A DNA stretch of 63,757 bases, filler included. It is 8 parts of 8 records of this genome, joined end to end, with 100 filler letters (N's around TTAATTAATTAA, not from the genome) between each part and the next. Parts side by side here need not be neighbours in the genome. Positions count along the whole stretch, not along the records: positions 16,773 to 26,188 come from SRR20825010_2175; 7 more parts are not named here. One strand, written 5' to 3'. The notes under the pieces are model-generated. The model was not told the DNA's origin. It searched no databases and saw only the letters and a list, made by a program, of their open reading frames with translations. Positions 1 through 63,757 of the stretch are shown here, piece by piece (positions within the stretch are counted from its first letter, which is position 1; every line of letters starts with the position of its first letter). The position numbers and the translations under genes are program-made.

Positions 1-104
1 ATTCCCCAGAGCCTGTTCTGAGTATATCGAGGTGTTCTACGTCGAAATGGATTAAATCATCTTTAATTTGAATACCTCGTAGACTTGCCTTGAGGTAGTT
101 GATT
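1..104. repeat. Intergenic REP/MITE-like repeat; nt 1-43 recur at 16630-16672
   Basis: attccccagagcctgttctgagtatatcgaggtgttctacgtc matches 16630-16672 at 40/43; hairpin tacctcg...tgaggta at about 73-97. Confidence 0.7.
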
Positions 105-147
105 ATTTTGATATTTACTTTTGTGGCCATTTTTTCAGTTTCTCCTT

Positions 148-1086
148 CTAATTATTCATAAGCTTATTTTCAAGAGGTGTTACTATTACTTTTGGCAGTA
201 GCTTGTTTACATCTTCAATTTTAAGCATTCCTAAGTCTTCATTTAAACAATTGGCTGCTCCACATGCAACGCCATACCTGGCAATATTTTCCATGTTGAG
301 GTTTTTTTCAACTGCATAAGTAATTCCTGCGGTAAGGCAGTCGCCACTACCAACGGTGCTTAGCACCTTATCAATGGTTACATTTGCATGGATTAATTTC
401 CCTTGGTAGTATAACCATAAACCTTCTTTTCCTTTTGTTATAGCGATAAGTTCTACCTTTACGCTTAACTTTTTTATAATAGACGGAATTGAATCTTCTT
501 TATATATAGATTTTAACTCGTCTTCATTAATATGGAGGCCAAAAAGTGATTGTTGTAATGCGTTTTTTAGTTGTTCTCCTGAGCAATCAATAATTACTTT
601 TTTTTGCTGACGATTACAAATTTCAATCAACAAATTATAAGCATTTTCTGGAGCTCCTTTAGGCCACGATCCAGAGATGCATACTAGAGAATGTTTGGAA
701 ACCGATTGTTGAAATGCTGTTGTAAATAACTCCCAATCTGTTTCTTTAAATTTTGGCCCTGGCTCTAAAAGTTCAGTATTGTTAAAAGCAGCTAGCGAGG
801 ATCTAAACGTATAGCATTTTCTGTTCTGTCCATCATCAAGTGTTATTCCATCAACGTCTATATTTTTAGTGCTGCAAGCAGTTTTGATCCATTGTCCTGT
901 TGTCCCTGCCCAGTTTCCAAAAAGTGTGGTTGCCATATTAAGCTCCTTTAATGCAAAGGCAACATGCGTAGCTTTTCCTCCAGGATACTCTTTTAATGCT
1001 AATATCCTATTTGCTTTTTTAGCTTCTATATTTTCTAGCCAAGCATAGGTGTCTATAGATGGATTTGGACAAACAGTTAAGATCAT
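148..1086 (-). CDS. 1-phosphofructokinase/LacC-family hexose kinase (probable tagatose-6-phosphate kinase)
   Basis: N-terminal ILTVCPNPSID, PGGKATHVA, PfkB signature STVGSGDCLTAG; directly downstream of agaS. Confidence 0.85.
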   Translation of the reverse strand: MILTVCPNPSIDTYAWLENIEAKKANRILALKEYPGGKATHVAFALKELNMATTLFGNWAGTTGQWIKTACSTKNIDVDGITLDDGQNRKCYTFRSSLAAFNNTELLEPGPKFKETDWELFTTAFQQSVSKHSLVCISGSWPKGAPENAYNLLIEICNRQQKKVIIDCSGEQLKNALQQSLFGLHINEDELKSIYKEDSIPSIIKKLSVKVELIAITKGKEGLWLYYQGKLIHANVTIDKVLSTVGSGDCLTAGITYAVEKNLNMENIARYGVACGAANCLNEDLGMLKIEDVNKLLPKVIVTPLENKLMNN

Positions 1087-1090
1087 TTCA

Positions 1091-2236
1091 TTATTTTTTG
1101 TAAATATTAACTCCTTGAACCACTCTGTTAATAGCTCCAGAAACCGAAGGGTTGTCTGGGTTTAAGCCTAAGTTTAGCGATTTGTGCAACCCTAAAAGCT
1201 GACCTATTAATGTAACAGGAATTAGTTGTAATATATTGTTGTTAACCGCTTGAAAAGGAATTCTAGTAGAATTTTCAATAGTTATATCATTGAAGCCTCC
1301 AACCAAAATAGATTGAATATTTCTAGGATCTTTAGCGATGTCTTCCACTAAATCCTTTTCATATTTAAAGGCGTGCTCATCTTCAGAAAATAAATATACA
1401 AGCAGTGTGTTTGCGTTAACCACAGCTCTTGGTCCATGTCTAAAACCTAAAAACGAATCGAATTTACAAATAACCTTACCGTCAGTTAATTCTTGTAATT
1501 TTAAATGAGATTCTCTCGCAATACCTAATTTCTCTCCAGAACCTAAAAACACGACTCTTTCAAAGGCTCTTTCTGCTATTTTAGAAAAAATTTCTTGATT
1601 TTTTATAATAGTAGTAGCCTGTTTACATATAGTTTCTAGAACTTGTTCTTTTTTGTCTATGTTTTTAATGTCTGAAACTAATATAGCGGTAAGAAGCATA
1701 CAGGTAAAACTACTTGTCATTGCTAAACTTTTATCATTAGTTTCTTCTGGTAAAATAATACTATAACATGGACTTTTTGTTTCCTTATTGTAATTGGCTA
1801 ATTCTCCATTTTTATTACAAGTAATAATTAAGTGGTGAACATTATTACAATATTTATCTGCTAAGGAAACTGCTTCTAGACTTTCTGGGCTATTACCAGA
1901 TCTTGCAAAAGAAATTAATAAGGTAGGAGTGTCTTTTATAAAGAAAAAATCTGGATGCGTAACAAGGTCTGTGGTAGCAATAGGTTGCGTTAACTGGTTG
2001 GTTTGCTTTTGAATGATGCTTTGAGCTGCCTCTCCAATAAATGCTGAAGAACCTGCACCAGTTACAATTATTCTAAGATTATTGATATCTAAAATAGGTT
2101 GTAAATAATTAGAGATGTCTTCTTTATTTTTTTTCAGTAGAAGAAAAGTCTCTAACCATAATCTAGGCTGTGCATTAATTTCTTGAACAGTATAAAGATC
2201 TTGACAGCTTTCAGTATTATTATTCATCTTTTTCAT
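1091..2236 (-). CDS. agaS: SIS-domain galactosamine-6-phosphate deaminase/isomerase AgaS
   Basis: TxQEINAQP, TGAGSSAF, SFARSGNSPES, AMTSSF, GFRHGP, NPDNPSxSGAINRVVQGV motifs; start placed at MKKMNN. Confidence 0.88.
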   Translation of the reverse strand: MKKMNNNTESCQDLYTVQEINAQPRLWLETFLLLKKNKEDISNYLQPILDINNLRIIVTGAGSSAFIGEAAQSIIQKQTNQLTQPIATTDLVTHPDFFFIKDTPTLLISFARSGNSPESLEAVSLADKYCNNVHHLIITCNKNGELANYNKETKSPCYSIILPEETNDKSLAMTSSFTCMLLTAILVSDIKNIDKKEQVLETICKQATTIIKNQEIFSKIAERAFERVVFLGSGEKLGIARESHLKLQELTDGKVICKFDSFLGFRHGPRAVVNANTLLVYLFSEDEHAFKYEKDLVEDIAKDPRNIQSILVGGFNDITIENSTRIPFQAVNNNILQLIPVTLIGQLLGLHKSLNLGLNPDNPSVSGAINRVVQGVNIYKK

Positions 2237-2406
2237 ATTTATATAGTGAAGACTAATAGTCATCTTACGCAAATTAAAAGAAAATAATTCGAAAATAAAA
2301 ATTATCACATAAGCTTTTTATTTTCGTTTTATATGTTTTTTTGTGTTTTTAAAACAATTTCGAAAGTTAAATATTTATTATTTTTTGTTTAATTGTAATA
2401 TTTTTA

Positions 2407-2449
2407 TACATTGCAATGTAAATGAAAGTTTTTGTTGTGTGTATGTTTG
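2407..2449. promoter_or_regulatory. Perfect 14-bp palindrome and Bacteroidetes -7 box in the divergent agaS/susC intergenic region
   Basis: TACATTGCAATGTA at 2407-2420; TATGTTTG (TAnnTTTG) at 2442-2449 upstream of susC. Confidence 0.4.
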
Positions 2450-2524
2450 TTTAAAAGTTGTATAACATTGCTTTTTCAACAAGAATTTGAGTTTAACATA
2501 AATTACTAACCTAATTTTTTAATA

Positions 2525-5500
2525 ATGAAGAAACATTTATTTGTAAGTTTTATTACGGTTTTGTGTTGTATGGTTTCTTTTGCGCAAGAAAAAACCATTA
2601 CAGGAACAGTGACCGATTCAGAATCCGGTATACCCATTCCCGGCGCAAACGTAATGGTGCAGAACACAACCAAAGGGGCAGTAACCGATTTTGATGGAAA
2701 TTACTCTATTTCTGTTGAAGAAGGAGCTACACTACTTTTTACTTACATTGGTTATAAAGAGAAAAAAGTCCTAGTAGGGGGGGCTAACGCTATAAATGTT
2801 AGTATGGAAATTTCAGCCTCTGAGTTAGAAGAAGTAGTTGTAGTAGGTTATGGAAGTCAGAAAAAGAGCGACTTAACAGGTGCAATAGCTTCTCTAAGTT
2901 CAGAAGATTTAACCTCTGGAGGGTCGGTAAGTAATGTAGCTCAAGCAATTCAAGGAAAAGCATCTGGTGTAGTTGTTACTCAAAACTCCAAAGCGCCAGG
3001 AGGGAGCATGTCTATTCGTATTAGGGGTAATAACTCGGTAAGTAGTACCAATGAACCTTTATATGTGGTTGATGGATTCCCTACGGATAATGGAGTTAAC
3101 ATAAATCCTGACGATATAGCATCTATGGAAATTTTAAAAGATGCATCTGCTACAGCTATATATGGTTCTAGAGGAGCAAATGGCGTTGTGTTAATTACAA
3201 CAAAAAGAGGAAAAGAAGGGGTGAGTAGTATAACTGTGAACTCTTATACAAGTGTACAGAATGTAATTAATCCATTCAATATGCTTAACGGAAAGGATTA
3301 TATGAATTTGGCTAATGATTTGTATATGGAAATACCTGGGCAAGAAGGACAGACAAATGGTGTGTATACAAAATCTCAATTACAATCGGATGTTAATACA
3401 GACTGGGTTGATGCTACAACGAGAACAGGAATTATTCAAAATTATGGTTTTCAGATTACTGGAGGTACAGAAAAGACAAAAATATTAACAAGTGTTGGGT
3501 ATTTTGATCAAGATGGAGTTTTAAAAAATACAAACTTCTCGAGAGTATCTGGGAGAATAAATATAGATCATCAAATTAACAATTTCATGAAAACGGGAGT
3601 TAGTATGATGGCACAACGGGAAAAATCTAATTATCAAATATATAGTGGTAATATACTAAACTCTAATGTGTTGTATAGTATTTTAACTTATGATCCTACT
3701 GTTCCTGTATATAATTCGGATGGGTCATTTGCTCGGCCTCCAGGAGGAAGAGGCGATAACCCATTAGCAAATCTTCATGCAAGGCAAAATGATAGTCAAA
3801 AAGATGCCTTTAATGGGACATTGTATTTTGAATTTGATTTAGCAAAAGGTTTGAAAGCCAGAATGGATGCGGGTACAGAAATAAGGTACGAGGGTATAGG
3901 TACATACCTTTCTCGTGATTCTTACCAAGGAAGCATAGATAATGGTGTGGCTTCTACCGTTGATTACAACTTAACACATAATTTATTTGATTTATTTCTT
4001 ACGTATGATAAACAATTTGCAGAGAACCATAAGTTTCAGATTATGGGTGGATATTCTTATGAGAAATATGTAAATACTCAAAAAGGAATTAATGTGTATG
4101 GTTTTTCAACAGATATTTTTGGGTATAATAACTTAGGAGCTGCATCAACTATTACGGGTGTTTCTTCTTATAAGTCAGAAAACTCATTAGCGTCATTTTT
4201 TGGTAGGGCAAATTACACATTTAGTGATAAATATCTGCTCACATTTACGGTTAGAGCTGATGGTTCATCAAGGTTTGGAGAAGATAATCGTTGGGGAGTT
4301 TTTCCATCAGGTTCTTTTGCGTGGAGGGTTATTAACGAATCCTTTATGGAAAATCAAAAAATGTTTTCTGATTTAAAATTTAGAATTGGATACGGTAAAA
4401 CTGGTAATGAAAGAATTGGTAATTATGCTTCATACGGGCTAGTTTCAAATGCAAGTTATACTTTTAATGGAGAACAAAATTCTTCAGGTACATACCTTAA
4501 TAATACGTCGCCAGAGAACAGTAAATTAAAATGGGAAACTACAGATCAATACAATGTTGGTGTCGATTTTGGATTTTTTAATAATCGACTGAAATTTAAT
4601 TTAGATGGATATTATAAAGAAACTAAGAATTTATTGATAAGAACAAATCTTCCTTTGTATACGGGTTATAGATCTGGATTAAATAATGTTGGAGCGATAG
4701 AAAACAAAGGGTTTGAATTTGGAGTAGAATCAAAGAATTTTGTTAAAGAGAACTTTACATGGTCTACATTGCTCAATTTTGCAGTAAATCGTAATAAAGT
4801 AAAATCTTTAGGCGGGCAAAGCGAAATATTATTAACCTCTTCTAAACCTGTTGGGAATGTATCAGAAGAGGCATATGCAATTATTAGAGAGGAAGAACCA
4901 CTAGGCTCTTTATTTGGGTATAAATACGTTGGCGTGTTACAGCAGGGAGAGACATATGCTGCTCAACCAAATTCGGTTGCGGGAGATCCATTATTTGAAG
5001 ATGTTAATGGTGATGGTATTATAAGTTCTGCAGATAGAACCATTATAGGAAATGCATCTCCAGATGTAACTTTTGGTTTTACAAATAACTTCACGTATAA
5101 AGATTTTGATTTTTCTGTTTTTATATATGGAAATGCTGGGAATGATTTGTTGAATATGTCGAGAATGAACCTCGAATGGAATAGAACTCAAGAATCTTTA
5201 AATAGATGGACACCTCAAAACACAGATACCGATTTGCCGAGAAACGGATTTTATTATAGCCAATACGGAGGGTATGTTAATAACCATTTTATAGAAGATG
5301 CCTCGTTTATAAGGTTAAGAAATTTAACTGTTGGATATACACTACCATTAGAGTCTGAGAGTATTAGGTCTATACGATTGTATCTCATGGGAGAAAATCT
5401 ATTTACAATTACTTCATATAGCGGATGGGATCCAGAAGTAGATACAAAAGGATACGAAAACAATAATGGAATTAGCTCTGGAGGAAATCAACAAGCGGCT

Positions 5501-5578
5501 AATGCAGGTGCGGGGTTAGATTTTAATTCTTACCCAAGTATGTTAACTTTTACTTTTGGATTAAGTGTAAATTTTTAA
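2525..5578 (+). CDS. susC: SusC/RagA TonB-dependent transporter
   Basis: Carboxypeptidase-like N-domain, LEEVVVVGYG, ILKDASATAIYGSRGANGVVLITTKRG plug, LKWETT, C-terminal Phe. Confidence 0.96.
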   Translation: MKKHLFVSFITVLCCMVSFAQEKTITGTVTDSESGIPIPGANVMVQNTTKGAVTDFDGNYSISVEEGATLLFTYIGYKEKKVLVGGANAINVSMEISASELEEVVVVGYGSQKKSDLTGAIASLSSEDLTSGGSVSNVAQAIQGKASGVVVTQNSKAPGGSMSIRIRGNNSVSSTNEPLYVVDGFPTDNGVNINPDDIASMEILKDASATAIYGSRGANGVVLITTKRGKEGVSSITVNSYTSVQNVINPFNMLNGKDYMNLANDLYMEIPGQEGQTNGVYTKSQLQSDVNTDWVDATTRTGIIQNYGFQITGGTEKTKILTSVGYFDQDGVLKNTNFSRVSGRINIDHQINNFMKTGVSMMAQREKSNYQIYSGNILNSNVLYSILTYDPTVPVYNSDGSFARPPGGRGDNPLANLHARQNDSQKDAFNGTLYFEFDLAKGLKARMDAGTEIRYEGIGTYLSRDSYQGSIDNGVASTVDYNLTHNLFDLFLTYDKQFAENHKFQIMGGYSYEKYVNTQKGINVYGFSTDIFGYNNLGAASTITGVSSYKSENSLASFFGRANYTFSDKYLLTFTVRADGSSRFGEDNRWGVFPSGSFAWRVINESFMENQKMFSDLKFRIGYGKTGNERIGNYASYGLVSNASYTFNGEQNSSGTYLNNTSPENSKLKWETTDQYNVGVDFGFFNNRLKFNLDGYYKETKNLLIRTNLPLYTGYRSGLNNVGAIENKGFEFGVESKNFVKENFTWSTLLNFAVNRNKVKSLGGQSEILLTSSKPVGNVSEEAYAIIREEEPLGSLFGYKYVGVLQQGETYAAQPNSVAGDPLFEDVNGDGIISSADRTIIGNASPDVTFGFTNNFTYKDFDFSVFIYGNAGNDLLNMSRMNLEWNRTQESLNRWTPQNTDTDLPRNGFYYSQYGGYVNNHFIEDASFIRLRNLTVGYTLPLESESIRSIRLYLMGENLFTITSYSGWDPEVDTKGYENNNGISSGGNQQAANAGAGLDFNSYPSMLTFTFGLSVNF

Positions 5579-5589
5579 AAAGAAATAAG

Positions 5590-7140
5590 ATGATTAATTA
5601 TAAAAAACATATAAAATACTTTGTATTTTCCTCTCTAGCCATAGCTATTATAGCATGTACAAAATTAGAGCCAGAGTTGTATAGCGATTTAACTACTAAA
5701 AACGCATATAATACAGAAAGTGATATTGACGCAGCATTAACTGGAACATATGCTAAGTTAAACCCATTTCCTGGTGATGCTTATCTGTATTACGCGGGAT
5801 ATTTAGTAATGATAACAGATTACGCAACAGATATGGGGTTTTCTACAGCAGCAGGAGACCCAACAAAGATGAGTAACTTCACCTATGACGATAATAACAG
5901 GTATTTCCGATTAAATTGGCAAAATATGTATGAGGTAATTGGGAGTGTGAATATACTATTAGGGAGAATTGAAAATGTAGAGATGGATGCTGTTAAAAAG
6001 AATCAAATTATTGGGCAAGCACGGTTTTTAAGGGCATTGGCATATAAAGATTTAACAGACTCATGGGGGCCTGTGCCATTAATAACAAGTTCCGAAAATC
6101 CTAGTGATAGCTTTAACCTCCCTTTATCTCCTGTTGAGGAAGTAAATAAATTTATAATTGAAGACTGTAAGTTTGCAATTGATAACTTACCAACGCAATG
6201 GGATCCAGAGTACGGTATAGGTAGGGTAACAAAAGGAGCAGCATTAACCCTTTTAGGGAAAACATATATGAGGTCTCATGATTATACAAATGCCAAAATT
6301 TATATAGATCAAGTATTGAAATTAAGAGATGAAGGAGTCTATTCTTTAAATCCTGATTTTAAAAACGAATGGTCTGATACCAATAAAATTGATATGGGAC
6401 TAATTTTCGGGATTTTACACGAATCGTCACAAAATGGTGGAGAAATAACAAATCATTTTGGACCTTCAGATCATAAAGAAGTTCAGAATAGATGGCAGTA
6501 TTATGCAGTTTCGTTGCCTTTTTGGAGAAATTATTCAGATCAAGATCCAAGAAAAGATTTCTTCTATTATAATTACGAAGGGAATGATCCAAGAGATGGA
6601 AATACTTCTCACGGTTTTTATTATAAAGTGCCTGAAATAGGAGAAACAGTCCCGCCAAACGATACAACCAAACTACTTCAAAATGTAGCTACAAAGAAAT
6701 ATTCATACGAATTGGTTTCCAATTCTTATTTAGATGGTAGAACAATACAGATATTTAGATTAGCAGATGTAATACTCTGCAAGGCAGAAATTGAGAATGC
6801 TTTAAATGGACCAGGGGCTGCACTTCCATATATTAATGAGGTAAGAGCAAGAGCAGGAGCTCCTGAATATGGAAGCAGTGCAGAGTTCCCAATTCCTGCA
6901 AGTAAAGAGGGAATGATTGACGTGCTAATAGATGAGAGAGGGTATGAACTTGTTTTTGAATATCATAGAAGAGCAGATCTTATAAGACTTGGTAAGTATG
7001 TTGAAATATGTAATGCTTATTTAGTTGAGAGAGGAATGAGTCCAATTGTAACTGAAAATTTAAGGTATTTCCCTTATCCATTGGATGAAGTAATGATTAA
7101 TGACCAAATGGCAGCCGAAAATGCATCTAGAATTCCTTAA
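5590..7140 (+). CDS. susD: SusD/RagB glycan-binding lipoprotein
   Basis: Lipobox IIAC, GQARFLRALAY, WGPVPL, FRLADVIL, ERGYELVFE, DLIR motifs; follows susC. Confidence 0.95.
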   Translation: MINYKKHIKYFVFSSLAIAIIACTKLEPELYSDLTTKNAYNTESDIDAALTGTYAKLNPFPGDAYLYYAGYLVMITDYATDMGFSTAAGDPTKMSNFTYDDNNRYFRLNWQNMYEVIGSVNILLGRIENVEMDAVKKNQIIGQARFLRALAYKDLTDSWGPVPLITSSENPSDSFNLPLSPVEEVNKFIIEDCKFAIDNLPTQWDPEYGIGRVTKGAALTLLGKTYMRSHDYTNAKIYIDQVLKLRDEGVYSLNPDFKNEWSDTNKIDMGLIFGILHESSQNGGEITNHFGPSDHKEVQNRWQYYAVSLPFWRNYSDQDPRKDFFYYNYEGNDPRDGNTSHGFYYKVPEIGETVPPNDTTKLLQNVATKKYSYELVSNSYLDGRTIQIFRLADVILCKAEIENALNGPGAALPYINEVRARAGAPEYGSSAEFPIPASKEGMIDVLIDERGYELVFEYHRRADLIRLGKYVEICNAYLVERGMSPIVTENLRYFPYPLDEVMINDQMAAENASRIP

Positions 7141-7152
7141 ACAAAATATATA

Positions 7153-8649
7153 ATGAGTAATTTAAAAAAGATAATTATTCTGTTATTGTTATGTATAGTG
7201 GGGTGGGGTGTGTATTATATTACAGTTAATAATGTAAAAATAGTAGAAGTAGAGCTTACATCACCCGATAATTCTGCGCTTAAAGAAGATATTAGAATAG
7301 TATTGAATAAACCATCTTCTGTTTATATTGAATATTGGAAAGAAGGAGCTGAAAATAAATATAGAACTAAGACCTCTAAAAAGAAGGTGAATCATGAAAT
7401 TCACCTTCTTCTTCTTGAGCCAGAAGCAACATACCAATATAAAATTGTTGTAGAAGGACTCATCAATAATAGTACAGATGTTAAAACTTTTGAGACTAGA
7501 GAAGCTTCTCCTTGGATGGTGCATAATTGGATAAAAGAAGATCAACCGCACGACGCTACTGCACTGGGAGGAGGAATGGTAATGCTTTGTTATAGAGGAT
7601 TCCCAGGATACATAGCTATTGTTGATGGCAAAGGTACAGTAAGATGGTACTGGCAAGATGATAATCTAGGTGTTAGAATAGCGACTATTACTCCACGTAA
7701 TACTATTATTGCACTATTAGCCCCTGCTACAAAAGATGAGTTTAAAAAAACAACAAATGTAGCAAAAGCAGATGTTGCCAGTTATTATTTAAGAACTGGA
7801 AAAACAGGATTTGTTGGAGGAACAGAAATTGTAGAGATAGACCTTGAAGGAAATGAATTATGGCGCATAAATATAGAGGATAAAGGGATTGTATTTCATC
7901 ATGATATACAGATGAATGATAGAGATCAAATCATGAGTATTTATAGAGATTATAAAATGTATGATTTGAAAGGAATGGGCGCAGCTAAAGATACTTTATG
8001 GGGAGATGGAGTCATGATTATGGATACGCTAGGGAATGTAGTTGATAAATGGTCTGCATGGGATGTTTGGGACTTGTCAATAGATAAAAAAATAAAAGAA
8101 TATTCAGGAGATCGTTTTCATTTCAATTCGATAAGACTTGATAAAAATGGAAATTATTTACTATCAACTCCAATAGAGAATCAGGTATGGAATGTTAATC
8201 CGAGTACAGGAGAGATTGTATGGAAACTTGGAGAAGGAGGAGATTTTAAAATGGATGCCAATTCATATTTTAATTTTCAACACGATGCTCATTTTAATAG
8301 AGAAGGAGATTTAATGCTCTTTGATAACGGAGATTTCTCTCCCAACGACACTACAAAAGTTAACAAGTTTTCAAGAAGTATCTCTTTTACTTTAGATACA
8401 GTTAACATGAAGGCTACCACTAAGATCGATGCAAGACTACCGTCTAGATATTATACTTCAAGAATGGGAGGATCCATTTTACTTCCTAATAATAATATTT
8501 TACATACAAGTTCTAAGACTGGAGGAGTTGTAGTGACTAACCAAGAAGGGAAAGTGTTTTGGGCGTTAAATGCCCATTTTATCCCATACCGAGTAGAATA
8601 TGTACCACAAACAATGTGGTCAAACTATTTTAAAACAACCCAAAGATGA
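7153..8649 (+). CDS. Arylsulfotransferase (ASST) family protein with N-terminal Ig-like domain
   Basis: N-terminal membrane anchor, HHD, HFNS, IVWKLG, QHDAH and LFDNG motifs typical of ASST beta-propellers. Confidence 0.8.
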   Translation: MSNLKKIIILLLLCIVGWGVYYITVNNVKIVEVELTSPDNSALKEDIRIVLNKPSSVYIEYWKEGAENKYRTKTSKKKVNHEIHLLLLEPEATYQYKIVVEGLINNSTDVKTFETREASPWMVHNWIKEDQPHDATALGGGMVMLCYRGFPGYIAIVDGKGTVRWYWQDDNLGVRIATITPRNTIIALLAPATKDEFKKTTNVAKADVASYYLRTGKTGFVGGTEIVEIDLEGNELWRINIEDKGIVFHHDIQMNDRDQIMSIYRDYKMYDLKGMGAAKDTLWGDGVMIMDTLGNVVDKWSAWDVWDLSIDKKIKEYSGDRFHFNSIRLDKNGNYLLSTPIENQVWNVNPSTGEIVWKLGEGGDFKMDANSYFNFQHDAHFNREGDLMLFDNGDFSPNDTTKVNKFSRSISFTLDTVNMKATTKIDARLPSRYYTSRMGGSILLPNNNILHTSSKTGGVVVTNQEGKVFWALNAHFIPYRVEYVPQTMWSNYFKTTQR

Positions 8650-11633
8650 CCACGATAAAAAGAAAATATAAATTTTTAATACTTAGCCTATTTATAACAA
8701 TAGTTAATACGCTATACGCTCAACAACATATATATCCTCCTCAAGAAGAATTGTGGAATTCAGATTCATTGGGGACTCAAAGAGCTGTAATAAGAGTGAA
8801 CGAAAAAGTAGATGATGTTACTGTTGAAATTAATTGGAGGAATAGGAACGTTGATACAAACGGAAGAGTTATTGTGTTGGATAGTACAACTCAAAAAGTT
8901 ATTACGGATGTAGTACCTATAAATTTTTCTTCTGAAAAAGGAATTGTGAAGTTTAAAACATCAAAAGAAGAAGGGAACTTTTATGTGTATTATTTACCAT
9001 ATAAATTAGACGGTAGAACCAATTACCCAACAGCTACTTATTTCCAGAATAATAGTCAATTAGACACAGAATATACTATTTCAAATAGTAGTATAGCTAA
9101 GGTAATTCGCATTGAATCAGTAGATCAATTTAATAGCAATCAACCAATGGAGGTTATTGCAACCAATAAAGAGGTTGAAGAGTTAAGGAAGAAATATAAA
9201 AATGAGCCTTATTTAGTTTTTCCTGAAGATAGAACAAATGCAATAAGGATGAAGCATTACTTACCTCAAAAATGGTTAACGAAAGACCCGAGCTCGGTAT
9301 TTAACGATGAGGTGAAAAAAGGAGAAAATTATACTTTTCAATTAGGGGTTTGGGCAAAGGATGCCAATTTAAATGATATTGCTATCACATATTCAGACTT
9401 TGTTGATTCAGAAGGAAATAAATTATCTAAAGACTTACTAACGTGCTTTAATAAAGAAGGAATTAACTATTTAGGAGATAGCTTTACAAAAATAATCAAT
9501 GTTGAGAAAAATACTATTCAAGCTTTATGGTTTGGAGTAGATATTCCTACAGAAATTAGCTCAGGCACTTATAAGGGGACAATTACATTATCGCCATCTA
9601 ATAATGCAAAAACTATAATTGATGTAGAGCTTGTTGTTGTAAATGATACTGCTGTAAATAATGGTATAGATGAACCGTGGAAACAGACAAGATTAAAGTG
9701 GATAAACTCAACTTTAGCACAGGATAATTCGGTAATAAAACCTTATTTGCCTGTAGAATTATCAGGAAATAAACTGTCTATTCTTGGAAGAAAGGTAACA
9801 TTAGGTAAAAATGGGCTTCCAGACAAAATTGAAAGTTTTTTTACTGAAGAAATGACGTCATTAACAAATAAACCCAAAAATATTCTAGCCAGTCCATTTC
9901 GGTTTTCAATCAAAGAAGTAGGGGGAGAAGATTTAGAAATGAATTCTGAAGGTGTAGAATATACTAAAAAGGAGTCGGGAAAAATTCAGTGGAAAGCTAT
10001 AAATACTGCCCAAAATTTAACAATGGAAGTAATTGGGTCTCTAGAATTTGATGGTTTTATGAATTATGAGGTTAAAATTATTGCTGAGGATGATATTGAA
10101 ATAGAAGATATTTCTATGGTGGTACCATTAGAAGCGGAAAGTTCCAAGTATATGCTAGGGCTAGGCGAGAAGGGTAAAAAACTTCCTGAGCGTATTGATT
10201 GGAAGTGGAATGTAAAGCAGAAAAACCAAGACGGATGGTGGATAGGAGCTGTGAATGCTGGTTTACAATTAAGTCTTCGAGATGAGAATTACGAACGCCC
10301 TTTGAATACAAATTTCTATTTACAAAAACCTTTAAAATTGCCTACATCGTGGGGGAATGATAATAAGGGAGGAATTCGTGTTAAAACGAGTAAAAACATA
10401 ATAACATCTCAACATTACAGCGGAAAGAGAACAATGAAAAAGGGGGATGTTTTATTCTATAATTTTACTTTATTAATAACTCCGTTTCATACACTTCAAA
10501 CAGATGTGCATTGGAATAATAAATATTTTCATGCGTATAAACCAATAGATACTGTTATAAAAAGTGGTTCTAACGTAATAAATATTCATCACGCCAATGA
10601 GCTCAACCCTTATATAAATTATCCTTTTATAGCCACAGAGCAAATGAAAAATTATATAGATGAAGCTCATAAAAACAATCTAAAAGTTAAAATATATAAT
10701 ACCGTTAGAGAGGTTTCTAATCGTTTGTATGAATTATATCCCTTAAGAAGCTTAAATAACGAAGTTTTCTCCCAAGGAAAAGGTGGGGGAAGCGCTTGGC
10801 TGCAAGAACATTTACAAGATAATTATATTGCTGCATGGTATGTGCCTAAATATAAAGATGCTGCTATTATTAATAGCGGGATGAATCGCTGGCATAACTA
10901 CTATGTGGAAGGAATGAATTGGCTAGTTCAAAACATTGGAATTGATGGAATTTATTTAGATGATGTAGCTTTTGATAGAATAACAATGAAAAGAATAAAA
11001 CGAGTTCTTACTCAAGGAAATCAACCCGGACTCATCGATCTACATTCTGCCAATCAGTTTAATGAGCGTGATGGTTTTAATAATAGTGCCTATTTATACT
11101 TAGAGCATTTTCCTTACATAAATAGATTGTGGTTTGGGGAGTATTTTGATTATGAAAAAGAATCTCCAGATTTTTATCTAACAGAAGTAAGTGGAATTCC
11201 ATTCGGACTCATGGGGGAGATGCTACAAGATGGAGGTAATGCTTGGAGAGGGATGCTGTATGGTATGACTAATAGAATGCCATATCAAGATAAAAAACCA
11301 GACGGTATATGGAAAGTATGGGATGATTTTGGAATTGAAGGATCCAGTATGATAGGGTATTGGGTAGAGAAAAACCCTATAAAAACCAATAATGACAGAG
11401 TATTGGTAACCGTATATAAAAAAGAAGCCAAGGTGTTAATATCTATAGCTAGTTGGGATCAAAAAGATGTAGATGTTAAGTTGAATATTGATTGGGAACA
11501 ATTAGGGATTAAGGAAGATGGAATCAAAATATACGCACCTCCAATTAAAGATTTTCAAGAAGAGAAAACATTTAAGGTTGGAGAATCTATTTCTGTTGAA
11601 AAAAATAAAGGATGGTTAATTATACTGGAATAA
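8646..11633 (+). CDS. Secreted putative glycoside hydrolase (DUF6067 / GH123-like)
   Basis: Signal peptide; NVINIHHANELNPYINYPF, IDGIYLDD, IDLHSANQF, LWFGE motifs; PUL context. Confidence 0.7.
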   Translation: MTTIKRKYKFLILSLFITIVNTLYAQQHIYPPQEELWNSDSLGTQRAVIRVNEKVDDVTVEINWRNRNVDTNGRVIVLDSTTQKVITDVVPINFSSEKGIVKFKTSKEEGNFYVYYLPYKLDGRTNYPTATYFQNNSQLDTEYTISNSSIAKVIRIESVDQFNSNQPMEVIATNKEVEELRKKYKNEPYLVFPEDRTNAIRMKHYLPQKWLTKDPSSVFNDEVKKGENYTFQLGVWAKDANLNDIAITYSDFVDSEGNKLSKDLLTCFNKEGINYLGDSFTKIINVEKNTIQALWFGVDIPTEISSGTYKGTITLSPSNNAKTIIDVELVVVNDTAVNNGIDEPWKQTRLKWINSTLAQDNSVIKPYLPVELSGNKLSILGRKVTLGKNGLPDKIESFFTEEMTSLTNKPKNILASPFRFSIKEVGGEDLEMNSEGVEYTKKESGKIQWKAINTAQNLTMEVIGSLEFDGFMNYEVKIIAEDDIEIEDISMVVPLEAESSKYMLGLGEKGKKLPERIDWKWNVKQKNQDGWWIGAVNAGLQLSLRDENYERPLNTNFYLQKPLKLPTSWGNDNKGGIRVKTSKNIITSQHYSGKRTMKKGDVLFYNFTLLITPFHTLQTDVHWNNKYFHAYKPIDTVIKSGSNVINIHHANELNPYINYPFIATEQMKNYIDEAHKNNLKVKIYNTVREVSNRLYELYPLRSLNNEVFSQGKGGGSAWLQEHLQDNYIAAWYVPKYKDAAIINSGMNRWHNYYVEGMNWLVQNIGIDGIYLDDVAFDRITMKRIKRVLTQGNQPGLIDLHSANQFNERDGFNNSAYLYLEHFPYINRLWFGEYFDYEKESPDFYLTEVSGIPFGLMGEMLQDGGNAWRGMLYGMTNRMPYQDKKPDGIWKVWDDFGIEGSSMIGYWVEKNPIKTNNDRVLVTVYKKEAKVLISIASWDQKDVDVKLNIDWEQLGIKEDGIKIYAPPIKDFQEEKTFKVGESISVEKNKGWLIILE

Positions 11634-11635
11634 TT

Positions 11636-14572
11636 ATGAAAAAATTTCTATTAATATTAATTATTGTTTGTGTGAATAATTTATTCGCTCAGCAAGATGT
11701 CTCATATAAAGAATATCTAAAGGAATATAAAACATATCCATTTTCAGATCCAGACCCAATTCCTGCGTTACCTAAATTATATCCATATTTTAGATTTGAT
11801 GGTTTTACTACAGAATCTATTCAGAAAAAATGGAAAGTAGTAGAATTGGAGAATGAATATATCAAAGTTTTTATAATGCCTGAAATAGGCGGTAAGATAT
11901 GGACTGCTTATGATAAAATAAATGAAAAATATTTCTTATATAATAATGAAGTTGTAAAATTTCGAGATATAGCTTTGAGAGGACCATGGGTAAGTGGTGG
12001 AATAGAAGCTAATTATGGGGTTATTGGGCACACACCAAACAGCGCTACCCCTGTAGATTATACCACTATAACAAAGGAAGACGGCAGCGTAAGTTGTATA
12101 GTAAGTGTGTTAGATTTACTCACTAGAACCCGTTGGATTTTAGATATTAACCTAAAAAAGGACAATGCGTATTTTACAACACAATCATATTGGTTTAACC
12201 AAACAGGTGTAGAACAACCATATTATACATGGATGAATGTAGGAATTCCAGCTGGAGATGATTTGAGGTTTCTATACCCTGGCAGTAATTATATCGGACA
12301 TGATGGAGTAGACCATAATTGGCAGCTAAATTCAGAAAATAGGGATCTTTCTTTATATACCGAAAACAATTTTGACGGTTCAAAATCCTACCATGTGTTA
12401 GGAGCGCACAGCAAATATTTTGGCGCCTTATGGAAAGATCAAGATTACGGAATGATACATTATGCAAAAAGAGGAGATAAGTTAGGAAAGAAAATTTTTC
12501 TGTGGGCTCAATCAGATCAAGGTAAAATATGGGAAGATTTATTAACAGATACAAGTGGTCAATATGTAGAAATACAAAGTGGAAGATTATTTAATCAAAA
12601 TATTCCGCTAAGTAGCCAAACACCATTTAAACAATTAGGATTTAATTCGTATAGTAGCGAAACATGGAAAGAGTATTGGTATCCTTTTGCTAAAATTAAA
12701 GGATTTACGCAAGCTAGTAAAAGTGGGGCTTTTACTATTGAAATAGAAGAAGATGAATTACAACTTCAATTTTCGCCTGTAAAGAGAATAAAAGGGGACT
12801 TAGTGCTAATTGATACTGAAGGAAAAGAAATTTATAAAGAACCAATAGAGGCACAACCTTTAGAGGTTTATAGAAGAAGCATTTCTATACCTAGTAATTC
12901 ACATGTTAAGTATCTTGAAATAGATGGGGATTATATAGATTTATTGGTAAAAAATGAAAAGAAGTTAAGTAGGCCTCTATCAATTTCAAAAGAATTTGAT
13001 CATGATAGTTATTATGCATTATATCTAGAAGGAAGAGACTATTATCGTTTTCGAGATTATAAAATGGCAGAGAATAAAATACAAGCATCTTTAAAATTGA
13101 ATAACTCTTTTATTCCATCTTTAGTAGAAATGTCTAAAATTAAACTCTTTAAAATGGAATACGATTCTGCTTTCTATTACTCCAAAAAGGCATTAAGTAT
13201 AGACACTTATAATGGAGATGCCAATTACTACTATGGTAAAGCGGCATCCTACATAAATAAACCGTATGATGCTTTAGATGGTTATGAAGTAGCGGCATTA
13301 ACTCCAGTCAATAGAAATGCAGCCTATACGCAATTGAGTAAAGTTTATTTAAAAATAGGTGATTTATATGAAGCTCAAGATTACGGATTACGAGCCTTAA
13401 ACGAAGACCCAGAAAATATAGATGCTTTTAAATTACTATATGTCATCGCTAGGCATAAAGAGGATGTAGATGCAATTAATTTTTATCAGCAAAAAATAAA
13501 TAAGATAAACCCTTTAAGTCACTTCTTAAAGTTCGAATCTTATTTTAAAGACAAGTCTATTTTTAATAGAGATAAATTTGTAAATAATATTCAAAATGAA
13601 ATGCCTGCTGAAACATTTCTTGAATTAGCTATGTGGTACTATAGTATAGGTCTAAATACTGAAAGTATAGAAGTTTTAAAGTTGGCGCCGAAAAATGCTT
13701 TGAACTTATATTGGCTTAGTTATTTATCTAAAGATAGGAGAACTTCAAGCGAGTATTATGAGGAAGCAGAGAAACAGTCTTTAGATTTTGTTTTTCCTTT
13801 TAGAGAAGAGACTGCATGTATGCTAAAGGAACTAAATGCTAAAAAGGATTCATGGAAAACAAATTATTTGTTGGCATTGATACATTCATTTAAAGGAAAT
13901 AATGATATAGCGAATGACTTATTGAATGATGAAAATGTGAATTTTGCTCCATATTATATAATTAAAGAAAGATTAGATATAGAAGCCAGTATCAATACAA
14001 AAATGTCTTATATAAAAAAGGCTATGGAGATAGATGCTTCTCAATGGCGGTATAAAATGATTTATAGTAACTTATTATATAAATCGGGACAAAAAAAACA
14101 GGCAATAGAGATACTTGAAAAAGAATATTATAAGAATGATGATAATTATATTGTAGGTCTACGATTAATTAAGTTTTTAATGATGAATAATCAGTATGAA
14201 AAGGCAGAATCTTTTTTGACCAATGTTAATGTTTTACCATTTGAAGGCGCTACAGATGGGCAAAAATATTATAGGCAAACTAAATTGATGTTGGCTTATC
14301 ACGAATACAAAAAAGGTGATTATTCCAATGCGTTAAGTAAAATTGAAGAGAGTGAAGAATGGCCTAAAACATTAGGGGTAGGGAAGCCTTATGTGAATAT
14401 GATTGATCTTTCAATCGAAAACTCTATGAGAGTTTTAATATATGAAAAGATGAAAAATAACGAACTTATGGATGGTTATAAAGATGAGTTAGGAGAAAAC
14501 TTAATAGATCAAAACAATATATTGGAGAATATTAAGAAAATTTCTTTTAAGGGAGACGATTATTTATTTTAA
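11636..14572 (+). CDS. DUF5107 domain TPR-containing secreted protein
   Basis: Signal peptide MKKFLL; LENEYIKVFIMPEIGGKIW, ALRGPWVSGGIEAN, YVEIQSG motifs; helical TPR-like C-half. Confidence 0.8.
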   Translation: MKKFLLILIIVCVNNLFAQQDVSYKEYLKEYKTYPFSDPDPIPALPKLYPYFRFDGFTTESIQKKWKVVELENEYIKVFIMPEIGGKIWTAYDKINEKYFLYNNEVVKFRDIALRGPWVSGGIEANYGVIGHTPNSATPVDYTTITKEDGSVSCIVSVLDLLTRTRWILDINLKKDNAYFTTQSYWFNQTGVEQPYYTWMNVGIPAGDDLRFLYPGSNYIGHDGVDHNWQLNSENRDLSLYTENNFDGSKSYHVLGAHSKYFGALWKDQDYGMIHYAKRGDKLGKKIFLWAQSDQGKIWEDLLTDTSGQYVEIQSGRLFNQNIPLSSQTPFKQLGFNSYSSETWKEYWYPFAKIKGFTQASKSGAFTIEIEEDELQLQFSPVKRIKGDLVLIDTEGKEIYKEPIEAQPLEVYRRSISIPSNSHVKYLEIDGDYIDLLVKNEKKLSRPLSISKEFDHDSYYALYLEGRDYYRFRDYKMAENKIQASLKLNNSFIPSLVEMSKIKLFKMEYDSAFYYSKKALSIDTYNGDANYYYGKAASYINKPYDALDGYEVAALTPVNRNAAYTQLSKVYLKIGDLYEAQDYGLRALNEDPENIDAFKLLYVIARHKEDVDAINFYQQKINKINPLSHFLKFESYFKDKSIFNRDKFVNNIQNEMPAETFLELAMWYYSIGLNTESIEVLKLAPKNALNLYWLSYLSKDRRTSSEYYEEAEKQSLDFVFPFREETACMLKELNAKKDSWKTNYLLALIHSFKGNNDIANDLLNDENVNFAPYYIIKERLDIEASINTKMSYIKKAMEIDASQWRYKMIYSNLLYKSGQKKQAIEILEKEYYKNDDNYIVGLRLIKFLMMNNQYEKAESFLTNVNVLPFEGATDGQKYYRQTKLMLAYHEYKKGDYSNALSKIEESEEWPKTLGVGKPYVNMIDLSIENSMRVLIYEKMKNNELMDGYKDELGENLIDQNNILENIKKISFKGDDYLF

Positions 14573-14613
14573 TTAGTAAATATCGCTAAAAGCATTCAGT
14601 TAACTTTTTTTAA

Positions 14614-15950
14614 ATGAAGAAAAAAAAACATATTTATCAGTTTTAATAACCATTTGCTCGGTTATACTTTTTAGTTGTAACACTGATGGAGAAACCAAAG
14701 AAGTTATAATAGAAGAAGTTATTAATCCGCCAAGTATTATTCTTGCTAAGGGAAATAGTTGGGTTGTTGGAGATATTGCTAGTAATGAAGAAATTATTAC
14801 AGAAGATGGAATTCGTAATTGGAAGGATTTAGATACAAAAATTCGTACGTATTTTAAGGTAAATACTTCGGGACAAATAAAAGTAAGTCTTAAAGCACAA
14901 GCCGTAGAAGGTTCTTCTGTAGTAACTATTGCATTAGGAGATCAGCAGAAAGAGGTGGAAATCTCCAATACCGATTTTCAAACTCTTGAAGCTGGGATGT
15001 TTTCTGTAGAAAAGGCAGGGTACTATTTTTTAGAAATACAAGGGAAGTCTAATACTGGAGAAACTATTGCAGATATAGATAGTTTTACGTTAGAAGGTTC
15101 TGCATTAAATGAAGGCATTACTTATGTAAAAGAAGACTTTTATTGGGGTAGAAGAGGACCATCTGTCCACTTAAACTATACAGCTCCAGAAGGAAAAGAC
15201 ATTGTGTGGTTTTATAATGAAATTACAGTACCAGAAGGAGACGATACTTTAGGTTCATATTTTATGGCGAATGGTTTTGCTGAAGGATACTTTGGGATGC
15301 AGGTGAATTCTTCAACAGAGCGACGAATTTTATTTTCAGTTTGGAGTCCATATGAAACGCAAAATCCTGATGAAATTCCAGACGATTATAAAATTATTCT
15401 TTTAGGAAAAGGAGAAGGAGTCACCACAGGAGAATTTGGAAACGAAGGTTCTGGTGGACAAAGTTATAAAGTGTTTAATTGGAAAGCGGGGCAGACGTAT
15501 AAGTTTTTACTTAAAGGGAGTCCATCTACCAATAATTCTACCGATTATACAGCTTATTTCTTTGACCCTACTGAAGGGAGTTGGAGTTTGATTGCTAGTT
15601 TTAGAAGACCGCACACAAGTACTTATTTAAAAAGACAGCATTCTTTTTTAGAAAATTTTATTACCCAAACAGGAAATATAAGTCGTATGGGAGTATATGG
15701 AAACCAATGGGTGTATGATACCGAAGGAGAGTGGCATGAATTAACCGAAGCTAAATTTACAGCAGATGCTACAGCAAAAAAAGGATCTAGAGTTGATTAT
15801 GCTGGTGGAGCTAAAGGCAATACTTTTTATATGAAAAATTGTGGCTTTTTTGATGATATGACAGAAATGAATACCATGCATACTAGAACGCCAAACGGAA
15901 AAGCTCCTGAAATAGATTTTGCATTACTACCAAAGGGTAGTTTGAAATAA
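14614..15950 (+). CDS. DUF5077/DUF3472 lipoprotein; start codon out of frame at an A9 tract
   Basis: Frame open from 14628 (TYLSVLITICSVILFSC lipobox) into the 14955 ORF; YWGRRGPSVHL, GYFGMQVNS, GEFGNEGSGGQS, SFLENF motifs; ATG 14614 is in another frame. Confidence 0.75.
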
Positions 15951-15988
15951 AAATTTCAATTTGTTAAATTGATAGTTAGTTTGTTGTT

Positions 15989-16023
15989 AAAGCATTGTTA
16001 GTTCCTGCTAACAATGCTTTTTT
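15989..16023. terminator. Bidirectional intrinsic terminator
   Basis: Stem aaagcattgttag / ctaacaatgcttt with T-run between convergent genes. Confidence 0.8.
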
Positions 16024-16610
16024 TATATAATACCATGTAGTCTAGCGTATTGAATTAACATGATGGTCTTTGCATCTTTTATTTCACCATTCTTTACCAT
16101 GCTTTCTGCATCTGTAAAAGAGGTTTCAAAAACTTCAATATCCTCATGTTCGCTATCGAGTCCGCCGCCTTCATGTGCTTTCATATTGGCGTTGTATTTT
16201 CCAATGTAGAGGTGTAACTTTTCTGTAACAGCACCAGGAGATGGATATATTTCGAACACTTTTTGTACTTCAGAAATTTTATATCCAGTCTCTTCGTCGG
16301 TTTCTCTGATGATAGATATTTCGGGGTCTTCATTTTCAATAATTCCAGCAGGAACTTCAATCATCATCCCGCTTTCATTACCATTTAAATAAGTTGGCAT
16401 TCTAAATTGTCTAGTTAAAACAATATTTTTTGTTTCGGGATTGTATAGTAAAATAGCAGCTCCATTTCCACGGTCGTATACCTCTCTACTAACTTTTTCC
16501 CATTCGCCTTTTTTGTTTTTAAACTGAAAATCAATTTTTTTTAACAGGTACCAATTATCCGAAAGAATGCTTTCTTTTTCTATTTTTATTTGATTGTTCT
16601 TCATTTTCAA
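16023..16610 (-). CDS. nudK: GDP-mannose pyrophosphatase NudK (Nudix)
   Basis: LSDNWY, REVYDRGNGA, QFRMP, Nudix box RETDEETG, GGGLxxExEDIEV, DAKTIML. Confidence 0.9.
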   Translation of the reverse strand: MKMKNNQIKIEKESILSDNWYLLKKIDFQFKNKKGEWEKVSREVYDRGNGAAILLYNPETKNIVLTRQFRMPTYLNGNESGMMIEVPAGIIENEDPEISIIRETDEETGYKISEVQKVFEIYPSPGAVTEKLHLYIGKYNANMKAHEGGGLDSEHEDIEVFETSFTDAESMVKNGEIKDAKTIMLIQYARLHGII

Positions 16611-16629
16611 ATCCCTCGTTGAGGGTTTT

Positions 16630-16672
16630 ATTTCCCAGAGCTTGTTCTGAGTATATCGAAGTGTTCTACGTC
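16630..16672. repeat. Second copy of the intergenic repeat, truncated by contig end
   Basis: 40/43 identity to nt 1-43, same orientation. Confidence 0.75.
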
Positions 16673-16772
16673 NNNNNNNNNNNNNNNNNNNNNNNNNNNN
16701 NNNNNNNNNNNNNNNNTTAATTAATTAANNNNNNNNNNNNNNNNNNNNNNNNNNNNNNNNNNNNNNNNNNNN
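16673..16772. other. Artificial contig linker (also 26189-26288, 35362-35461, 38526-38625, 42240-42339, 52952-53051, 60433-60532)
   Basis: Identical 100-nt N-TTAATTAATTAA-N spacer, stops in all six frames; composition and gene style change across each one. Confidence 0.98.
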
Positions 16773-16848
16773 GGGAAATTTCCCGACATTTTCCGGAAAT
16801 TCCCGTAAATTTTCCCGTCGGAACTTTTTTCAACCTTTTCCGGAAATT
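16773..16848. repeat. Left-end low-complexity palindromic repeat (GGGAAATTTCCC / TTTTCCGGAAA type)
   Basis: gggaaatttcccgacattttccggaaattcccgtaaattttcccgtcggaac...ccttttccggaaatt. Confidence 0.75.
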
Positions 16849-17046
16849 ATTGTATATTCTCCCAGAAAGTATTCCATTATTAGTATGTATGTAAAATGAA
16901 AATTATTTAACCATGTACGTATGCGGTACAACTGATGCGTACTGCACATATACGTACATAGCACATACATAGTAGTTGGCATGGGTGTTAAACGTTATCT
17001 AAATTTATGTTGTTACGTACGTTACAATACAGAATATTTTAATCCT

Positions 17047-20000
17047 GGAAAGGTGTAACCCACGTACGTATTTGCGTAGAATTTGTGGAACCCATATCAT
17101 ACACGATGCTGTTACAAAGTGACACATATCAGGGTTGTACATTAATTAATAGTGTATAAGTATCACTCGCATACATTGCACGTAATGTATATACGTATAC
17201 TATTGTGATGGTTTTTTGTGAATACATTGTCGGATAATACTTACCGGAAAGGTGTATACACGTCTTGTACATGTTACAACTAAACACATATAACGTGTAA
17301 TCCTTTTATAACACAATACGCGGTGTACATACCCCGAAAGTCGTAACATGTTATGTTAATGTTGCATAGTAGTAAGTATTACTACATATACGGTGACGTA
17401 CTATACTTTGTTGCACACATGTAAACAGACCCCTACCCGTGTACACAGTTAGGTTCTGTCCCACTGTTAGCATTGTGTGTTGTGTAGTGGTGCATCAAGC
17501 CGTAGGTACGTGACTCAGCCAGGTAGGATCATGTAATTTAGTTTGTCCATAAATGTTATAATGTAATAACCTATATGGAAAGGTGCGCACAGTGTATAAC
17601 AACTCTCCAGGATGGGTGAGATACCTATGTTACATAACCGCAGTAAATGTACACCTTAAATACATTTGCCAGCAGTTTATGAAATTTTACCCGTGGATTG
17701 TCTTGTATGCAAAGCGTAAAATAAAAACGTAAACGTTGTGCATAACACGTGAATTTTACCGGTAAAGCCCCCGTAATTTAAACAGTGCATGAAATAGTAT
17801 CAATACTATACTGCTTGTATGTATCGTGCCGTGCCGTATACGATGAGATACAACTGTATATGTTCAAGATAAGTTTATGGTGTTTGTAGGTATGTTACAT
17901 ACATATCTCGGAAAGGTGCGTTACGTGTATATATGTACGTCGCGTTGTTACACACGCATCACACAAAAGGAAGCTACTACGTGTTTACACGGACATGCAA
18001 CGTATACCGGATATATGGTTATACGTGAGAGGTCGTAATTACCATAGCGCCGTTATGTAGTGCGTGTTACATTGTATGATTTGTGTTTATTATACAAACG
18101 CAACGTCATTTACGGAAAGGTGTTACGCGTTACGTGTAGTAGTACTGCCACAACACGGGACGGGTACCACCTATATGTGTAACACATGTATTAACATGTT
18201 TCTTCCCATAACCGACCGTACGCGATAATCTATTACCAGCATGTAACACTATATGCATGACTATGATATTGTACGATTTGTGTAGTTTAATTTGCGTATG
18301 ACGTAATTAATACTTGCCTGGGAAAGGTGTACAGTATACCACTAGTATCGTACAACCCAGGGGATTCTCCAGAACGTATTCCCAGTATGCGACTACGTAG
18401 GTTGTGTTGATGTACTTATCTGTATACGGTGTACGATATGCTGTACATTAATTTTAAATCGTATGTGATACATTCGATAACTACTCATCTAACGAAAGGT
18501 GCAAGATACGTACTTGAGTTATGGTTGTATAATATTATATACATAGTTGTTACCTTGGAAAGATATAACCATTGGGATGTAGTAAGCGGTATACCATTAT
18601 GTAACGATGCTAACAGCATACGTGAGTACTGTCTTTATAAAAAACAGGTAACTATAACACATACACCTTTCCAGCGTAGACACATAACGTACATAACAAA
18701 ACAAATTTCAACAAGCATAACGTAATGTGTATGTTGTGGTAACCTGAGGGGGGCGTATACCTCATACGTAGTTAAGCCATATCCCCCATAAGGTAATTGT
18801 TACTGCGGGCAGTGTTATCCATAGCGTACACAGTATTTTCGGTAGGTGACGTATTTAGTACTTACATGTCTAACTGCGTATATACGTATTACTATAAATA
18901 TCAATACACAAACGTAGAGTAAAACATAATACATGTGCCGATGTGTCTTGCTATTACACTAACATGACAAGTATGTAGTGCATCTTCCCGTACATAATGC
19001 CGTTTACGTGGGTAGTGCATACACAAAAACAGGACAAGTACCTACATGTACCCGCGGGATAAAAACAGTAACACCGATTGCATAACAATGTTGTACGTGG
19101 CTGGATGGAGATTCAGTTATGGTGTGCAATGTATCCCGATAATCTGTAGGAAAGGTGTGTCACTGTACTTGTGTTATACGTAATGCACTTACACATATGT
19201 TAATACACACCACCCCAATATATTATGTTTTCCGGATTACGTGTAATACAGTATACATTCAACTATCCTGGAAAGGTGTACAGTGCTGTACTTACTGTAT
19301 ACACCACGCAATACGTAGCAACGTAACACGTAAAAATCGGTATTGTATAATACGAGTATATACATGCCCGTACACTGGTGCGGGCATACAGCAAAACAGA
19401 CCACATATGCAGAGCACCCTACAAGCAATGTATCTTTCCAGGGAAAGCCAGCATTAATGTTATGTGCTAGCACACACACATATCACGTAAAACACATACA
19501 CCACACCGCGAACCCGGAATGTGTATACACAGCATGTGATGTAGTACATAAGGATGTAAGGTGGCCTCCCCATTATGTATATGTGTACTCGATTTTTTGT
19601 GTTTTTTGTAATAATACCCGTACAATGTTTACGTTGGAAAGGTGCATACATGTAAGTATGTTAATCACGTATGTGATTGACCACGTACACACCTAGTAAG
19701 ACAAGTAATATTATACCACGTAATATACGTACGGGTATCTTTCCGGATGTACCTCAATATGGTTTAATAACAATCATATTAACTACAACACGTGTAGTAC
19801 ACCCGTACGGTTAAGTACCCTGTTTGTCAGCTGTATAGATTACGTATACTATCATACTGCGGGAGTTATTACCACCCTGTAAATTGTAGTAATCACCAAT
19901 GTGAGTCTACAGGGGCTGGTAATACTGCCGGGGCATGTAGTATAACACCTTATACAACAACGTAATGTATACCAAAATGTTTACACCTTGACTACTAGAC

Positions 20001-23000
20001 ATACGTTAAACGCATAGCCGTGCAAATCACAAAAAACACCTGGATGGTGTGTACGTAACCCTCGTGGATTTCGTATGTACACACAGTATATTGGTCTGTA
20101 CTTACAAAAAAAAACGTGGCGCCATAGGGTGCAACTACGTGGGGGAGTGCTGTCATGGGATCGTATACACCTTTCCTACAGTAAGTAACTGCAGCAACGG
20201 TATTAACAAATCCAAACAATATAAAAAAAACTTCGGAGTACAGCACTATTCAGACTGCGTAAAATCGTTATATCGTTTTTTGCATCAGTTATATCCAAGT
20301 ATGGTATAAGACGCCACATACATCATGTATACTTAACGTACATACCCCTGGGTACACGTCTTGTCCGACAAGCAAGGTTGTTGGTATACGGTATACCACA
20401 TCGGATTCGGTGGGGGAACACATCGGTTTTTCCTCGGGAGTGGTGTGCACTGTAATTCTAAATTTTTGTTATGTATAATTTACATTACGTGGACGAAACT
20501 AATAGGAAAGGTGTATACATATATACACATATATCACAGGAGTGTCAACATAACGTCACTAATATAGTATGTGCATAACGTATTACGATAATTATGTATA
20601 TCCCATATATTTCGTAAGTCGTGCACAGTCCCTGAAATTACACGTTTTTTTTATATGTTTTTTGCACATCAAATGAGTTACATTACCTAGGAAAGGTGTA
20701 TACGACGTGCAACGTGTATTGTATAATGGTTTATTAATGGTACAGGATCCACATATTTTTCTACTGGGTGGTATACCTTACCCGGGAAAGGTGTACTTCA
20801 CATGACGGTGTATGCCTGTCCGGAGAGGAAGTTTACAACAATTTTTTGATGATACTTTCTTTTTTTTTGTTTGTTTATTCTCCACGGGCATGTATAGCAT
20901 TTAATGGAAAGGTGTACTTACGCATGTATGTACACATCCTACACGAGGAATTACATTAAATTAAAGACCACACCTTTCCAGTGTAACGTTAAAGCATAAC
21001 ATGTATGAATCCACATTATACGATAACAATATTAATATAACACTACGATGCAGACGCGGTTCAAGTGTACATACCTATACCCAACCCGGACCTTATAGTA
21101 ATATATATACGGTAATATACAACGTATTACATGTACACCTTTCCTACATGTTGCGTGTACTGATTATCCTAACGTCAAATCATAATACAAGTAGACACAA
21201 TATGTTACGTAATGTATGTATACTAGGTATATTGCGAAGACATTTAACCTCTGTATGCGTAGTGATTACACCTTTCCTGTAAAACCGTTACGCCACGATA
21301 CGGTACATCAACAAACAAGTACACGTAATAATTGTAGGTATTTTTATACACATCCCTTGTCACATTACTAACCGCCTATATAATATAACTTTCTATTTTT
21401 TATTGTGTTTTTTGTGTAAGCACTTACGGTTACGTTTTTCAGGAAAGGTGGGACATGCCCATACAAGTTATATATTACACTGTACAATATCCGTGTAGTG
21501 TATGTGACGTAGTGGTTGTACGTATACATTTAAACCTAGTGGTGCGTGCTTGTACATATAACATACTACTATTTTATTTTGTTTTGTGTAGACAACGGAA
21601 TGTAATTGATCCCGTTTACGGAAAGGTGTGTATGCCATACATGGATCCTGTATGATAGCGTACGTAATGTAAACTACGGGTGATTATATATTCCCCTATA
21701 GGGAATGATATACACCTTTCCTACAGGGGTTAGAAATAGTGTAAACTCTAAAAACACACAACACGAGCTAGATGATATCCCGCATACATATACAATGTGT
21801 CCACGATCTGTCCGGTAACGTTTTGCACGTATACTATGTGTAGGTTTCTATTTACTGTTCATTTCGAGATAAGTTACAACAAAGTACATACACAATACCG
21901 TTACGTTACTGCGTTTATGCAGGTGCCCGTAGCATACATTCAGAACGATACAATTACTAAGCGTGCACGAGTATGGGTAAGTAACCACACCATATTCTAC
22001 GACGTACGTGTAGTATGTATGCATGTATGTTCTACCGATACGTGTAGGACAACAACATTGTATTCATCGGAAAGGTGTAGACATAGTTGACCCAATATGT
22101 ATTTATATGTTGTGTTTACACATTACATGCAACACACCTTTCCTACGTAATCATACATACATATATATACACTACGTGTAAAATATCGTATGTTAATATT
22201 ATTACTCTATGTAACGTAAGATATCCACGTGGTGTAGTACATTTATATTAACCAATATTTAGGGAGGTGTAGAATACATATGCAGGTGTGAACGTACTAG
22301 GATGCATAGTATATCACCCCCGGAGCGTATACCGGATAATGCACACACCTGCGTATACACGTGGTTTATATCGTGCATTTAATCTTACCGTTATGTGTTG
22401 TATTTGTGTTGTGTTGTGCTTACTCGAGAATACACCATATAGGAAAGGTGTGCAACACGACACTGTACTACGTAAATCGTAACGCTGTGTGTAAACGTCC
22501 TCCCGCATGCATTACTGCATACGTGTGTTATACATATTTGTATACTATTATACTACCTAGTGTTAATTTGTTGCGTGTAATAAATATTAGCTGTGTGGTA
22601 TGTTTACCGGAACATTACATTAAAATGTGTGAATACAGAGTTACATCCCGGTATTGTGTATAAACTGCTTACGTATGTCACACCTTTCCTGTAGTAGTAC
22701 TTATGTATGACTTATACGAAAAACATCAAACCAAACTGCAATATGTGCAATAAACCCGATAAGAAAATGTGATGTCATACGCTGATGCGTTTACCACGCA
22801 CATACAGAACTACAGGGAACTGTCACGTATACATGTTTGTGTGCAAGCCATATACATTTCACGCAGATTTTACACGGCGGTGTTAGTTTTCTGTTTTTGG
22901 ATTGTATGCATACAAGCCGTAACTATTCTTCCAGGAAAGGTGTACATAATCATGTGTGCGATCGCGTAACTATCCCGTAATAGGGTAACATACTTTTTGA

Positions 23001-25895
23001 TACGTAATGCACAGTAACAAAGTGAACTTCTCCGGAAAGGTTAACATACTGTACACATTACGTTATACATGTAAGCATACACGCACGTAATGTTTATCTG
23101 TAGCTGCATATAACAATCAATAAGTCCTGTTAATAGTCGTGGACTTGTGTACGTGGAAGATGTTGATACTTCCCGAACAGCATCGTTATTCGTGGTACAC
23201 CTTTCCGTAAGCATACTCTGTAGACCTGTTGTACACACCATACGATTACTGGAATATTATACATATAACACTGTAATGCAGTCGTACGTATATGTGCTGG
23301 TGTTGTTACTGCAGTGTACAACGTTGATTGGTATAACATATTACATACAATATATATCTCTACAGGACGTATTATATTATACATCTCCGGAAGCCTACCG
23401 TAAGCAATGTATTTACGTTGTTGTGCTCTACTTTTAGGACGTGAAATGTTTTACTACATACAAAGGAAAGGCCTAGGTCTTGTACACATATATGTATACC
23501 CGATAAAGCTACACAGTCATACGTACATGTTGGTATATTGTATTACGTAGTACATGTTATAATATGGCCGTGTGTAGTAACGTTACGTTCAAGCGTTGTG
23601 CAGCATGCCATGTACATGATTAAGTGTACTTACGTGTATGTAGTGATACGTAACTGCGAGCGGTATGGTATGTACGCCAGGCGTTTTTCATGCGGTGTAC
23701 ACGTACCTCATACACGTATATACATTAATCTTTTTGTATTTGTTTATTTTTTTTGATATAACAAAGACACATGCATATTCGGAAAGGTGTATACGCGATG
23801 GGTTATAATAAGCACATACGTCCATAGAAACAGATGACTTACATAATATCAGTATTTAACCTGAGGTGAACATAACGATTTACAATGTGTGCTGTTGTCA
23901 GTAATTTACAAGCCACCCCAAACGCGTGTAGCGTAAGCAACTTTGCTCACCGTTAGTACGCGGGATACACCTTTCCAGTAAAATTAACAACACGGGTTTA
24001 ACTTATACAAAACAAACTATAACAACATATTTGTGTGTACGCGCCCCGGCATACGCACATGTTCCCAGACAAGTCACTACTACATGTTGTTACATTCATG
24101 TCTACACCTTTCCTATAACAACCATATACACGTAATACAGTTATATAAATATAACATGATTTACGTAACCATGTAGTATGTGTTCTTATAAGTATATCGG
24201 GTAACGTATCCGACCACGTTCTGTAAGGCTTACGTAGGCAAGTGTGTACTATATAGTGATTACAGAACATACCCTACGGAACGGGGTACCACTATATGCC
24301 GTGTAGCATGTGGTAACACACCTTTCCAACGTATTCACGTATGCCAAGTATACCAACATGGCTAAACTAGGACAAAGTAAGTTACGTACACAGATCTATA
24401 ACCGATATATCGATGGGTTTAACGTAACAAATGGCCCTTAACATGTCACTGTATACGCACACACCACATACGGAAATACTTGTGAACTACGTGTTGTGTG
24501 GTACAAGCGGAGTAATCTGCGATTACGAGGTATAGCATACATGCATAGTATGTAAGCACCCACACCGGAGTACCCGTGCACTTATTACGTTAACATACAC
24601 ACCGATCCCATGTAATACGATATACGTATGGTTCTACGTGTACCGTCTACATTGTGGTATGAGTTTGTTGACTGTATCCGGTAATGTTATCTACCTAGGA
24701 AAGGTGTACGTGCATACTTAAGTAATGTTGTACTTCTGTTACTTCAAATAACAACTACATGTAAACTACGATACACGTATAGCTTACATACTGCTATGTA
24801 TACGTGGTCAACGCATGTACGTAGTAATTATTAATAACGTGACGTTGTACAACACCCACGAGGTGTACTACGGTAGATCAGCTTATGTACGTATAATTGT
24901 ATTTTTTGTTTGTGATATCGTGTACACACAGAATGTAAGTGCATCCCTGGAAAGGTGTCGTGTACATCCCGGATACACATGTCTAACTATAACCCGTGTG
25001 TAGTATTATAAGTATACTACACATAGCGGTACGTTTATTTATATGAGTTAAAGACTTACATACACCGTTTAATACCAGTACACTAACGCACTCTGTAATA
25101 CTACACGCGTTCCCCAAGGGTGTACCTTATCCCGCAGGATGTAACGCGTACGTATACACAAGCTACACCGTTCGTGGGTGGGCAGTACAGGCTACATTTA
25201 ATGCAACGTGTACTAGTAATATACCTGTACAGAGGTTATAACATTTATACTTTTGTTTTTGGGTTCAGATGTGTTACGTTAAGTATAAACTTATATTTAC
25301 ATGGAAAGGTGTACTACTAGCATACTGCATATACGGTGGGGATGTATAACCTAGCAGAAGTGTAAACCCTTACTAACTCCGTGAGATGCATTACAGTGTA
25401 CCTATACCGGTTTTATATGTGTTTACTCTGTTCGTATTGTATGATTCCCCCCCGGGTATACTTACGAGAACTTACTTTCTTACGGTACTGTATTCCGGGG
25501 ATATCGTAACGTATACCATCCCTACACATCACACCTTTCCTAACATGCGCACTATATTTACGTAATACAAATTCAAAGAACAGAGAAACATGTGCGTGTA
25601 TTAATACCCACAGTATTTAATCCCGCACATTAAAGTATTACATATTAGTATGCGCCTGCATCAAAAAATTATCCCAGGTTGTGTTATTGTTTTGCGCCCA
25701 GATTAATATAATGTATATCTATTAGGAAAGGTGTAACCTGTTATACATATACGTATTACCAGTAAGATACCTTGTATGGATAACGATATACTGTCATGTG
25801 TTTTTATTAAACGTAGGTACATTACATACCACGTAGGCGGAAATAACTTTACATTTTGTAAATTACACATGTAGTACAAAACCCTACACCTTTCC
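17047..25895. repeat. Dispersed array of at least 37 GGAAAGGTG(T/C) motifs with unique spacers, both orientations, in a non-coding contig
   Basis: + copies at 17047, 17246, 17577, 17910, 18114, 18321, 19149, 19270, 19636, 20505, 20690, 20785, 20906, 21442, 21620, 22069, 22442, 22934, 23781, 24698, 24949, 25303, 25725; - copies ((T)ACACCTTTCC) at 18662, 20166, 20970, 21134, 21267, 21711, 22134, 22680, 23196, 23966, 24103, 24318, 25531, 25885. Confidence 0.93.
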
Positions 25896-26156
25896 TCTAT
25901 TGTGTGTTAATCCCATTATGTATACACATACTAAAACAACAATTAAAAAAAAGGAGGTACAACTACGTAATAAAAGTATATACCCTGTGTAATACAATAT
26001 GACGCGCTATGGATACGTCTGTTGCGTGGGATATACATCAACATGCCACACTAGGGTTGTATAGAATGATTATGTATCACAATAACGTAGACAGCTTATA
26101 AAAATTTTGAGGAAGTGTACATACATGTATGCACCGTTGTATACAATTGTACTGAC

Positions 26157-26188
26157 GAGAAAACTTTCGGGGAAAATTTCCGGGAAAT
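26157..26188. repeat. Right-end low-complexity palindromic repeat related to the left end
   Basis: gagaaaactttcggggaaaatttccgggaaat; its reverse complement atttcccggaaattttccccgaaagttttctc resembles 16788-16831. Confidence 0.7.
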
Positions 26189-26424
26189 NNNNNNNNNNNN
26201 NNNNNNNNNNNNNNNNNNNNNNNNNNNNNNNNTTAATTAATTAANNNNNNNNNNNNNNNNNNNNNNNNNNNNNNNNNNNNNNNNNNNNTTTATTTTCAAG
26301 AAAATACTTGATAATTGAGTTAAGCATGATTTAATCCTGGTAAATGGAGGGATAGGAAGGACTAGGCTAAATGGCTGGTTGCCATTAGCTAAAAAGAGGT
26401 CGGATGACCGATTACCAGGAAGTA

Positions 26425-26838
26425 TTAAATCAGGAATGATTGAAAAAGAACTGTGTAGTTTTTTTCAATCGAAGGGGGGGAAATAAATGGATTTATATAA
26501 GCTTCGGTACTTATTAATTCAATACCAAAGATAAAAGATTGGGTAAATGCCGCAACAAAAATAAGTTGGGCTGAATCTAATTGAAGAACTTTTAATTGTT
26601 GATCCCCATCGTTATGAACAAGTTCAAAACTATTTTGACAACATGGGTTTGCTTCACTTAAGCCCCCTTCTTCAGAAGAAGAAGACTTTTGGTGTTTCAT
26701 ACCACAATCCAAATTTTTGGCAGAAAGACCTATTGCATTTAACATTTCAGATCCCATGCATATATGACTGCTTTTCGCCAAACCGATGTTTGTGAAAATA
26801 AGTAAAAATGCTAAAACTATGGAAAATGATTTTTTCAC
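26425..26838 (-). CDS. HYC_CC_PP family protein (heavy-metal-locus associated)
   Basis: Signal/TM, HIC, CGM, CC and late PP motifs, ending FLI. Confidence 0.75.
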   Translation of the reverse strand: MKKSFSIVLAFLLIFTNIGLAKSSHICMGSEMLNAIGLSAKNLDCGMKHQKSSSSEEGGLSEANPCCQNSFELVHNDGDQQLKVLQLDSAQLIFVAAFTQSFIFGIELISTEAYINPFISPPSIEKNYTVLFQSFLI

Positions 26839-27021
26839 TAATACAATTATAGGATAAATTCCTGAGGCTTTGAAATAATTTAGCTGAATCTTAATCTACG
26901 CAATTTTCTTAATTGGGTTTAAGATTTCCTTTAAACTTGGCAAAGAAATATTTTTTGCAACTTCTGACTTATCTGAAAGCATGTGAGAATTGGAAGTGTA
27001 TTTGGCTTATTCCAATGGTTT

Positions 27022-27164
27022 TTAACAACAACTTTCGTTTTCTTGAATTAGTGAACAAGGTACTGTTCCATATAGAAAAACTGCCATGCATTTTTTGGCA
27101 GATCCTCTGATTTTTTATGTCTGCAGTTTGGACAATTTATTTCTGGTTTTAATTGAACTACCAT
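27022..27164 (-). pseudogene. GDCCVxC-domain protein remnant with internal deletion/frameshift
   Basis: MVVQLKPEINCPNCRHKKSEDLPKNAWQFFY, then in another frame YGTVPCSLIQENESCC*; the central GDCCV segment is missing. Confidence 0.7.
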
Positions 27165-27400
27165 TAGTTTTCTTCTTTGTCGGTTAAGGTATAGACTGTT
27201 GAATTAATTGCTTTCTCGATTTCTGTTTTTTCAAATGCAATAATTACATTTCCATTTTCAAAGGACGTTTTTGAGTATACGATTCCGTTGAATTTATTTA
27301 ATTCGTGACTTAAGTGGACTTAGCAACTCACACAAGTCATTCCGTTGATTTTGGTTTCAGTTGTTTCAATGTCCGATTTTTCGGCTATGAATAGGTCCAT
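27164..27400 (-). pseudogene. HMA (MerP-like, MerTP C-terminal) domain remnant with in-frame stop
   Basis: MDLFIAEKSDIETTETKINGMTCVSC*VHLSHELNKFNGIVYSKTSFENGN...EIEKAINST...; GMTCxxC motif followed by TAA; TAATG overlap with the next gene. Confidence 0.75.
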
Positions 27401-27592
27401 TTCTATTTGGGTAAATTAATTTTGAAAAATATGGTTTGTTTACTAAATAGTTTCCTATTTAAACTTGACCTCAATTAGAGTTTCCCCCTCCCCATCAATT
27501 CCCTGGCATATTTTGATTTTCCGTTATTCTTGTTCAATGTAAGATTCATTTTTGAGTTTTGGACTCTCCATAAAATAAGCTGTATTCTTAAT

Positions 27593-28807
27593 TTATTTTA
27601 ACTTATCTCGGAGTGCCTTCATGTCAAAACTTATCTTCGTATCTAGGATTTTGGCATAGTGCTGTGTCTGCTTAAGGGATTTGTGTCCGAGCATTTTTGA
27701 TACGGTTTCGATAGGGACTCCGTTGGCAAGCGTGATTGTTGTCGCAAATGTGTGCCTTGCTATATGAAAAGTTAGTGGTTTATTGATCTCGCAGACATCT
27801 GCAATTTCCTTAAGATACGAATTCATCTTTTGGTTGCTCAATACTGGTAGGACATGAGCCCCGTCCTGGCATTGAGGATGGTTCTTATACTTTTCAATAA
27901 GCTCCAAAGCTTTTGGTAATAAGGGTAAACGGGTAGGAGAATCTGTTTTTTGTCGATGGGTATAAATCCATTTTTCCCCATCTATTCCCGTAGAAATCTG
28001 ATTCCTTTTTAGATTTTTGACATCTATATAGGCTAGTCCAGTAAAGCAGCTAAAAAGGAAAATATCCCTAACCTGGCTAAGACGTTGTATAGAGAATTTT
28101 TTCTCTATTAAATTTTCTATTTCATGCCAAGTAAGAAAAACCCTGTTGTTGACTTTGGTCGCCATCTTGAAACGGATGAATGGGTTTCTGTCAAGCCATC
28201 CATTATTGATGCAGATTAGAACTACTTTTTTAAAGTTGTTGAGATATTTTACAGTGGTATTGTGATTGCAATTTCTAATACTCTTAAGCCAGAAAGCGTA
28301 GGATGAGATAAACTCGTAATCTAACTGCTTTATGTCCATATCCTTTTTCTTGTACTTCCAGTTAATAAATGAGCGGGTGTGGTCCAGCGAGGTTTTGTAG
28401 CGTAGCAGGGTCCCTTCTGCGAAATCCTTTCCTACTAATGATTCTAAATTATCATTGTGTTCTTGGAAGATTTCTAGGATCATTTTTCTTTTTTCTCCAA
28501 TACCAAGGATAATATTTTTCAAGGATTCGGCGGAAATTTCCTTGTCTGATTCAAGTAATTGTTTTTTCGCTTGAAGTACTTTGTGATGGATGGTGTCCAA
28601 ATAGGCATTTAATTCTCTGGCATCTTCTTTTGTCCCCTCTGCTCTACCAAAAACTGTATTCCATCGTGAAACGGCCCACAATCTTTTGGTAGACAGTTCT
28701 TTTGATTGACCATCCACGGTAATCCTGAGGTAGACATACCTCGCTGATCCGGTTTCTTTTTTGGATTGTTTCAAGAAGAAGTGCAATCCGAAGCTTTTTT
28801 CTAACAT
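27593..28807 (-). CDS. Bacteroidetes site-specific tyrosine integrase (arm-binding, SAM-like and catalytic domains)
   Basis: YLRITVDG arm domain, RDIFLFSCFTGLAY, HIARHTFATT, KMLGH, TQHYAK. Confidence 0.93.
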   Translation of the reverse strand: MLEKSFGLHFFLKQSKKETGSARYVYLRITVDGQSKELSTKRLWAVSRWNTVFGRAEGTKEDARELNAYLDTIHHKVLQAKKQLLESDKEISAESLKNIILGIGEKRKMILEIFQEHNDNLESLVGKDFAEGTLLRYKTSLDHTRSFINWKYKKKDMDIKQLDYEFISSYAFWLKSIRNCNHNTTVKYLNNFKKVVLICINNGWLDRNPFIRFKMATKVNNRVFLTWHEIENLIEKKFSIQRLSQVRDIFLFSCFTGLAYIDVKNLKRNQISTGIDGEKWIYTHRQKTDSPTRLPLLPKALELIEKYKNHPQCQDGAHVLPVLSNQKMNSYLKEIADVCEINKPLTFHIARHTFATTITLANGVPIETVSKMLGHKSLKQTQHYAKILDTKISFDMKALRDKLK

Positions 28808-28998
28808 GACAAATTAGTTTAAAGTTAAATAAAACTCGAAAATCAGGCTCTAAATAACAAGAAGCTCAATATATGAACATGTTCATAATCAGTTAACTAT
28901 GACTTCCAGCCAGCGTCTTTTTTTTGGGAGAAGCCGAACTACACGAATGACGCAACTGAATTTTGAGTAATTGTGAAGATTTTGGTGGTTTTAGCCAC

Positions 28999-29034
28999 AA
29001 AAAAAAGCCTGCAAAGAGTCTTTTTGCAGGCTTT
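28999..29034 (-). terminator. Hairpin/terminator between ssrA and integrase
   Basis: aaagcctgcaaa...tttgcaggcttt inverted repeat with an A-run (U-tract on -). Confidence 0.6.
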
Positions 29035-29168
29035 AATTTTACAATTCTGAAAAGCTAAAATCTGATAATCTAAAATTAAAAGACTGTTAATCAGCTATTT
29101 AATTCCTTTTAATCAATTTATTGAAGTCATTTTGTATAATTTCTTCAACTTTTTTTTAGCTTTTTCCG

Positions 29169-29568
29169 TGGAGCTGGCGAGATTCGAACTCGCGTCCAGA
29201 TAAGGAAACAACGTACCTTCTACATGCTTAGTCACCTGTTAGGTTTTCGATCGAAATATGCTGGGTGACACACCTAGTTCCGACTTAGCTATTTGTCTTA
29301 GACCTGCTTAATAGCATCACAAGCCGCATTCCAATCAAGTCGACATCCCGGAATCCACCCCGAAAGGACGGGGGGCGGAGGAATGTGGCTGGGGAATTAC
29401 TCTCGTAACTCAACCCTTTAAGCTTTCTTTCCTGTTAAGGTAAGATTAGGCAGCCATAGCGTAAGATTCTTCGCCATTTATAGTGCGTATGAATTTTTTA
29501 AGGCCATACATACTCCAGCCTGCATGCGAGCCCGATCTTTACACTTACTGTCAAAACCGGTCAGCCCC
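29169..29568 (-). ncRNA. ssrA: tmRNA (transfer-messenger RNA)
   Basis: 5' GGGGCTGACCGGTTTTGACAG, 3' GCGAGTTCGAATCTCGCCAGCTCCA, internal tag ORF GEESYAMAA* (29446-29475). Confidence 0.95.
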
Positions 29569-29670
29569 ATTTGAATTAGGAAGACAAAAGTAATAGAATT
29601 TTGGTTCCTTGAGTTTTTTCTTTTCCTGCATTAAATTTCTTGCTGGGGTTATTTTTGATGAGATGTTATT

Positions 29671-29810
29671 TTTCCCGCAGATGCACGCAGAAAACTAGCG
29701 CAGATTTCCGCAGATTTTATTAGCTGGTAGATCTGAGTTTCTTAGCGAATTTCAGTTGCAGAATCATCTGTGTTAATCAGCGGGTTTTGTCAGCGAAAAT
29801 CAGCGGGAAA
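29671..29810. repeat. Imperfect long inverted repeat of CGCAGA/CGCTGA units (REP-like)
   Basis: tttcccgcagatgcacgcag...ccgcagat versus atctgtg...cagcgaaaatcagcgggaaa. Confidence 0.6.
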
Positions 29811-29971
29811 GGTTATTGCCAGGTCCATATTCAAGCAAAATCAGCGTTCTGAAATCATCTCAGCCATTCACCATAAAATTCATTCCCTATAATTCAGGTA
29901 TTTAGCGAAGATTGTCTGAAATAGCCAGTTGCTGGGCTTCCTGAGTATAGAGTTTTTTATATCTTGCGGTG

Positions 29972-31117
29972 ATGGAAAATTTCGTCGTTTCGGCAAGAAA
30001 ATACAGACCGGCAGATTTCAAAAGCGTAGTAGGGCAGCAGCATATTACCACCACGCTTCAGAATGCCATAAAAAACAACCATTTAGCTCAGGCTTTTTTG
30101 TTTTGTGGTCCACGTGGAGTGGGGAAGACTACCTGTGCCCGTATCCTTGCAAAGACGATCAACTGTGAGGATCTTCAGGCTGATTTCGAAGCTTGTGGAA
30201 AATGCGAATCCTGCGTTTCTTTCCAAAACAACAGTTCCTTCAATATCTACGAGCTCGATGCTGCTTCTAACAACTCCGTAGATGATATCCGTAATCTAGT
30301 AGATCAAGTACGTTACGCTCCGCAAAAAGGGCAGTATAAAGTTTATATTATTGATGAGGTTCACATGCTTTCCAATCAGGCCTTCAATGCATTTTTGAAG
30401 ACATTGGAAGAACCTCCAAAGTATGCCATCTTTATTTTGGCGACTACAGAAAAGCATAAAATTATTCCTACCATTCTTTCTCGCTGTCAAATTTTTGATT
30501 TCAATAGAATTCAGATCAAAGACATAGCGACGCATTTGCAGTATATCGCGGAGAAGGAAACCGTGGACTATGAAGAGGAAGCGTTACGCTTGATCGCTAC
30601 CAAAGCGGATGGAGCACTGCGGGATGCTTTATCCATGTTTGATCTGATTGTGACCTATTCCGCAGGGAAAAAAGTCACGTATCATGAGACCATTGGTAAT
30701 CTTCACATCCTTGATTACGATTATTACTTCAAAGTAGTAGACGCATTAGTTACTGAGAATCTTTCCCAAGTCTTATTAATTTTTGATGAGATTTTGAAGA
30801 AAGGATTTGATGGGCACAATTTCATCGTAGGCCTTTGCGAGCATTTTAGAGATTTATTAGTAGCTAAAGATCCAGCTACTGTAGAGTTGATAGAAGTGTC
30901 AGAATCTGCCAAAGAGCGTTATTTACAACAGACAGAAGCTGCTTCTGCCTCATTTTTGCTTTCTGCGTTGAACATCGCTAATCAATGTGATATTCATTAT
31001 AAGACGTCTAAAAATCAGCGTTTGCACGTAGAATTGGCATTAATGAAAATGGCTAAGCTTCCACAAGCATTTCGTCTATCTATGATGGCTGCTGAGGATG
31101 CAAAAAAAAAAGCCTGA
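29972..31117 (+). CDS. dnaX: DNA polymerase III gamma/tau, zero-frame (gamma-length) product
   Basis: SARKYRP, GPRGVGKTT, Zn-Cys cluster, ELDAASN, IIDEVHML, LKTLEEPP, SRCQ; ends at A10-GCC-TGA. Confidence 0.96.
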   Translation: MENFVVSARKYRPADFKSVVGQQHITTTLQNAIKNNHLAQAFLFCGPRGVGKTTCARILAKTINCEDLQADFEACGKCESCVSFQNNSSFNIYELDAASNNSVDDIRNLVDQVRYAPQKGQYKVYIIDEVHMLSNQAFNAFLKTLEEPPKYAIFILATTEKHKIIPTILSRCQIFDFNRIQIKDIATHLQYIAEKETVDYEEEALRLIATKADGALRDALSMFDLIVTYSAGKKVTYHETIGNLHILDYDYYFKVVDALVTENLSQVLLIFDEILKKGFDGHNFIVGLCEHFRDLLVAKDPATVELIEVSESAKERYLQQTEAASASFLLSALNIANQCDIHYKTSKNQRLHVELALMKMAKLPQAFRLSMMAAEDAKKKA

Positions 31118-31692
31118 CACAGTCAGTCCCTGAACCCACTAAAGAATCAATTCCTCTTCCTACTCCTTCCGGTGCTGCCAAGCCTAGTTCTTTGCAGAAG
31201 ACTATTTCTATTCCCAAAAACCTAGGACATACCAAGCAACTCGCTGACCAAAAAGCTAAAGATGAATTGCAGAATGCCAAAAGTAAGGTAAGTGAGGACG
31301 TCGTCGAAGTAAAAGTAGAGGGGAGAGATCTCACCCAACAGATATTAGACGAAATTTTTATTTCGGTAAAGGAGCACTTTCAGAAGATTGAGAAAAGCAT
31401 GGAAGTGGCAATTCTTGGGCAATCACTTAAGATGAACAATGGATCTGTTATCCTAGAGGTGATGGGACATGTACAAGAGGAGCTTGCGCTCAAGATGAAG
31501 CCTGAATTAACCAGAATTATCCGGGAAATTGGTAATGTTAATCACTTTAGAATAGAACTGGAGCTAAAAGAAGAATTAGAGTCAGAGCGCAATAAACTCT
31601 ATACCAGCACTGATAAATTCAACTTTTTAAAGGATAAGCATGCTGCTTTGGGTGAATTTCAGCGGAGATTTGGCTTGGAAACGGATTTTTAA
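31111..31692 (+). CDS. dnaX: C-terminal tau part of DnaX in the -1 frame
   Basis: -1 frame open from the A10 run through a Pro-rich linker (SLTQSVPEPTKESIPLPTPSG...) to KLYTSTDKFNFLKDKHAAL...FGL, typical of a Bacteroidetes tau C-terminus. Confidence 0.75.
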   Translation, partial: SLTQSVPEPTKESIPLPTPSGAAKPSSLQKTISIPKNLGHTKQLADQKAKDELQNAKSKVSEDVVEVKVEGRDLTQQILDEIFISVKEHFQKIEKSMEVAILGQSLKMNNGSVILEVMGHVQEELALKMKPELTRIIREIGNVNHFRIELELKEELESERNKLYTSTDKFNFLKDKHAALGEFQRRFGLETDF

Positions 31693-32681
31693 AAATCCAA
31701 GGATATCCCAAAGTTGACGAGATTCTGCAGCTGTACGGCTTGCCTGGATGTGCCGTCATCTTGTTTGATAAATACATTCTCATCATAGATCATTACCGTC
31801 TCTATCCGCGTGGATATGAACTTGTTTACCTTCATTCTGATCACAGAATTGAAGTTGACTACCATATTTCCAAATACCTCATAGTTTGAGAACAAGTTGA
31901 TGTCTGACTTCCAGGTGATATTTTTCATCAATTGAATGTCCGTCACTGAGGCGGCAAGTGAGACCCCTGCTTCAGCTCGTACATTTTCTCCTGGAGTCAC
32001 ACCGAATGCACCAACTCTACTGAGAGAATCGTCCAGCACTATAGTGAATCTACCCGTGAAAGGAGATAGGATTACCGAAATCTTACTTTTGTCTTTGTAG
32101 GTTTTTCGGTAGTTCAAACCCGTCGAAGATTGTACATAACCAGGCGAAAGCAAGTTTGAAATCCGGGTGCGAACTTCTACGTCACTTCCTGCTGGCCTAG
32201 AGTATTTGTAACCCGCTAGGAGCTGAGCTCTCGCGTCCAATTGAGTAGACAGGTAGAAGAATTCCGAGAGTTCTCTACCGTAGTTACTTACAAAATGGAA
32301 ATTATCGTTCGTTTTTCTAGTCTTGTAATCCCTGTTATCTTGACGGTTGAATCCCATACTGAAAGTCAATTGCGTGTCCCAAACTTTTTTCTCCTTCTTG
32401 TAATTGGCAAAAAGAGTGAGGCCTGAAGTCAATGCAAATGTACTGGATCCACCAGCTGCCCAATTGGACAAAGTGACTTGTTGAACGTTTAGATTGTAGT
32501 TTCCACCCGTTTTCCAAAAGATCTCTTTGACTGGCACATCGATAATGAGCGAGTCTCCAAGCATCAATAGTGTGTCACCATTAATCAGTACGGTGTCGGG
32601 AATATACTGTCTATCCTGAGCCTGAATAGTGTGGCTAAAGCATAGTAGGAATAATCCGTAAATCAGGAGATACTTTGACAT
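31689..32681 (-). CDS. DUF3078 outer-membrane protein
   Basis: W-x-x-GG...SNWAAGGS, RKTND, SPGY, MKVNKFIS, C-terminal F. Confidence 0.85.
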   Translation of the reverse strand: MSKYLLIYGLFLLCFSHTIQAQDRQYIPDTVLINGDTLLMLGDSLIIDVPVKEIFWKTGGNYNLNVQQVTLSNWAAGGSSTFALTSGLTLFANYKKEKKVWDTQLTFSMGFNRQDNRDYKTRKTNDNFHFVSNYGRELSEFFYLSTQLDARAQLLAGYKYSRPAGSDVEVRTRISNLLSPGYVQSSTGLNYRKTYKDKSKISVILSPFTGRFTIVLDDSLSRVGAFGVTPGENVRAEAGVSLAASVTDIQLMKNITWKSDINLFSNYEVFGNMVVNFNSVIRMKVNKFISTRIETVMIYDENVFIKQDDGTSRQAVQLQNLVNFGISLDF

Positions 32682-32705
32682 TTAAAAAGCTTAGGGGATT
32701 ACAGA

Positions 32706-34301
32706 TCAGGGGCGAAAGATAACCAATTTCTGCCCAATGGATATGATATTTTGAGTTCCGATATTGTTCCAATCCTTCAATTCATTGACACTCACGCCGT
32801 ATCTTTTACTAATATTGAAGAGCGTATCACCGCTTGCGACAATATGAGTAAGTCTGGTAGGAGAGGGTGCTGAAGTATTGTTTTGGATAGTAGTAGATGA
32901 AGGTTGTTGACTAACTGTCGGGCTAGGCGTCGGAGTGACCACTGCCTGTCTTGCTGGTGCAGGAGCAGTAAGTGCTACTCGTGGAATTTCCTCGCCACGC
33001 TTTCTATGCTCTTGAAGATTCAGTACCATTCCAGCTTTTAATTCGCTGTCTCTTCTGATTCTGTTTTTAGATTTCAAGGAGGAAAGCTTGATTCCGTATT
33101 TTTGAGAGATACTCCAAAGTGTCTCACCCGGTCTTACGATGTGTGTAGCTACTTCAGCGCTGGCATTCTTTTTCTCAGTATAGTAATATTCGCCTGCTTC
33201 TATTCGTTCGCCTTTTTCAAGATCATTTAGCCTACGAAGTTTATTTTCCTTCACGCCAACTCGGTCAGAGAAGGTGCTTTGAGTAGTTGTCTGAGCAGCT
33301 TGAACTCCGTCTAGGTTGTTCACCGTGATTTGATCTGCCTGCGATGCTTTGGTAGTGTTCCCGTTAATTCTTGGGAATGAATTCGCTTGCTTGTAGACAG
33401 GAGAGTTACTAGCTGTGGTTGTGGTAGTAGTAGTGGTTGTTTTTGGCTGCGATTCCGTGATGACCGCTGGCTGAATTGGAAGCGAACCGTTTTTCACATA
33501 CACTACGGTATAGACTCTGTCTCCAGGGATTTTACCGTTTTTTGTCCAAAGGTTGTATTCTTCTAAATGTTTTTCTGTCACCCCGTATTTTTTCGATAGT
33601 GCAGCAAGTGTAGTAGGCCCTTGCACGCGCTCTTCTACCATATAACTTCCATTGCTAGTCAGCGTACTTGTATGGCTGCCAAATGCGATTTTATGAGCTA
33701 AAAATTTCTTGAAGTACCAATGTGTATTTCTATCTACATCGACGACCTGTTTTCCATTGTACTGGGTTCCGAAATATGCTTTGGCTCCGCCTAACCCCAT
33801 CTGGTAAGACACTAAAGCACACATCCAATTGTCAAAGGTATTGTTGTGTTTTTTCAAATAAAGCGCTGCTCCTTTGGTGGAGGAGACGATGTTTTTTCGC
33901 TCATCGATCTGGTTATCTACTCTTAAAAATACCTCTTCTGCAGTTCCTTGCTTGAACTGCCAAAATCCAACGGCATTGGAAGTGGAGACAGCATCTCCTA
34001 TCAAACCACTTTCTTGAATCACAAGGTATTTCAGGTCTACAGGAACTCCCGAGTTTTTGAGCTCTCGCTCGATTAGGGGCATATATAGGTTGACTCTATC
34101 TTGCTTTACTTTGAAATAGCTTGGGTTACGATATTGAGCGTCCACATCCAGTTGGATTTCTCTGCGAGCCTGTGGATTTATTCTTACTACTATATCTGCA
34201 AACTCCAATTCTGCTGGCACCTGCGGGATTTGAGCCAATAAATTTTGGCTTATAAAAAGTGTTAAGATGAAAAGGAGGTAAGTTATACTGTTGGTTTTCA
34301 T
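32706..34301 (-). CDS. MltD-like lytic transglycosylase with LysM domains
   Basis: KYLVIQESG, AVGFWQF, DERKN SLT motifs; LysM repeats HIVRPGETLWSISQKYG and HIVASGDTLFNISKRYG. Confidence 0.88.
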   Translation of the reverse strand: MKTNSITYLLFILTLFISQNLLAQIPQVPAELEFADIVVRINPQARREIQLDVDAQYRNPSYFKVKQDRVNLYMPLIERELKNSGVPVDLKYLVIQESGLIGDAVSTSNAVGFWQFKQGTAEEVFLRVDNQIDERKNIVSSTKGAALYLKKHNNTFDNWMCALVSYQMGLGGAKAYFGTQYNGKQVVDVDRNTHWYFKKFLAHKIAFGSHTSTLTSNGSYMVEERVQGPTTLAALSKKYGVTEKHLEEYNLWTKNGKIPGDRVYTVVYVKNGSLPIQPAVITESQPKTTTTTTTTTASNSPVYKQANSFPRINGNTTKASQADQITVNNLDGVQAAQTTTQSTFSDRVGVKENKLRRLNDLEKGERIEAGEYYYTEKKNASAEVATHIVRPGETLWSISQKYGIKLSSLKSKNRIRRDSELKAGMVLNLQEHRKRGEEIPRVALTAPAPARQAVVTPTPSPTVSQQPSSTTIQNNTSAPSPTRLTHIVASGDTLFNISKRYGVSVNELKDWNNIGTQNIISIGQKLVIFRP

Positions 34302-34368
34302 TCGAAAAAGGCTTTCATCGTTCGTTGCAGCCTCATTTTAGCAAAAATGATTCCCCTTTTCTTTTCTC

Positions 34369-35013
34369 CTAGATTTTTCTTGCCATCATCACGCCATCGC
34401 GTATGGGAAGAAGGGCATTTTCTACCCTTGGATCGTTTTGAACCATGGAGTTAAAATCCAAGATAGCTTGCGTATCCTTGTCGATTTTTTTTCCTTCTTC
34501 TACCAATATTTTTCCTGACCAAAGCACATTATCCGCTAGAATAATTCCCCCAGGATTCATCTTGTCAATGATCAGTTCGTAATACCTTGCATAGTTGTTT
34601 TTGTCTGCATCTATGAAGACCATGTCGAATGGACCTGGAAGAGTAGGGATGATTTCAATGGCATTACCAAGTCTGTAATCAATTTGCTCTGCTAGTCCAC
34701 TTTCTTCGAAAAACCCTCTTACCATCGTTTCCAGCTCATCATTGATGTCCAGCGTAATTAATTTACCGCCCTTTCCCAATCCTCTTGCCATGCAAATTCC
34801 AGAATATCCGGTATAGGTACCGATCTCTAAAATTGTTTTTGGGTTTTGCATTTTGGTGAAAAGCTCCAGCATTTTTCCCTGCAAGTGTCCAGAGATCATG
34901 CGTGGCAACATGACTTTTGCCTGAGTTTCACGGGTGATTTTTTTCAGCAAAGTATCCTCTTCTGTACTATGGTCTTCGCAGTAGGTTAAAAGTGCAGGGT
35001 CTATGAATTCCAT
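34369..35013 (-). CDS. Class I SAM-dependent O-methyltransferase (Methyltransf_3)
   Basis: LEIGTYTGYS, FDMVFIDADK, ADNVLWSG, LPIRDG. Confidence 0.92.
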   Translation of the reverse strand: MEFIDPALLTYCEDHSTEEDTLLKKITRETQAKVMLPRMISGHLQGKMLELFTKMQNPKTILEIGTYTGYSGICMARGLGKGGKLITLDINDELETMVRGFFEESGLAEQIDYRLGNAIEIIPTLPGPFDMVFIDADKNNYARYYELIIDKMNPGGIILADNVLWSGKILVEEGKKIDKDTQAILDFNSMVQNDPRVENALLPIRDGVMMARKI

Positions 35014-35015
35014 GA

Positions 35016-35361
35016 TTATTGGGGCTTATAAGTCAAGAAAGTAAGCATATCTGGATTGAACATTTCCTGAGCAATTTCCTGAAGTTCTTCTGCCGTAGTA
35101 TTTCTAATCTGATTAAATATATTTTCCAAGGGATCTACTTTTCCATGATCAAGCAGACTTTTGCCATATACCAGCATAAGAGCAGAGTAATTTTCCTCAG
35201 CCATCGCCATCTGACCTATCGCTTGCTCCTTAGCCATGTGAAGCTGTACAGTTCCGAGCTTGGTTTTAGCCATTTTACTCATTTCTTTCAGGACGAGTGA
35301 TTGAGCCTTTTGCAGCGTTTTCCCCTCTGTGCCAAAGTAAATCCCAAAAAAACCTATATCC
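35016..35361 (-). CDS. M16 family peptidase, C-terminal fragment (truncated by contig end)
   Basis: GFFGIYFGTE..., AKEQAIGQMAMAEEN, TAEELQEIA pattern of pitrilysin C-domains. Confidence 0.7.
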
Positions 35362-35461
35362 NNNNNNNNNNNNNNNNNNNNNNNNNNNNNNNNNNNNNNN
35401 NNNNNTTAATTAATTAANNNNNNNNNNNNNNNNNNNNNNNNNNNNNNNNNNNNNNNNNNNN

Positions 35462-37963
35462 ATCCAGAACCTGCTGCATAGCCTGTGAAACGGGGTTGTT
35501 GCTGGCAAAGCTATAGCTTTCAAACAAGGCGTCAAACACTGGTTTGGTAATCAGGTGCTGTGCCAGCATTTCAATCACTTCTTCATCGGTAATGCTGTCG
35601 TTGAGATCGTCGCGCAATTCATCGGCAAAGTCTTTGAAGGCAGCCACTTCTTTAGTGTTGCGCTCATCACTGACAATGGTGCGTATACGAGTGATATGGG
35701 TATTGGCGATTTTGGCAATGTCGTTTGCCCATTCTGCCCAGTGGTTGCGGTTGCCACATTTCTTGACCACCTTGGCATAGAGGGCGCGCTCCAGTTCCCC
35801 CACGTTAAACTCTAACGGTGCCTGATCCTTGAGCTGGCCGGGGGCATCGTGTTTATTGCCAATAAAATCCGTCCCTTTCCCGCTCAATTCTTTCTTTTTC
35901 GGTTTGGAATCGGCCTTTTTCTGCACATCACCAGTAACGGCAATCACTTCCATTTTACGAGGGTCTTTGCCGATCAACTCCAGTTTATTGATATGGGCAT
36001 CAAACCGATCATCGTGAGAGCGCAATGCCTGCAACACCTCCCACACCACCTTGTAGGTTTTGTTGTCATTAAGGGCTTCGTGTGGCTCCACACCTTCGGG
36101 AATGACCACAGGCAGCACCACATAGCCCCGCCTCTTCCCTGGCGCATTCCGCATCACGCGCCCCACGGATTGCACCACATCTACCTGTGAATTGCGGGGC
36201 GTTAAAAACAGCACCGCATCCAGTGCGGGAACATCCACCCCCTCTGACAAACAGCGCACATTGCTGAGGATGCGACAGGTGCTGTCTGGCGTTTCTGCTT
36301 TAAGCCAGTTGATTTTCTGTTCTTTTTCGGTGGCATTCATACTGCCGTCAATATGTTCGGCCTCACAAATGAGGGTGCCATGGTCATGCCCCGCTTCCAT
36401 CTCGGCCTGCTGGTAGGCTTCTACCACCTGTTGAAACATGCCGGAAATCTGTTTAGAGCTGACTTTATGGGTCTTACCGCTTTTTTTCTGGGCTTCGATA
36501 ACCTGGCAGAACGCCACAGCGCGACGCATGGGGTCAGTATCGTCTCCGTTATCCTCTTCTAACCCCACTTTTGCCAATGCCTTCCAGCAACCGACTATGC
36601 GCCCTGCATCGTCCACCTTGAGGCTGTTGCTTTCATCTTTCAGCAGGCTCTGTAAACGGTGGCTGATATGATCCGCACTGACGGTAAGCACGATGACCTT
36701 GTAATCACAGAGCAAGCCTCGGCCAACCGCCTCAGAGAAGTTAATGGTGTGCAAAATCTTGCCATAGAGCTTTTCATCATCCATTGAGAACAGGGCAACA
36801 CTCCCCGTATCTTCTTTGGCTTTGGCAGCCTCTCCATAAATACGAGGTGTGGCGGTCATATAAAGCCGTTTGGCCGACTTAATAAAATCACCATCGTGGA
36901 CTTTCACAAAGTGGCTTTCATCTTCTCCAGCCCATTTGGAACCAGTTGTACGGTGGGCCTCATCACAGATAATCAGGTCAAAGGGTTCCAAACCGAATTG
37001 TTTCTGTGCCTCGCTGATCACCTCGATAGAGTGATAGGTGGAATAGACCACGCTCATGTGCTGGTTGTCATGGCGTTTAATGAATTCAGTTGCGAGCGTA
37101 CGAGGTTTGGTAGTGGCCGGATAACGTAGCTCGTGCATATACACTTTTACATCATCGTCGTTGTCACGCTTTTTCTTACCCACATCGCTATCTGAACAGA
37201 CTGCAAAGCTGTGCAAGGGCGTCTGGCTCTCTTGCGTCCACTCCGTCAGTGTTTGGGATAGCAAAGACAGGCTTGGCACCAGGAACAGTACCCGGCCACC
37301 TTTCCCCACCAATTCTTCAGCGATTTTCAGGCTGGTGAAGGTTTTACCGGTACCACAAGCCATGATTAACTTGCCGCGCTCAGCCTCCAGCAAACCGGCT
37401 TTAACGGCATTCACAGCAGTTACTTGATGTGGTCTTAGAGCTTTTTGGTCACGCAATACCGGGGTGGTATCAGGCTGGTATTGACTCCAGTCAATCTGAC
37501 TGGCTTCCAAATCTGAGAGGGCAACAATGTTGACTGATTTATCCCTGCCTTTCATCAACTCAACCACATGAGTTGACGCCTGCGTTGTAGTCAGAAAAAG
37601 GATTCCGTTGGTATAGGGTGATTTGCCAAGTGCGCTCAGGAATGAATCGATTCCATCACTTTTCCTCAATCTTGCATCTTCGTCGTAGAACTTGGCCTGA
37701 ATAGCAAAGATACGCGGGCTATCCTCTACATCTTCAAGGGCGACCAAATCAATACCGGCATCTATACCAGGATCACTATTCCCCTGCTCCATCCAATAAC
37801 GACGCCACTCTTCCCACAGAAAGACCTTGCCATTGAACAGGTCTTTGTAGCTTGGCTCGTTTAGAAGATAGGCTTTAACCAAGTATTCAAAGTAAGTGCC
37901 TTTCTCTCGCTCAGTGAGAGAGGTACTGCGAAAGGTATCCAGTAGCGTTTGCAGGGCTGACAT
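35462..37963 (-). CDS. Type ISP-like restriction-modification enzyme (Mrr-like nuclease plus SF2 helicase), 3' truncated
   Basis: KGTYFE...GIDLVA...AIQAKFY nuclease; MACGTGKT, DEAHRT, MTATPR, CLSEGVDVP, QSVGRVMR; EMLAQHLITKPVFDALF...NPVS coupler. Confidence 0.88.
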
Positions 37964-38017
37964 AGTGCCGACTTTCCTTAATTCTTTATTAGTTCCATTT
38001 GTTAGCGAGCAAGAGGG

Positions 38018-38525
38018 TTAAACATCTAACTTTAACCGGTCAAGGTAATCAGCCCAATCCTGCATCATTTGTTTGCGCTCAGGCAGGTATTTTGTTCGGT
38101 TATAGGCTCGACCATTGGCATCTTTTACCGCATGCGCCAACTGCTGTTCAATCCAGTCCACACGGCATCCTAGCACTTCATCCAGCAATGTGCGTGCCGT
38201 TGCTCTAAAGCCATGAGCTGTCACCTGCTCATTGCTATACCCCAGTGTTCTAAGTGCCGTACGCACTCCATTTTCAGATAATGGGCGACCCCCTCGCCTG
38301 GCACTGGGAAAAACGTAGCAGCCATGCCCTGTAATCGGCTCGATCTTTCTAAGGATGGCTACAGCCTGACGGCACAAAGGCACAATATGGGGTTGTTTCA
38401 TTTTCATCTTATGGGGAGGGATTTCCCAGCGCTCCTGCACCCAATCGATTTCAGCCCATTCCATATGCCGAATCTCACCAGGACGCTGAAAAAGGATTGG
38501 GGTTATCTGAAGAGCGGCCCTTACT
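38018..38525 (-). CDS. P4-like tyrosine integrase, C-terminal part (5' truncated)
   Basis: RPGEIR...EW, HIVPL, HGFRATART, IEQQLAH, RAYNR, MMQDWADYLD. Confidence 0.92.
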
Positions 38526-38625
38526 NNNNNNNNNNNNNNNNNNNNNNNNNNNNNNNNNNNNNNNNNNNNTTAATTAATTAANNNNNNNNNNNNNNNNNNN
38601 NNNNNNNNNNNNNNNNNNNNNNNNN

Positions 38626-38985
38626 GTGGATCAAGGCATGGTTGACCGCGGTCAGAATAATCAGCCACCATAGTTCAGCTGAATGAGACATGTCCGGCAG
38701 CAGCCACGCCATGAGAGCTATCGGAATCAAAATCAGCCGCTGTAGGATCGAGATCGGCAACCAGAGCCAGCGACGGTATTCCAGGTGATTCGCCACCACG
38801 GCCGCCAGAAACTGGAAAAACAGCATCATGGTCGGAAGTGCACCCAGTATCCCGATGTGCCAGCCTGTTGCTCCCAGAGAACGTGCGAACTCAATCGTTG
38901 CCGGCGACATCGTAAACTGGGTATAAATCATCGCCATGCAACCGGCGGCAATTAATGCCCGTTGTGCCGTTTTCAGAGACCACAC
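38626..38985 (-). CDS. MFS-type membrane protein, N-terminal fragment
   Basis: Consecutive TM helices, FARSLGATGWHIGILGALP; runs into linker. Confidence 0.65.
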
Positions 38986-39423
38986 GATATCTATCCTTAG
39001 AAAACAGGGTTTGCAGCATCTGCTGCGCCTATGGTCATCCACACGCCAGTCGAACTCTTACTGGATTCCTGAAGTTTAGCGCTCGGGTCTGAGGGAAACG
39101 GAGGGCTGAAACAGGGGGGCTTATTCAGTGTGGCCACAGGTTAATTGTTCTCGCTTTAAATTCATCTACATCAGTCAGCAGATGGCCATTACCGCGCATC
39201 ATATCAGCGAAGCCAGTCTATTGCGACTGTGATTTTCACAGGAATTTTCGTGCAAACAACATGCCACAATCTTGAAATCATCCCTCTTTCCGAGGAGACC
39301 ATTTCACCCGGAAAATAGAGAAAATCACTAGAGCTGGCCTCAAGACCAGCTTCAAGGGACAGCACAGGACAGATTGACCATTCCCGCCTGCAGTGGACTA
39401 GACAGCTGGTATCGGCAGCAAGT

Positions 39424-39822
39424 TCACTCGATTCGGCTCTTTTTCCTTGCAGAATCCCAGGCGAACCGAGCCCCCAGTCGGATCAGAAACCAGCCCAGCC
39501 ACGCCTGAAACAGATTGGCATGGCTCGCACCGGCTTTCGCTGTCAACCGCCAGACCGTATCCGTTTCACAGCGTGTGTATTGACCTGTCGCATACAACCG
39601 ATCGTGAATCACCCCTGCCAGATCAACCCGTGCAGGGTCGATCAGAAACTGGCTCAGGCGGGGCAGGGATCTGAAATCGGAAATAAAACCAACGGGAACC
39701 ACAATCTCTTTGTCACGCACTTTCACTTTGAGCAGACGCAATAACCTGCGGCTACCATCAGGAAGACGCTCCGTCTGTAAAGGACCACTTATCAGCAACA
39801 CACTCTGGTCTGTCTCATTCAT
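39424..39822 (-). CDS. DUF1353 domain protein
   Basis: IVVPVGFISDFRSLP and AGVIHDRLY motifs. Confidence 0.8.
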   Translation of the reverse strand: MNETDQSVLLISGPLQTERLPDGSRRLLRLLKVKVRDKEIVVPVGFISDFRSLPRLSQFLIDPARVDLAGVIHDRLYATGQYTRCETDTVWRLTAKAGASHANLFQAWLGWFLIRLGARFAWDSARKKSRIE

Positions 39823-40049
39823 CGAAATCGGCCCCGCTGGATCGGATCATATTTAACCATGACGTCTCTCAAATAATTCTACTCGGTCCAAATGTCCGGG
39901 AGACGCTGCAAGAAAAACTGGATACAGTCAGGAAATCATCTGGCAAACGAGGTTTCGATAGAAAATAACATTTGCCAAACACTGACTTATGTCTAAAGTC
40001 TTTATAGACAGCTTCTCTGATTCTTGTAGTTCAAAACGGCTTCTCATCA

Positions 40050-40706
40050 ATGAAACAGCAATCGCACAAAAAGCCTGGGATGAATGGAAAGAAAATGATC
40101 TATGCTGGCATCGTTACTCTACTGTGCATTTTTCTATACTTCGGCTGGAAATTCACATCTCGAAACGCATACGAATCAGCCCGGTACACCGTGATTGAAG
40201 CATCTGGCCCTTTCGAAATCCGCGATTATCCCGACCTGATGCTCGTATCGACAGACAGCAAAGCACAGCCCACAGACCGTGACGGCCGCTTCATGCGTTT
40301 GTTTCGCTATATTGATGGTGCGAACCAGCAGGAACAGAAAGTTTCCATGACGACACCCGTGTTTATGGATCCTGAGAACAAACCTTCTGACAACCAGATG
40401 TCGTTCGTCATCCCCCAACAGACTGCAGCACAGGGAATTCCGGTACCGACGGGTGAGAACGTCCGCATTCAGCAACGAGCAGGGGGACGCTTTGCCGTCT
40501 ACCGCTTCAGCGGGCGGATGAATCAGGCCACTACTGCCCAAGCCGAGCAGAAATTACGCGACTGGATGAAACAGAAAGGACTGAGCCAGTCAGGTAGCCT
40601 CGAATCAGCCGGCTATGATCCCCCGTGGACACCAGGCCCGTTTCGTCGCAATGAAGTGCTGATTCGAATCGATCTGTCAGCCGACACAAATTCAGACCAT
40701 CAATAA
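40050..40706 (+). CDS. SOUL family heme-binding protein
   Basis: FEIRDYP, FMRLFRYIDGAN, MTTPV, MSFVIP, YDPPWTPGPFRRNEV. Confidence 0.92.
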   Translation: MKQQSHKKPGMNGKKMIYAGIVTLLCIFLYFGWKFTSRNAYESARYTVIEASGPFEIRDYPDLMLVSTDSKAQPTDRDGRFMRLFRYIDGANQQEQKVSMTTPVFMDPENKPSDNQMSFVIPQQTAAQGIPVPTGENVRIQQRAGGRFAVYRFSGRMNQATTAQAEQKLRDWMKQKGLSQSGSLESAGYDPPWTPGPFRRNEVLIRIDLSADTNSDHQ

Positions 40707-40755
40707 CCCACAAGAACCTGAATACGGCATCATTCAGCCGGGAGCATCCACAGCT

Positions 40756-41196
40756 TTGAAAATCCTGTTCCTGCTGCAACTGATTTCTACCTTCTACATG
40801 TCAGGTCTGATCTGGTTTGTACAGATCGTGCATTACCCCATGTTCGCTCTTGTCGGACGCGCCCACTTCACCCACTACCAGCAGGTTCACCAGTTCCGCA
40901 CCACATTTGCCGTCGGCCCGATGATGCTGACCGAAGCCGCCACCACTGTCGCCATTGTCTATTGGCCTCCCCCCGGCATGGGCCCCGCTTTCACCTGGAC
41001 TGGTGTCGGTCTGCTGTTTGTCGTCTGGATCTCAACTGCCTGCCTGCAGGTTCCCCGTCATCATGTGCTCGCCTCCCGTTTTTCCCCGCGCCATCTCCGC
41101 AGCCTGGTGATTTCCAACTGGGTCCGCACCATTGCCTGGACCGCTCGCTGCGTTTTACTGCTGATTTATCTCGCCCAGGTTTTCCCGGACCAGTAA
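40756..41196 (+). CDS. Conserved membrane protein
   Basis: GLIWFVQIVHYP, QVPRH, NWVRTIAW; several TM helices. Confidence 0.75.
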   Translation: MKILFLLQLISTFYMSGLIWFVQIVHYPMFALVGRAHFTHYQQVHQFRTTFAVGPMMLTEAATTVAIVYWPPPGMGPAFTWTGVGLLFVVWISTACLQVPRHHVLASRFSPRHLRSLVISNWVRTIAWTARCVLLLIYLAQVFPDQ

Positions 41197-41303
41197 AGAT
41201 TCAGCGAGTCCACACGCCTGGCAGGTGTCATTCGCGAGAGCAGGGGATTACAATACACAGACCGAACAACCCCATCCTCGACTGTGAAGTGAAAGAGACG
41301 TCA

Positions 41304-42179
41304 ATGAGAAATCGCTGCTCGCTGAGCCTGTTTCTGCTGCTACTGCTGTCTGTCCCGGAAAGGAGTTTTGCTGTGGAATCTTTCCAGCAGATCAATGATA
41401 TTGAATACGCGACCGCCGACAACCATCGGCTCCTGCTCGATCTCTATCTTCCAAAAGCAAAAAAGCCAACTCTTCTGGTCTGGATTCACGGCGGTGCCTG
41501 GCGCGCGGGATCCAAAGCGAACATGCCGCTTATTGATCTGGTACAACACGGCTTCGCTGTCGCCAGTGTCGATTACCGTCTTTCTCCCGTTGCGAAGTTT
41601 CCGGCACAGATTTACGACATCAAAGCCGCCATCCGCTTCCTGCGTGGCTCCGCCGAAAAATATGGATACAATGCCGACAAGATCGGCATCCTCGGTTCTT
41701 CCGCCGGCGGCCATCTCGTTGCTTTAATGGGTGTCACCAACGGCAACCAGCAGCTCGAAGGAGATCTCGGCGACTTCGACAACCAATCATCCAGCGTGCA
41801 GGCCATCGTCGATTATTTCGGCCCCACCAACTTCATGACGATCCTCCCCCAATCCACACCGCACGGCTTAAGTGTCCGCGTTCCCGCACTGGAACTCTTG
41901 CTCGGCGATCGACCGGAAAACAGACCGGAACTGGCCAAACTCGCCAGCCCCGTCTTTCACGTGGACGACAAAGACCCGCCGCTGCTCATGATCCACGGCG
42001 ATCAGGATCCGCAGGTCCCCATCAACCAGTCACATGAGCTGCAAGGCAAATACAAACAGCACAACCTGGACGTCACCTTCGAAGTAATTCACGGCGGTGC
42101 ACACGGCGGGCCGGAATTCTTCGACAAAGAACGCATGAAACTCGTCAAAGATTTTCTCCGCAAGCATCTCACTAAGTAG
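41304..42179 (+). CDS. Secreted alpha/beta hydrolase (HSL/BD-FAE-like esterase)
   Basis: Signal peptide; IHGGAW, GSSAGG nucleophile elbow, HGDQD, GAHG. Confidence 0.9.
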   Translation: MRNRCSLSLFLLLLLSVPERSFAVESFQQINDIEYATADNHRLLLDLYLPKAKKPTLLVWIHGGAWRAGSKANMPLIDLVQHGFAVASVDYRLSPVAKFPAQIYDIKAAIRFLRGSAEKYGYNADKIGILGSSAGGHLVALMGVTNGNQQLEGDLGDFDNQSSSVQAIVDYFGPTNFMTILPQSTPHGLSVRVPALELLLGDRPENRPELAKLASPVFHVDDKDPPLLMIHGDQDPQVPINQSHELQGKYKQHNLDVTFEVIHGGAHGGPEFFDKERMKLVKDFLRKHLTK

Positions 42180-42340
42180 GGGGCGTCCCATGCGTCGGCC
42201 CACCTCGCGAAGCTCTTGCAGTTCACACCTGAAAAGAGGNNNNNNNNNNNNNNNNNNNNNNNNNNNNNNNNNNNNNNNNNNNNTTAATTAATTAANNNNN
42301 NNNNNNNNNNNNNNNNNNNNNNNNNNNNNNNNNNNNNNNG

Positions 42341-42859
42341 TACCCAAAAGATTTCACTTTTGTTTGTCCGACCGAGCTTTTTGCCTTTCAACAAAACCTA
42401 AGTGAGTTTGAAAAGAGAAATACCATTGTTATCGGAGCTTCTTGTGATACTGCCGAAGTACATTTTGCTTGGTTGAACACCGAAAAGGACAATGGAGGCA
42501 TCGAAGGAGTTACCTACCCTATCGTTTCTGACAGCAATAGAAACTTGGCATCCGCATTGGGCATCTTGGACATTATGAAAGAAGACTATAACGAAGAGAC
42601 CAACTCTGTTGTAGTGGAAGGCGACAACGTAACATACAGAGCTACGTACTTGATTGATGAAGAAGGAACCGTATTCCACGAAAGTATCAACCACATGCCG
42701 TTGGGAAGAAACGTAAAGGAATTTTTGCGTTTGGTAGATGCCTACACCCACGTGCAGGAAAAAGGTGAGGTTTGCCCAGCCAACTGGGAAGAAGGAAAAC
42801 AAGCCATGAATGCGGACAGAGCCGGTGTTTCCGATTACTTGGCCAATCACGTAAACTAA
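42341..42859 (+). CDS. ahpC: 2-Cys peroxiredoxin AhpC (5' truncated)
   Basis: YPKDFTFVCPTE read at contig start; GRNV, GEVCPANW. Confidence 0.92.
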   Translation, partial: YPKDFTFVCPTELFAFQQNLSEFEKRNTIVIGASCDTAEVHFAWLNTEKDNGGIEGVTYPIVSDSNRNLASALGILDIMKEDYNEETNSVVVEGDNVTYRATYLIDEEGTVFHESINHMPLGRNVKEFLRLVDAYTHVQEKGEVCPANWEEGKQAMNADRAGVSDYLANHVN

Positions 42860-42866
42860 GAGCGCT

Positions 42867-43181
42867 ATGGTTGTAGAATTGGACAAAGACAATTTAAGCG
42901 AGGTCATTGCCAACAATGACAACGTAGTGGTGCAGTACAGCGCATCTTGGTGCGGCAACTGTAGGATCATGAAGCCAAAGTTCAAAAAGGAAGCGTCTTT
43001 GAACGAGAACGTAACCTTTGTTATGGTCGATGCCGAAAAATTCCCGGAATCCAGAAAACTGGCCAATGTGGACAACCTACCCACTTTCGCCGCTTTTTCA
43101 AAAGGATCTTTGAAGAATCAGGTGCAGACCAATAAGTATGATGTTTTAAAAGACTTGATCCATGAAGTTGCCCATAATTAA
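42867..43181 (+). CDS. Thioredoxin family protein
   Basis: WCGNC active site, 104 aa. Confidence 0.9.
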   Translation: MVVELDKDNLSEVIANNDNVVVQYSASWCGNCRIMKPKFKKEASLNENVTFVMVDAEKFPESRKLANVDNLPTFAAFSKGSLKNQVQTNKYDVLKDLIHEVAHN

Positions 43182-43419
43182 ACAATTGGTCAATTTTGCC
43201 GAGGAGCACGATGAGGACTACTTGCAGGAAACTGCGGATACCCTCGAAAGTGTTTGCGAAGTTTCCAGTTTAAAAGATGAGGAACTGGATATGATCGGGG
43301 AATTGATCTCCAATATTTACGGAGCCATCGAAGTGACGCATGAAATCAAGAACGGTACTCCCAAAAAGGAAGCACTCAATGGTTTTATGTCGAGGGTGCT
43401 TGGCTCTATAGACAAGTAA
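43162..43419 (+). CDS. Conserved small protein (DUF6952-like)
   Basis: MKLPIIK...ELDMIGELISN...ALNGFMSRVLGSID; coupled to trx. Confidence 0.75.
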   Translation: MKLPIIKQLVNFAEEHDEDYLQETADTLESVCEVSSLKDEELDMIGELISNIYGAIEVTHEIKNGTPKKEALNGFMSRVLGSIDK

Positions 43420-43447
43420 CGGACATTGTCACAAACACTATAATAAG

Positions 43448-43482
43448 AACCTTCCCGGAACAGACTTCGGGAAGGTTTTTTT
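43448..43482 (+). terminator. Intrinsic terminator
   Basis: aaccttcccg / cgggaaggtt stem then T-run. Confidence 0.8.
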
Positions 43483-43514
43483 AGTATTTTTGGTTCCGAA
43501 TCAAAACTACTACT

Positions 43515-44021
43515 ATGGCAACTGTAACACTTAAAGGAAATGAAATTCATACACTTGGCAACCTACCAGAAAATGGTTCCCAAGCCCCAAGCTTTACTTT
43601 AGTAAAAACCGACCTTTCCTCCACTAGCCTATCCGATTACAAGGGTAAAAAGGTTGTTCTTAATATTTTTCCCAGCATCGATACGGGAACTTGTGCGCAA
43701 TCTGTGCGACAGTTCAACCAAGAAGCTGCTGAATTGGATAATACCGCAATATTGTGCATCTCCAAAGATTTGCCTTTCGCCCAGGCACGTTTTTGTGGCG
43801 CAGAAGGTATTGACAAAGTAGAGACCCTTTCCGATTTTAGGGATGGGAACTTTGGTAAATCCTACCATGTTGAGTTTACTGATGGTCCGTTACAAGGATT
43901 GTTATCTCGCTCCGTTGTAGTGGTCAATGAAAATGGAGAGGTAGTTTACTCTGAACAGGTATCGGAAACTGTAGATGAGCCAAATTACAAAGCCGCTCTT
44001 GAAGCTTTGATGGATGCCTAA
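43515..44021 (+). CDS. tpx: Thiol peroxidase Tpx
   Basis: FPSIDTGTC, SKDLPFAQARFCG. Confidence 0.95.
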   Translation: MATVTLKGNEIHTLGNLPENGSQAPSFTLVKTDLSSTSLSDYKGKKVVLNIFPSIDTGTCAQSVRQFNQEAAELDNTAILCISKDLPFAQARFCGAEGIDKVETLSDFRDGNFGKSYHVEFTDGPLQGLLSRSVVVVNENGEVVYSEQVSETVDEPNYKAALEALMDA

Positions 44022-44379
44022 AGAATCTTTTTTTAAGAACAGGATCAAAAGCATTGGCTTTGCCCTTAAGGGCATGTTTCTGTTGTTACGGACAGAACCC
44101 AGCATCAAAATCCAGTTCTTTATCACATTGATTGTCACTGCTTGTGGCTTTTACTTTGAAATCTCCTCCACCGAATGGATAGTTCAGGTTTTGGCGATAG
44201 GGATGGTGATGGGCGTAGAAGGTGTTAACACGGCCATTGAAAAAATCTGCGACTATATCCAGCCCAATTTGGATCCTAAGATTGGTTTTATAAAAGATAT
44301 TTCCGCAGGGGCCGTTATGATAGTATCAGTCTTGGCAAGTATTATAGGTTTGATCATCTATGTCCCCAAGATTTTTTAG
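44014..44379 (+). CDS. dgkA: Diacylglycerol/undecaprenol kinase family
   Basis: EGVNTAIEK, IKDISAGAV, three TM helices. Confidence 0.85.
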   Translation: MPKESFFKNRIKSIGFALKGMFLLLRTEPSIKIQFFITLIVTACGFYFEISSTEWIVQVLAIGMVMGVEGVNTAIEKICDYIQPNLDPKIGFIKDISAGAVMIVSVLASIIGLIIYVPKIF

Positions 44380-44441
44380 TAAAATCCAAGACCCCGAGTA
44401 GCAACGTAAATTTGTAACTTAGCCCTGCTTAAAAACGATTA

Positions 44442-46832
44442 ATGGCCAAAAAAAGAACAAAATCAAAATCAAAAAAAACTACCACAACTGCCAAAAGGAA
44501 GCTGTCCTTTAAACCTTCCAAGCAGAACAAGATTATTTTCGGTAGTCTTTTGATCGTTCTCAGCATAGCGCTTTTCTTCTCCTTCATGTCTTTCTATTTT
44601 ACATGGCAGGAAGATCAGAGTATGCTATCACAATTTGCAGACCGCAATGTCGAAGCCAGCAATCTGCTCAACAAATTTGGTGCCAACGTAAGCCACTTTT
44701 TTATGTACCGGGGATTTGGGCTTGCCTCCTTTGTATTCCCTTTTTTATTGGCCATTACCGGACTCTATTTATTTCTTGGTTTAGATGGCAAGCGACTGAT
44801 ATACAAATGGATTTGGGGATTGGTCGGAGTTATCTGGGGGTCTATTGCCTTGGGCTTTTTTGCGGCCGATTATCCTCTTTTAGGCGGACTGATAGGTTAT
44901 GAGATGAACGATTTTCTTCAAGATTACACTGGTAAAATTGGTGTGTTCTTGATTCTGATATTTGTTTTGATGGTAATCTTGGTGCGATTGTTCAATTTCA
45001 CCCCCGAAGGGTTCGCCAACTTCTTCAGACGACAAAAACAAAAGATAAAATCAGATTTTAAGGAAGAACCAACTGTCCACACCAAGGATACCCCAGTTCA
45101 AGAAGATGACGAAGACGGTCTGATATTGACCACAGAAGAGACGGTTCCCGAAAAAGTGGACACCTACACGCATAAAAAAGATATTCCTCCTTTGGATGAA
45201 GCTGGGCTCGACGTAAACATTCCCGAAGAGGAAGAATCAGACATAGCATTAAAAGTCGAGGAAACTCCGGTTGAGGAAGAAGAAACCGATGCCAAAGCAG
45301 CCAAACTGGTAGAGGATTTTGGAGAGTTCGACCCCAAATTGGAATTGGGCAACTACAAATTCCCTACCATGGACCTGCTCGAAGCACATGGGGCTTCCGG
45401 TGGAATCACCATCAATCAAGAGGAGCTTGAGGAAAACAAAAACCGAATCGTTAGCACCCTCAAAAACTATAAAATTGGGATTGCGCAGATCAAAGCGACC
45501 ATAGGTCCGACCGTAACCCTATACGAGATTGTTCCAGAGGCCGGAATCCGAATCTCCAAGATCAAAAACTTGGAAGACGACATCGCTTTGTCATTGGCTG
45601 CATTGGGTATCCGAATCATCGCCCCTATTCCCGGAAAAGGAACCGTGGGTATCGAGGTACCGAACAAAAACGCCACCATCGTTTCCATGCGCTCGGTGAT
45701 TGCATCGAATAAATTCCAAAAGGCAGAGATGGAACTGCCGATTGCCTTCGGAAAAACCATCAGCAACGAAACATTTGTGGTGGATTTGGCCAAAATGCCC
45801 CACTTGCTCATGGCAGGTGCCACCGGTCAAGGTAAATCCGTGGGTCTAAATGCCGTCATTACTTCCCTCCTCTACAAAAAGCATCCAGCGGAGGTCAAAT
45901 TTATATTTGTTGACCCCAAAAAAGTGGAATTGACCCTCTATAACAAAATTGAGCGTCATTTCTTGGCCAAATTACCAGATTCCGATGAGGCCATCATAAC
46001 GGACAATACCAAAGTAATCAACACTTTGAACTCTCTCTGCATTGAAATGGACAACCGCTACGAGCTGCTAAAAACGGCAATGGTACGTAATATTAAAGAG
46101 TATAATGTGAAGTTCAAGGCGAGAAAGCTCAACCCGAACGACGGGCACAAATTTCTTCCCTACATTGTTTTGGTGATAGATGAGTTCGCCGATTTGATCA
46201 TGACAGCTGGCAAAGAAGTGGAAACACCCATTGCCAGATTGGCACAGTTGGCACGTGCCATCGGTATTCACTTGATCATTGCAACACAAAGACCTTCGGT
46301 AAACGTGATTACGGGTATTATCAAAGCAAACTTCCCGGCGCGGATTGCGTTCAGGGTAACTTCAAAAATCGACTCAAGAACCATTTTGGACGCCCAGGGG
46401 GCCGACCAGCTCATTGGTCGAGGGGATATGCTCTACACTCAAGGGAACGATGTTACCCGATTGCAATGTGCCTTCGTTGATACACCCGAAGTAGCCAAAA
46501 TCACCGATTACATTGGATCACAGCGTGCCTATCCGGAAGCCCACTTGCTGCCAGAGTATGTAGGTGAAGAATCTGGCACAAGTCTTGATAATGATATCGA
46601 GGACAGGGATGCCATGTTCCGGGAAGCTGCCGAAGTAATCGTTACAGCGCAGCAAGGTTCGGCCTCTTTGATCCAACGAAAATTAAAATTGGGATACAAT
46701 CGTGCCGGTAGAATCATAGATCAATTAGAAGCTGCCGGAATTGTTGGGCCATTTGAAGGCAGTAAGGCCCGACAGGTTTTGGTCCCCGATATGTATGCCT
46801 TAGATCAATTATTAGAAAATGAAGCAAAATAA
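44442..46832 (+). CDS. ftsK: DNA translocase FtsK
   Basis: 4TM N-domain, PHLLMAGATGQGKS, IDEFADL, ATQRPS, gamma domain QRKLKLGYNRAGR. Confidence 0.97.
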   Translation: MAKKRTKSKSKKTTTTAKRKLSFKPSKQNKIIFGSLLIVLSIALFFSFMSFYFTWQEDQSMLSQFADRNVEASNLLNKFGANVSHFFMYRGFGLASFVFPFLLAITGLYLFLGLDGKRLIYKWIWGLVGVIWGSIALGFFAADYPLLGGLIGYEMNDFLQDYTGKIGVFLILIFVLMVILVRLFNFTPEGFANFFRRQKQKIKSDFKEEPTVHTKDTPVQEDDEDGLILTTEETVPEKVDTYTHKKDIPPLDEAGLDVNIPEEEESDIALKVEETPVEEEETDAKAAKLVEDFGEFDPKLELGNYKFPTMDLLEAHGASGGITINQEELEENKNRIVSTLKNYKIGIAQIKATIGPTVTLYEIVPEAGIRISKIKNLEDDIALSLAALGIRIIAPIPGKGTVGIEVPNKNATIVSMRSVIASNKFQKAEMELPIAFGKTISNETFVVDLAKMPHLLMAGATGQGKSVGLNAVITSLLYKKHPAEVKFIFVDPKKVELTLYNKIERHFLAKLPDSDEAIITDNTKVINTLNSLCIEMDNRYELLKTAMVRNIKEYNVKFKARKLNPNDGHKFLPYIVLVIDEFADLIMTAGKEVETPIARLAQLARAIGIHLIIATQRPSVNVITGIIKANFPARIAFRVTSKIDSRTILDAQGADQLIGRGDMLYTQGNDVTRLQCAFVDTPEVAKITDYIGSQRAYPEAHLLPEYVGEESGTSLDNDIEDRDAMFREAAEVIVTAQQGSASLIQRKLKLGYNRAGRIIDQLEAAGIVGPFEGSKARQVLVPDMYALDQLLENEAK

Positions 46833-47484
46833 AATCATGATCAAGAAAAGTATTCTTTTTATAACATTGTTTGCAGTTGGACTTTTTTCTTACGGGCAAA
46901 ACTCAGGTAAAGCAAAAGCTTTGTTGGACGAGGTGTACAACAAAGTACAGAGCTACGATAATATTTATATTGATTTCCAATCCACTTTGGAGAACACAGA
47001 GGCCAACCTAAAACAAGAAACCAACGGAAACGTGACCTTGGATGGTGAAAAGTACCTACTGAACTATTTTGGGGCCAAGCAAATGTACGATGGCAAAAAA
47101 GTCTACACCGTAGTGCCCGAAAACGAAGAGGTTACCATTGAGGACGTTAATGAGGACAACGACAACGTAAGCCCTTCCAAAATGTTGACCTTTTACAAAA
47201 CGGGGCATAATTACGAATGGGACATCCTTCAAAATGTGGGGGGCAGGAAAATTCAATACGTAAAATTGATTCCGATTGATTCCAATACCGAGATCAAATC
47301 AGTGCTTTTGGGAATCGATACGCAAACAAAACACATCTACAAGCTGATCCAAACGGGAAGCAATGGTACCAAAACCACTATTACCGTTAATTCTTTCAAA
47401 ACCAATCAGCCCATATCGAGTACTCTGTTTACCTTTGACGAGAAAAAGTACGAGGACAAAGGGTACTACATCATAAGAAACTAG
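46819..47484 (+). CDS. lolA: Outer-membrane lipoprotein carrier LolA family
   Basis: Signal peptide, YDGKKVY...EEVTI, FTFD; canonical ftsK-lolA order. Confidence 0.85.
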   Translation: MKQNKIMIKKSILFITLFAVGLFSYGQNSGKAKALLDEVYNKVQSYDNIYIDFQSTLENTEANLKQETNGNVTLDGEKYLLNYFGAKQMYDGKKVYTVVPENEEVTIEDVNEDNDNVSPSKMLTFYKTGHNYEWDILQNVGGRKIQYVKLIPIDSNTEIKSVLLGIDTQTKHIYKLIQTGSNGTKTTITVNSFKTNQPISSTLFTFDEKKYEDKGYYIIRN

Positions 47485-47487
47485 GCA

Positions 47488-48981
47488 TTGAAAATACTTG
47501 ACCAGTATATACTAAGAAGATTTCTTTACAACTTCTTCAGTTCCTTTTTCATCCTGATCGTCATATTCATTTTTCAGGGAATATGGCTTTTCATCGATGA
47601 TTTAGCTGGAAAGGGACTGGGCATGGTCATTATTGGCAAGTTTATTTTTTACTTTATTCCCACATTGGTGGACAAAGTACTGCCCCTCACAGTACTCCTC
47701 TCCTCCATCCTTACCTTTGGTACGTTTGCGGAAAACTATGAGTTCGCCGCCATGAAAGCTTCCGGGATATCCCTACAAAGAGGGATGCGCAGCCTTATCG
47801 TATTTGTATTGTTCTTGGGATTGGTGACCTTCTTTTTTGCCAATGATGTTATCCCAAAATCCGAACAAAAAATGTTCAATCTTAGACGGAACATCGCCAA
47901 GGTGAAACCAGCCGCGGCAATTACCGAAGGTGTTTTTAGCGACTTTGAGGGAACCGGTCAAGGAATGAACATCAAGGTGGATAAAAAATATGGCGAACAG
48001 GACCGTTTTTTGGACAATGTAATCATCCACAAGAAAACGGACCAAAACATCAATAATACGGTCATCAAGGCCAAAGCGGGTGAATTGATCAGTAGCGAGG
48101 AATCCGATATTATCCAATTGGTACTGAAAGATGGGAATTACTACGAAGAAATCGTAAAAAAAGACGCCCAAGAAAAACGCAAACAACCCTTTGCAAAATC
48201 CAATTTTGATACCTACACCATCAATATTGACATTTCGGAACTCAACGACCAAGATTTGGAAGAGGACCAAAATATCACCACCAACAAAATGAAAAATGTT
48301 GGCCGCCTGATCAAGGACATCGATTCCCTACGGGAAAACAATCTGGAAAAAGTAACGGCGTTTTCCAAAAACGTGGTGAACCGTATGGGAGCCTTTCCTG
48401 TTAAGGCACCCATAGACACTACAACACAGAAATTAGAACTTTTAAAGGCAAAGGACACCATTCAAAGGGATTCCATTAAAAGTATTGACCAATTTGTGTC
48501 CGGTTTAGAACAATGGGAACAGATTCAAGTCATGAAAAAAGCTCTGAACGAGGTTTCCAGTATCATAAATACGGTAGATTCCAAAAAAGACGAACTCCAG
48601 AGCCGATATAAATTTTACAACAGCCATATATTGTCGCTGCATCAAAAATACGCGCTTGCACTTTCCTGCATTATCCTATTTTTTGTGGGGGCACCTTTGG
48701 GAGCCATCATCCGTAAAGGAGGGTTGGGATTGCCCATGGTTGTGGCCATTATCCTATTTTTGACCTATTACTTTATCGGCGTATTTGCCGGTAATTATGC
48801 CAAGGAAGGAAACATTCATCCCGCTATCGGAGCCTGGCTGCCCACTATGATCATGCTGCCGTTGGGCATTTCGCTGACCAGAAGGGCTACTGCTGACAAG
48901 GGATTAGTAGGGTTTGGTCATTTTATAGACCGTATCAAATCATTATTTAAAAAGAAAGAGAAAGAAGCTGAAGACCAATGA
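47488..48981 (+). CDS. LptF/LptG family LPS export permease
   Basis: [25 protein letters not shown]...RKGG. Confidence 0.9.
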
Positions 48982-50117
48982 TCGCCAAGGATAAAAAAAT
49001 ACAATTGAACGCCATTGAAGAAGCCATTGCCGACATTAGAGACGGTAAGGTAATTATTGTAGTTGATGATGAAAACCGAGAAAACGAAGGTGATTTTATT
49101 GCCGCTGCCGAGAAGGTCACCCCCGAAATGATCAATTTTATGGCCATGCACGGTCGTGGGCTTATCTGCGCGCCACTTACGGAAGATAGATGCGAAGAAC
49201 TGGAATTGAACATGATGGTGCAGAACAACACTGTACTTCATCAAACTCAGTTTACCGTATCCGTGGATTTATTGGGATATGGTTGTACTACAGGTATCTC
49301 GGTCCATGATCGGGCCAAGACCATAGCTGCGCTTGTAAATAAAGACATAAAACCTCACGAGTTAGGGAAACCTGGTCATATCTTCCCTTTGAGGGCCAAA
49401 AATGGAGGTGTTCTACGCCGTTCCGGACATACAGAAGCTGCTATTGATTTTGCACGATTGGCGGGATTGGAACCAGCCGGTATTTTGGTTGAAATATTGA
49501 ATGAAGACGGAACAATGGCCCGTTTGCCACAACTATTGAAAGTGGCCGAAAAGTTTGATCTTAAAATTGTTTCGATTGAGGATTTGATCGCCTATCGAAT
49601 GGAACACGATAGCTTGATAGAGCTCAAGGAAGCTTTTAACATACAAACAAGGTTTGGCGAGTTCCGTTTGAGAGCTTACAAGCAAACCACGAACGACCAA
49701 ATCCATATCGCCCTTTTGAAAGGAAATTGGAAAACCGGGGAGCCTGTGCTGACACGAATCAACTCTACCTTGGTGAACAACGATATTCTGGGCACCCTGA
49801 CCAATAATCCGGATGAGGCGCTTCAGCACATGTTCGATGCCTTGAACAAAGAGGAGAAGAGTGCCATGATTTTTATTAACCAAGGGAACCAATCCATGAA
49901 CTTGTTGAACAGACTGTCCGAATTCAAAAAATTACAGGACGAAGGCATAAGTAAAGCCCCTAAAGTTGAAATGGACAATAAAGATTTTGGCATTGGAGCT
50001 CAAATACTGCATGATATCAACATCTCCAAGATTAGATTATTGACAAACTCTGGTCAAACCAAACGTGTGGGCATGGTAGGCTACGGTCTTGAAATTGTGG
50101 AGTATGTGAATTACTAA
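48978..50117 (+). CDS. ribB: DHBP synthase RibB fused to a degenerate GTP cyclohydrolase II domain
   Basis: [35 protein letters not shown]-domain [14 protein letters not shown] without Zn-Cys. Confidence 0.92.
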
Positions 50118-50145
50118 CAGACGATTCCAGTTCCACTGATCACCA

Positions 50146-51339
50146 TCAGATTGATGCCTTTATGGCCTCTGCCATTGTGTTGGCCCGGGCAACGGTTTCT
50201 TCTTCCGACCATCCCAATTTAATCAAACAGGATATGTTTCTGGACATCCATTTATCAGATTCGGAAAAATCAGCTTTGCTGTAATCGGGCAAAGCCTCTT
50301 GTACATCTTTTGGCAGCTTACCCAAAGATTTCAAATTAGTGAGATGTTCCCATTTTTTATAGTAGTGCCAGTTATTGTCGTACCAATAAAAACAACCATC
50401 CACCCCTGCCTCAATCAATTCTTGATGGGCCACTTGGGCCAATTCTTCTGTAGGCATGAAAAAGTTTAGAAATGAATAGTTCTCCTCTCCCCCATCTGGA
50501 ACAGTTCTAAAAACAACCTCGGGAATATTGGACAACGCTTCCCTCAAAATGGTATAATTCCGCTTTTGAATGGCCAAAAACTCATCCAAACGGGCCAATT
50601 GGGCAACACCTACTGCGGCATTCATTTCAGAGATTCTAAAATTATATCCTAAAAATGGGTGTTCTTCCGCCCCTCTGTTGTTTCCCATATGATCATGACC
50701 GTGATCGGAATATTTATGGGCATTTTCATAATAATCGTGATTGTTGGTAATCATTGCACCGCCTTCTCCACAAGTAATAGTTTTTACATAATCAAAAGAA
50801 AAACAGCCCAAATCTCCAATACTCCCCAGTGGTTTTCCATTATAGGTGCCTCCTATGGCCTGACAGGCATCTTCCAGTAATAACAGACCATGTTTGTTAC
50901 AAATGGCTTTCAAAGCATATAAATTGGCCATAGAACCACACATGTGCACGGGCATCACCACTTTGGTCTGTGGGGTAATGGCCTTTTCGACCGCCTCAGG
51001 TTTCAAGGTAAGGGTATCATCAATGTCGACCAAAATAGGTACTGCTCCCAAAGCGAGAATGGACTCAAAACTGGCTACAAAGGTAAAAGTAGGTATAATC
51101 ACTTCATCCCCCGCTCCAACTCCTGCACTGGCCAAAGCCACTGTCAATGCAGCAGTTCCACTGCTCACAACATGTGTATATTTGGATTGCATTCGTTGGG
51201 ACAGTCCGGACTCCAGCTCCTTGGTTTTCCAATGTCCGTTTCGCAAATCATCAAACCCGTAGCGCATGAGCACTCCGGAGTCCATTACATCTTGTACTTC
51301 TTTTCTCTCCTTATCCCCAAAGAGTTCAAATCCCGGCAT
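50146..51339 (-). CDS. DegT-family PLP aminotransferase, KdnA-like (8-amino-Kdo synthesis)
   Basis: MPGFELFG N-terminus, EDACQA, SFDYVKTITCGEGG, DHGHDH, YWYDNNWHY. Confidence 0.8.
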   Translation of the reverse strand: MPGFELFGDKERKEVQDVMDSGVLMRYGFDDLRNGHWKTKELESGLSQRMQSKYTHVVSSGTAALTVALASAGVGAGDEVIIPTFTFVASFESILALGAVPILVDIDDTLTLKPEAVEKAITPQTKVVMPVHMCGSMANLYALKAICNKHGLLLLEDACQAIGGTYNGKPLGSIGDLGCFSFDYVKTITCGEGGAMITNNHDYYENAHKYSDHGHDHMGNNRGAEEHPFLGYNFRISEMNAAVGVAQLARLDEFLAIQKRNYTILREALSNIPEVVFRTVPDGGEENYSFLNFFMPTEELAQVAHQELIEAGVDGCFYWYDNNWHYYKKWEHLTNLKSLGKLPKDVQEALPDYSKADFSESDKWMSRNISCLIKLGWSEEETVARANTMAEAIKASI

Positions 51340-51351
51340 AGTAAATATTAT

Positions 51352-52104
51352 TTAAAAGAACCATAGTTTGATGGCCATCAAAACCACTGCTATGATCAAA
51401 AACGTTTTTATAAATCCGTCTCCTTTTTTTACAGAAAACCTACTGGCGAACCATGCTCCCGACCCATTTCCGATAGCAAGAACAAGGCCCATTTTCCAAT
51501 CCACTTTATCGTTCAATACAAAAACCGCCAATGCGGCCAACATATAAACAAAAACCACGGCCACTTTGGTCGCATTGGACCTTACTAGATTCATTTGATT
51601 AAAATAATGCAAAAACAGCATCATTAAAAATCCAAGACCCGCATTGATAAAGCCCCCATAGATACCAAAAAAGAAGAAAACCACAAGAGCAATCCAAAGA
51701 TATTTGCCCGTGAGTCGTTCTTGCATCTCGTCTATCCTCATTTTGGGCTTAAAAATGATGATAAGTACTACGGCAATCATTACTATGGCCAAAATCCTAT
51801 TGAAGGTTTCCCCATCAATATCCACTGCAATGTATGCACCTATTATAGCTCCCAAAAAAGCCGATATCCCCAAATAAATATTAAAAGGATACGTAGAAAT
51901 CCCTTTACTCTTGAACCCTGCAGTACCCATCACCGTTTGGATAACAATGGCCACCCGATTGGTGCCGTTGGCAACGGCCGGCGGTAGCCCCAAAAAGATT
52001 AAGGTTGGCAATGACAGTAACGACCCACCCCCTGCTACGGTGTTAATAAACCCCACTGCAAAACCAACAGCAATCAATAGCAAATAATGGTACCACTCAA
52101 GCAT
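51352..52104 (-). CDS. TauE/SafE family sulfite exporter
   Basis: GFINTVAGGGSL, ANGTNR, GIYGGFINAG; multi-TM. Confidence 0.9.
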   Translation of the reverse strand: MLEWYHYLLLIAVGFAVGFINTVAGGGSLLSLPTLIFLGLPPAVANGTNRVAIVIQTVMGTAGFKSKGISTYPFNIYLGISAFLGAIIGAYIAVDIDGETFNRILAIVMIAVVLIIIFKPKMRIDEMQERLTGKYLWIALVVFFFFGIYGGFINAGLGFLMMLFLHYFNQMNLVRSNATKVAVVFVYMLAALAVFVLNDKVDWKMGLVLAIGNGSGAWFASRFSVKKGDGFIKTFLIIAVVLMAIKLWFF

Positions 52105-52287
52105 AAAAACAAAGGTATGACCATTGTTTTGAACGGCATATAGAATTGATGAACTTTAGTAAAATCAAGAATCATCAAAATAAGCAAGAAAGAATACTAC
52201 TAATTTGCCAAAAACATATTTTAATAGTGTTAAAAATGTCATTTTTTTAAAAATTATTACATTTGATTTAACCTTAAATACAATCTC

Positions 52288-52788
52288 ATGAAAAAAATCG
52301 CATTATTTACACTAGCCGCATTTTTTGGATTAACCTGTGTACAAGCACAAGGTGATTTCAAAGCAGGAATCCATGCAGGTCTTCCCATCGGGGATGCTGG
52401 AGACTTATCGACATTTGCAATTGCCGTGGAATTAGGCTACTTGTTCGATGTGTCCGATGAGTTCCAAGCTGGCCCGACTTTGGGCTATTCACATTCTTTC
52501 GGTGACGAAATAGATACTGGTTTTGGAACTATCGATGTTGATGACGTGCAGTTCCTACCCATTGCCGCGGCAGGTCGTTTCAGTGTTTCCGATGAATTCT
52601 CGCTAGGCGCGGACCTTGGCTATGCCCTAGGAATAAGTGATGGCAACGATGGTGGATTTTATTATGCACCAAGAGCCGCATACTCCATAACCGAAATGAT
52701 GGACATTGTGCTAGCTTACAGGGGGGTAGCCCTAGATGGAGGTAGTTGGGACATTATCTCCTTAGGATTGGAGTTTGGCATTGATTAA
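52288..52788 (+). CDS. Small outer-membrane beta-barrel protein
   Basis: Signal peptide, GLPIGD, GADLGYA, GGFYYAP. Confidence 0.8.
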   Translation: MKKIALFTLAAFFGLTCVQAQGDFKAGIHAGLPIGDAGDLSTFAIAVELGYLFDVSDEFQAGPTLGYSHSFGDEIDTGFGTIDVDDVQFLPIAAAGRFSVSDEFSLGADLGYALGISDGNDGGFYYAPRAAYSITEMMDIVLAYRGVALDGGSWDIISLGLEFGID

Positions 52789-52811
52789 AACCCACCTATC
52801 CTTAAAACACT

Positions 52812-52845
52812 ATCCGATGTGCTCCAACAGGTACATCGGATTTTT
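52812..52845 (+). terminator. Intrinsic terminator
   Basis: atccgatgt / acatcggat stem then T-run. Confidence 0.75.
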
Positions 52846-52898
52846 ATTTTTATACAACAATAAACCAAAAAGGTCTTTTGGGATAAGAAAAAGCTTTA

Positions 52899-52906
52899 TA
52901 TATTTG
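52899..52906 (+). promoter_or_regulatory. Bacteroidetes -7 promoter box for the tRNA gene
   Basis: TATATTTG matches TAnnTTTG, with TTTG about 20 nt upstream. Confidence 0.7.
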
Positions 52907-52916
52907 CACCCGCTTA

Positions 52917-52951
52917 GGAGGAATGGCAGAGTGGTCGAATGCGGCAGTCTT
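52917..52951 (+). tRNA. tRNA-Ser 5' part (probably UGA), truncated by contig end
   Basis: GGAGGAATGGCAGAGTGGTCGAATGCGGCAGTCTT acceptor/D-arm; anticodon cut off. Confidence 0.85.
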
Positions 52952-53051
52952 NNNNNNNNNNNNNNNNNNNNNNNNNNNNNNNNNNNNNNNNNNNNTTAAT
53001 TAATTAANNNNNNNNNNNNNNNNNNNNNNNNNNNNNNNNNNNNNNNNNNNN

Positions 53052-53555
53052 TTTTGGTCGCCCGGTCGTTCCGCTTGTATAGAAAATCCAGGCCGGGTCC
53101 ATCTCCGACACATCCACCCTCTCAATCGGAGAATGCGTTGTCAGGGTTTCATATTCATCGTCGCTTACGCAAAAAACCCGTTCAAACCCGCCGACCGTCT
53201 CCAGGGACTCACTGATGCCCTCGATCAGCTTTTCGGTGACAAAGCAGACTTTCACACCCGCATTTTCAATAATAAAGGCGAACTCTTTGGGGTGCAGTTT
53301 AGAGTTCATCGGCACGGCGCAAAGCCCTGCATGCCAGCAGGCGACCAGTATTTCAAGATATTGCGGCGTATTCGTCATGGCCAGGCCGACCCGATCGCCC
53401 TCGCTCAGCGCGAGTTCACCGCGAAAGGCCCCGGCAAGTCCCCGCACACGATCCGCAAACTCGCCATAGCTATGGAGCTGCCGGGTTCCCAGAGAGACAG
53501 CTGGTTTCTCTCCATATATCTTCGCCACGCGCGGCAGGAAATCTGAAATATTCAT
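53052..53555 (-). CDS. AMP-binding acyl-CoA ligase, N-terminal fragment
   Basis: GDRVGL, VPMN, FYTSGTTGRPK. Confidence 0.9.
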
Positions 53556-53626
53556 TACTTACGTCCCTCGTTCTTATCGTTATGTCAGGGCCATATGATC
53601 CGAACGCTCCTCTCCCGCATGGAACG

Positions 53627-55177
53627 CTAGATTGCCCGCTCGCCTTCCGTCCAGAAACTCGCGCGAATATCCTTTTTACGTACTTTTCCAACCGGTGTAC
53701 GCGGCAGGCTTTTCCAGAATTCAACCGATTTCGGCGCTTTAACACTGCCAAGAGTTTTCTTGCAGAGGCTGATAACTTCCTCTTCCTCAAGCGTGCAGCC
53801 GGGTTTCAGCTCAACCACCGCTTTCACGGCCTCACCCCATTTTTCGTCAGGCGCTCCGATCACCGCGCAGTCCTGAACGGAAGGATGGCCCCAGATTACC
53901 TGCTCGATTTCACTGGGATAAACATTGAAGCCACCGGTGATGATCATGTCCTTTTTTCTGTCGACGATGTAGACATAGCCATCCTCATCGACATATCCGA
54001 TATCGCCGGTGTGATGCCAACCGAAGGCGGAGACTTCTTCTGTTGCCTCAGGGTCTTTGTAATAACCCGTCATCACCAGATTACCGCTCACGACTATTTC
54101 CCCGCGTTCCTCTGGCGGCAGGAGATTACCATCCTCATCCATAACCCTGACACGCATCTGCAGCGTTTGACGCCCGCAGCTAGCTAGGCGTTTTTCTTTT
54201 GTATTACTGCCTATTACGAGATGATCTTCAGGCGAAAGATACGTGCAGAACATCGGTGCCTCGGCCTGCCCGAAGGACTGGGTCATGACTGGGCCGAAAA
54301 CAGTCAGGCATTCTTTCAGCTTATCGACAGACATTGGTGCCGCCGCATAGATGAAATGCTCCAGGCTACTGTAGTCATATTTCTGAACATCCGGATAGGA
54401 CAGCAGCATGTAAATCGCTGTGGGGGGCAGGAACAAATGCGTCACCCCTTCGCTCTCGATTGTTTTCGCCACCATTTCCGCGTCAAACTGCGGCAAAATA
54501 ACCTGCGTTCCCCCATTTGCCATGGAAATAATAGCGAGCACACCCGCCGCATGCGACATCGGGGCGACAACAAGATGAACCGGTGCCTTTTTCGCCGGCA
54601 TGGTGGTGTAGAAAGCGGTTATCATGGCATCCCACACCCGGTTGGTCCATAGCACGCCTTTGGGAAGGCCTGTTGTGCCGCCAGATGAAAAGATGGAAGC
54701 GAGCGTATCCTGATCACCCGCGATATCGGGATCAGTGCTTGCCTCTCCGTCAATCCAGTCTTCCAGATAAACACCGCGCCCACCCGCCTTATCAATGCAG
54801 ATGAAATGTTGTATTTTCGGGCAAAGGCTGGCGAACTCTAATACCTTGTCTTCGAAAGAGCTGTGATAGAAAAGGAGTTCCACATCGCAATTGTCGAGAA
54901 TATACGCATTTTCCTTGGTTTCATTCTTGGCGTTAAGCGGCACCCATACGACCCCGGCGCGCAACATCCCGAGGCAGCATTCGAAGGCCGGGACCGCATT
55001 GGAGCTGAAAACAGCACCTTTTGTCTGTGGCTTGACGCCGAGCCGAATGAGTGCATTGGCAATCCTGTAGTTTCGCTCCTGTACCTCGGCATAGCTGCGT
55101 GAAATACTACTGTCTTTCAGGCATGTCCTCTCCGGGTCCAGTGCTACGCCGCGATCGAAATAATCAATTACACGCAC
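53627..55177 (-). CDS. Class I adenylate-forming acyl/aryl-CoA ligase
   Basis: SSGGTTGLPKG, FGQAE, HTGDIG, DRKKDMIITGG, PRTPVGK. Confidence 0.93.
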   Translation of the reverse strand: MRVIDYFDRGVALDPERTCLKDSSISRSYAEVQERNYRIANALIRLGVKPQTKGAVFSSNAVPAFECCLGMLRAGVVWVPLNAKNETKENAYILDNCDVELLFYHSSFEDKVLEFASLCPKIQHFICIDKAGGRGVYLEDWIDGEASTDPDIAGDQDTLASIFSSGGTTGLPKGVLWTNRVWDAMITAFYTTMPAKKAPVHLVVAPMSHAAGVLAIISMANGGTQVILPQFDAEMVAKTIESEGVTHLFLPPTAIYMLLSYPDVQKYDYSSLEHFIYAAAPMSVDKLKECLTVFGPVMTQSFGQAEAPMFCTYLSPEDHLVIGSNTKEKRLASCGRQTLQMRVRVMDEDGNLLPPEERGEIVVSGNLVMTGYYKDPEATEEVSAFGWHHTGDIGYVDEDGYVYIVDRKKDMIITGGFNVYPSEIEQVIWGHPSVQDCAVIGAPDEKWGEAVKAVVELKPGCTLEEEEVISLCKKTLGSVKAPKSVEFWKSLPRTPVGKVRKKDIRASFWTEGERAI

Positions 55178-55198
55178 GAATTTTTCTCCTGTAGCTGA

Positions 55199-56437
55199 TT
55201 AATTCTTCTGCAAAATGGTGATACAGGCTGCAGCTTCCTCATAGCCCAGGAACCCGCCGCCATTTTCTGCAATGGCTGTTTTTGCGCCCTCCACCTGCCG
55301 AGGGCCTGCCTCCCCGCGGAGTTGGGTTACGAGTTCATACACCTGCGCGAGACCGGTTGCGCCGATGGGATGCCCCCGGGATTCCAGCCCGCCGGACGGA
55401 TTAACCGGTATCCGGCCGCCGACTGTCGTATGGCCTTCCGCAGACAAGCGCCCGCCTTCCCCGAAATCACAAAAGCCCAATGCTTCCACCTGAAGGACTT
55501 CGGCGAAAGCCGTCGCGTCATGAACTTCGGCCACATCCATATCTTTTGGCGAAAGTCCCGCTTTCTCATAAGCAGCATTTGCGGCCAGATGCGTGATCTG
55601 CTTGTTAAACTCATCATGCTTCCGGTTTGTGCCCGAGCGTAATACGGATGCTGCGACACGCACTGCCCGCCCCAGTCCAAGCTGCCGCGCCTTTTCTGCT
55701 GAAACCACAATGGCCGCCGCCGCGCCGTCGCTGATCGGGGCGCACATGGCAAGCGTGAGCGGCCAGGCAACCGGACGATCCTGCAGAACCTCCTCCACCG
55801 TCATCTTGTTCTGATATTGCGCCTTTGGATTATGCTGCGAATGCGTATGGTTCTTCGCGCATGCCGCTGCGATTTCAGCCTGTGTGATTCCAAAGCTGTT
55901 CATGTGGTTCCGGGCCAGCGACGCATAGACATCCATAAAGACGCTACGCTGTCCGCCATTGTCTTCCGCTTCTGGCGGGAGCACCATATCCTTCGACATA
56001 TCCTTGAGCCGGGCAATCGATTCTTCCGCCCTATGGACATCCCAGCCGCCGTCAAAGACCGCGAAGGAGCGTGCACGATCCGTTGAGTTCATCTTGTCCG
56101 TCCCGATGGCCAGCGCGATATCGCCCTGCCCCGATTGTACAAAAGCACAGGCTGAGTTGAGGGCAGTGCTGGCGCTGGCGCAGGCATTCTCGATATTGGT
56201 AATCGGGATCCCTTCAAATCCGGCGGAGCGAAGGGCAATCTGCCCCGGCACCAGATACTGCGCCTCAACTGCCGCCTGGGAGGCGTTTGCAAAAAATGCT
56301 GCCTGAATGTCCTCGCGGTCCAGCCCTGCGTCTTCCAGCGCCTCTGCGACGACTTCCGCCGTCATGTCCTTGACGGATCGGTTTAAAAACTTACCGAACT
56401 GAGACATTCCTATACCGATGATATATGCGTCTGGCAT
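55199..56437 (-). CDS. Thiolase family protein (SCP2-thiolase-like)
   Basis: ENACASAS, SDGAAA, EVHDA, GHPIGATG. Confidence 0.9.
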   Translation of the reverse strand: MPDAYIIGIGMSQFGKFLNRSVKDMTAEVVAEALEDAGLDREDIQAAFFANASQAAVEAQYLVPGQIALRSAGFEGIPITNIENACASASTALNSACAFVQSGQGDIALAIGTDKMNSTDRARSFAVFDGGWDVHRAEESIARLKDMSKDMVLPPEAEDNGGQRSVFMDVYASLARNHMNSFGITQAEIAAACAKNHTHSQHNPKAQYQNKMTVEEVLQDRPVAWPLTLAMCAPISDGAAAAIVVSAEKARQLGLGRAVRVAASVLRSGTNRKHDEFNKQITHLAANAAYEKAGLSPKDMDVAEVHDATAFAEVLQVEALGFCDFGEGGRLSAEGHTTVGGRIPVNPSGGLESRGHPIGATGLAQVYELVTQLRGEAGPRQVEGAKTAIAENGGGFLGYEEAAACITILQKN

Positions 56438-56454
56438 TTGTTTAACTCCTGCAA

Positions 56455-57156
56455 TTAGAGGCTTATGAGTCCTTCGATTTTTTCCCGCTCCGCCAAAAGC
56501 TCATCCGTTTTTCCGGACCAGCGGATATGTCCGTTGTCGATCAGATATTGCCGCTGCGCCAGCTTGAGCGGAACTTTCAAATTCTGCTCAACAAGAAGAA
56601 TTGCCACGCCTTCCGCATTGATCAAGGCCATGGCCTTGATAAGATCCTCAACGACGAGAGGCGCGAGGCCTTCCGTTGGTTCATCCAGCAACAACAGCTT
56701 TGGGTTGGTAAGTAATCCGCGACCAACGGCGAGCATCTGCTGCTCTCCGCCGGACAATGTATCGCCGCGCGACGTCATCCGTTCTTTCAGGCGCGGAAAA
56801 AGAGTATACACCCGCGCCAGATCCCAGGCCCCCTTCCGCCCCATCACAGTCGCAATCCGCAAATTTTCGTCCACATCTAATGTCGCAAAAATCCGGCGAT
56901 CTTCAGGCACATAGGCAATGCCCGAACGCCCCAGCATCTCTGTTGTGATTTTGGTTGCGTTGCGACCTTCATACATACGCGTGCCGGACTTTATCGGGTT
57001 CAGGCCCATGATTGCCTTCAACAATGTGCTTTTACCCGCACCGTTCCGACCGATGAGTGAGACAATCTCCCCCTCTTCCACCGTGATTGAGACATCATGT
57101 AACGCCTGCGCCTTGCCGTAGAAAACATCACAATTCTGCATTTCCAGAAGACTCAT
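56455..57156 (-). CDS. HAAT ABC transporter ATPase (LivF-like)
   Basis: GRNGAGKS, LSGGEQQM, LDEPTEGLAP, VEQN. Confidence 0.93.
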   Translation of the reverse strand: MSLLEMQNCDVFYGKAQALHDVSITVEEGEIVSLIGRNGAGKSTLLKAIMGLNPIKSGTRMYEGRNATKITTEMLGRSGIAYVPEDRRIFATLDVDENLRIATVMGRKGAWDLARVYTLFPRLKERMTSRGDTLSGGEQQMLAVGRGLLTNPKLLLLDEPTEGLAPLVVEDLIKAMALINAEGVAILLVEQNLKVPLKLAQRQYLIDNGHIRWSGKTDELLAEREKIEGLISL

Positions 57157-57917
57157 TCTTCCTCTCCCAGATAAGCGGTTCGGACTCGGGGATCGCGCTT
57201 GATCGTCTCAGCTTCGCCGGCCGCCAGTATCTCGCCTGCAAGCATAACAATGATCTCATCAGAGATTTCCATGACCACGTCCATATTATGCTCAATCAGC
57301 AGGACGGTGCGTCCTTGCGATACCTTGCGGATCAGCTCGACGGCCTTTTCCGCAACATCATGTCCAACACCGGCAAGCGGCTCATCCAATAAAAGCACCT
57401 TGGGTTCACTCAACAGCGCCAGGCCAATTTCTAGGGCGCGCTGATCCCCATGGGAGAGGCTTCCGGCATTAACATGGCCGAAGCCTTCCAGACCGATTTC
57501 GGAGAGAACCCGTTCCGCATCGTCCGCAATTTCCTTAAATTTGCCCACCGGGCGCCAGAAAGGCTGCAACCGGAAACGATGCGCCTGCGCGGCAAGCCGC
57601 AGATTTTCAAACACCGTCATTTCGGCAAAAATCTGCGTAATCTGGAAACTCCGGCCGAGGCCTGCCCAGGTCCGGGCGTGGGGTGACTGACCGGTTATTT
57701 CCTCCTCATTGAGAAACACCCGGCCGTTGCTGAGCTGCGCCCGCCCGGAGAGCGCATTCATGAGCGTTGTCTTGCCCGCGCCATTAGGACCGATCAAGCC
57801 GTACAGCAAGCCAGGTTTAAACTGATAGCTGACATTGGTGACGGCCTTGAAGGCGCCATAGGACACCTCGATATCCTCACACCGCAGTACAGGGCTATTT
57901 TCCGCTGCAGTGCTCAT
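57153..57917 (-). CDS. HAAT ABC transporter ATPase (LivG-like)
   Basis: GPNGAGKT, RSFQ, LLDEP, IEHNM, AYLG. Confidence 0.93.
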   Translation of the reverse strand: MSTAAENSPVLRCEDIEVSYGAFKAVTNVSYQFKPGLLYGLIGPNGAGKTTLMNALSGRAQLSNGRVFLNEEEITGQSPHARTWAGLGRSFQITQIFAEMTVFENLRLAAQAHRFRLQPFWRPVGKFKEIADDAERVLSEIGLEGFGHVNAGSLSHGDQRALEIGLALLSEPKVLLLDEPLAGVGHDVAEKAVELIRKVSQGRTVLLIEHNMDVVMEISDEIIVMLAGEILAAGEAETIKRDPRVRTAYLGEEE

Positions 57918-58861
57918 GACTTACCCCCCGGCATGATGCGGTTCCAAAGCTGAATAATCATGCCCGCAATACCTTTTGGCATGGCAATCGTGGAAATGAT
58001 AAATATTAGTCCCAGTATGCCATACCAATGAGATGTCTGGGTCGAGAGCCATTCCCGCATAATCTCGAATATCGCAACGCCAAGAATAGGCCCAAACAAC
58101 GTTCCCATGCCGCCCAGCAGAACCATGATCACAACATCGCCGGATGTCGTCCAATGGAGCATCTGCGGGCCGACATAGAAAATCAGGGAAGCGAGCAAGC
58201 CACCGCTAACGCCTGCATAAATACCGGAGATAGTAAATACCGACCGTTGCAGCCGCTGAACATTAAAACCGATCTGCTCCGCCCTCACTTCGTTGGATTT
58301 AATAGCTTTCAGGGCCTGGCCCAGAGGCGATATCCGGATAAGCCCGGAGATCAGCAACGCAAGAACGAAAAGTGCCAACAGAAAGAAATAATAATTACCG
58401 TCATTATAAAAATCGATCCCGAACAGCTCAGGACGCGGCACACCGGCGATACCATCGACGCCACCGGTCAGCATCCGCAGCTTAGTCCCTGCCATGATGT
58501 AGATAAGCTGAGATAGCGCGAGTGTAAGAAGCGCGAAGAACAACCCCGAAACCCGGATCGCAAAATAGCTGAACACCAGAGCCAAAGCCCCACCAACCAC
58601 GCCCGCAGCCCCAAGCGCCGGGATAAAATCCCAGCCCATGCGCATTGTCAGAAGCGAAAGTGTATAGGCCCCCACCCCGAAGAATGCCGCATGCCCGAAG
58701 GACAGCATCCCGACAACACCGAAGACCAGATCAAAGCCGATAGCAAATATGGACCAGATCAAGATAGCGTTTACAAGGCCAATGCTTTGTCCATCCGGGA
58801 ACATCAAGGGCACAGAAATAATGATGGCGACAACTAGCGCCATTAAACGTTGCGCGTTCAT
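57914..58861 (-). CDS. HAAT ABC permease (LivM-like)
   Basis: LSFGHAAFFGVGAY, TGGVDG, MVLLGGMGTLFGP. Confidence 0.92.
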   Translation of the reverse strand: MNAQRLMALVVAIIISVPLMFPDGQSIGLVNAILIWSIFAIGFDLVFGVVGMLSFGHAAFFGVGAYTLSLLTMRMGWDFIPALGAAGVVGGALALVFSYFAIRVSGLFFALLTLALSQLIYIMAGTKLRMLTGGVDGIAGVPRPELFGIDFYNDGNYYFFLLALFVLALLISGLIRISPLGQALKAIKSNEVRAEQIGFNVQRLQRSVFTISGIYAGVSGGLLASLIFYVGPQMLHWTTSGDVVIMVLLGGMGTLFGPILGVAIFEIMREWLSTQTSHWYGILGLIFIISTIAMPKGIAGMIIQLWNRIMPGGKS

Positions 58862-59715
58862 GCCGTACGCCCCTTGCGACTGAACAGCCCTTCCGGCCGG
58901 AGGATGAGTGTTCCAATCAACAGAATAAAGGTAAGAAAATCGACCCAGCTCGGTGCGTAGCTATAACCGAGCGCCCGCGTCATTCCGATCAACAGTGCCG
59001 CCATAACGGCCCCGCGAATATTGCCAAGGCCACCAATGATCACAACGATGAAGCTGTCGATGATAATGTTAAAGCCCATCCCAAGCTCAATTGGGAACAG
59101 CGGCCCGGCGACGGCACCCCCAAGGGCCGCGAGACCAGCGCCGAAGGAGAAAACCCCGGTACGAACCAACGAAACATTGATGCCAAGGGTTCGCACCATT
59201 TCAGGGTCGCCGCTGGCCGCGCGAATAATCATGCCGTACCGGCTCCGGTCCAGCATAAAAAACAGAGCCGCCGAAACGGCCGCGCCAAAGCCGATGATAA
59301 ACAGGCGGTAACTTGGCACGGAGCTGCCAAACATCTCTATCGCCCCGGAAAACAGCTCCGGCGGATACATCTGTTTATATTCCAGGCCCCAAATGATCCG
59401 GACGGCCTCGTCAAGGACCAGTATGAACCCGAATGTCAGGAGCAATTGATATACATGATCGCGGTTATAAACCGGGCGCAGAGCGATACGCTCCATTAAT
59501 GCGCCAACGACGGCGGCAATTATCGGTGCCGCAATCAATCCCACCCAAAAACTACCGGTGATATTCACCATCTGGAACGCGAGATATGCACCGAGCATAT
59601 AGAGCGAGCCATGGGCAAAGTTGATTACCCGCAGCATGCCAAATATAAGAGTCAAACCCGCCGCCAGCAAAAAAAGCAGCATGCCCATGGACAGGCCTAT
59701 CACGATGGTAGACAT
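58858..59715 (-). CDS. HAAT ABC permease (LivH-like)
   Basis: GLTLIFG...NFAHG, VVIIGGLG, RPEGLF. Confidence 0.92.
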   Translation of the reverse strand: MSTIVIGLSMGMLLFLLAAGLTLIFGMLRVINFAHGSLYMLGAYLAFQMVNITGSFWVGLIAAPIIAAVVGALMERIALRPVYNRDHVYQLLLTFGFILVLDEAVRIIWGLEYKQMYPPELFSGAIEMFGSSVPSYRLFIIGFGAAVSAALFFMLDRSRYGMIIRAASGDPEMVRTLGINVSLVRTGVFSFGAGLAALGGAVAGPLFPIELGMGFNIIIDSFIVVIIGGLGNIRGAVMAALLIGMTRALGYSYAPSWVDFLTFILLIGTLILRPEGLFSRKGRTA

Positions 59716-59746
59716 AACCGGATCACCTAACCTGAGATTAAAATGA

Positions 59747-59775
59747 GGGCGGTCACAGCTCGTTTGCGACCGCCC
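59747..59775. terminator. Intercistronic hairpin after the SBP gene
   Basis: gggcggtc / gaccgccc inverted repeat. Confidence 0.55.
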
Positions 59776-59793
59776 GGATTTTTATAAGCCAGA

Positions 59794-60432
59794 CTATTCT
59801 TCGCAAGCCGGGAAGAGAGCCTCCGGCGGGAAGACATTCGTGATCTTCATTTTCAGATCAGGATAAGGTGCCTCACCTTTTTCGACGACGCCCCAGAGAC
59901 CTACCTGCAGAGCCTGATGATCACAGGCGCGCATTTCTTTTCGGCCTTCCACGGAATTTTCACGGACGCTTCCCTCAAAGGCTTTAACCCATTCTTCCCG
60001 ATCCCAGGAATTGGTGCTGTCTATTTCGTCCAGAAACCAGCTCATACCGTCGAATGCCTCGCCCGCAAAGCTATCCGGCCACTCGTTGTACTTGGCGCGA
60101 TACGCCTCAACAAATGCCTTGTTGGCATCGTTTTCGACGGAATAGTGATAACGGACACCGGATGCCGCGCCGACCGCATCAGGGCCAACCGCCGCCGCAA
60201 GAACCTCATCCTGCAATACAGGGCCGAACAAAGTCTTGGTCTTGCCAAGACCCGCCTGACCTGCCTGTTTCAGGAAAGTCACACCGTCACTGCCTGTGAC
60301 AATAAGAACAACGCCATCGGCATCCGTTTTGGCAATTTTATCAATAATAACCGAATAGTCCCGATTGCCGAGGGGCGGATAATCAATACCCACGATCTCG
60401 ATACCAGCCTCTTCCGCGGCGGCCTTATAGGC
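59794..60432 (-). CDS. HAAT substrate-binding protein, C-terminal part
   Basis: DYSVII, FLKQA, ANKAFVEAY, MRACDHQ; first gene of the ABC operon. Confidence 0.85.
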   Translation of the reverse strand, partial: AYKAAAEEAGIEIVGIDYPPLGNRDYSVIIDKIAKTDADGVVLIVTGSDGVTFLKQAGQAGLGKTKTLFGPVLQDEVLAAAVGPDAVGAASGVRYHYSVENDANKAFVEAYRAKYNEWPDSFAGEAFDGMSWFLDEIDSTNSWDREEWVKAFEGSVRENSVEGRKEMRACDHQALQVGLWGVVEKGEAPYPDLKMKITNVFPPEALFPACEE

Positions 60433-60532
60433 NNNNNNNNNNNNNNNNNNNNNNNNNNNNNNNNNNNNNNNNNNNNTTAATTAATTAANNNNNNNNNNNN
60501 NNNNNNNNNNNNNNNNNNNNNNNNNNNNNNNN

Positions 60533-60917
60533 GGTCAAAAACCTTGCCAACCAGACCGCCAAAGCGACCGAGGATATCGCCCAGCAAATCGGATCGATCC
60601 AGTCTGAAACCCACAATACCGTGGGCGCGATTGAAAAAATCACTGAAACGATTTCCAATATCAATGAAATCACCAGTGCCATCGCGGCCGCAGTCGAACA
60701 GCAGGGTGCCGCAACCGCCGAAATTTCGGGCAATGTGCAACAGGCGGCAGCGGGCACGAACGAGGTATCATCCTCTATCGGGATTGTGCGCAACACGTCC
60801 CAACAAACCGGAGATGCCGCATCCAATGTTCAGGCCGGGGCAACCGAACTTGCCGCACAGGCCCGCAATCTCGACACCCAGGTCAAAAACTTCCTTGACC
60901 GGTTGCGCCATATCTAA
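60533..60917 (+). CDS. Methyl-accepting chemotaxis protein, C-terminal fragment
   Basis: [30 protein letters not shown]. Confidence 0.92.
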
Positions 60918-61032
60918 AGCTTCGGTCCGAATAGTGGACCCTTGCTCCGAAAACCGCTACGTGATTTCAGTCGTTTGTGAATGTCTCGTTTTTAGAGGCA
61001 CAAGACTGCGACTGAAGTCACCACTGCGGGTT

Positions 61033-61278
61033 TCAAATGCCTGCACATCGCCTGTCAGAAATTTCACGGGCTTCCTCGCTGCCGCGACTGTGTTTTACCG
61101 GGTTAAGGTGCCTGAATATGGCTCGCCTCAACATCGCAAAACCCTGGCGAACAACTTTTACCCGCTCAACTCTTGCCTGTTCGCGAATTTGGTGAAGGGA
61201 TTCCTGATCCGCGCCAAAGGCAGAAACCGGATGGCGAGAGACATCCTTGATACGATTGTTAGAAAATTTGCATGACAT
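61033..61278 (-). CDS. Small hypothetical protein divergent from the LysR gene
   Basis: GGAG SD before MSCKF; QARVER helix; typical position opposite a GcvA-like regulator. Confidence 0.5.
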   Translation of the reverse strand: MSCKFSNNRIKDVSRHPVSAFGADQESLHQIREQARVERVKVVRQGFAMLRRAIFRHLNPVKHSRGSEEAREISDRRCAGI

Positions 61279-61373
61279 CTTGTCTTCTCCTTCGCCTTTC
61301 GATGCCATAAATCTAACATTTGAGAAGCATCCATGCTTGCCAGAAAAGCTGCGCCTCTGTTAGTTTTTCTATC

Positions 61374-62267
61374 ATGATAAAGTCAAACGATATTGCGTGG
61401 CTGCCGCTGAATTCCCTTCGGGCTTTCGCCGCAGTTCACGAAACCGGCTCTGTCGGGGCGGCTGCGGAAATGCTGAGCGTGACTCATGGTGCCGTCAGCC
61501 AGCATCTGCGCGGTCTTGAGGACCGATTGCAACGTAAACTGTTTACGCGGTCAGGCAACCGCTTAGTCATGTTGCCCGAAGCAGCCGATCTGGCAGAAAA
61601 TCTGCTTCGGAATTTCAGGGCAATTGCCGGAGACATCGAACAATATCGGCGCGATGAAAATATCCTCAACATCACGGTGACACCGCATTTCGCCCAATAC
61701 TGGCTTCTGCCGCGCCTTGGCGAGTTTCTAAAACGTCACCCGGAAATCGACCTGCGTATCAATGCCGACGCGGCCATGCATGATCTTGAACACGGTAGTT
61801 TCGATGCCGCGGTCCGGCATGGTGATGGCAACTGGCCCGGACTTAACAGCGAACGGCTTCTTGAAAGCAGGGATGTCGTCGTCGCGGCCCCCTCGCTTCT
61901 TGAATCTGTTTCTGTTCAAACGCCCCGGGATCTGGTCGGGCTGCCATGGATACTTGACGAGGACAGGGACATCGAAATGTCGCATTGGTTCGATGATCAT
62001 GGCGTTGCCCATCAGGCGCACACAAGGATCACCCGACTGCCCAGCGCACTGACACTCGTCGCGGCACTAGATGGGCATGGCGTCGCGTGGCTCCCGCATG
62101 TATATGCCGCCCCATATCTGACCAGCGGGCGTCTGATACAATTGCTTGGCGATGACACATGGTCCGAACAGAATACGCGCCACTATTATCTGTGCTGGGC
62201 AAACAGCAAAAACAGCCCGGCTTTCAGGACATTCCGGCAGTGGCTCCGGCAGCAGCTTGCCCGCTAG
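61374..62267 (+). CDS. LysR-family regulator (GcvA-like)
   Basis: PLNSLRAF, AAEMLSVTHGAVSQHLRGLE, WLLPRL, FDAAVRHG. Confidence 0.93.
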   Translation: MIKSNDIAWLPLNSLRAFAAVHETGSVGAAAEMLSVTHGAVSQHLRGLEDRLQRKLFTRSGNRLVMLPEAADLAENLLRNFRAIAGDIEQYRRDENILNITVTPHFAQYWLLPRLGEFLKRHPEIDLRINADAAMHDLEHGSFDAAVRHGDGNWPGLNSERLLESRDVVVAAPSLLESVSVQTPRDLVGLPWILDEDRDIEMSHWFDDHGVAHQAHTRITRLPSALTLVAALDGHGVAWLPHVYAAPYLTSGRLIQLLGDDTWSEQNTRHYYLCWANSKNSPAFRTFRQWLRQQLAR

Positions 62268-62294
62268 GTCTAAACGACTAGGCAAGCTTCAGGA

Positions 62295-63131
62295 TCAGTT
62301 ATCTGTCTGGTTGCGCATTTTTTCGGCTTCGGCATAGAACTTCTTTTCCCACTTGTTGTGGTTATCAAGCCCTTCCTTGATGAAAGGCGTGAAAATCGCA
62401 AGGTTCATCAGGCACCAGTTCACCAGCCGGGCGGGAAATTTCATCGGTTTGACGAAATCGACAAACAGGACAACCCGCGTCTGATCCGTATGGTTCCATG
62501 CTTCATGTTCATAGGAATCATCAAAAATCAGCACTTTGCCCTCTTCCCAGTGGCATGTCCGGTTGCCCACCCGAATGCCAAGCTTATCTGGTTGATCCGG
62601 AACGATCAGGCCAAGATGCATCCGCAACACACCGTTATAGGGGCCGCGATGCGGCGGCAGGTGTTTTCCCGGTTCGAATATTGAAAACATTACCGTCGTC
62701 AGACCGGGGATCTTGTTCATGATCCGCCAGGTTTCGGGGCAAGCCCGGATGTTTTGCGCGGACTTCAAACCAAACCCCAACAGGAAGAAGGTTTTCCAAT
62801 CCGCATCGCTGGAGATTTCTTTGACATCTGTCGAAATGTCATGGAACGACGGCAACTCATCCTTGCGCCGAAGAATTTGGTCAAGCTCCTCGCGGATGGC
62901 AGGCCATTCTTTTTCGATTTCCGCAGCCCAGGGAAAGGTTGCATTGTCATAAACTGCCGGATTGCCGAACTTTGCATATTTCCGGTTCAACCGTTCTGCG
63001 CGGGAAACAATCCCCATGAAAAACCGGGTGATGCGACTGGGACGATCCATCGGACGGATACCGTCCGTCCCGAAACGATGTTCGGGCTCCTGACCAGCAG
63101 CACGCGGGATGCTCGTGTCGTAATTATGCAA
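62295..63131 (-). CDS. Aspartyl/asparaginyl beta-hydroxylase family 2OG-Fe(II) oxygenase
   Basis: CPET, MFS, PPHRGPY, HLGLIVP, FDDSYEHEAWN, RVVLFVD; TTG start after AGAGGG (alternative ATG 63050). Confidence 0.88.
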   Translation of the reverse strand: MHNYDTSIPRAAGQEPEHRFGTDGIRPMDRPSRITRFFMGIVSRAERLNRKYAKFGNPAVYDNATFPWAAEIEKEWPAIREELDQILRRKDELPSFHDISTDVKEISSDADWKTFFLLGFGLKSAQNIRACPETWRIMNKIPGLTTVMFSIFEPGKHLPPHRGPYNGVLRMHLGLIVPDQPDKLGIRVGNRTCHWEEGKVLIFDDSYEHEAWNHTDQTRVVLFVDFVKPMKFPARLVNWCLMNLAIFTPFIKEGLDNHNKWEKKFYAEAEKMRNQTDN

Positions 63132-63574
63132 TTTTGCCCTCTTTGTTATACAACAGACTAAACATTCGAAGGAATTGCCGGAAATGACAGACAATCATGG
63201 CAATATATTGCCATCCTGATTGTCGGCAAAGCTCTTACCCGGGACAAAACGTGTTCGCACCCTTCCGGTTCCAGAAATCGGCGCAGAATCGGAATGCTTT
63301 TTATCCATTCCGCCCCCTTGTTCGGCGCTCCGCCACGCCGTGTCTCTCCCGAAACCGGCAAAATGACATCTGAAAAAATTCTAATCTGTCCATGAAGACA
63401 AAGCGTTGGTTTTGCGACTTTGTCTCATGTCAATAATCAGACTTTTTCAGCTTGTATTTCTCCCGGACATACTCTTGTAATCAAAAATAGAATTAGCACA
63501 TGCTACTAAACTGCATGAGTGTGTTCACGTTGTAATACTCCCCGAATAGTTATGGCTTCAAGGGTCGCCTCATC

Positions 63575-63757
63575 ATGTTCAGAAATTTTCGCATCACTCA
63601 TCGCCTGGCCGGACTGGCGACCATACTTCTGGCGTTCAGTTGCCTGATCGGATCGGTCGGGATTTACAAGATGACGGTGATAGGCAACGAACTTGAACAG
63701 GTTGCCGCCCGCGATCTACCCCTGACCCTGATGCTTGAAAAAATCACGCAGCATCAG
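63575..63757 (+). CDS. Probable MCP N-terminus (TM plus four-helix sensor), truncated by window end
   Basis: MFRNFRITHRLAG-TM-KMTVIGNELEQVAARDLP. Confidence 0.65.
   Translation, partial: MFRNFRITHRLAGLATILLAFSCLIGSVGIYKMTVIGNELEQVAARDLPLTLMLEKITQHQ

Follow-up and report, generated by a model that had tools for sequence, protein, structure and literature searches.

The question raised by positions 16,773–26,188 of the window (the whole stretch of 63,757 nucleotides analysed, filler included) is what a contig without recognizable genes carries when a single 9-mer, GGAAAGGTG, recurs along it on both strands. This segment is a separate contig, with N44-TTAATTAATTAA-N44 joints at its boundaries. 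A recount of the window gave 38 exact copies of the 9-mer, 37 of them in this contig (23 plus, 14 minus), as the original prediction had stated, and the remaining one at 37,297 (minus) in a different contig; dinucleotide-preserving shuffles of the whole window gave a chance expectation of 0.47 (sd 0.66, maximum 3), none of the 100 holding 38 or more. The mean spacing in the contig is 254 bp (9416/37), in agreement with the earlier value of about 250 bp, and the box is extended to GGAAAGGTGTA at 23 of the 37 sites, which bears out the usual extension described earlier, with T directly after the 9-mer at 33. Three further properties do not appear in the original prediction: a T/G-rich tract on one side of each site, at a fixed distance of about 40 nt, inverted homo-oligomer repeats at both ends, and a dinucleotide bias of the contig amounting to extreme purine/pyrimidine alternation (AC/GT 1.63, TA 1.38, GA/TC about 0.5). 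The overall layout is as follows.

16773–26188, no strand: the entire contig, which is one member of a non-coding multipartite family; its interior is unique and bears 37 units
16773–16863, no strand: left terminal zone of homo-oligomer repeats (GGGAAATTTCCCG type); other family contigs share its first ~45 nt
26150–26188, no strand: right terminal repeat zone, inverted copy of the left-end type

The contig is a real, evolving, multipartite element. It is present at 0.99–1.00 of sampled words in three runs of a single study and at 0.06–0.14 in four runs from four other studies, and colinear copies that differ by roughly 3–7% occur in runs labelled seawater, algae and sediment metagenome; none of the runs listed as RNA holds the stretch. 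Run X6 contains an 8635-nt contig colinear with that of the window, separated from it by 570 substitutions and 80 gaps (385 transitions vs 201 transversions over all X6 contigs compared), and run X5 contains a 2580-nt piece with 157 differences. In the source-like run X1, the window contig stands at depth 101, together with at least seven other contigs of 236–8520 nt (six of 6–8.5 kb) at depths of 232–954, and the segment common to the window contig and seven X1 contigs lies only within 16,773–16,845, the ~45-nt end.

A search for the motif on other contigs had been proposed with the original prediction, and a metagenome scan returned 55 loci, 23 of which are further family members of up to 11.2 kb. 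These members carry 3.6–5.4 sites per kb on both strands, have a GC content of 0.36–0.39 and the dinucleotide bias of the contig, and resemble one another in terminal repeats only (about 450 bp or less), their interiors being unique. Both ends of L043, L044 and the window contig bear inverted repeats of one homo-oligomer type; in BLAST comparisons the two ends of L044 match one sequence in opposite orientation, as the two ends of the window contig match L054. The terminal zone of L040 runs on for more than 2.7 kb in tandem units of about 340 bp, and the assembly of the window contig probably ends within a longer left terminal array. The molecules are discrete, with common inverted termini; their observed sizes are 6–11 kb, and a molecule is estimated at about 9–11 kb with some 37–53 units.

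These data bear on an artefactual origin, whether assembly error, synthetic spike-in, degenerate satellite or MITE field. Recovery of the identical contig from three runs of one study that carry different labels might point to a common contaminant, but diverged, colinear, transition-biased copies in other studies and 23 members with different interiors make such an origin scarcely credible and, as far as sequence data go, rule it out. Tandem Repeats Finder (TRF) reported only tiny low-score arrays on the contig, with no tandem structure, and alignment of spacer to spacer in the contig and the family revealed no similarity, so that the spacers do not form a satellite or MITE; plasmid records, phage records, a viral contig scan and Rfam gave no match. 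Among the matches listed (20 of 44 direct, 25 of 92 inverted), interior repeats of the contig are accounted for by the motif and the bases next to it, by the T/G-rich tract, or by weak, short matches at chance level, in accordance with the unique spacers originally described.

The gene-free character claimed for the contig likewise holds. Its longest start-codon ORF has 117 aa and its longest stop-to-stop frame 120 codons, the reversed sequence giving none longer; it contains no tRNAs, and Rfam returned only two sub-threshold C0719 matches, which score 23.6 and 17.5 bits where the gathering score is 50. A Pfam scan of 149 of the 156 stop-free contig frames (code 4) of at least 38–39 aa found no mitochondrial or other credible family, the best E-value being 0.0067. 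Across the family, ORFs above 188 aa are absent from about 128 kb, and neither tRNAs (24 loci) nor Rfam families (20 loci) were found.

What is conserved is the site itself. Throughout the family, 575 exact 9-mers stand against 45 one-mismatch variants, and the box is therefore under strong purifying selection, which supports the earlier view of a selected multi-site element that is not CRISPR, satellite, iterons or attC. Taken over 561 sites, positions −47 to −29 form a tract, at a fixed distance from the 9-mer, that is rich in T/G and poor in C and A, positions −7 to −1 are pyrimidine-rich, and the 9-mer is followed by T (0.91) and then A (0.62); in the contig, at least 15 of the 19 tract positions are T or G at 19 of the 37 sites, vs 3.3% of background positions. 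Gaps between neighbours depend on orientation: they go down to 18–25 nt where the GTA sides face each other (126 pairs), are at least 129 nt, one outlier aside, where the tract sides do (125 pairs), and have their bulk from about 67 nt in tandem pairs (303 pairs). This asymmetry indicates that a site cannot do without some 65–70 nt on its tract side and about 10 nt on the opposite one, and each site is accordingly part of a directional bipartite unit of about 80 nt. On the opposite strand, the order is as follows: the box TACACCTTTCC comes first, the next 7 nt or so are rich in purines, some 20 nt of unique sequence lead to a tract of about 25 nt rich in A and C (about +28 to +55), and beyond it the sequence is again unique. 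In the list of the contig's units below, the strand is that of the proposed RNA, and the basis is the T/G count in the 19-nt tract.

16979–17057, minus: unit 1 core, 9-mer 17047–17055 plus, T/G 13/19
17178–17256, minus: unit 2 core, 9-mer 17246–17254 plus, T/G 15/19
17509–17587, minus: unit 3 core, 9-mer 17577–17585 plus, T/G 12/19
17842–17920, minus: unit 4 core, 9-mer 17910–17918 plus, T/G 12/19
18046–18124, minus: unit 5 core, 9-mer 18114–18122 plus, T/G 14/19
18253–18331, minus: unit 6 core, 9-mer 18321–18329 plus, T/G 14/19
18662–18740, plus: unit 7 core, 9-mer 18664–18672 minus, T/G 14/19
19081–19159, minus: unit 8 core, 9-mer 19149–19157 plus, T/G 13/19
19202–19280, minus: unit 9 core, 9-mer 19270–19278 plus, T/G 13/19
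19568–19646, minus: unit 10 core, 9-mer 19636–19644 plus, T/G 17/19
20166–20244, plus: unit 11 core, 9-mer 20168–20176 minus, T/G 16/19
20437–20515, minus: unit 12 core, 9-mer 20505–20513 plus, T/G 13/19
20622–20700, minus: unit 13 core, 9-mer 20690–20698 plus, T/G 16/19
20717–20795, minus: unit 14 core, 9-mer 20785–20793 plus, weak tract, T/G 9/19
20838–20916, minus: unit 15 core, 9-mer 20906–20914 plus, T/G 17/19
20969–21047, plus: unit 16 core, 9-mer 20971–20979 minus, T/G 13/19
21134–21212, plus: unit 17 core, 9-mer 21136–21144 minus, T/G 13/19
21267–21345, plus: unit 18 core, 9-mer 21269–21277 minus, T/G 16/19
21374–21452, minus: unit 19 core, 9-mer 21442–21450 plus, T/G 17/19
21552–21630, minus: unit 20 core, 9-mer 21620–21628 plus, T/G 17/19
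21711–21789, plus: unit 21 core, 9-mer 21713–21721 minus, T/G 17/19
22001–22079, minus: unit 22 core, 9-mer 22069–22077 plus, weak tract, T/G 10/19
22133–22211, plus: unit 23 core, 9-mer 22135–22143 minus, weak tract, T/G 10/19
22374–22452, minus: unit 24 core, 9-mer 22442–22450 plus, T/G 18/19
22679–22757, plus: unit 25 core, 9-mer 22681–22689 minus, T/G 17/19
22866–22944, minus: unit 26 core, 9-mer 22934–22942 plus, T/G 17/19
23196–23274, plus: unit 27 core, 9-mer 23198–23206 minus, T/G 12/19
23713–23791, minus: unit 28 core, 9-mer 23781–23789 plus, T/G 17/19
23966–24044, plus: unit 29 core, 9-mer 23968–23976 minus, T/G 16/19
24103–24181, plus: unit 30 core, 9-mer 24105–24113 minus, T/G 11/19
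24317–24395, plus: unit 31 core, 9-mer 24319–24327 minus, T/G 12/19
24630–24708, minus: unit 32 core, 9-mer 24698–24706 plus, T/G 16/19
24881–24959, minus: unit 33 core, 9-mer 24949–24957 plus, T/G 16/19
25235–25313, minus: unit 34 core, 9-mer 25303–25311 plus, T/G 16/19
25530–25608, plus: unit 35 core, 9-mer 25532–25540 minus, T/G 14/19
25657–25735, minus: unit 36 core, 9-mer 25725–25733 plus, T/G 17/19
25885–25963, plus: unit 37 core, 9-mer 25887–25895 minus, T/G 17/19

A cluster of tiny independent ncRNA units was one of the three candidates put forward originally, and it is favoured among them since the unit is directional and its essential part one-sided. The recombination cassette array, another of the three, found no support: inverted-repeat pairs bounding cassettes are absent, and the order of site orientations is irregular.

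By analogy with known systems, the family may consist of kinetoplast-type guide-RNA chromosomes with autonomous mini-genes for small RNAs, a reading to which we tentatively assign a probability of about 0.45. The contig would then be one chromosome of a high-copy multipartite non-coding family from a marine-type microbe, in which inverted homo-oligomer repeat arrays flank a unique interior on either side. The box TACACCTTTCC may be a short promoter of the type recognized by the single-subunit RNA polymerases of organelles, with transcription predicted to start about 25–30 nt downstream. The product of each unit would be a single small RNA without structure, in which an A/C-rich leader at the 5′ end precedes a unique body. 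Folding of three windows on the T/G-tract strand, which is not the proposed RNA strand, predicted no RNA structure (z = −0.01, −0.10 and −0.30), as expected of guides if the proposed RNA strand behaves alike.

The layout is most like that of guide-RNA chromosomes in the mitochondria of kinetoplastids, Trypanoplasma borreli being the closest described case. In that species, the guide-RNA-bearing molecules have a unique inner region where about 23 putative guide loci are spread over both strands without a placement pattern, a conserved 9-mer (RYAGGCTTT) 20–40 bp upstream of each locus, inverted telomere-like terminal repeats and a roughly five-fold variation in coverage (PMC9679448). Other reports describe candidate guide RNAs of Perkinsela in which a tract rich in A or in A/C precedes, on the 5′ side, the part complementary to the mRNA (PMC4669381) and modules of the diplonemid Namystynia flanked by homo-oligomer repeat motifs (PMC7049700).

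Several results argue against the guide-RNA reading. Unlike minicircles and T. borreli, the family lacks a recognizable CSB3, a conserved minicircle 12-mer that even the T. borreli repeats contain: no exact copy and two one-mismatch copies, the latter both from the L036 interior, occur in 24 family sequences (23 loci and the window contig). On the proposed RNA strand, the unique sequence has no purine excess (0.47–0.50 from +61 on), and it shows neither 3-nt periodicity nor a 'guide' segment whose composition is distinct from the rest of the spacer. There is essentially no redundancy among the units: they share 49 18-mers vs 1–5 in controls, nearly all from the low-complexity tract, and 8 transition-tolerant 36-mers vs 0–5. 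Cascade overlap was not enriched in the orientation expected for it (k = 12, 175 same vs 248 opposite), in a comparison whose control is contaminated by neighbours that physically overlap. To our knowledge, one unit per ~210 bp far exceeds the density of any described guide-RNA molecule. The extreme alternation in all spacer DNA has no explanation under the guide-RNA reading.

The absence of redundancy and cascade signals is what would be expected if the box and T/G tract formed a bipartite binding or priming site without RNA products, dozens of which load a primase, origin-binding, partition or packaging factor on each molecule, with the spacer as neutral filler at mutational equilibrium. The homogeneous spacer composition agrees with this, since alternation is 0.62–0.68 everywhere outside box and tract and no product-like segment stands out. 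C is scarce and G/T abundant on the box strand as well as on the tract strand, as in single-strand-binding origin motifs, and GGTGTA, the final six letters of the box, also closes the universal minicircle origin 12-mer. Site orientation also differs between half-molecules (57:33 vs 40:53, Fisher p = 0.008, four molecules), as expected if sites relate to fork direction. Such an array, in line with the protein-loading array among the three original candidates, is nevertheless rather unlikely: many distinct chromosomes with unique interiors, at high copy and in several samples, are hard to explain were the sites all that counts, the minimal spacings protect about 10–20 nt past the visible tract, and we know of no partition, packaging or origin system with ~45 dispersed sites on both strands and unique ~200-bp spacers.

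Non-redundancy of at least 575 units is likewise expected of gene pieces, and promoter-tagged organellar mini-genes of another kind would account for it, either as diplonemid-type fragmented gene modules or as a new guide or helper RNA class (e.g., for trans-splicing or substitution editing), the latter placing the host in a euglenozoan lineage outside the studied kinetoplastids. At an assumed product of ~30–40 nt, 575 units amount to ~17–23 kb, the order of size of mitochondrial transcriptomes, and the proposed sense strand has a slight excess of T over A at +70 to +120. Chromosomes of the marine kinetoplastid SAG D1 are similar, being multipartite, with only short end regions in common, a GC of 36% and many small modules per contig (PMC6792441). 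We consider these possibilities unlikely, as the 149 scanned frames hold no mitochondrial protein family, 3-nt periodicity is lacking, and the purine/pyrimidine-alternating sequence translates into Y/V/C/T/H-rich peptides unlike membrane proteins; the diplonemid arrangement of one or two cassettes within a large constant region (PMC7049700) is not seen here.

Copy number and molecular form bear on a last pair of readings, a nuclear or extrachromosomal eukaryotic small-RNA cluster and non-coding viral satellite molecules, both of which we regard as very unlikely. Each tiny RNA of the nematode 21U/piRNA clusters has its own upstream motif, and the layout may be alike in principle (a fixed-distance motif, autonomous units, both strands, unique products); moreover, all assemblies in which the element was found are mixed or environmental. 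However, depth in X1 varies by contig from 100 to 950 and the molecules are discrete, of 6–11 kb, with common inverted termini, which suits a multipartite genome of organellar or episomal type better than a chromosomal cluster; the viral contig scan and the phage and plasmid records offered no match.

The source of the contig can be narrowed to a multipartite high-copy replicon of marine-type samples. If the guide-RNA reading is correct, the unit RNAs would be guide RNAs of kinetoplast-type mitochondrial editing, and the molecules of this family would be the counterpart of minicircles.

The eight contigs of the window are joined by N44-TTAATTAATTAA-N44 spacers, and the array of short conserved sites occupies exactly one of them, the 9.4-kb contig at 16773-26188. 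The 37 sites of the original prediction were recovered in full: the 9-mer GGAAAGGTG occurs 38 times in the window, with 37 copies in this contig (23 on the plus and 14 on the minus strand), compared with a mean of 0.47 and a maximum of 3 in dinucleotide-preserving shuffles of the whole window. Its predicted extension to the 11-mer GGAAAGGTGTA also holds, being complete at 23 of the 37 sites, with T following the 9-mer at 33 of the 37. This element, in its 9-mer or 11-mer form, is hereafter referred to as the box. The relevant features of the window are as follows.

16773-26188, both strands: contig under study, with 37 boxes
18493 and 23034: CGAAAGGTG and GGAAAGGTT, each one mismatch away from the 9-mer, with no others of this kind in the contig
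19299-19495: piece of 197 nt that is absent from the colinear contig of another sequencing run (X6; 9 nt shared at the joint)
19431, minus strand: degenerate site GGAAAGATA, within this absent piece
20906-20979, 22069-22143 and 21620-21721: facing site pairs, 56-84 nt between the 9-mers (family minimum 18 nt)
37297-37305, minus strand: sole exact GGAAAGGTG outside the contig, within an 849-aa open reading frame (ORF) of another contig (35414-37963, minus strand)
1-16672 and 26289-63757: the other seven contigs, gene-dense and bacterial-looking, with GC contents from ~0.31-0.34 up to ~0.55

The lone copy at 37297-37305 is taken as a chance occurrence. The gene-dense, bacterial-looking character of the neighbours, together with their widely differing GC contents, indicates that the record is a mixed bin or assembly in which the 9.4-kb contig is a foreign passenger.

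The description of 16773-26188 as gene-free is upheld, as no credible ORF, tRNA, Rfam family or Pfam family was found in it. ORFs with a start codon reach 117 aa at most, and the longest stop-to-stop frame spans 120 codons; no tRNA was detected in the contig, and the Rfam search of it returned only two sub-threshold C0719 matches. Under code 4, the contig has 156 stop-free frames with a length of 38 aa or more; a Pfam scan of 149 of them, the seven frames of exactly 38 aa being left out, yielded no mitochondrial or other credible family (best E-value 0.0067). Alternative stop-codon sets, in which single stops or pairs of stops were opened, gave no frame beyond what is expected from the low TGA/TAG content, and reversal of the contig into its mirror image opens no frame. 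The spacers are indeed unique, as had been claimed, since the repeat families listed for the interior consist of the motif with its flanks, a T/G-rich tract, or short weak matches. In a CRISPR array, the repeats measure at least about 23 nt, share one orientation and are separated by spacers of uniform length; the earlier dismissal of such an array is confirmed by the conserved core of 11 nt, the occurrence on both strands and the gaps of 18-832 nt. The dismissal of a tandem satellite stands as well and extends to a field of MITEs, given that Tandem Repeats Finder reported only trivial arrays of up to 42 nt in the contig and that the interiors do not cross-match.

The contig is represented in several sequencing runs. 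In three runs of one study, 0.99-1.00 of its sampled words are present, and in four runs of four other studies, 0.06-0.14; none of the runs listed as containing contig words is on record as RNA, and X7, a run labelled mine drainage with a share of 0.06, was kept out of the habitat reading. Run X1 contains an identical contig of 9410 nt at a depth of 101. Run X6 contains a contig of 8635 nt that is colinear with the window's contig, with 570 substitutions and 80 gaps, and the differences over all aligned contigs of this run comprise 385 transitions and 201 transversions. Pieces in runs X4 and X5 (~270-2,580 nt) show roughly 2-9% differences, as counted by other letters. These diverged, colinear copies indicate an evolving natural sequence and not a spike-in or an assembly artefact. 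The 197-nt piece with its degenerate site that is missing in X6 suggests that strains differ by the gain or loss of whole units. Additionally, seven further contigs of X1 (236-8520 nt, depth 232-954) match the window's contig over the first ~45-70 nt only; these contig depths, which are rough figures, together with the shared ends indicate that the window's contig belongs to a set of several molecules that have their ends in common and differ in abundance.

Relatives were sought in a metagenome scan with a query of two 11-mers 167-197 nt apart, which returned 55 loci. Among these, 23 form a family with the window's contig, characterized by 3.6-5.4 sites per kb on both strands, a GC content of 0.36-0.39 and the same dinucleotide bias as the contig. 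The remaining 32 loci, mostly chance matches or unrelated satellites, were not counted as members. One locus (L020) passed the filter on density and GC content, and it was removed ahead of all counts for its lack of the dinucleotide bias and its ORF of 267 aa; another (L040), under the filter with nine sites, is related by the same terminal repeats and was used for the terminal zone only. Two loci are unrelated tandem satellites carrying the 11-mer in every unit, with periods of 38 nt (L005) and 89-137 nt (L022), which demonstrates that the 11-mer alone is not diagnostic of the family; a third (L039), judged by counts alone, is likewise a satellite with the 11-mer. No ORF of more than 188 aa was found in ~128 kb of family sequence, no tRNA in 24 loci and no Rfam family in 20 loci. 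A plasmid or phage can be set aside, with no genes in the contig, no blastn match in 72,556 plasmid and 50,697 phage records, and no match in the viral contig scan. A scan of genome contigs gave seven loci with 2-6 sites each in 5.6-8 kb of bacterial-type contigs, which were judged to be chance.

Likeness between members of the family is confined to their terminal regions, where it extends up to ~450 bp at 79-96% identity, and the interiors are unrelated. Both ends of 16773-26188 consist of inverted homo-oligomer repeats of the GGGAAATTTCCCG type, a feature that escaped the original prediction, and the same repeat type is present at both ends of two further members of 10,871 nt (L043) and 10,027 nt (L044). 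In BLAST comparisons, both ends of L044 match one sequence in opposite orientation, and the two ends of the window's contig match another locus (L054) in the same opposed manner. The terminal zone of L040 extends more than 2.7 kb past the unit array in tandem units of ~340 bp, which suggests that the assembled molecules are probably truncated inside terminal arrays. At 1570-4281 of L040, at least three such ~340-bp units, each with ATTTACCGGCTGCAA, are followed by A/T- and homo-oligomer-rich sequence; the member L036 terminates in a ATTTACCGGCTGCAA element that is also present in L040. A joint in X6 connects the first 38 nt with the last 29 nt, 22 other letters lying in between, and it was rejected as proof of a circle because both of its sides are of the same inverted repeat type.

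The anatomy of the repeated unit was derived from a profile of 561 family sites aligned on the box. On the strand of the 9-mer GGAAAGGTG, a T/G-rich tract poor in C and A lies at -47 to -29, the stretch from -7 to -1 is pyrimidine-rich, and the invariant 9-mer is followed by T (0.91) and A (0.62), with no positional signal beyond them at these 561 sites. Within the window's contig, at least 15 of the 19 tract positions are T or G at 19 of the 37 sites, and at least 13 of 19 at 29 of the 37, compared with 3.3% of background positions reaching 15 of 19. The one-mismatch sites at 18493 and 23034, both with a poor tract (10/19 each), are therefore probably decayed or chance occurrences. Throughout the family, 575 exact copies of the box stand against 45 with one mismatch, and selection on the box is strong.

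The spacing of neighbouring units reveals a direction. Where the GTA sides face each other, gaps reach down to a minimum of 18-25 nt (126 pairs); where the tract sides face each other, they are never below 129 nt, with one outlier at 33 (125 pairs); and for tandem pairs the bulk lies from ~67 nt upward (303 pairs). All three figures are consistent with a required span of ~65-70 nt towards the tract and ~10 nt in the opposite direction, and this one-sided requirement places the natural reading direction opposite to the strand of the 9-mer. Read in that direction, on the proposed RNA strand, the unit comprises TACACCTTTCC, a purine-rich stretch of ~7 nt, ~20 nt of unique sequence, an A/C-rich tract from +28 to +55, in which A reaches 0.67 and G and T stand at ~0.05-0.15, and further unique sequence; the box and the tract have a fixed mutual distance in the family alignment. 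Folding of three windows on the T/G-tract strand gave stabilities no higher than those of dinucleotide shuffles (z = -0.01, -0.10 and -0.30). In four complete-looking molecules, units tend to point at the nearer molecule end: site orientations, given for the strand of the 9-mer, are split 57:33 in left halves and 40:53 in right halves (Fisher p = 0.008).

The base composition of the contig is extreme. The contig is strand-symmetric, with A = T and G = C within five bases, which had also been missed, and its dinucleotide odds are 1.63 for AC/GT, 1.38 for TA, 1.23 for CG, ~0.5 for GA/TC and ~0.63 for AG/CT. Unique sequence of the contig and the 23 related loci shows strong alternation of purines and pyrimidines, at ~0.62-0.68 of steps versus 0.5 expected, with GTATAC, TATACA and TACGTA as the top hexamers in the contig and all 23 loci. 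The signal fades within 4 nt, and no 3-nt periodicity was found in the unique sequence of the contig or the family.

By analogy, the anatomy of the unit is that of small autonomous transcription units: an exactly conserved short box keeps a fixed distance to a putative start region marked by its composition, unique sequence comes next, and the arrangement recurs hundreds of times on both strands of non-coding molecules of high copy number. On the basis of this anatomy and of parallels with Trypanoplasma borreli, Perkinsela and early kinetoplastids, the units are proposed to be guide-RNA mini-genes, in which the box would serve as the promoter of each mini-gene and the A/C tract as the 5' leader of each putative guide RNA. 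Under this proposal, the facing site pairs may represent back-to-back promoters firing apart. The family would accordingly consist of guide-RNA-bearing organellar molecules, a tentative reading to which we assign a probability of about 0.45. Kinetoplastid guide RNAs are defined by complementarity, with G:U pairs allowed, to edited mitochondrial mRNAs. Two properties fit equivalents of minicircles, namely the many sequence classes with likeness at the termini only and variable non-coding interiors (23 loci and the contig), and the high, class-dependent copy number suggested by the rough contig depths in X1 (101 versus 232-954).

The closest described system is the guide-RNA-bearing kinetoplast DNA of T. 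borreli. Its "ScaI-flanked contigs" have a unique inner region with an average of 23 putative guide loci on both strands in "no pattern", a 9-mer RYAGGCTTT lies 20-40 bp upstream of each locus, inverted "telomeric-like" repeat arrays flank the molecules, and individual molecules vary about five-fold in coverage; that they are linear is suspected and unproven, and the guide loci were identified through complementarity to edited mRNAs (PMC9679448). The family has in common with this system a non-coding unique interior with many small units on both strands and no placement pattern, a conserved 9-mer that keeps a short, constant distance to each unit, inverted telomere-like end arrays, and many distinct molecules of differing coverage. 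It differs in the size of its molecules (~10 kb versus ~70 kb), in density (one unit per ~210 bp versus ~23 high-confidence loci per molecule), in the box, where TACACCTTTCC / GGAAAGGTGTA and RYAGGCTTT have at most an AGG core in common, and in having an A/C-rich tract and no CSB3-like 12-mer; moreover, its guide loci are putative.

The minicircles of trypanosomatids are circular, measure ~1 kb and contain 1-5 genes, with CSB1-3 as conserved blocks and with inverted repeats of 18 bp bordering every cassette. With them, including the cassettes of T. brucei, the family shares many classes of high-copy, non-coding replicon of unequal abundance, as well as small genes (putative here) whose distance to a short conserved element is fixed, whereas none of those details of size, circularity, 18-bp repeats or CSBs was found in it. 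Nematode 21U-RNA (piRNA) clusters resemble the family in layout, since tiny autonomous units occur in them by the thousand on both strands, each with a short upstream motif at a fixed distance and a unique product; these clusters are nuclear, chromosomal and interspersed with genes, carry a different motif and, unlike the family, do not form discrete molecules of 10 kb whose termini are inverted.

In Perkinsela, the mRNA-complementary part of candidate guide RNAs is preceded on its 5' side by a tract rich in A or in A and C (PMC4669381), and the family likewise has such a tract 5' of its variable part; no upstream motif common to the Perkinsela candidates was reported. In the early kinetoplastids Papus and Apiculatamorpha, guide molecules of 0.6-2.2 kb are linear or circular (PMC7859406). 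According to these accounts, the family and all three genera share high-coverage, non-coding molecules with a conserved and a variable part and a marine habitat, their molecules being partly linear, while theirs are of 0.6-2.2 kb with 1-3 guide genes.

Many small chromosomes are also described for diplonemids and for SAG D1, a marine kinetoplastid with end-region similarity only, a GC content of ~36% and several small units per contig (PMC6792441), all three of which are properties of the family. Homo-oligomer repeat motifs, also found in the family, are reported for the diplonemid Namystynia; diplonemid chromosomes, with 1-2 cassettes set in a constant region of large size and with modules that can be recognised, do not fit the family as they are described (PMC7049700). 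According to these sources, recognisable modules of protein genes are present in both systems; in the contig, none was found. Fragmented genes of the diplonemid type are countered by the lack of any mitochondrial Pfam family in the 149 frames of at least 39 aa, a scan that pieces below ~25 aa would escape, and further by the lack of 3-nt periodicity.

Several signatures of known guide genes were looked for in the family. The CSB3 12-mer has no exact and two one-mismatch matches in the 24 family sequences; the two lie inside L036, and the termini contain none. Purines are not in excess on the proposed RNA strand, and within the unique sequence no segment is set apart by composition. Between units, 49 pairs have 18-mers in common versus 1-5 in Markov controls, nearly all of them tract-like, and transition-tolerant 36-mers in common number 8 versus 0-5 in controls; the units are thus essentially non-redundant in what is an incomplete sample of them. 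Overlap of the kind expected of a cascade, between 5' and 3' parts of units, showed no same-orientation excess against an imperfect control and with the same incomplete sample.

These null results (CSB3, purine excess, periodicity, redundancy and cascade) keep two rivals to the guide-RNA mini-genes alive. One is an array of protein-loading or priming sites with the spacer as neutral filler, which is considered unlikely. The other takes the units for mini-genes of another sort, whether gene modules of very small size or guides of a new class, and it is given only a slim chance. Similarly improbable, at the same slim level, is a variant in which the molecules would be dedicated non-coding "guide chromosomes" of a lineage with an undescribed form of organellar RNA processing beyond classical U-insertion/deletion editing. 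There, small RNAs would arise from non-redundant mini-genes that number in the hundreds (at least 575 seen) and are each tagged by a promoter; they could be, for example, the long-sought guides for diplonemid-type module joining or for substitution editing, and the purine/pyrimidine alternation of the unique sequence might be part of the working mode.

Literature searches returned the motif strings in unrelated contexts only, such as primers. The kinetoplastid and diplonemid literature contains no description of the box or the layout in the texts covered; a 2026 preprint on kinetoplast DNA content has nothing on guide-gene layout. The family differs from every described case in its ~10-kb size, its one unit per ~210 bp, its exactly conserved 11-mer and its A/C tract, and further in the absence of CSB3 and in the unexplained alternation.

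If the molecules are guide chromosomes, they would represent a third packaging of guide genes, beside minicircles of 1 kb and the T. borreli molecules of 70 kb, in the form of ~10-kb repeat-capped molecules with one gene per ~210 bp and an exactly conserved box for every gene. The promoters of kinetoplast-type small-RNA genes have been called obscure (PMC6789859), and the box would be the clearest candidate yet for one. In the same case, the box and tract would provide a simple sequence tag for metagenome searches, in which such genomes are currently mis-binned with bacteria, as exemplified by the window. If the units are not guide genes, the family would be a widespread, high-copy and wholly non-coding family of replicons with hundreds of selected sites and no known function, which would be more interesting still.
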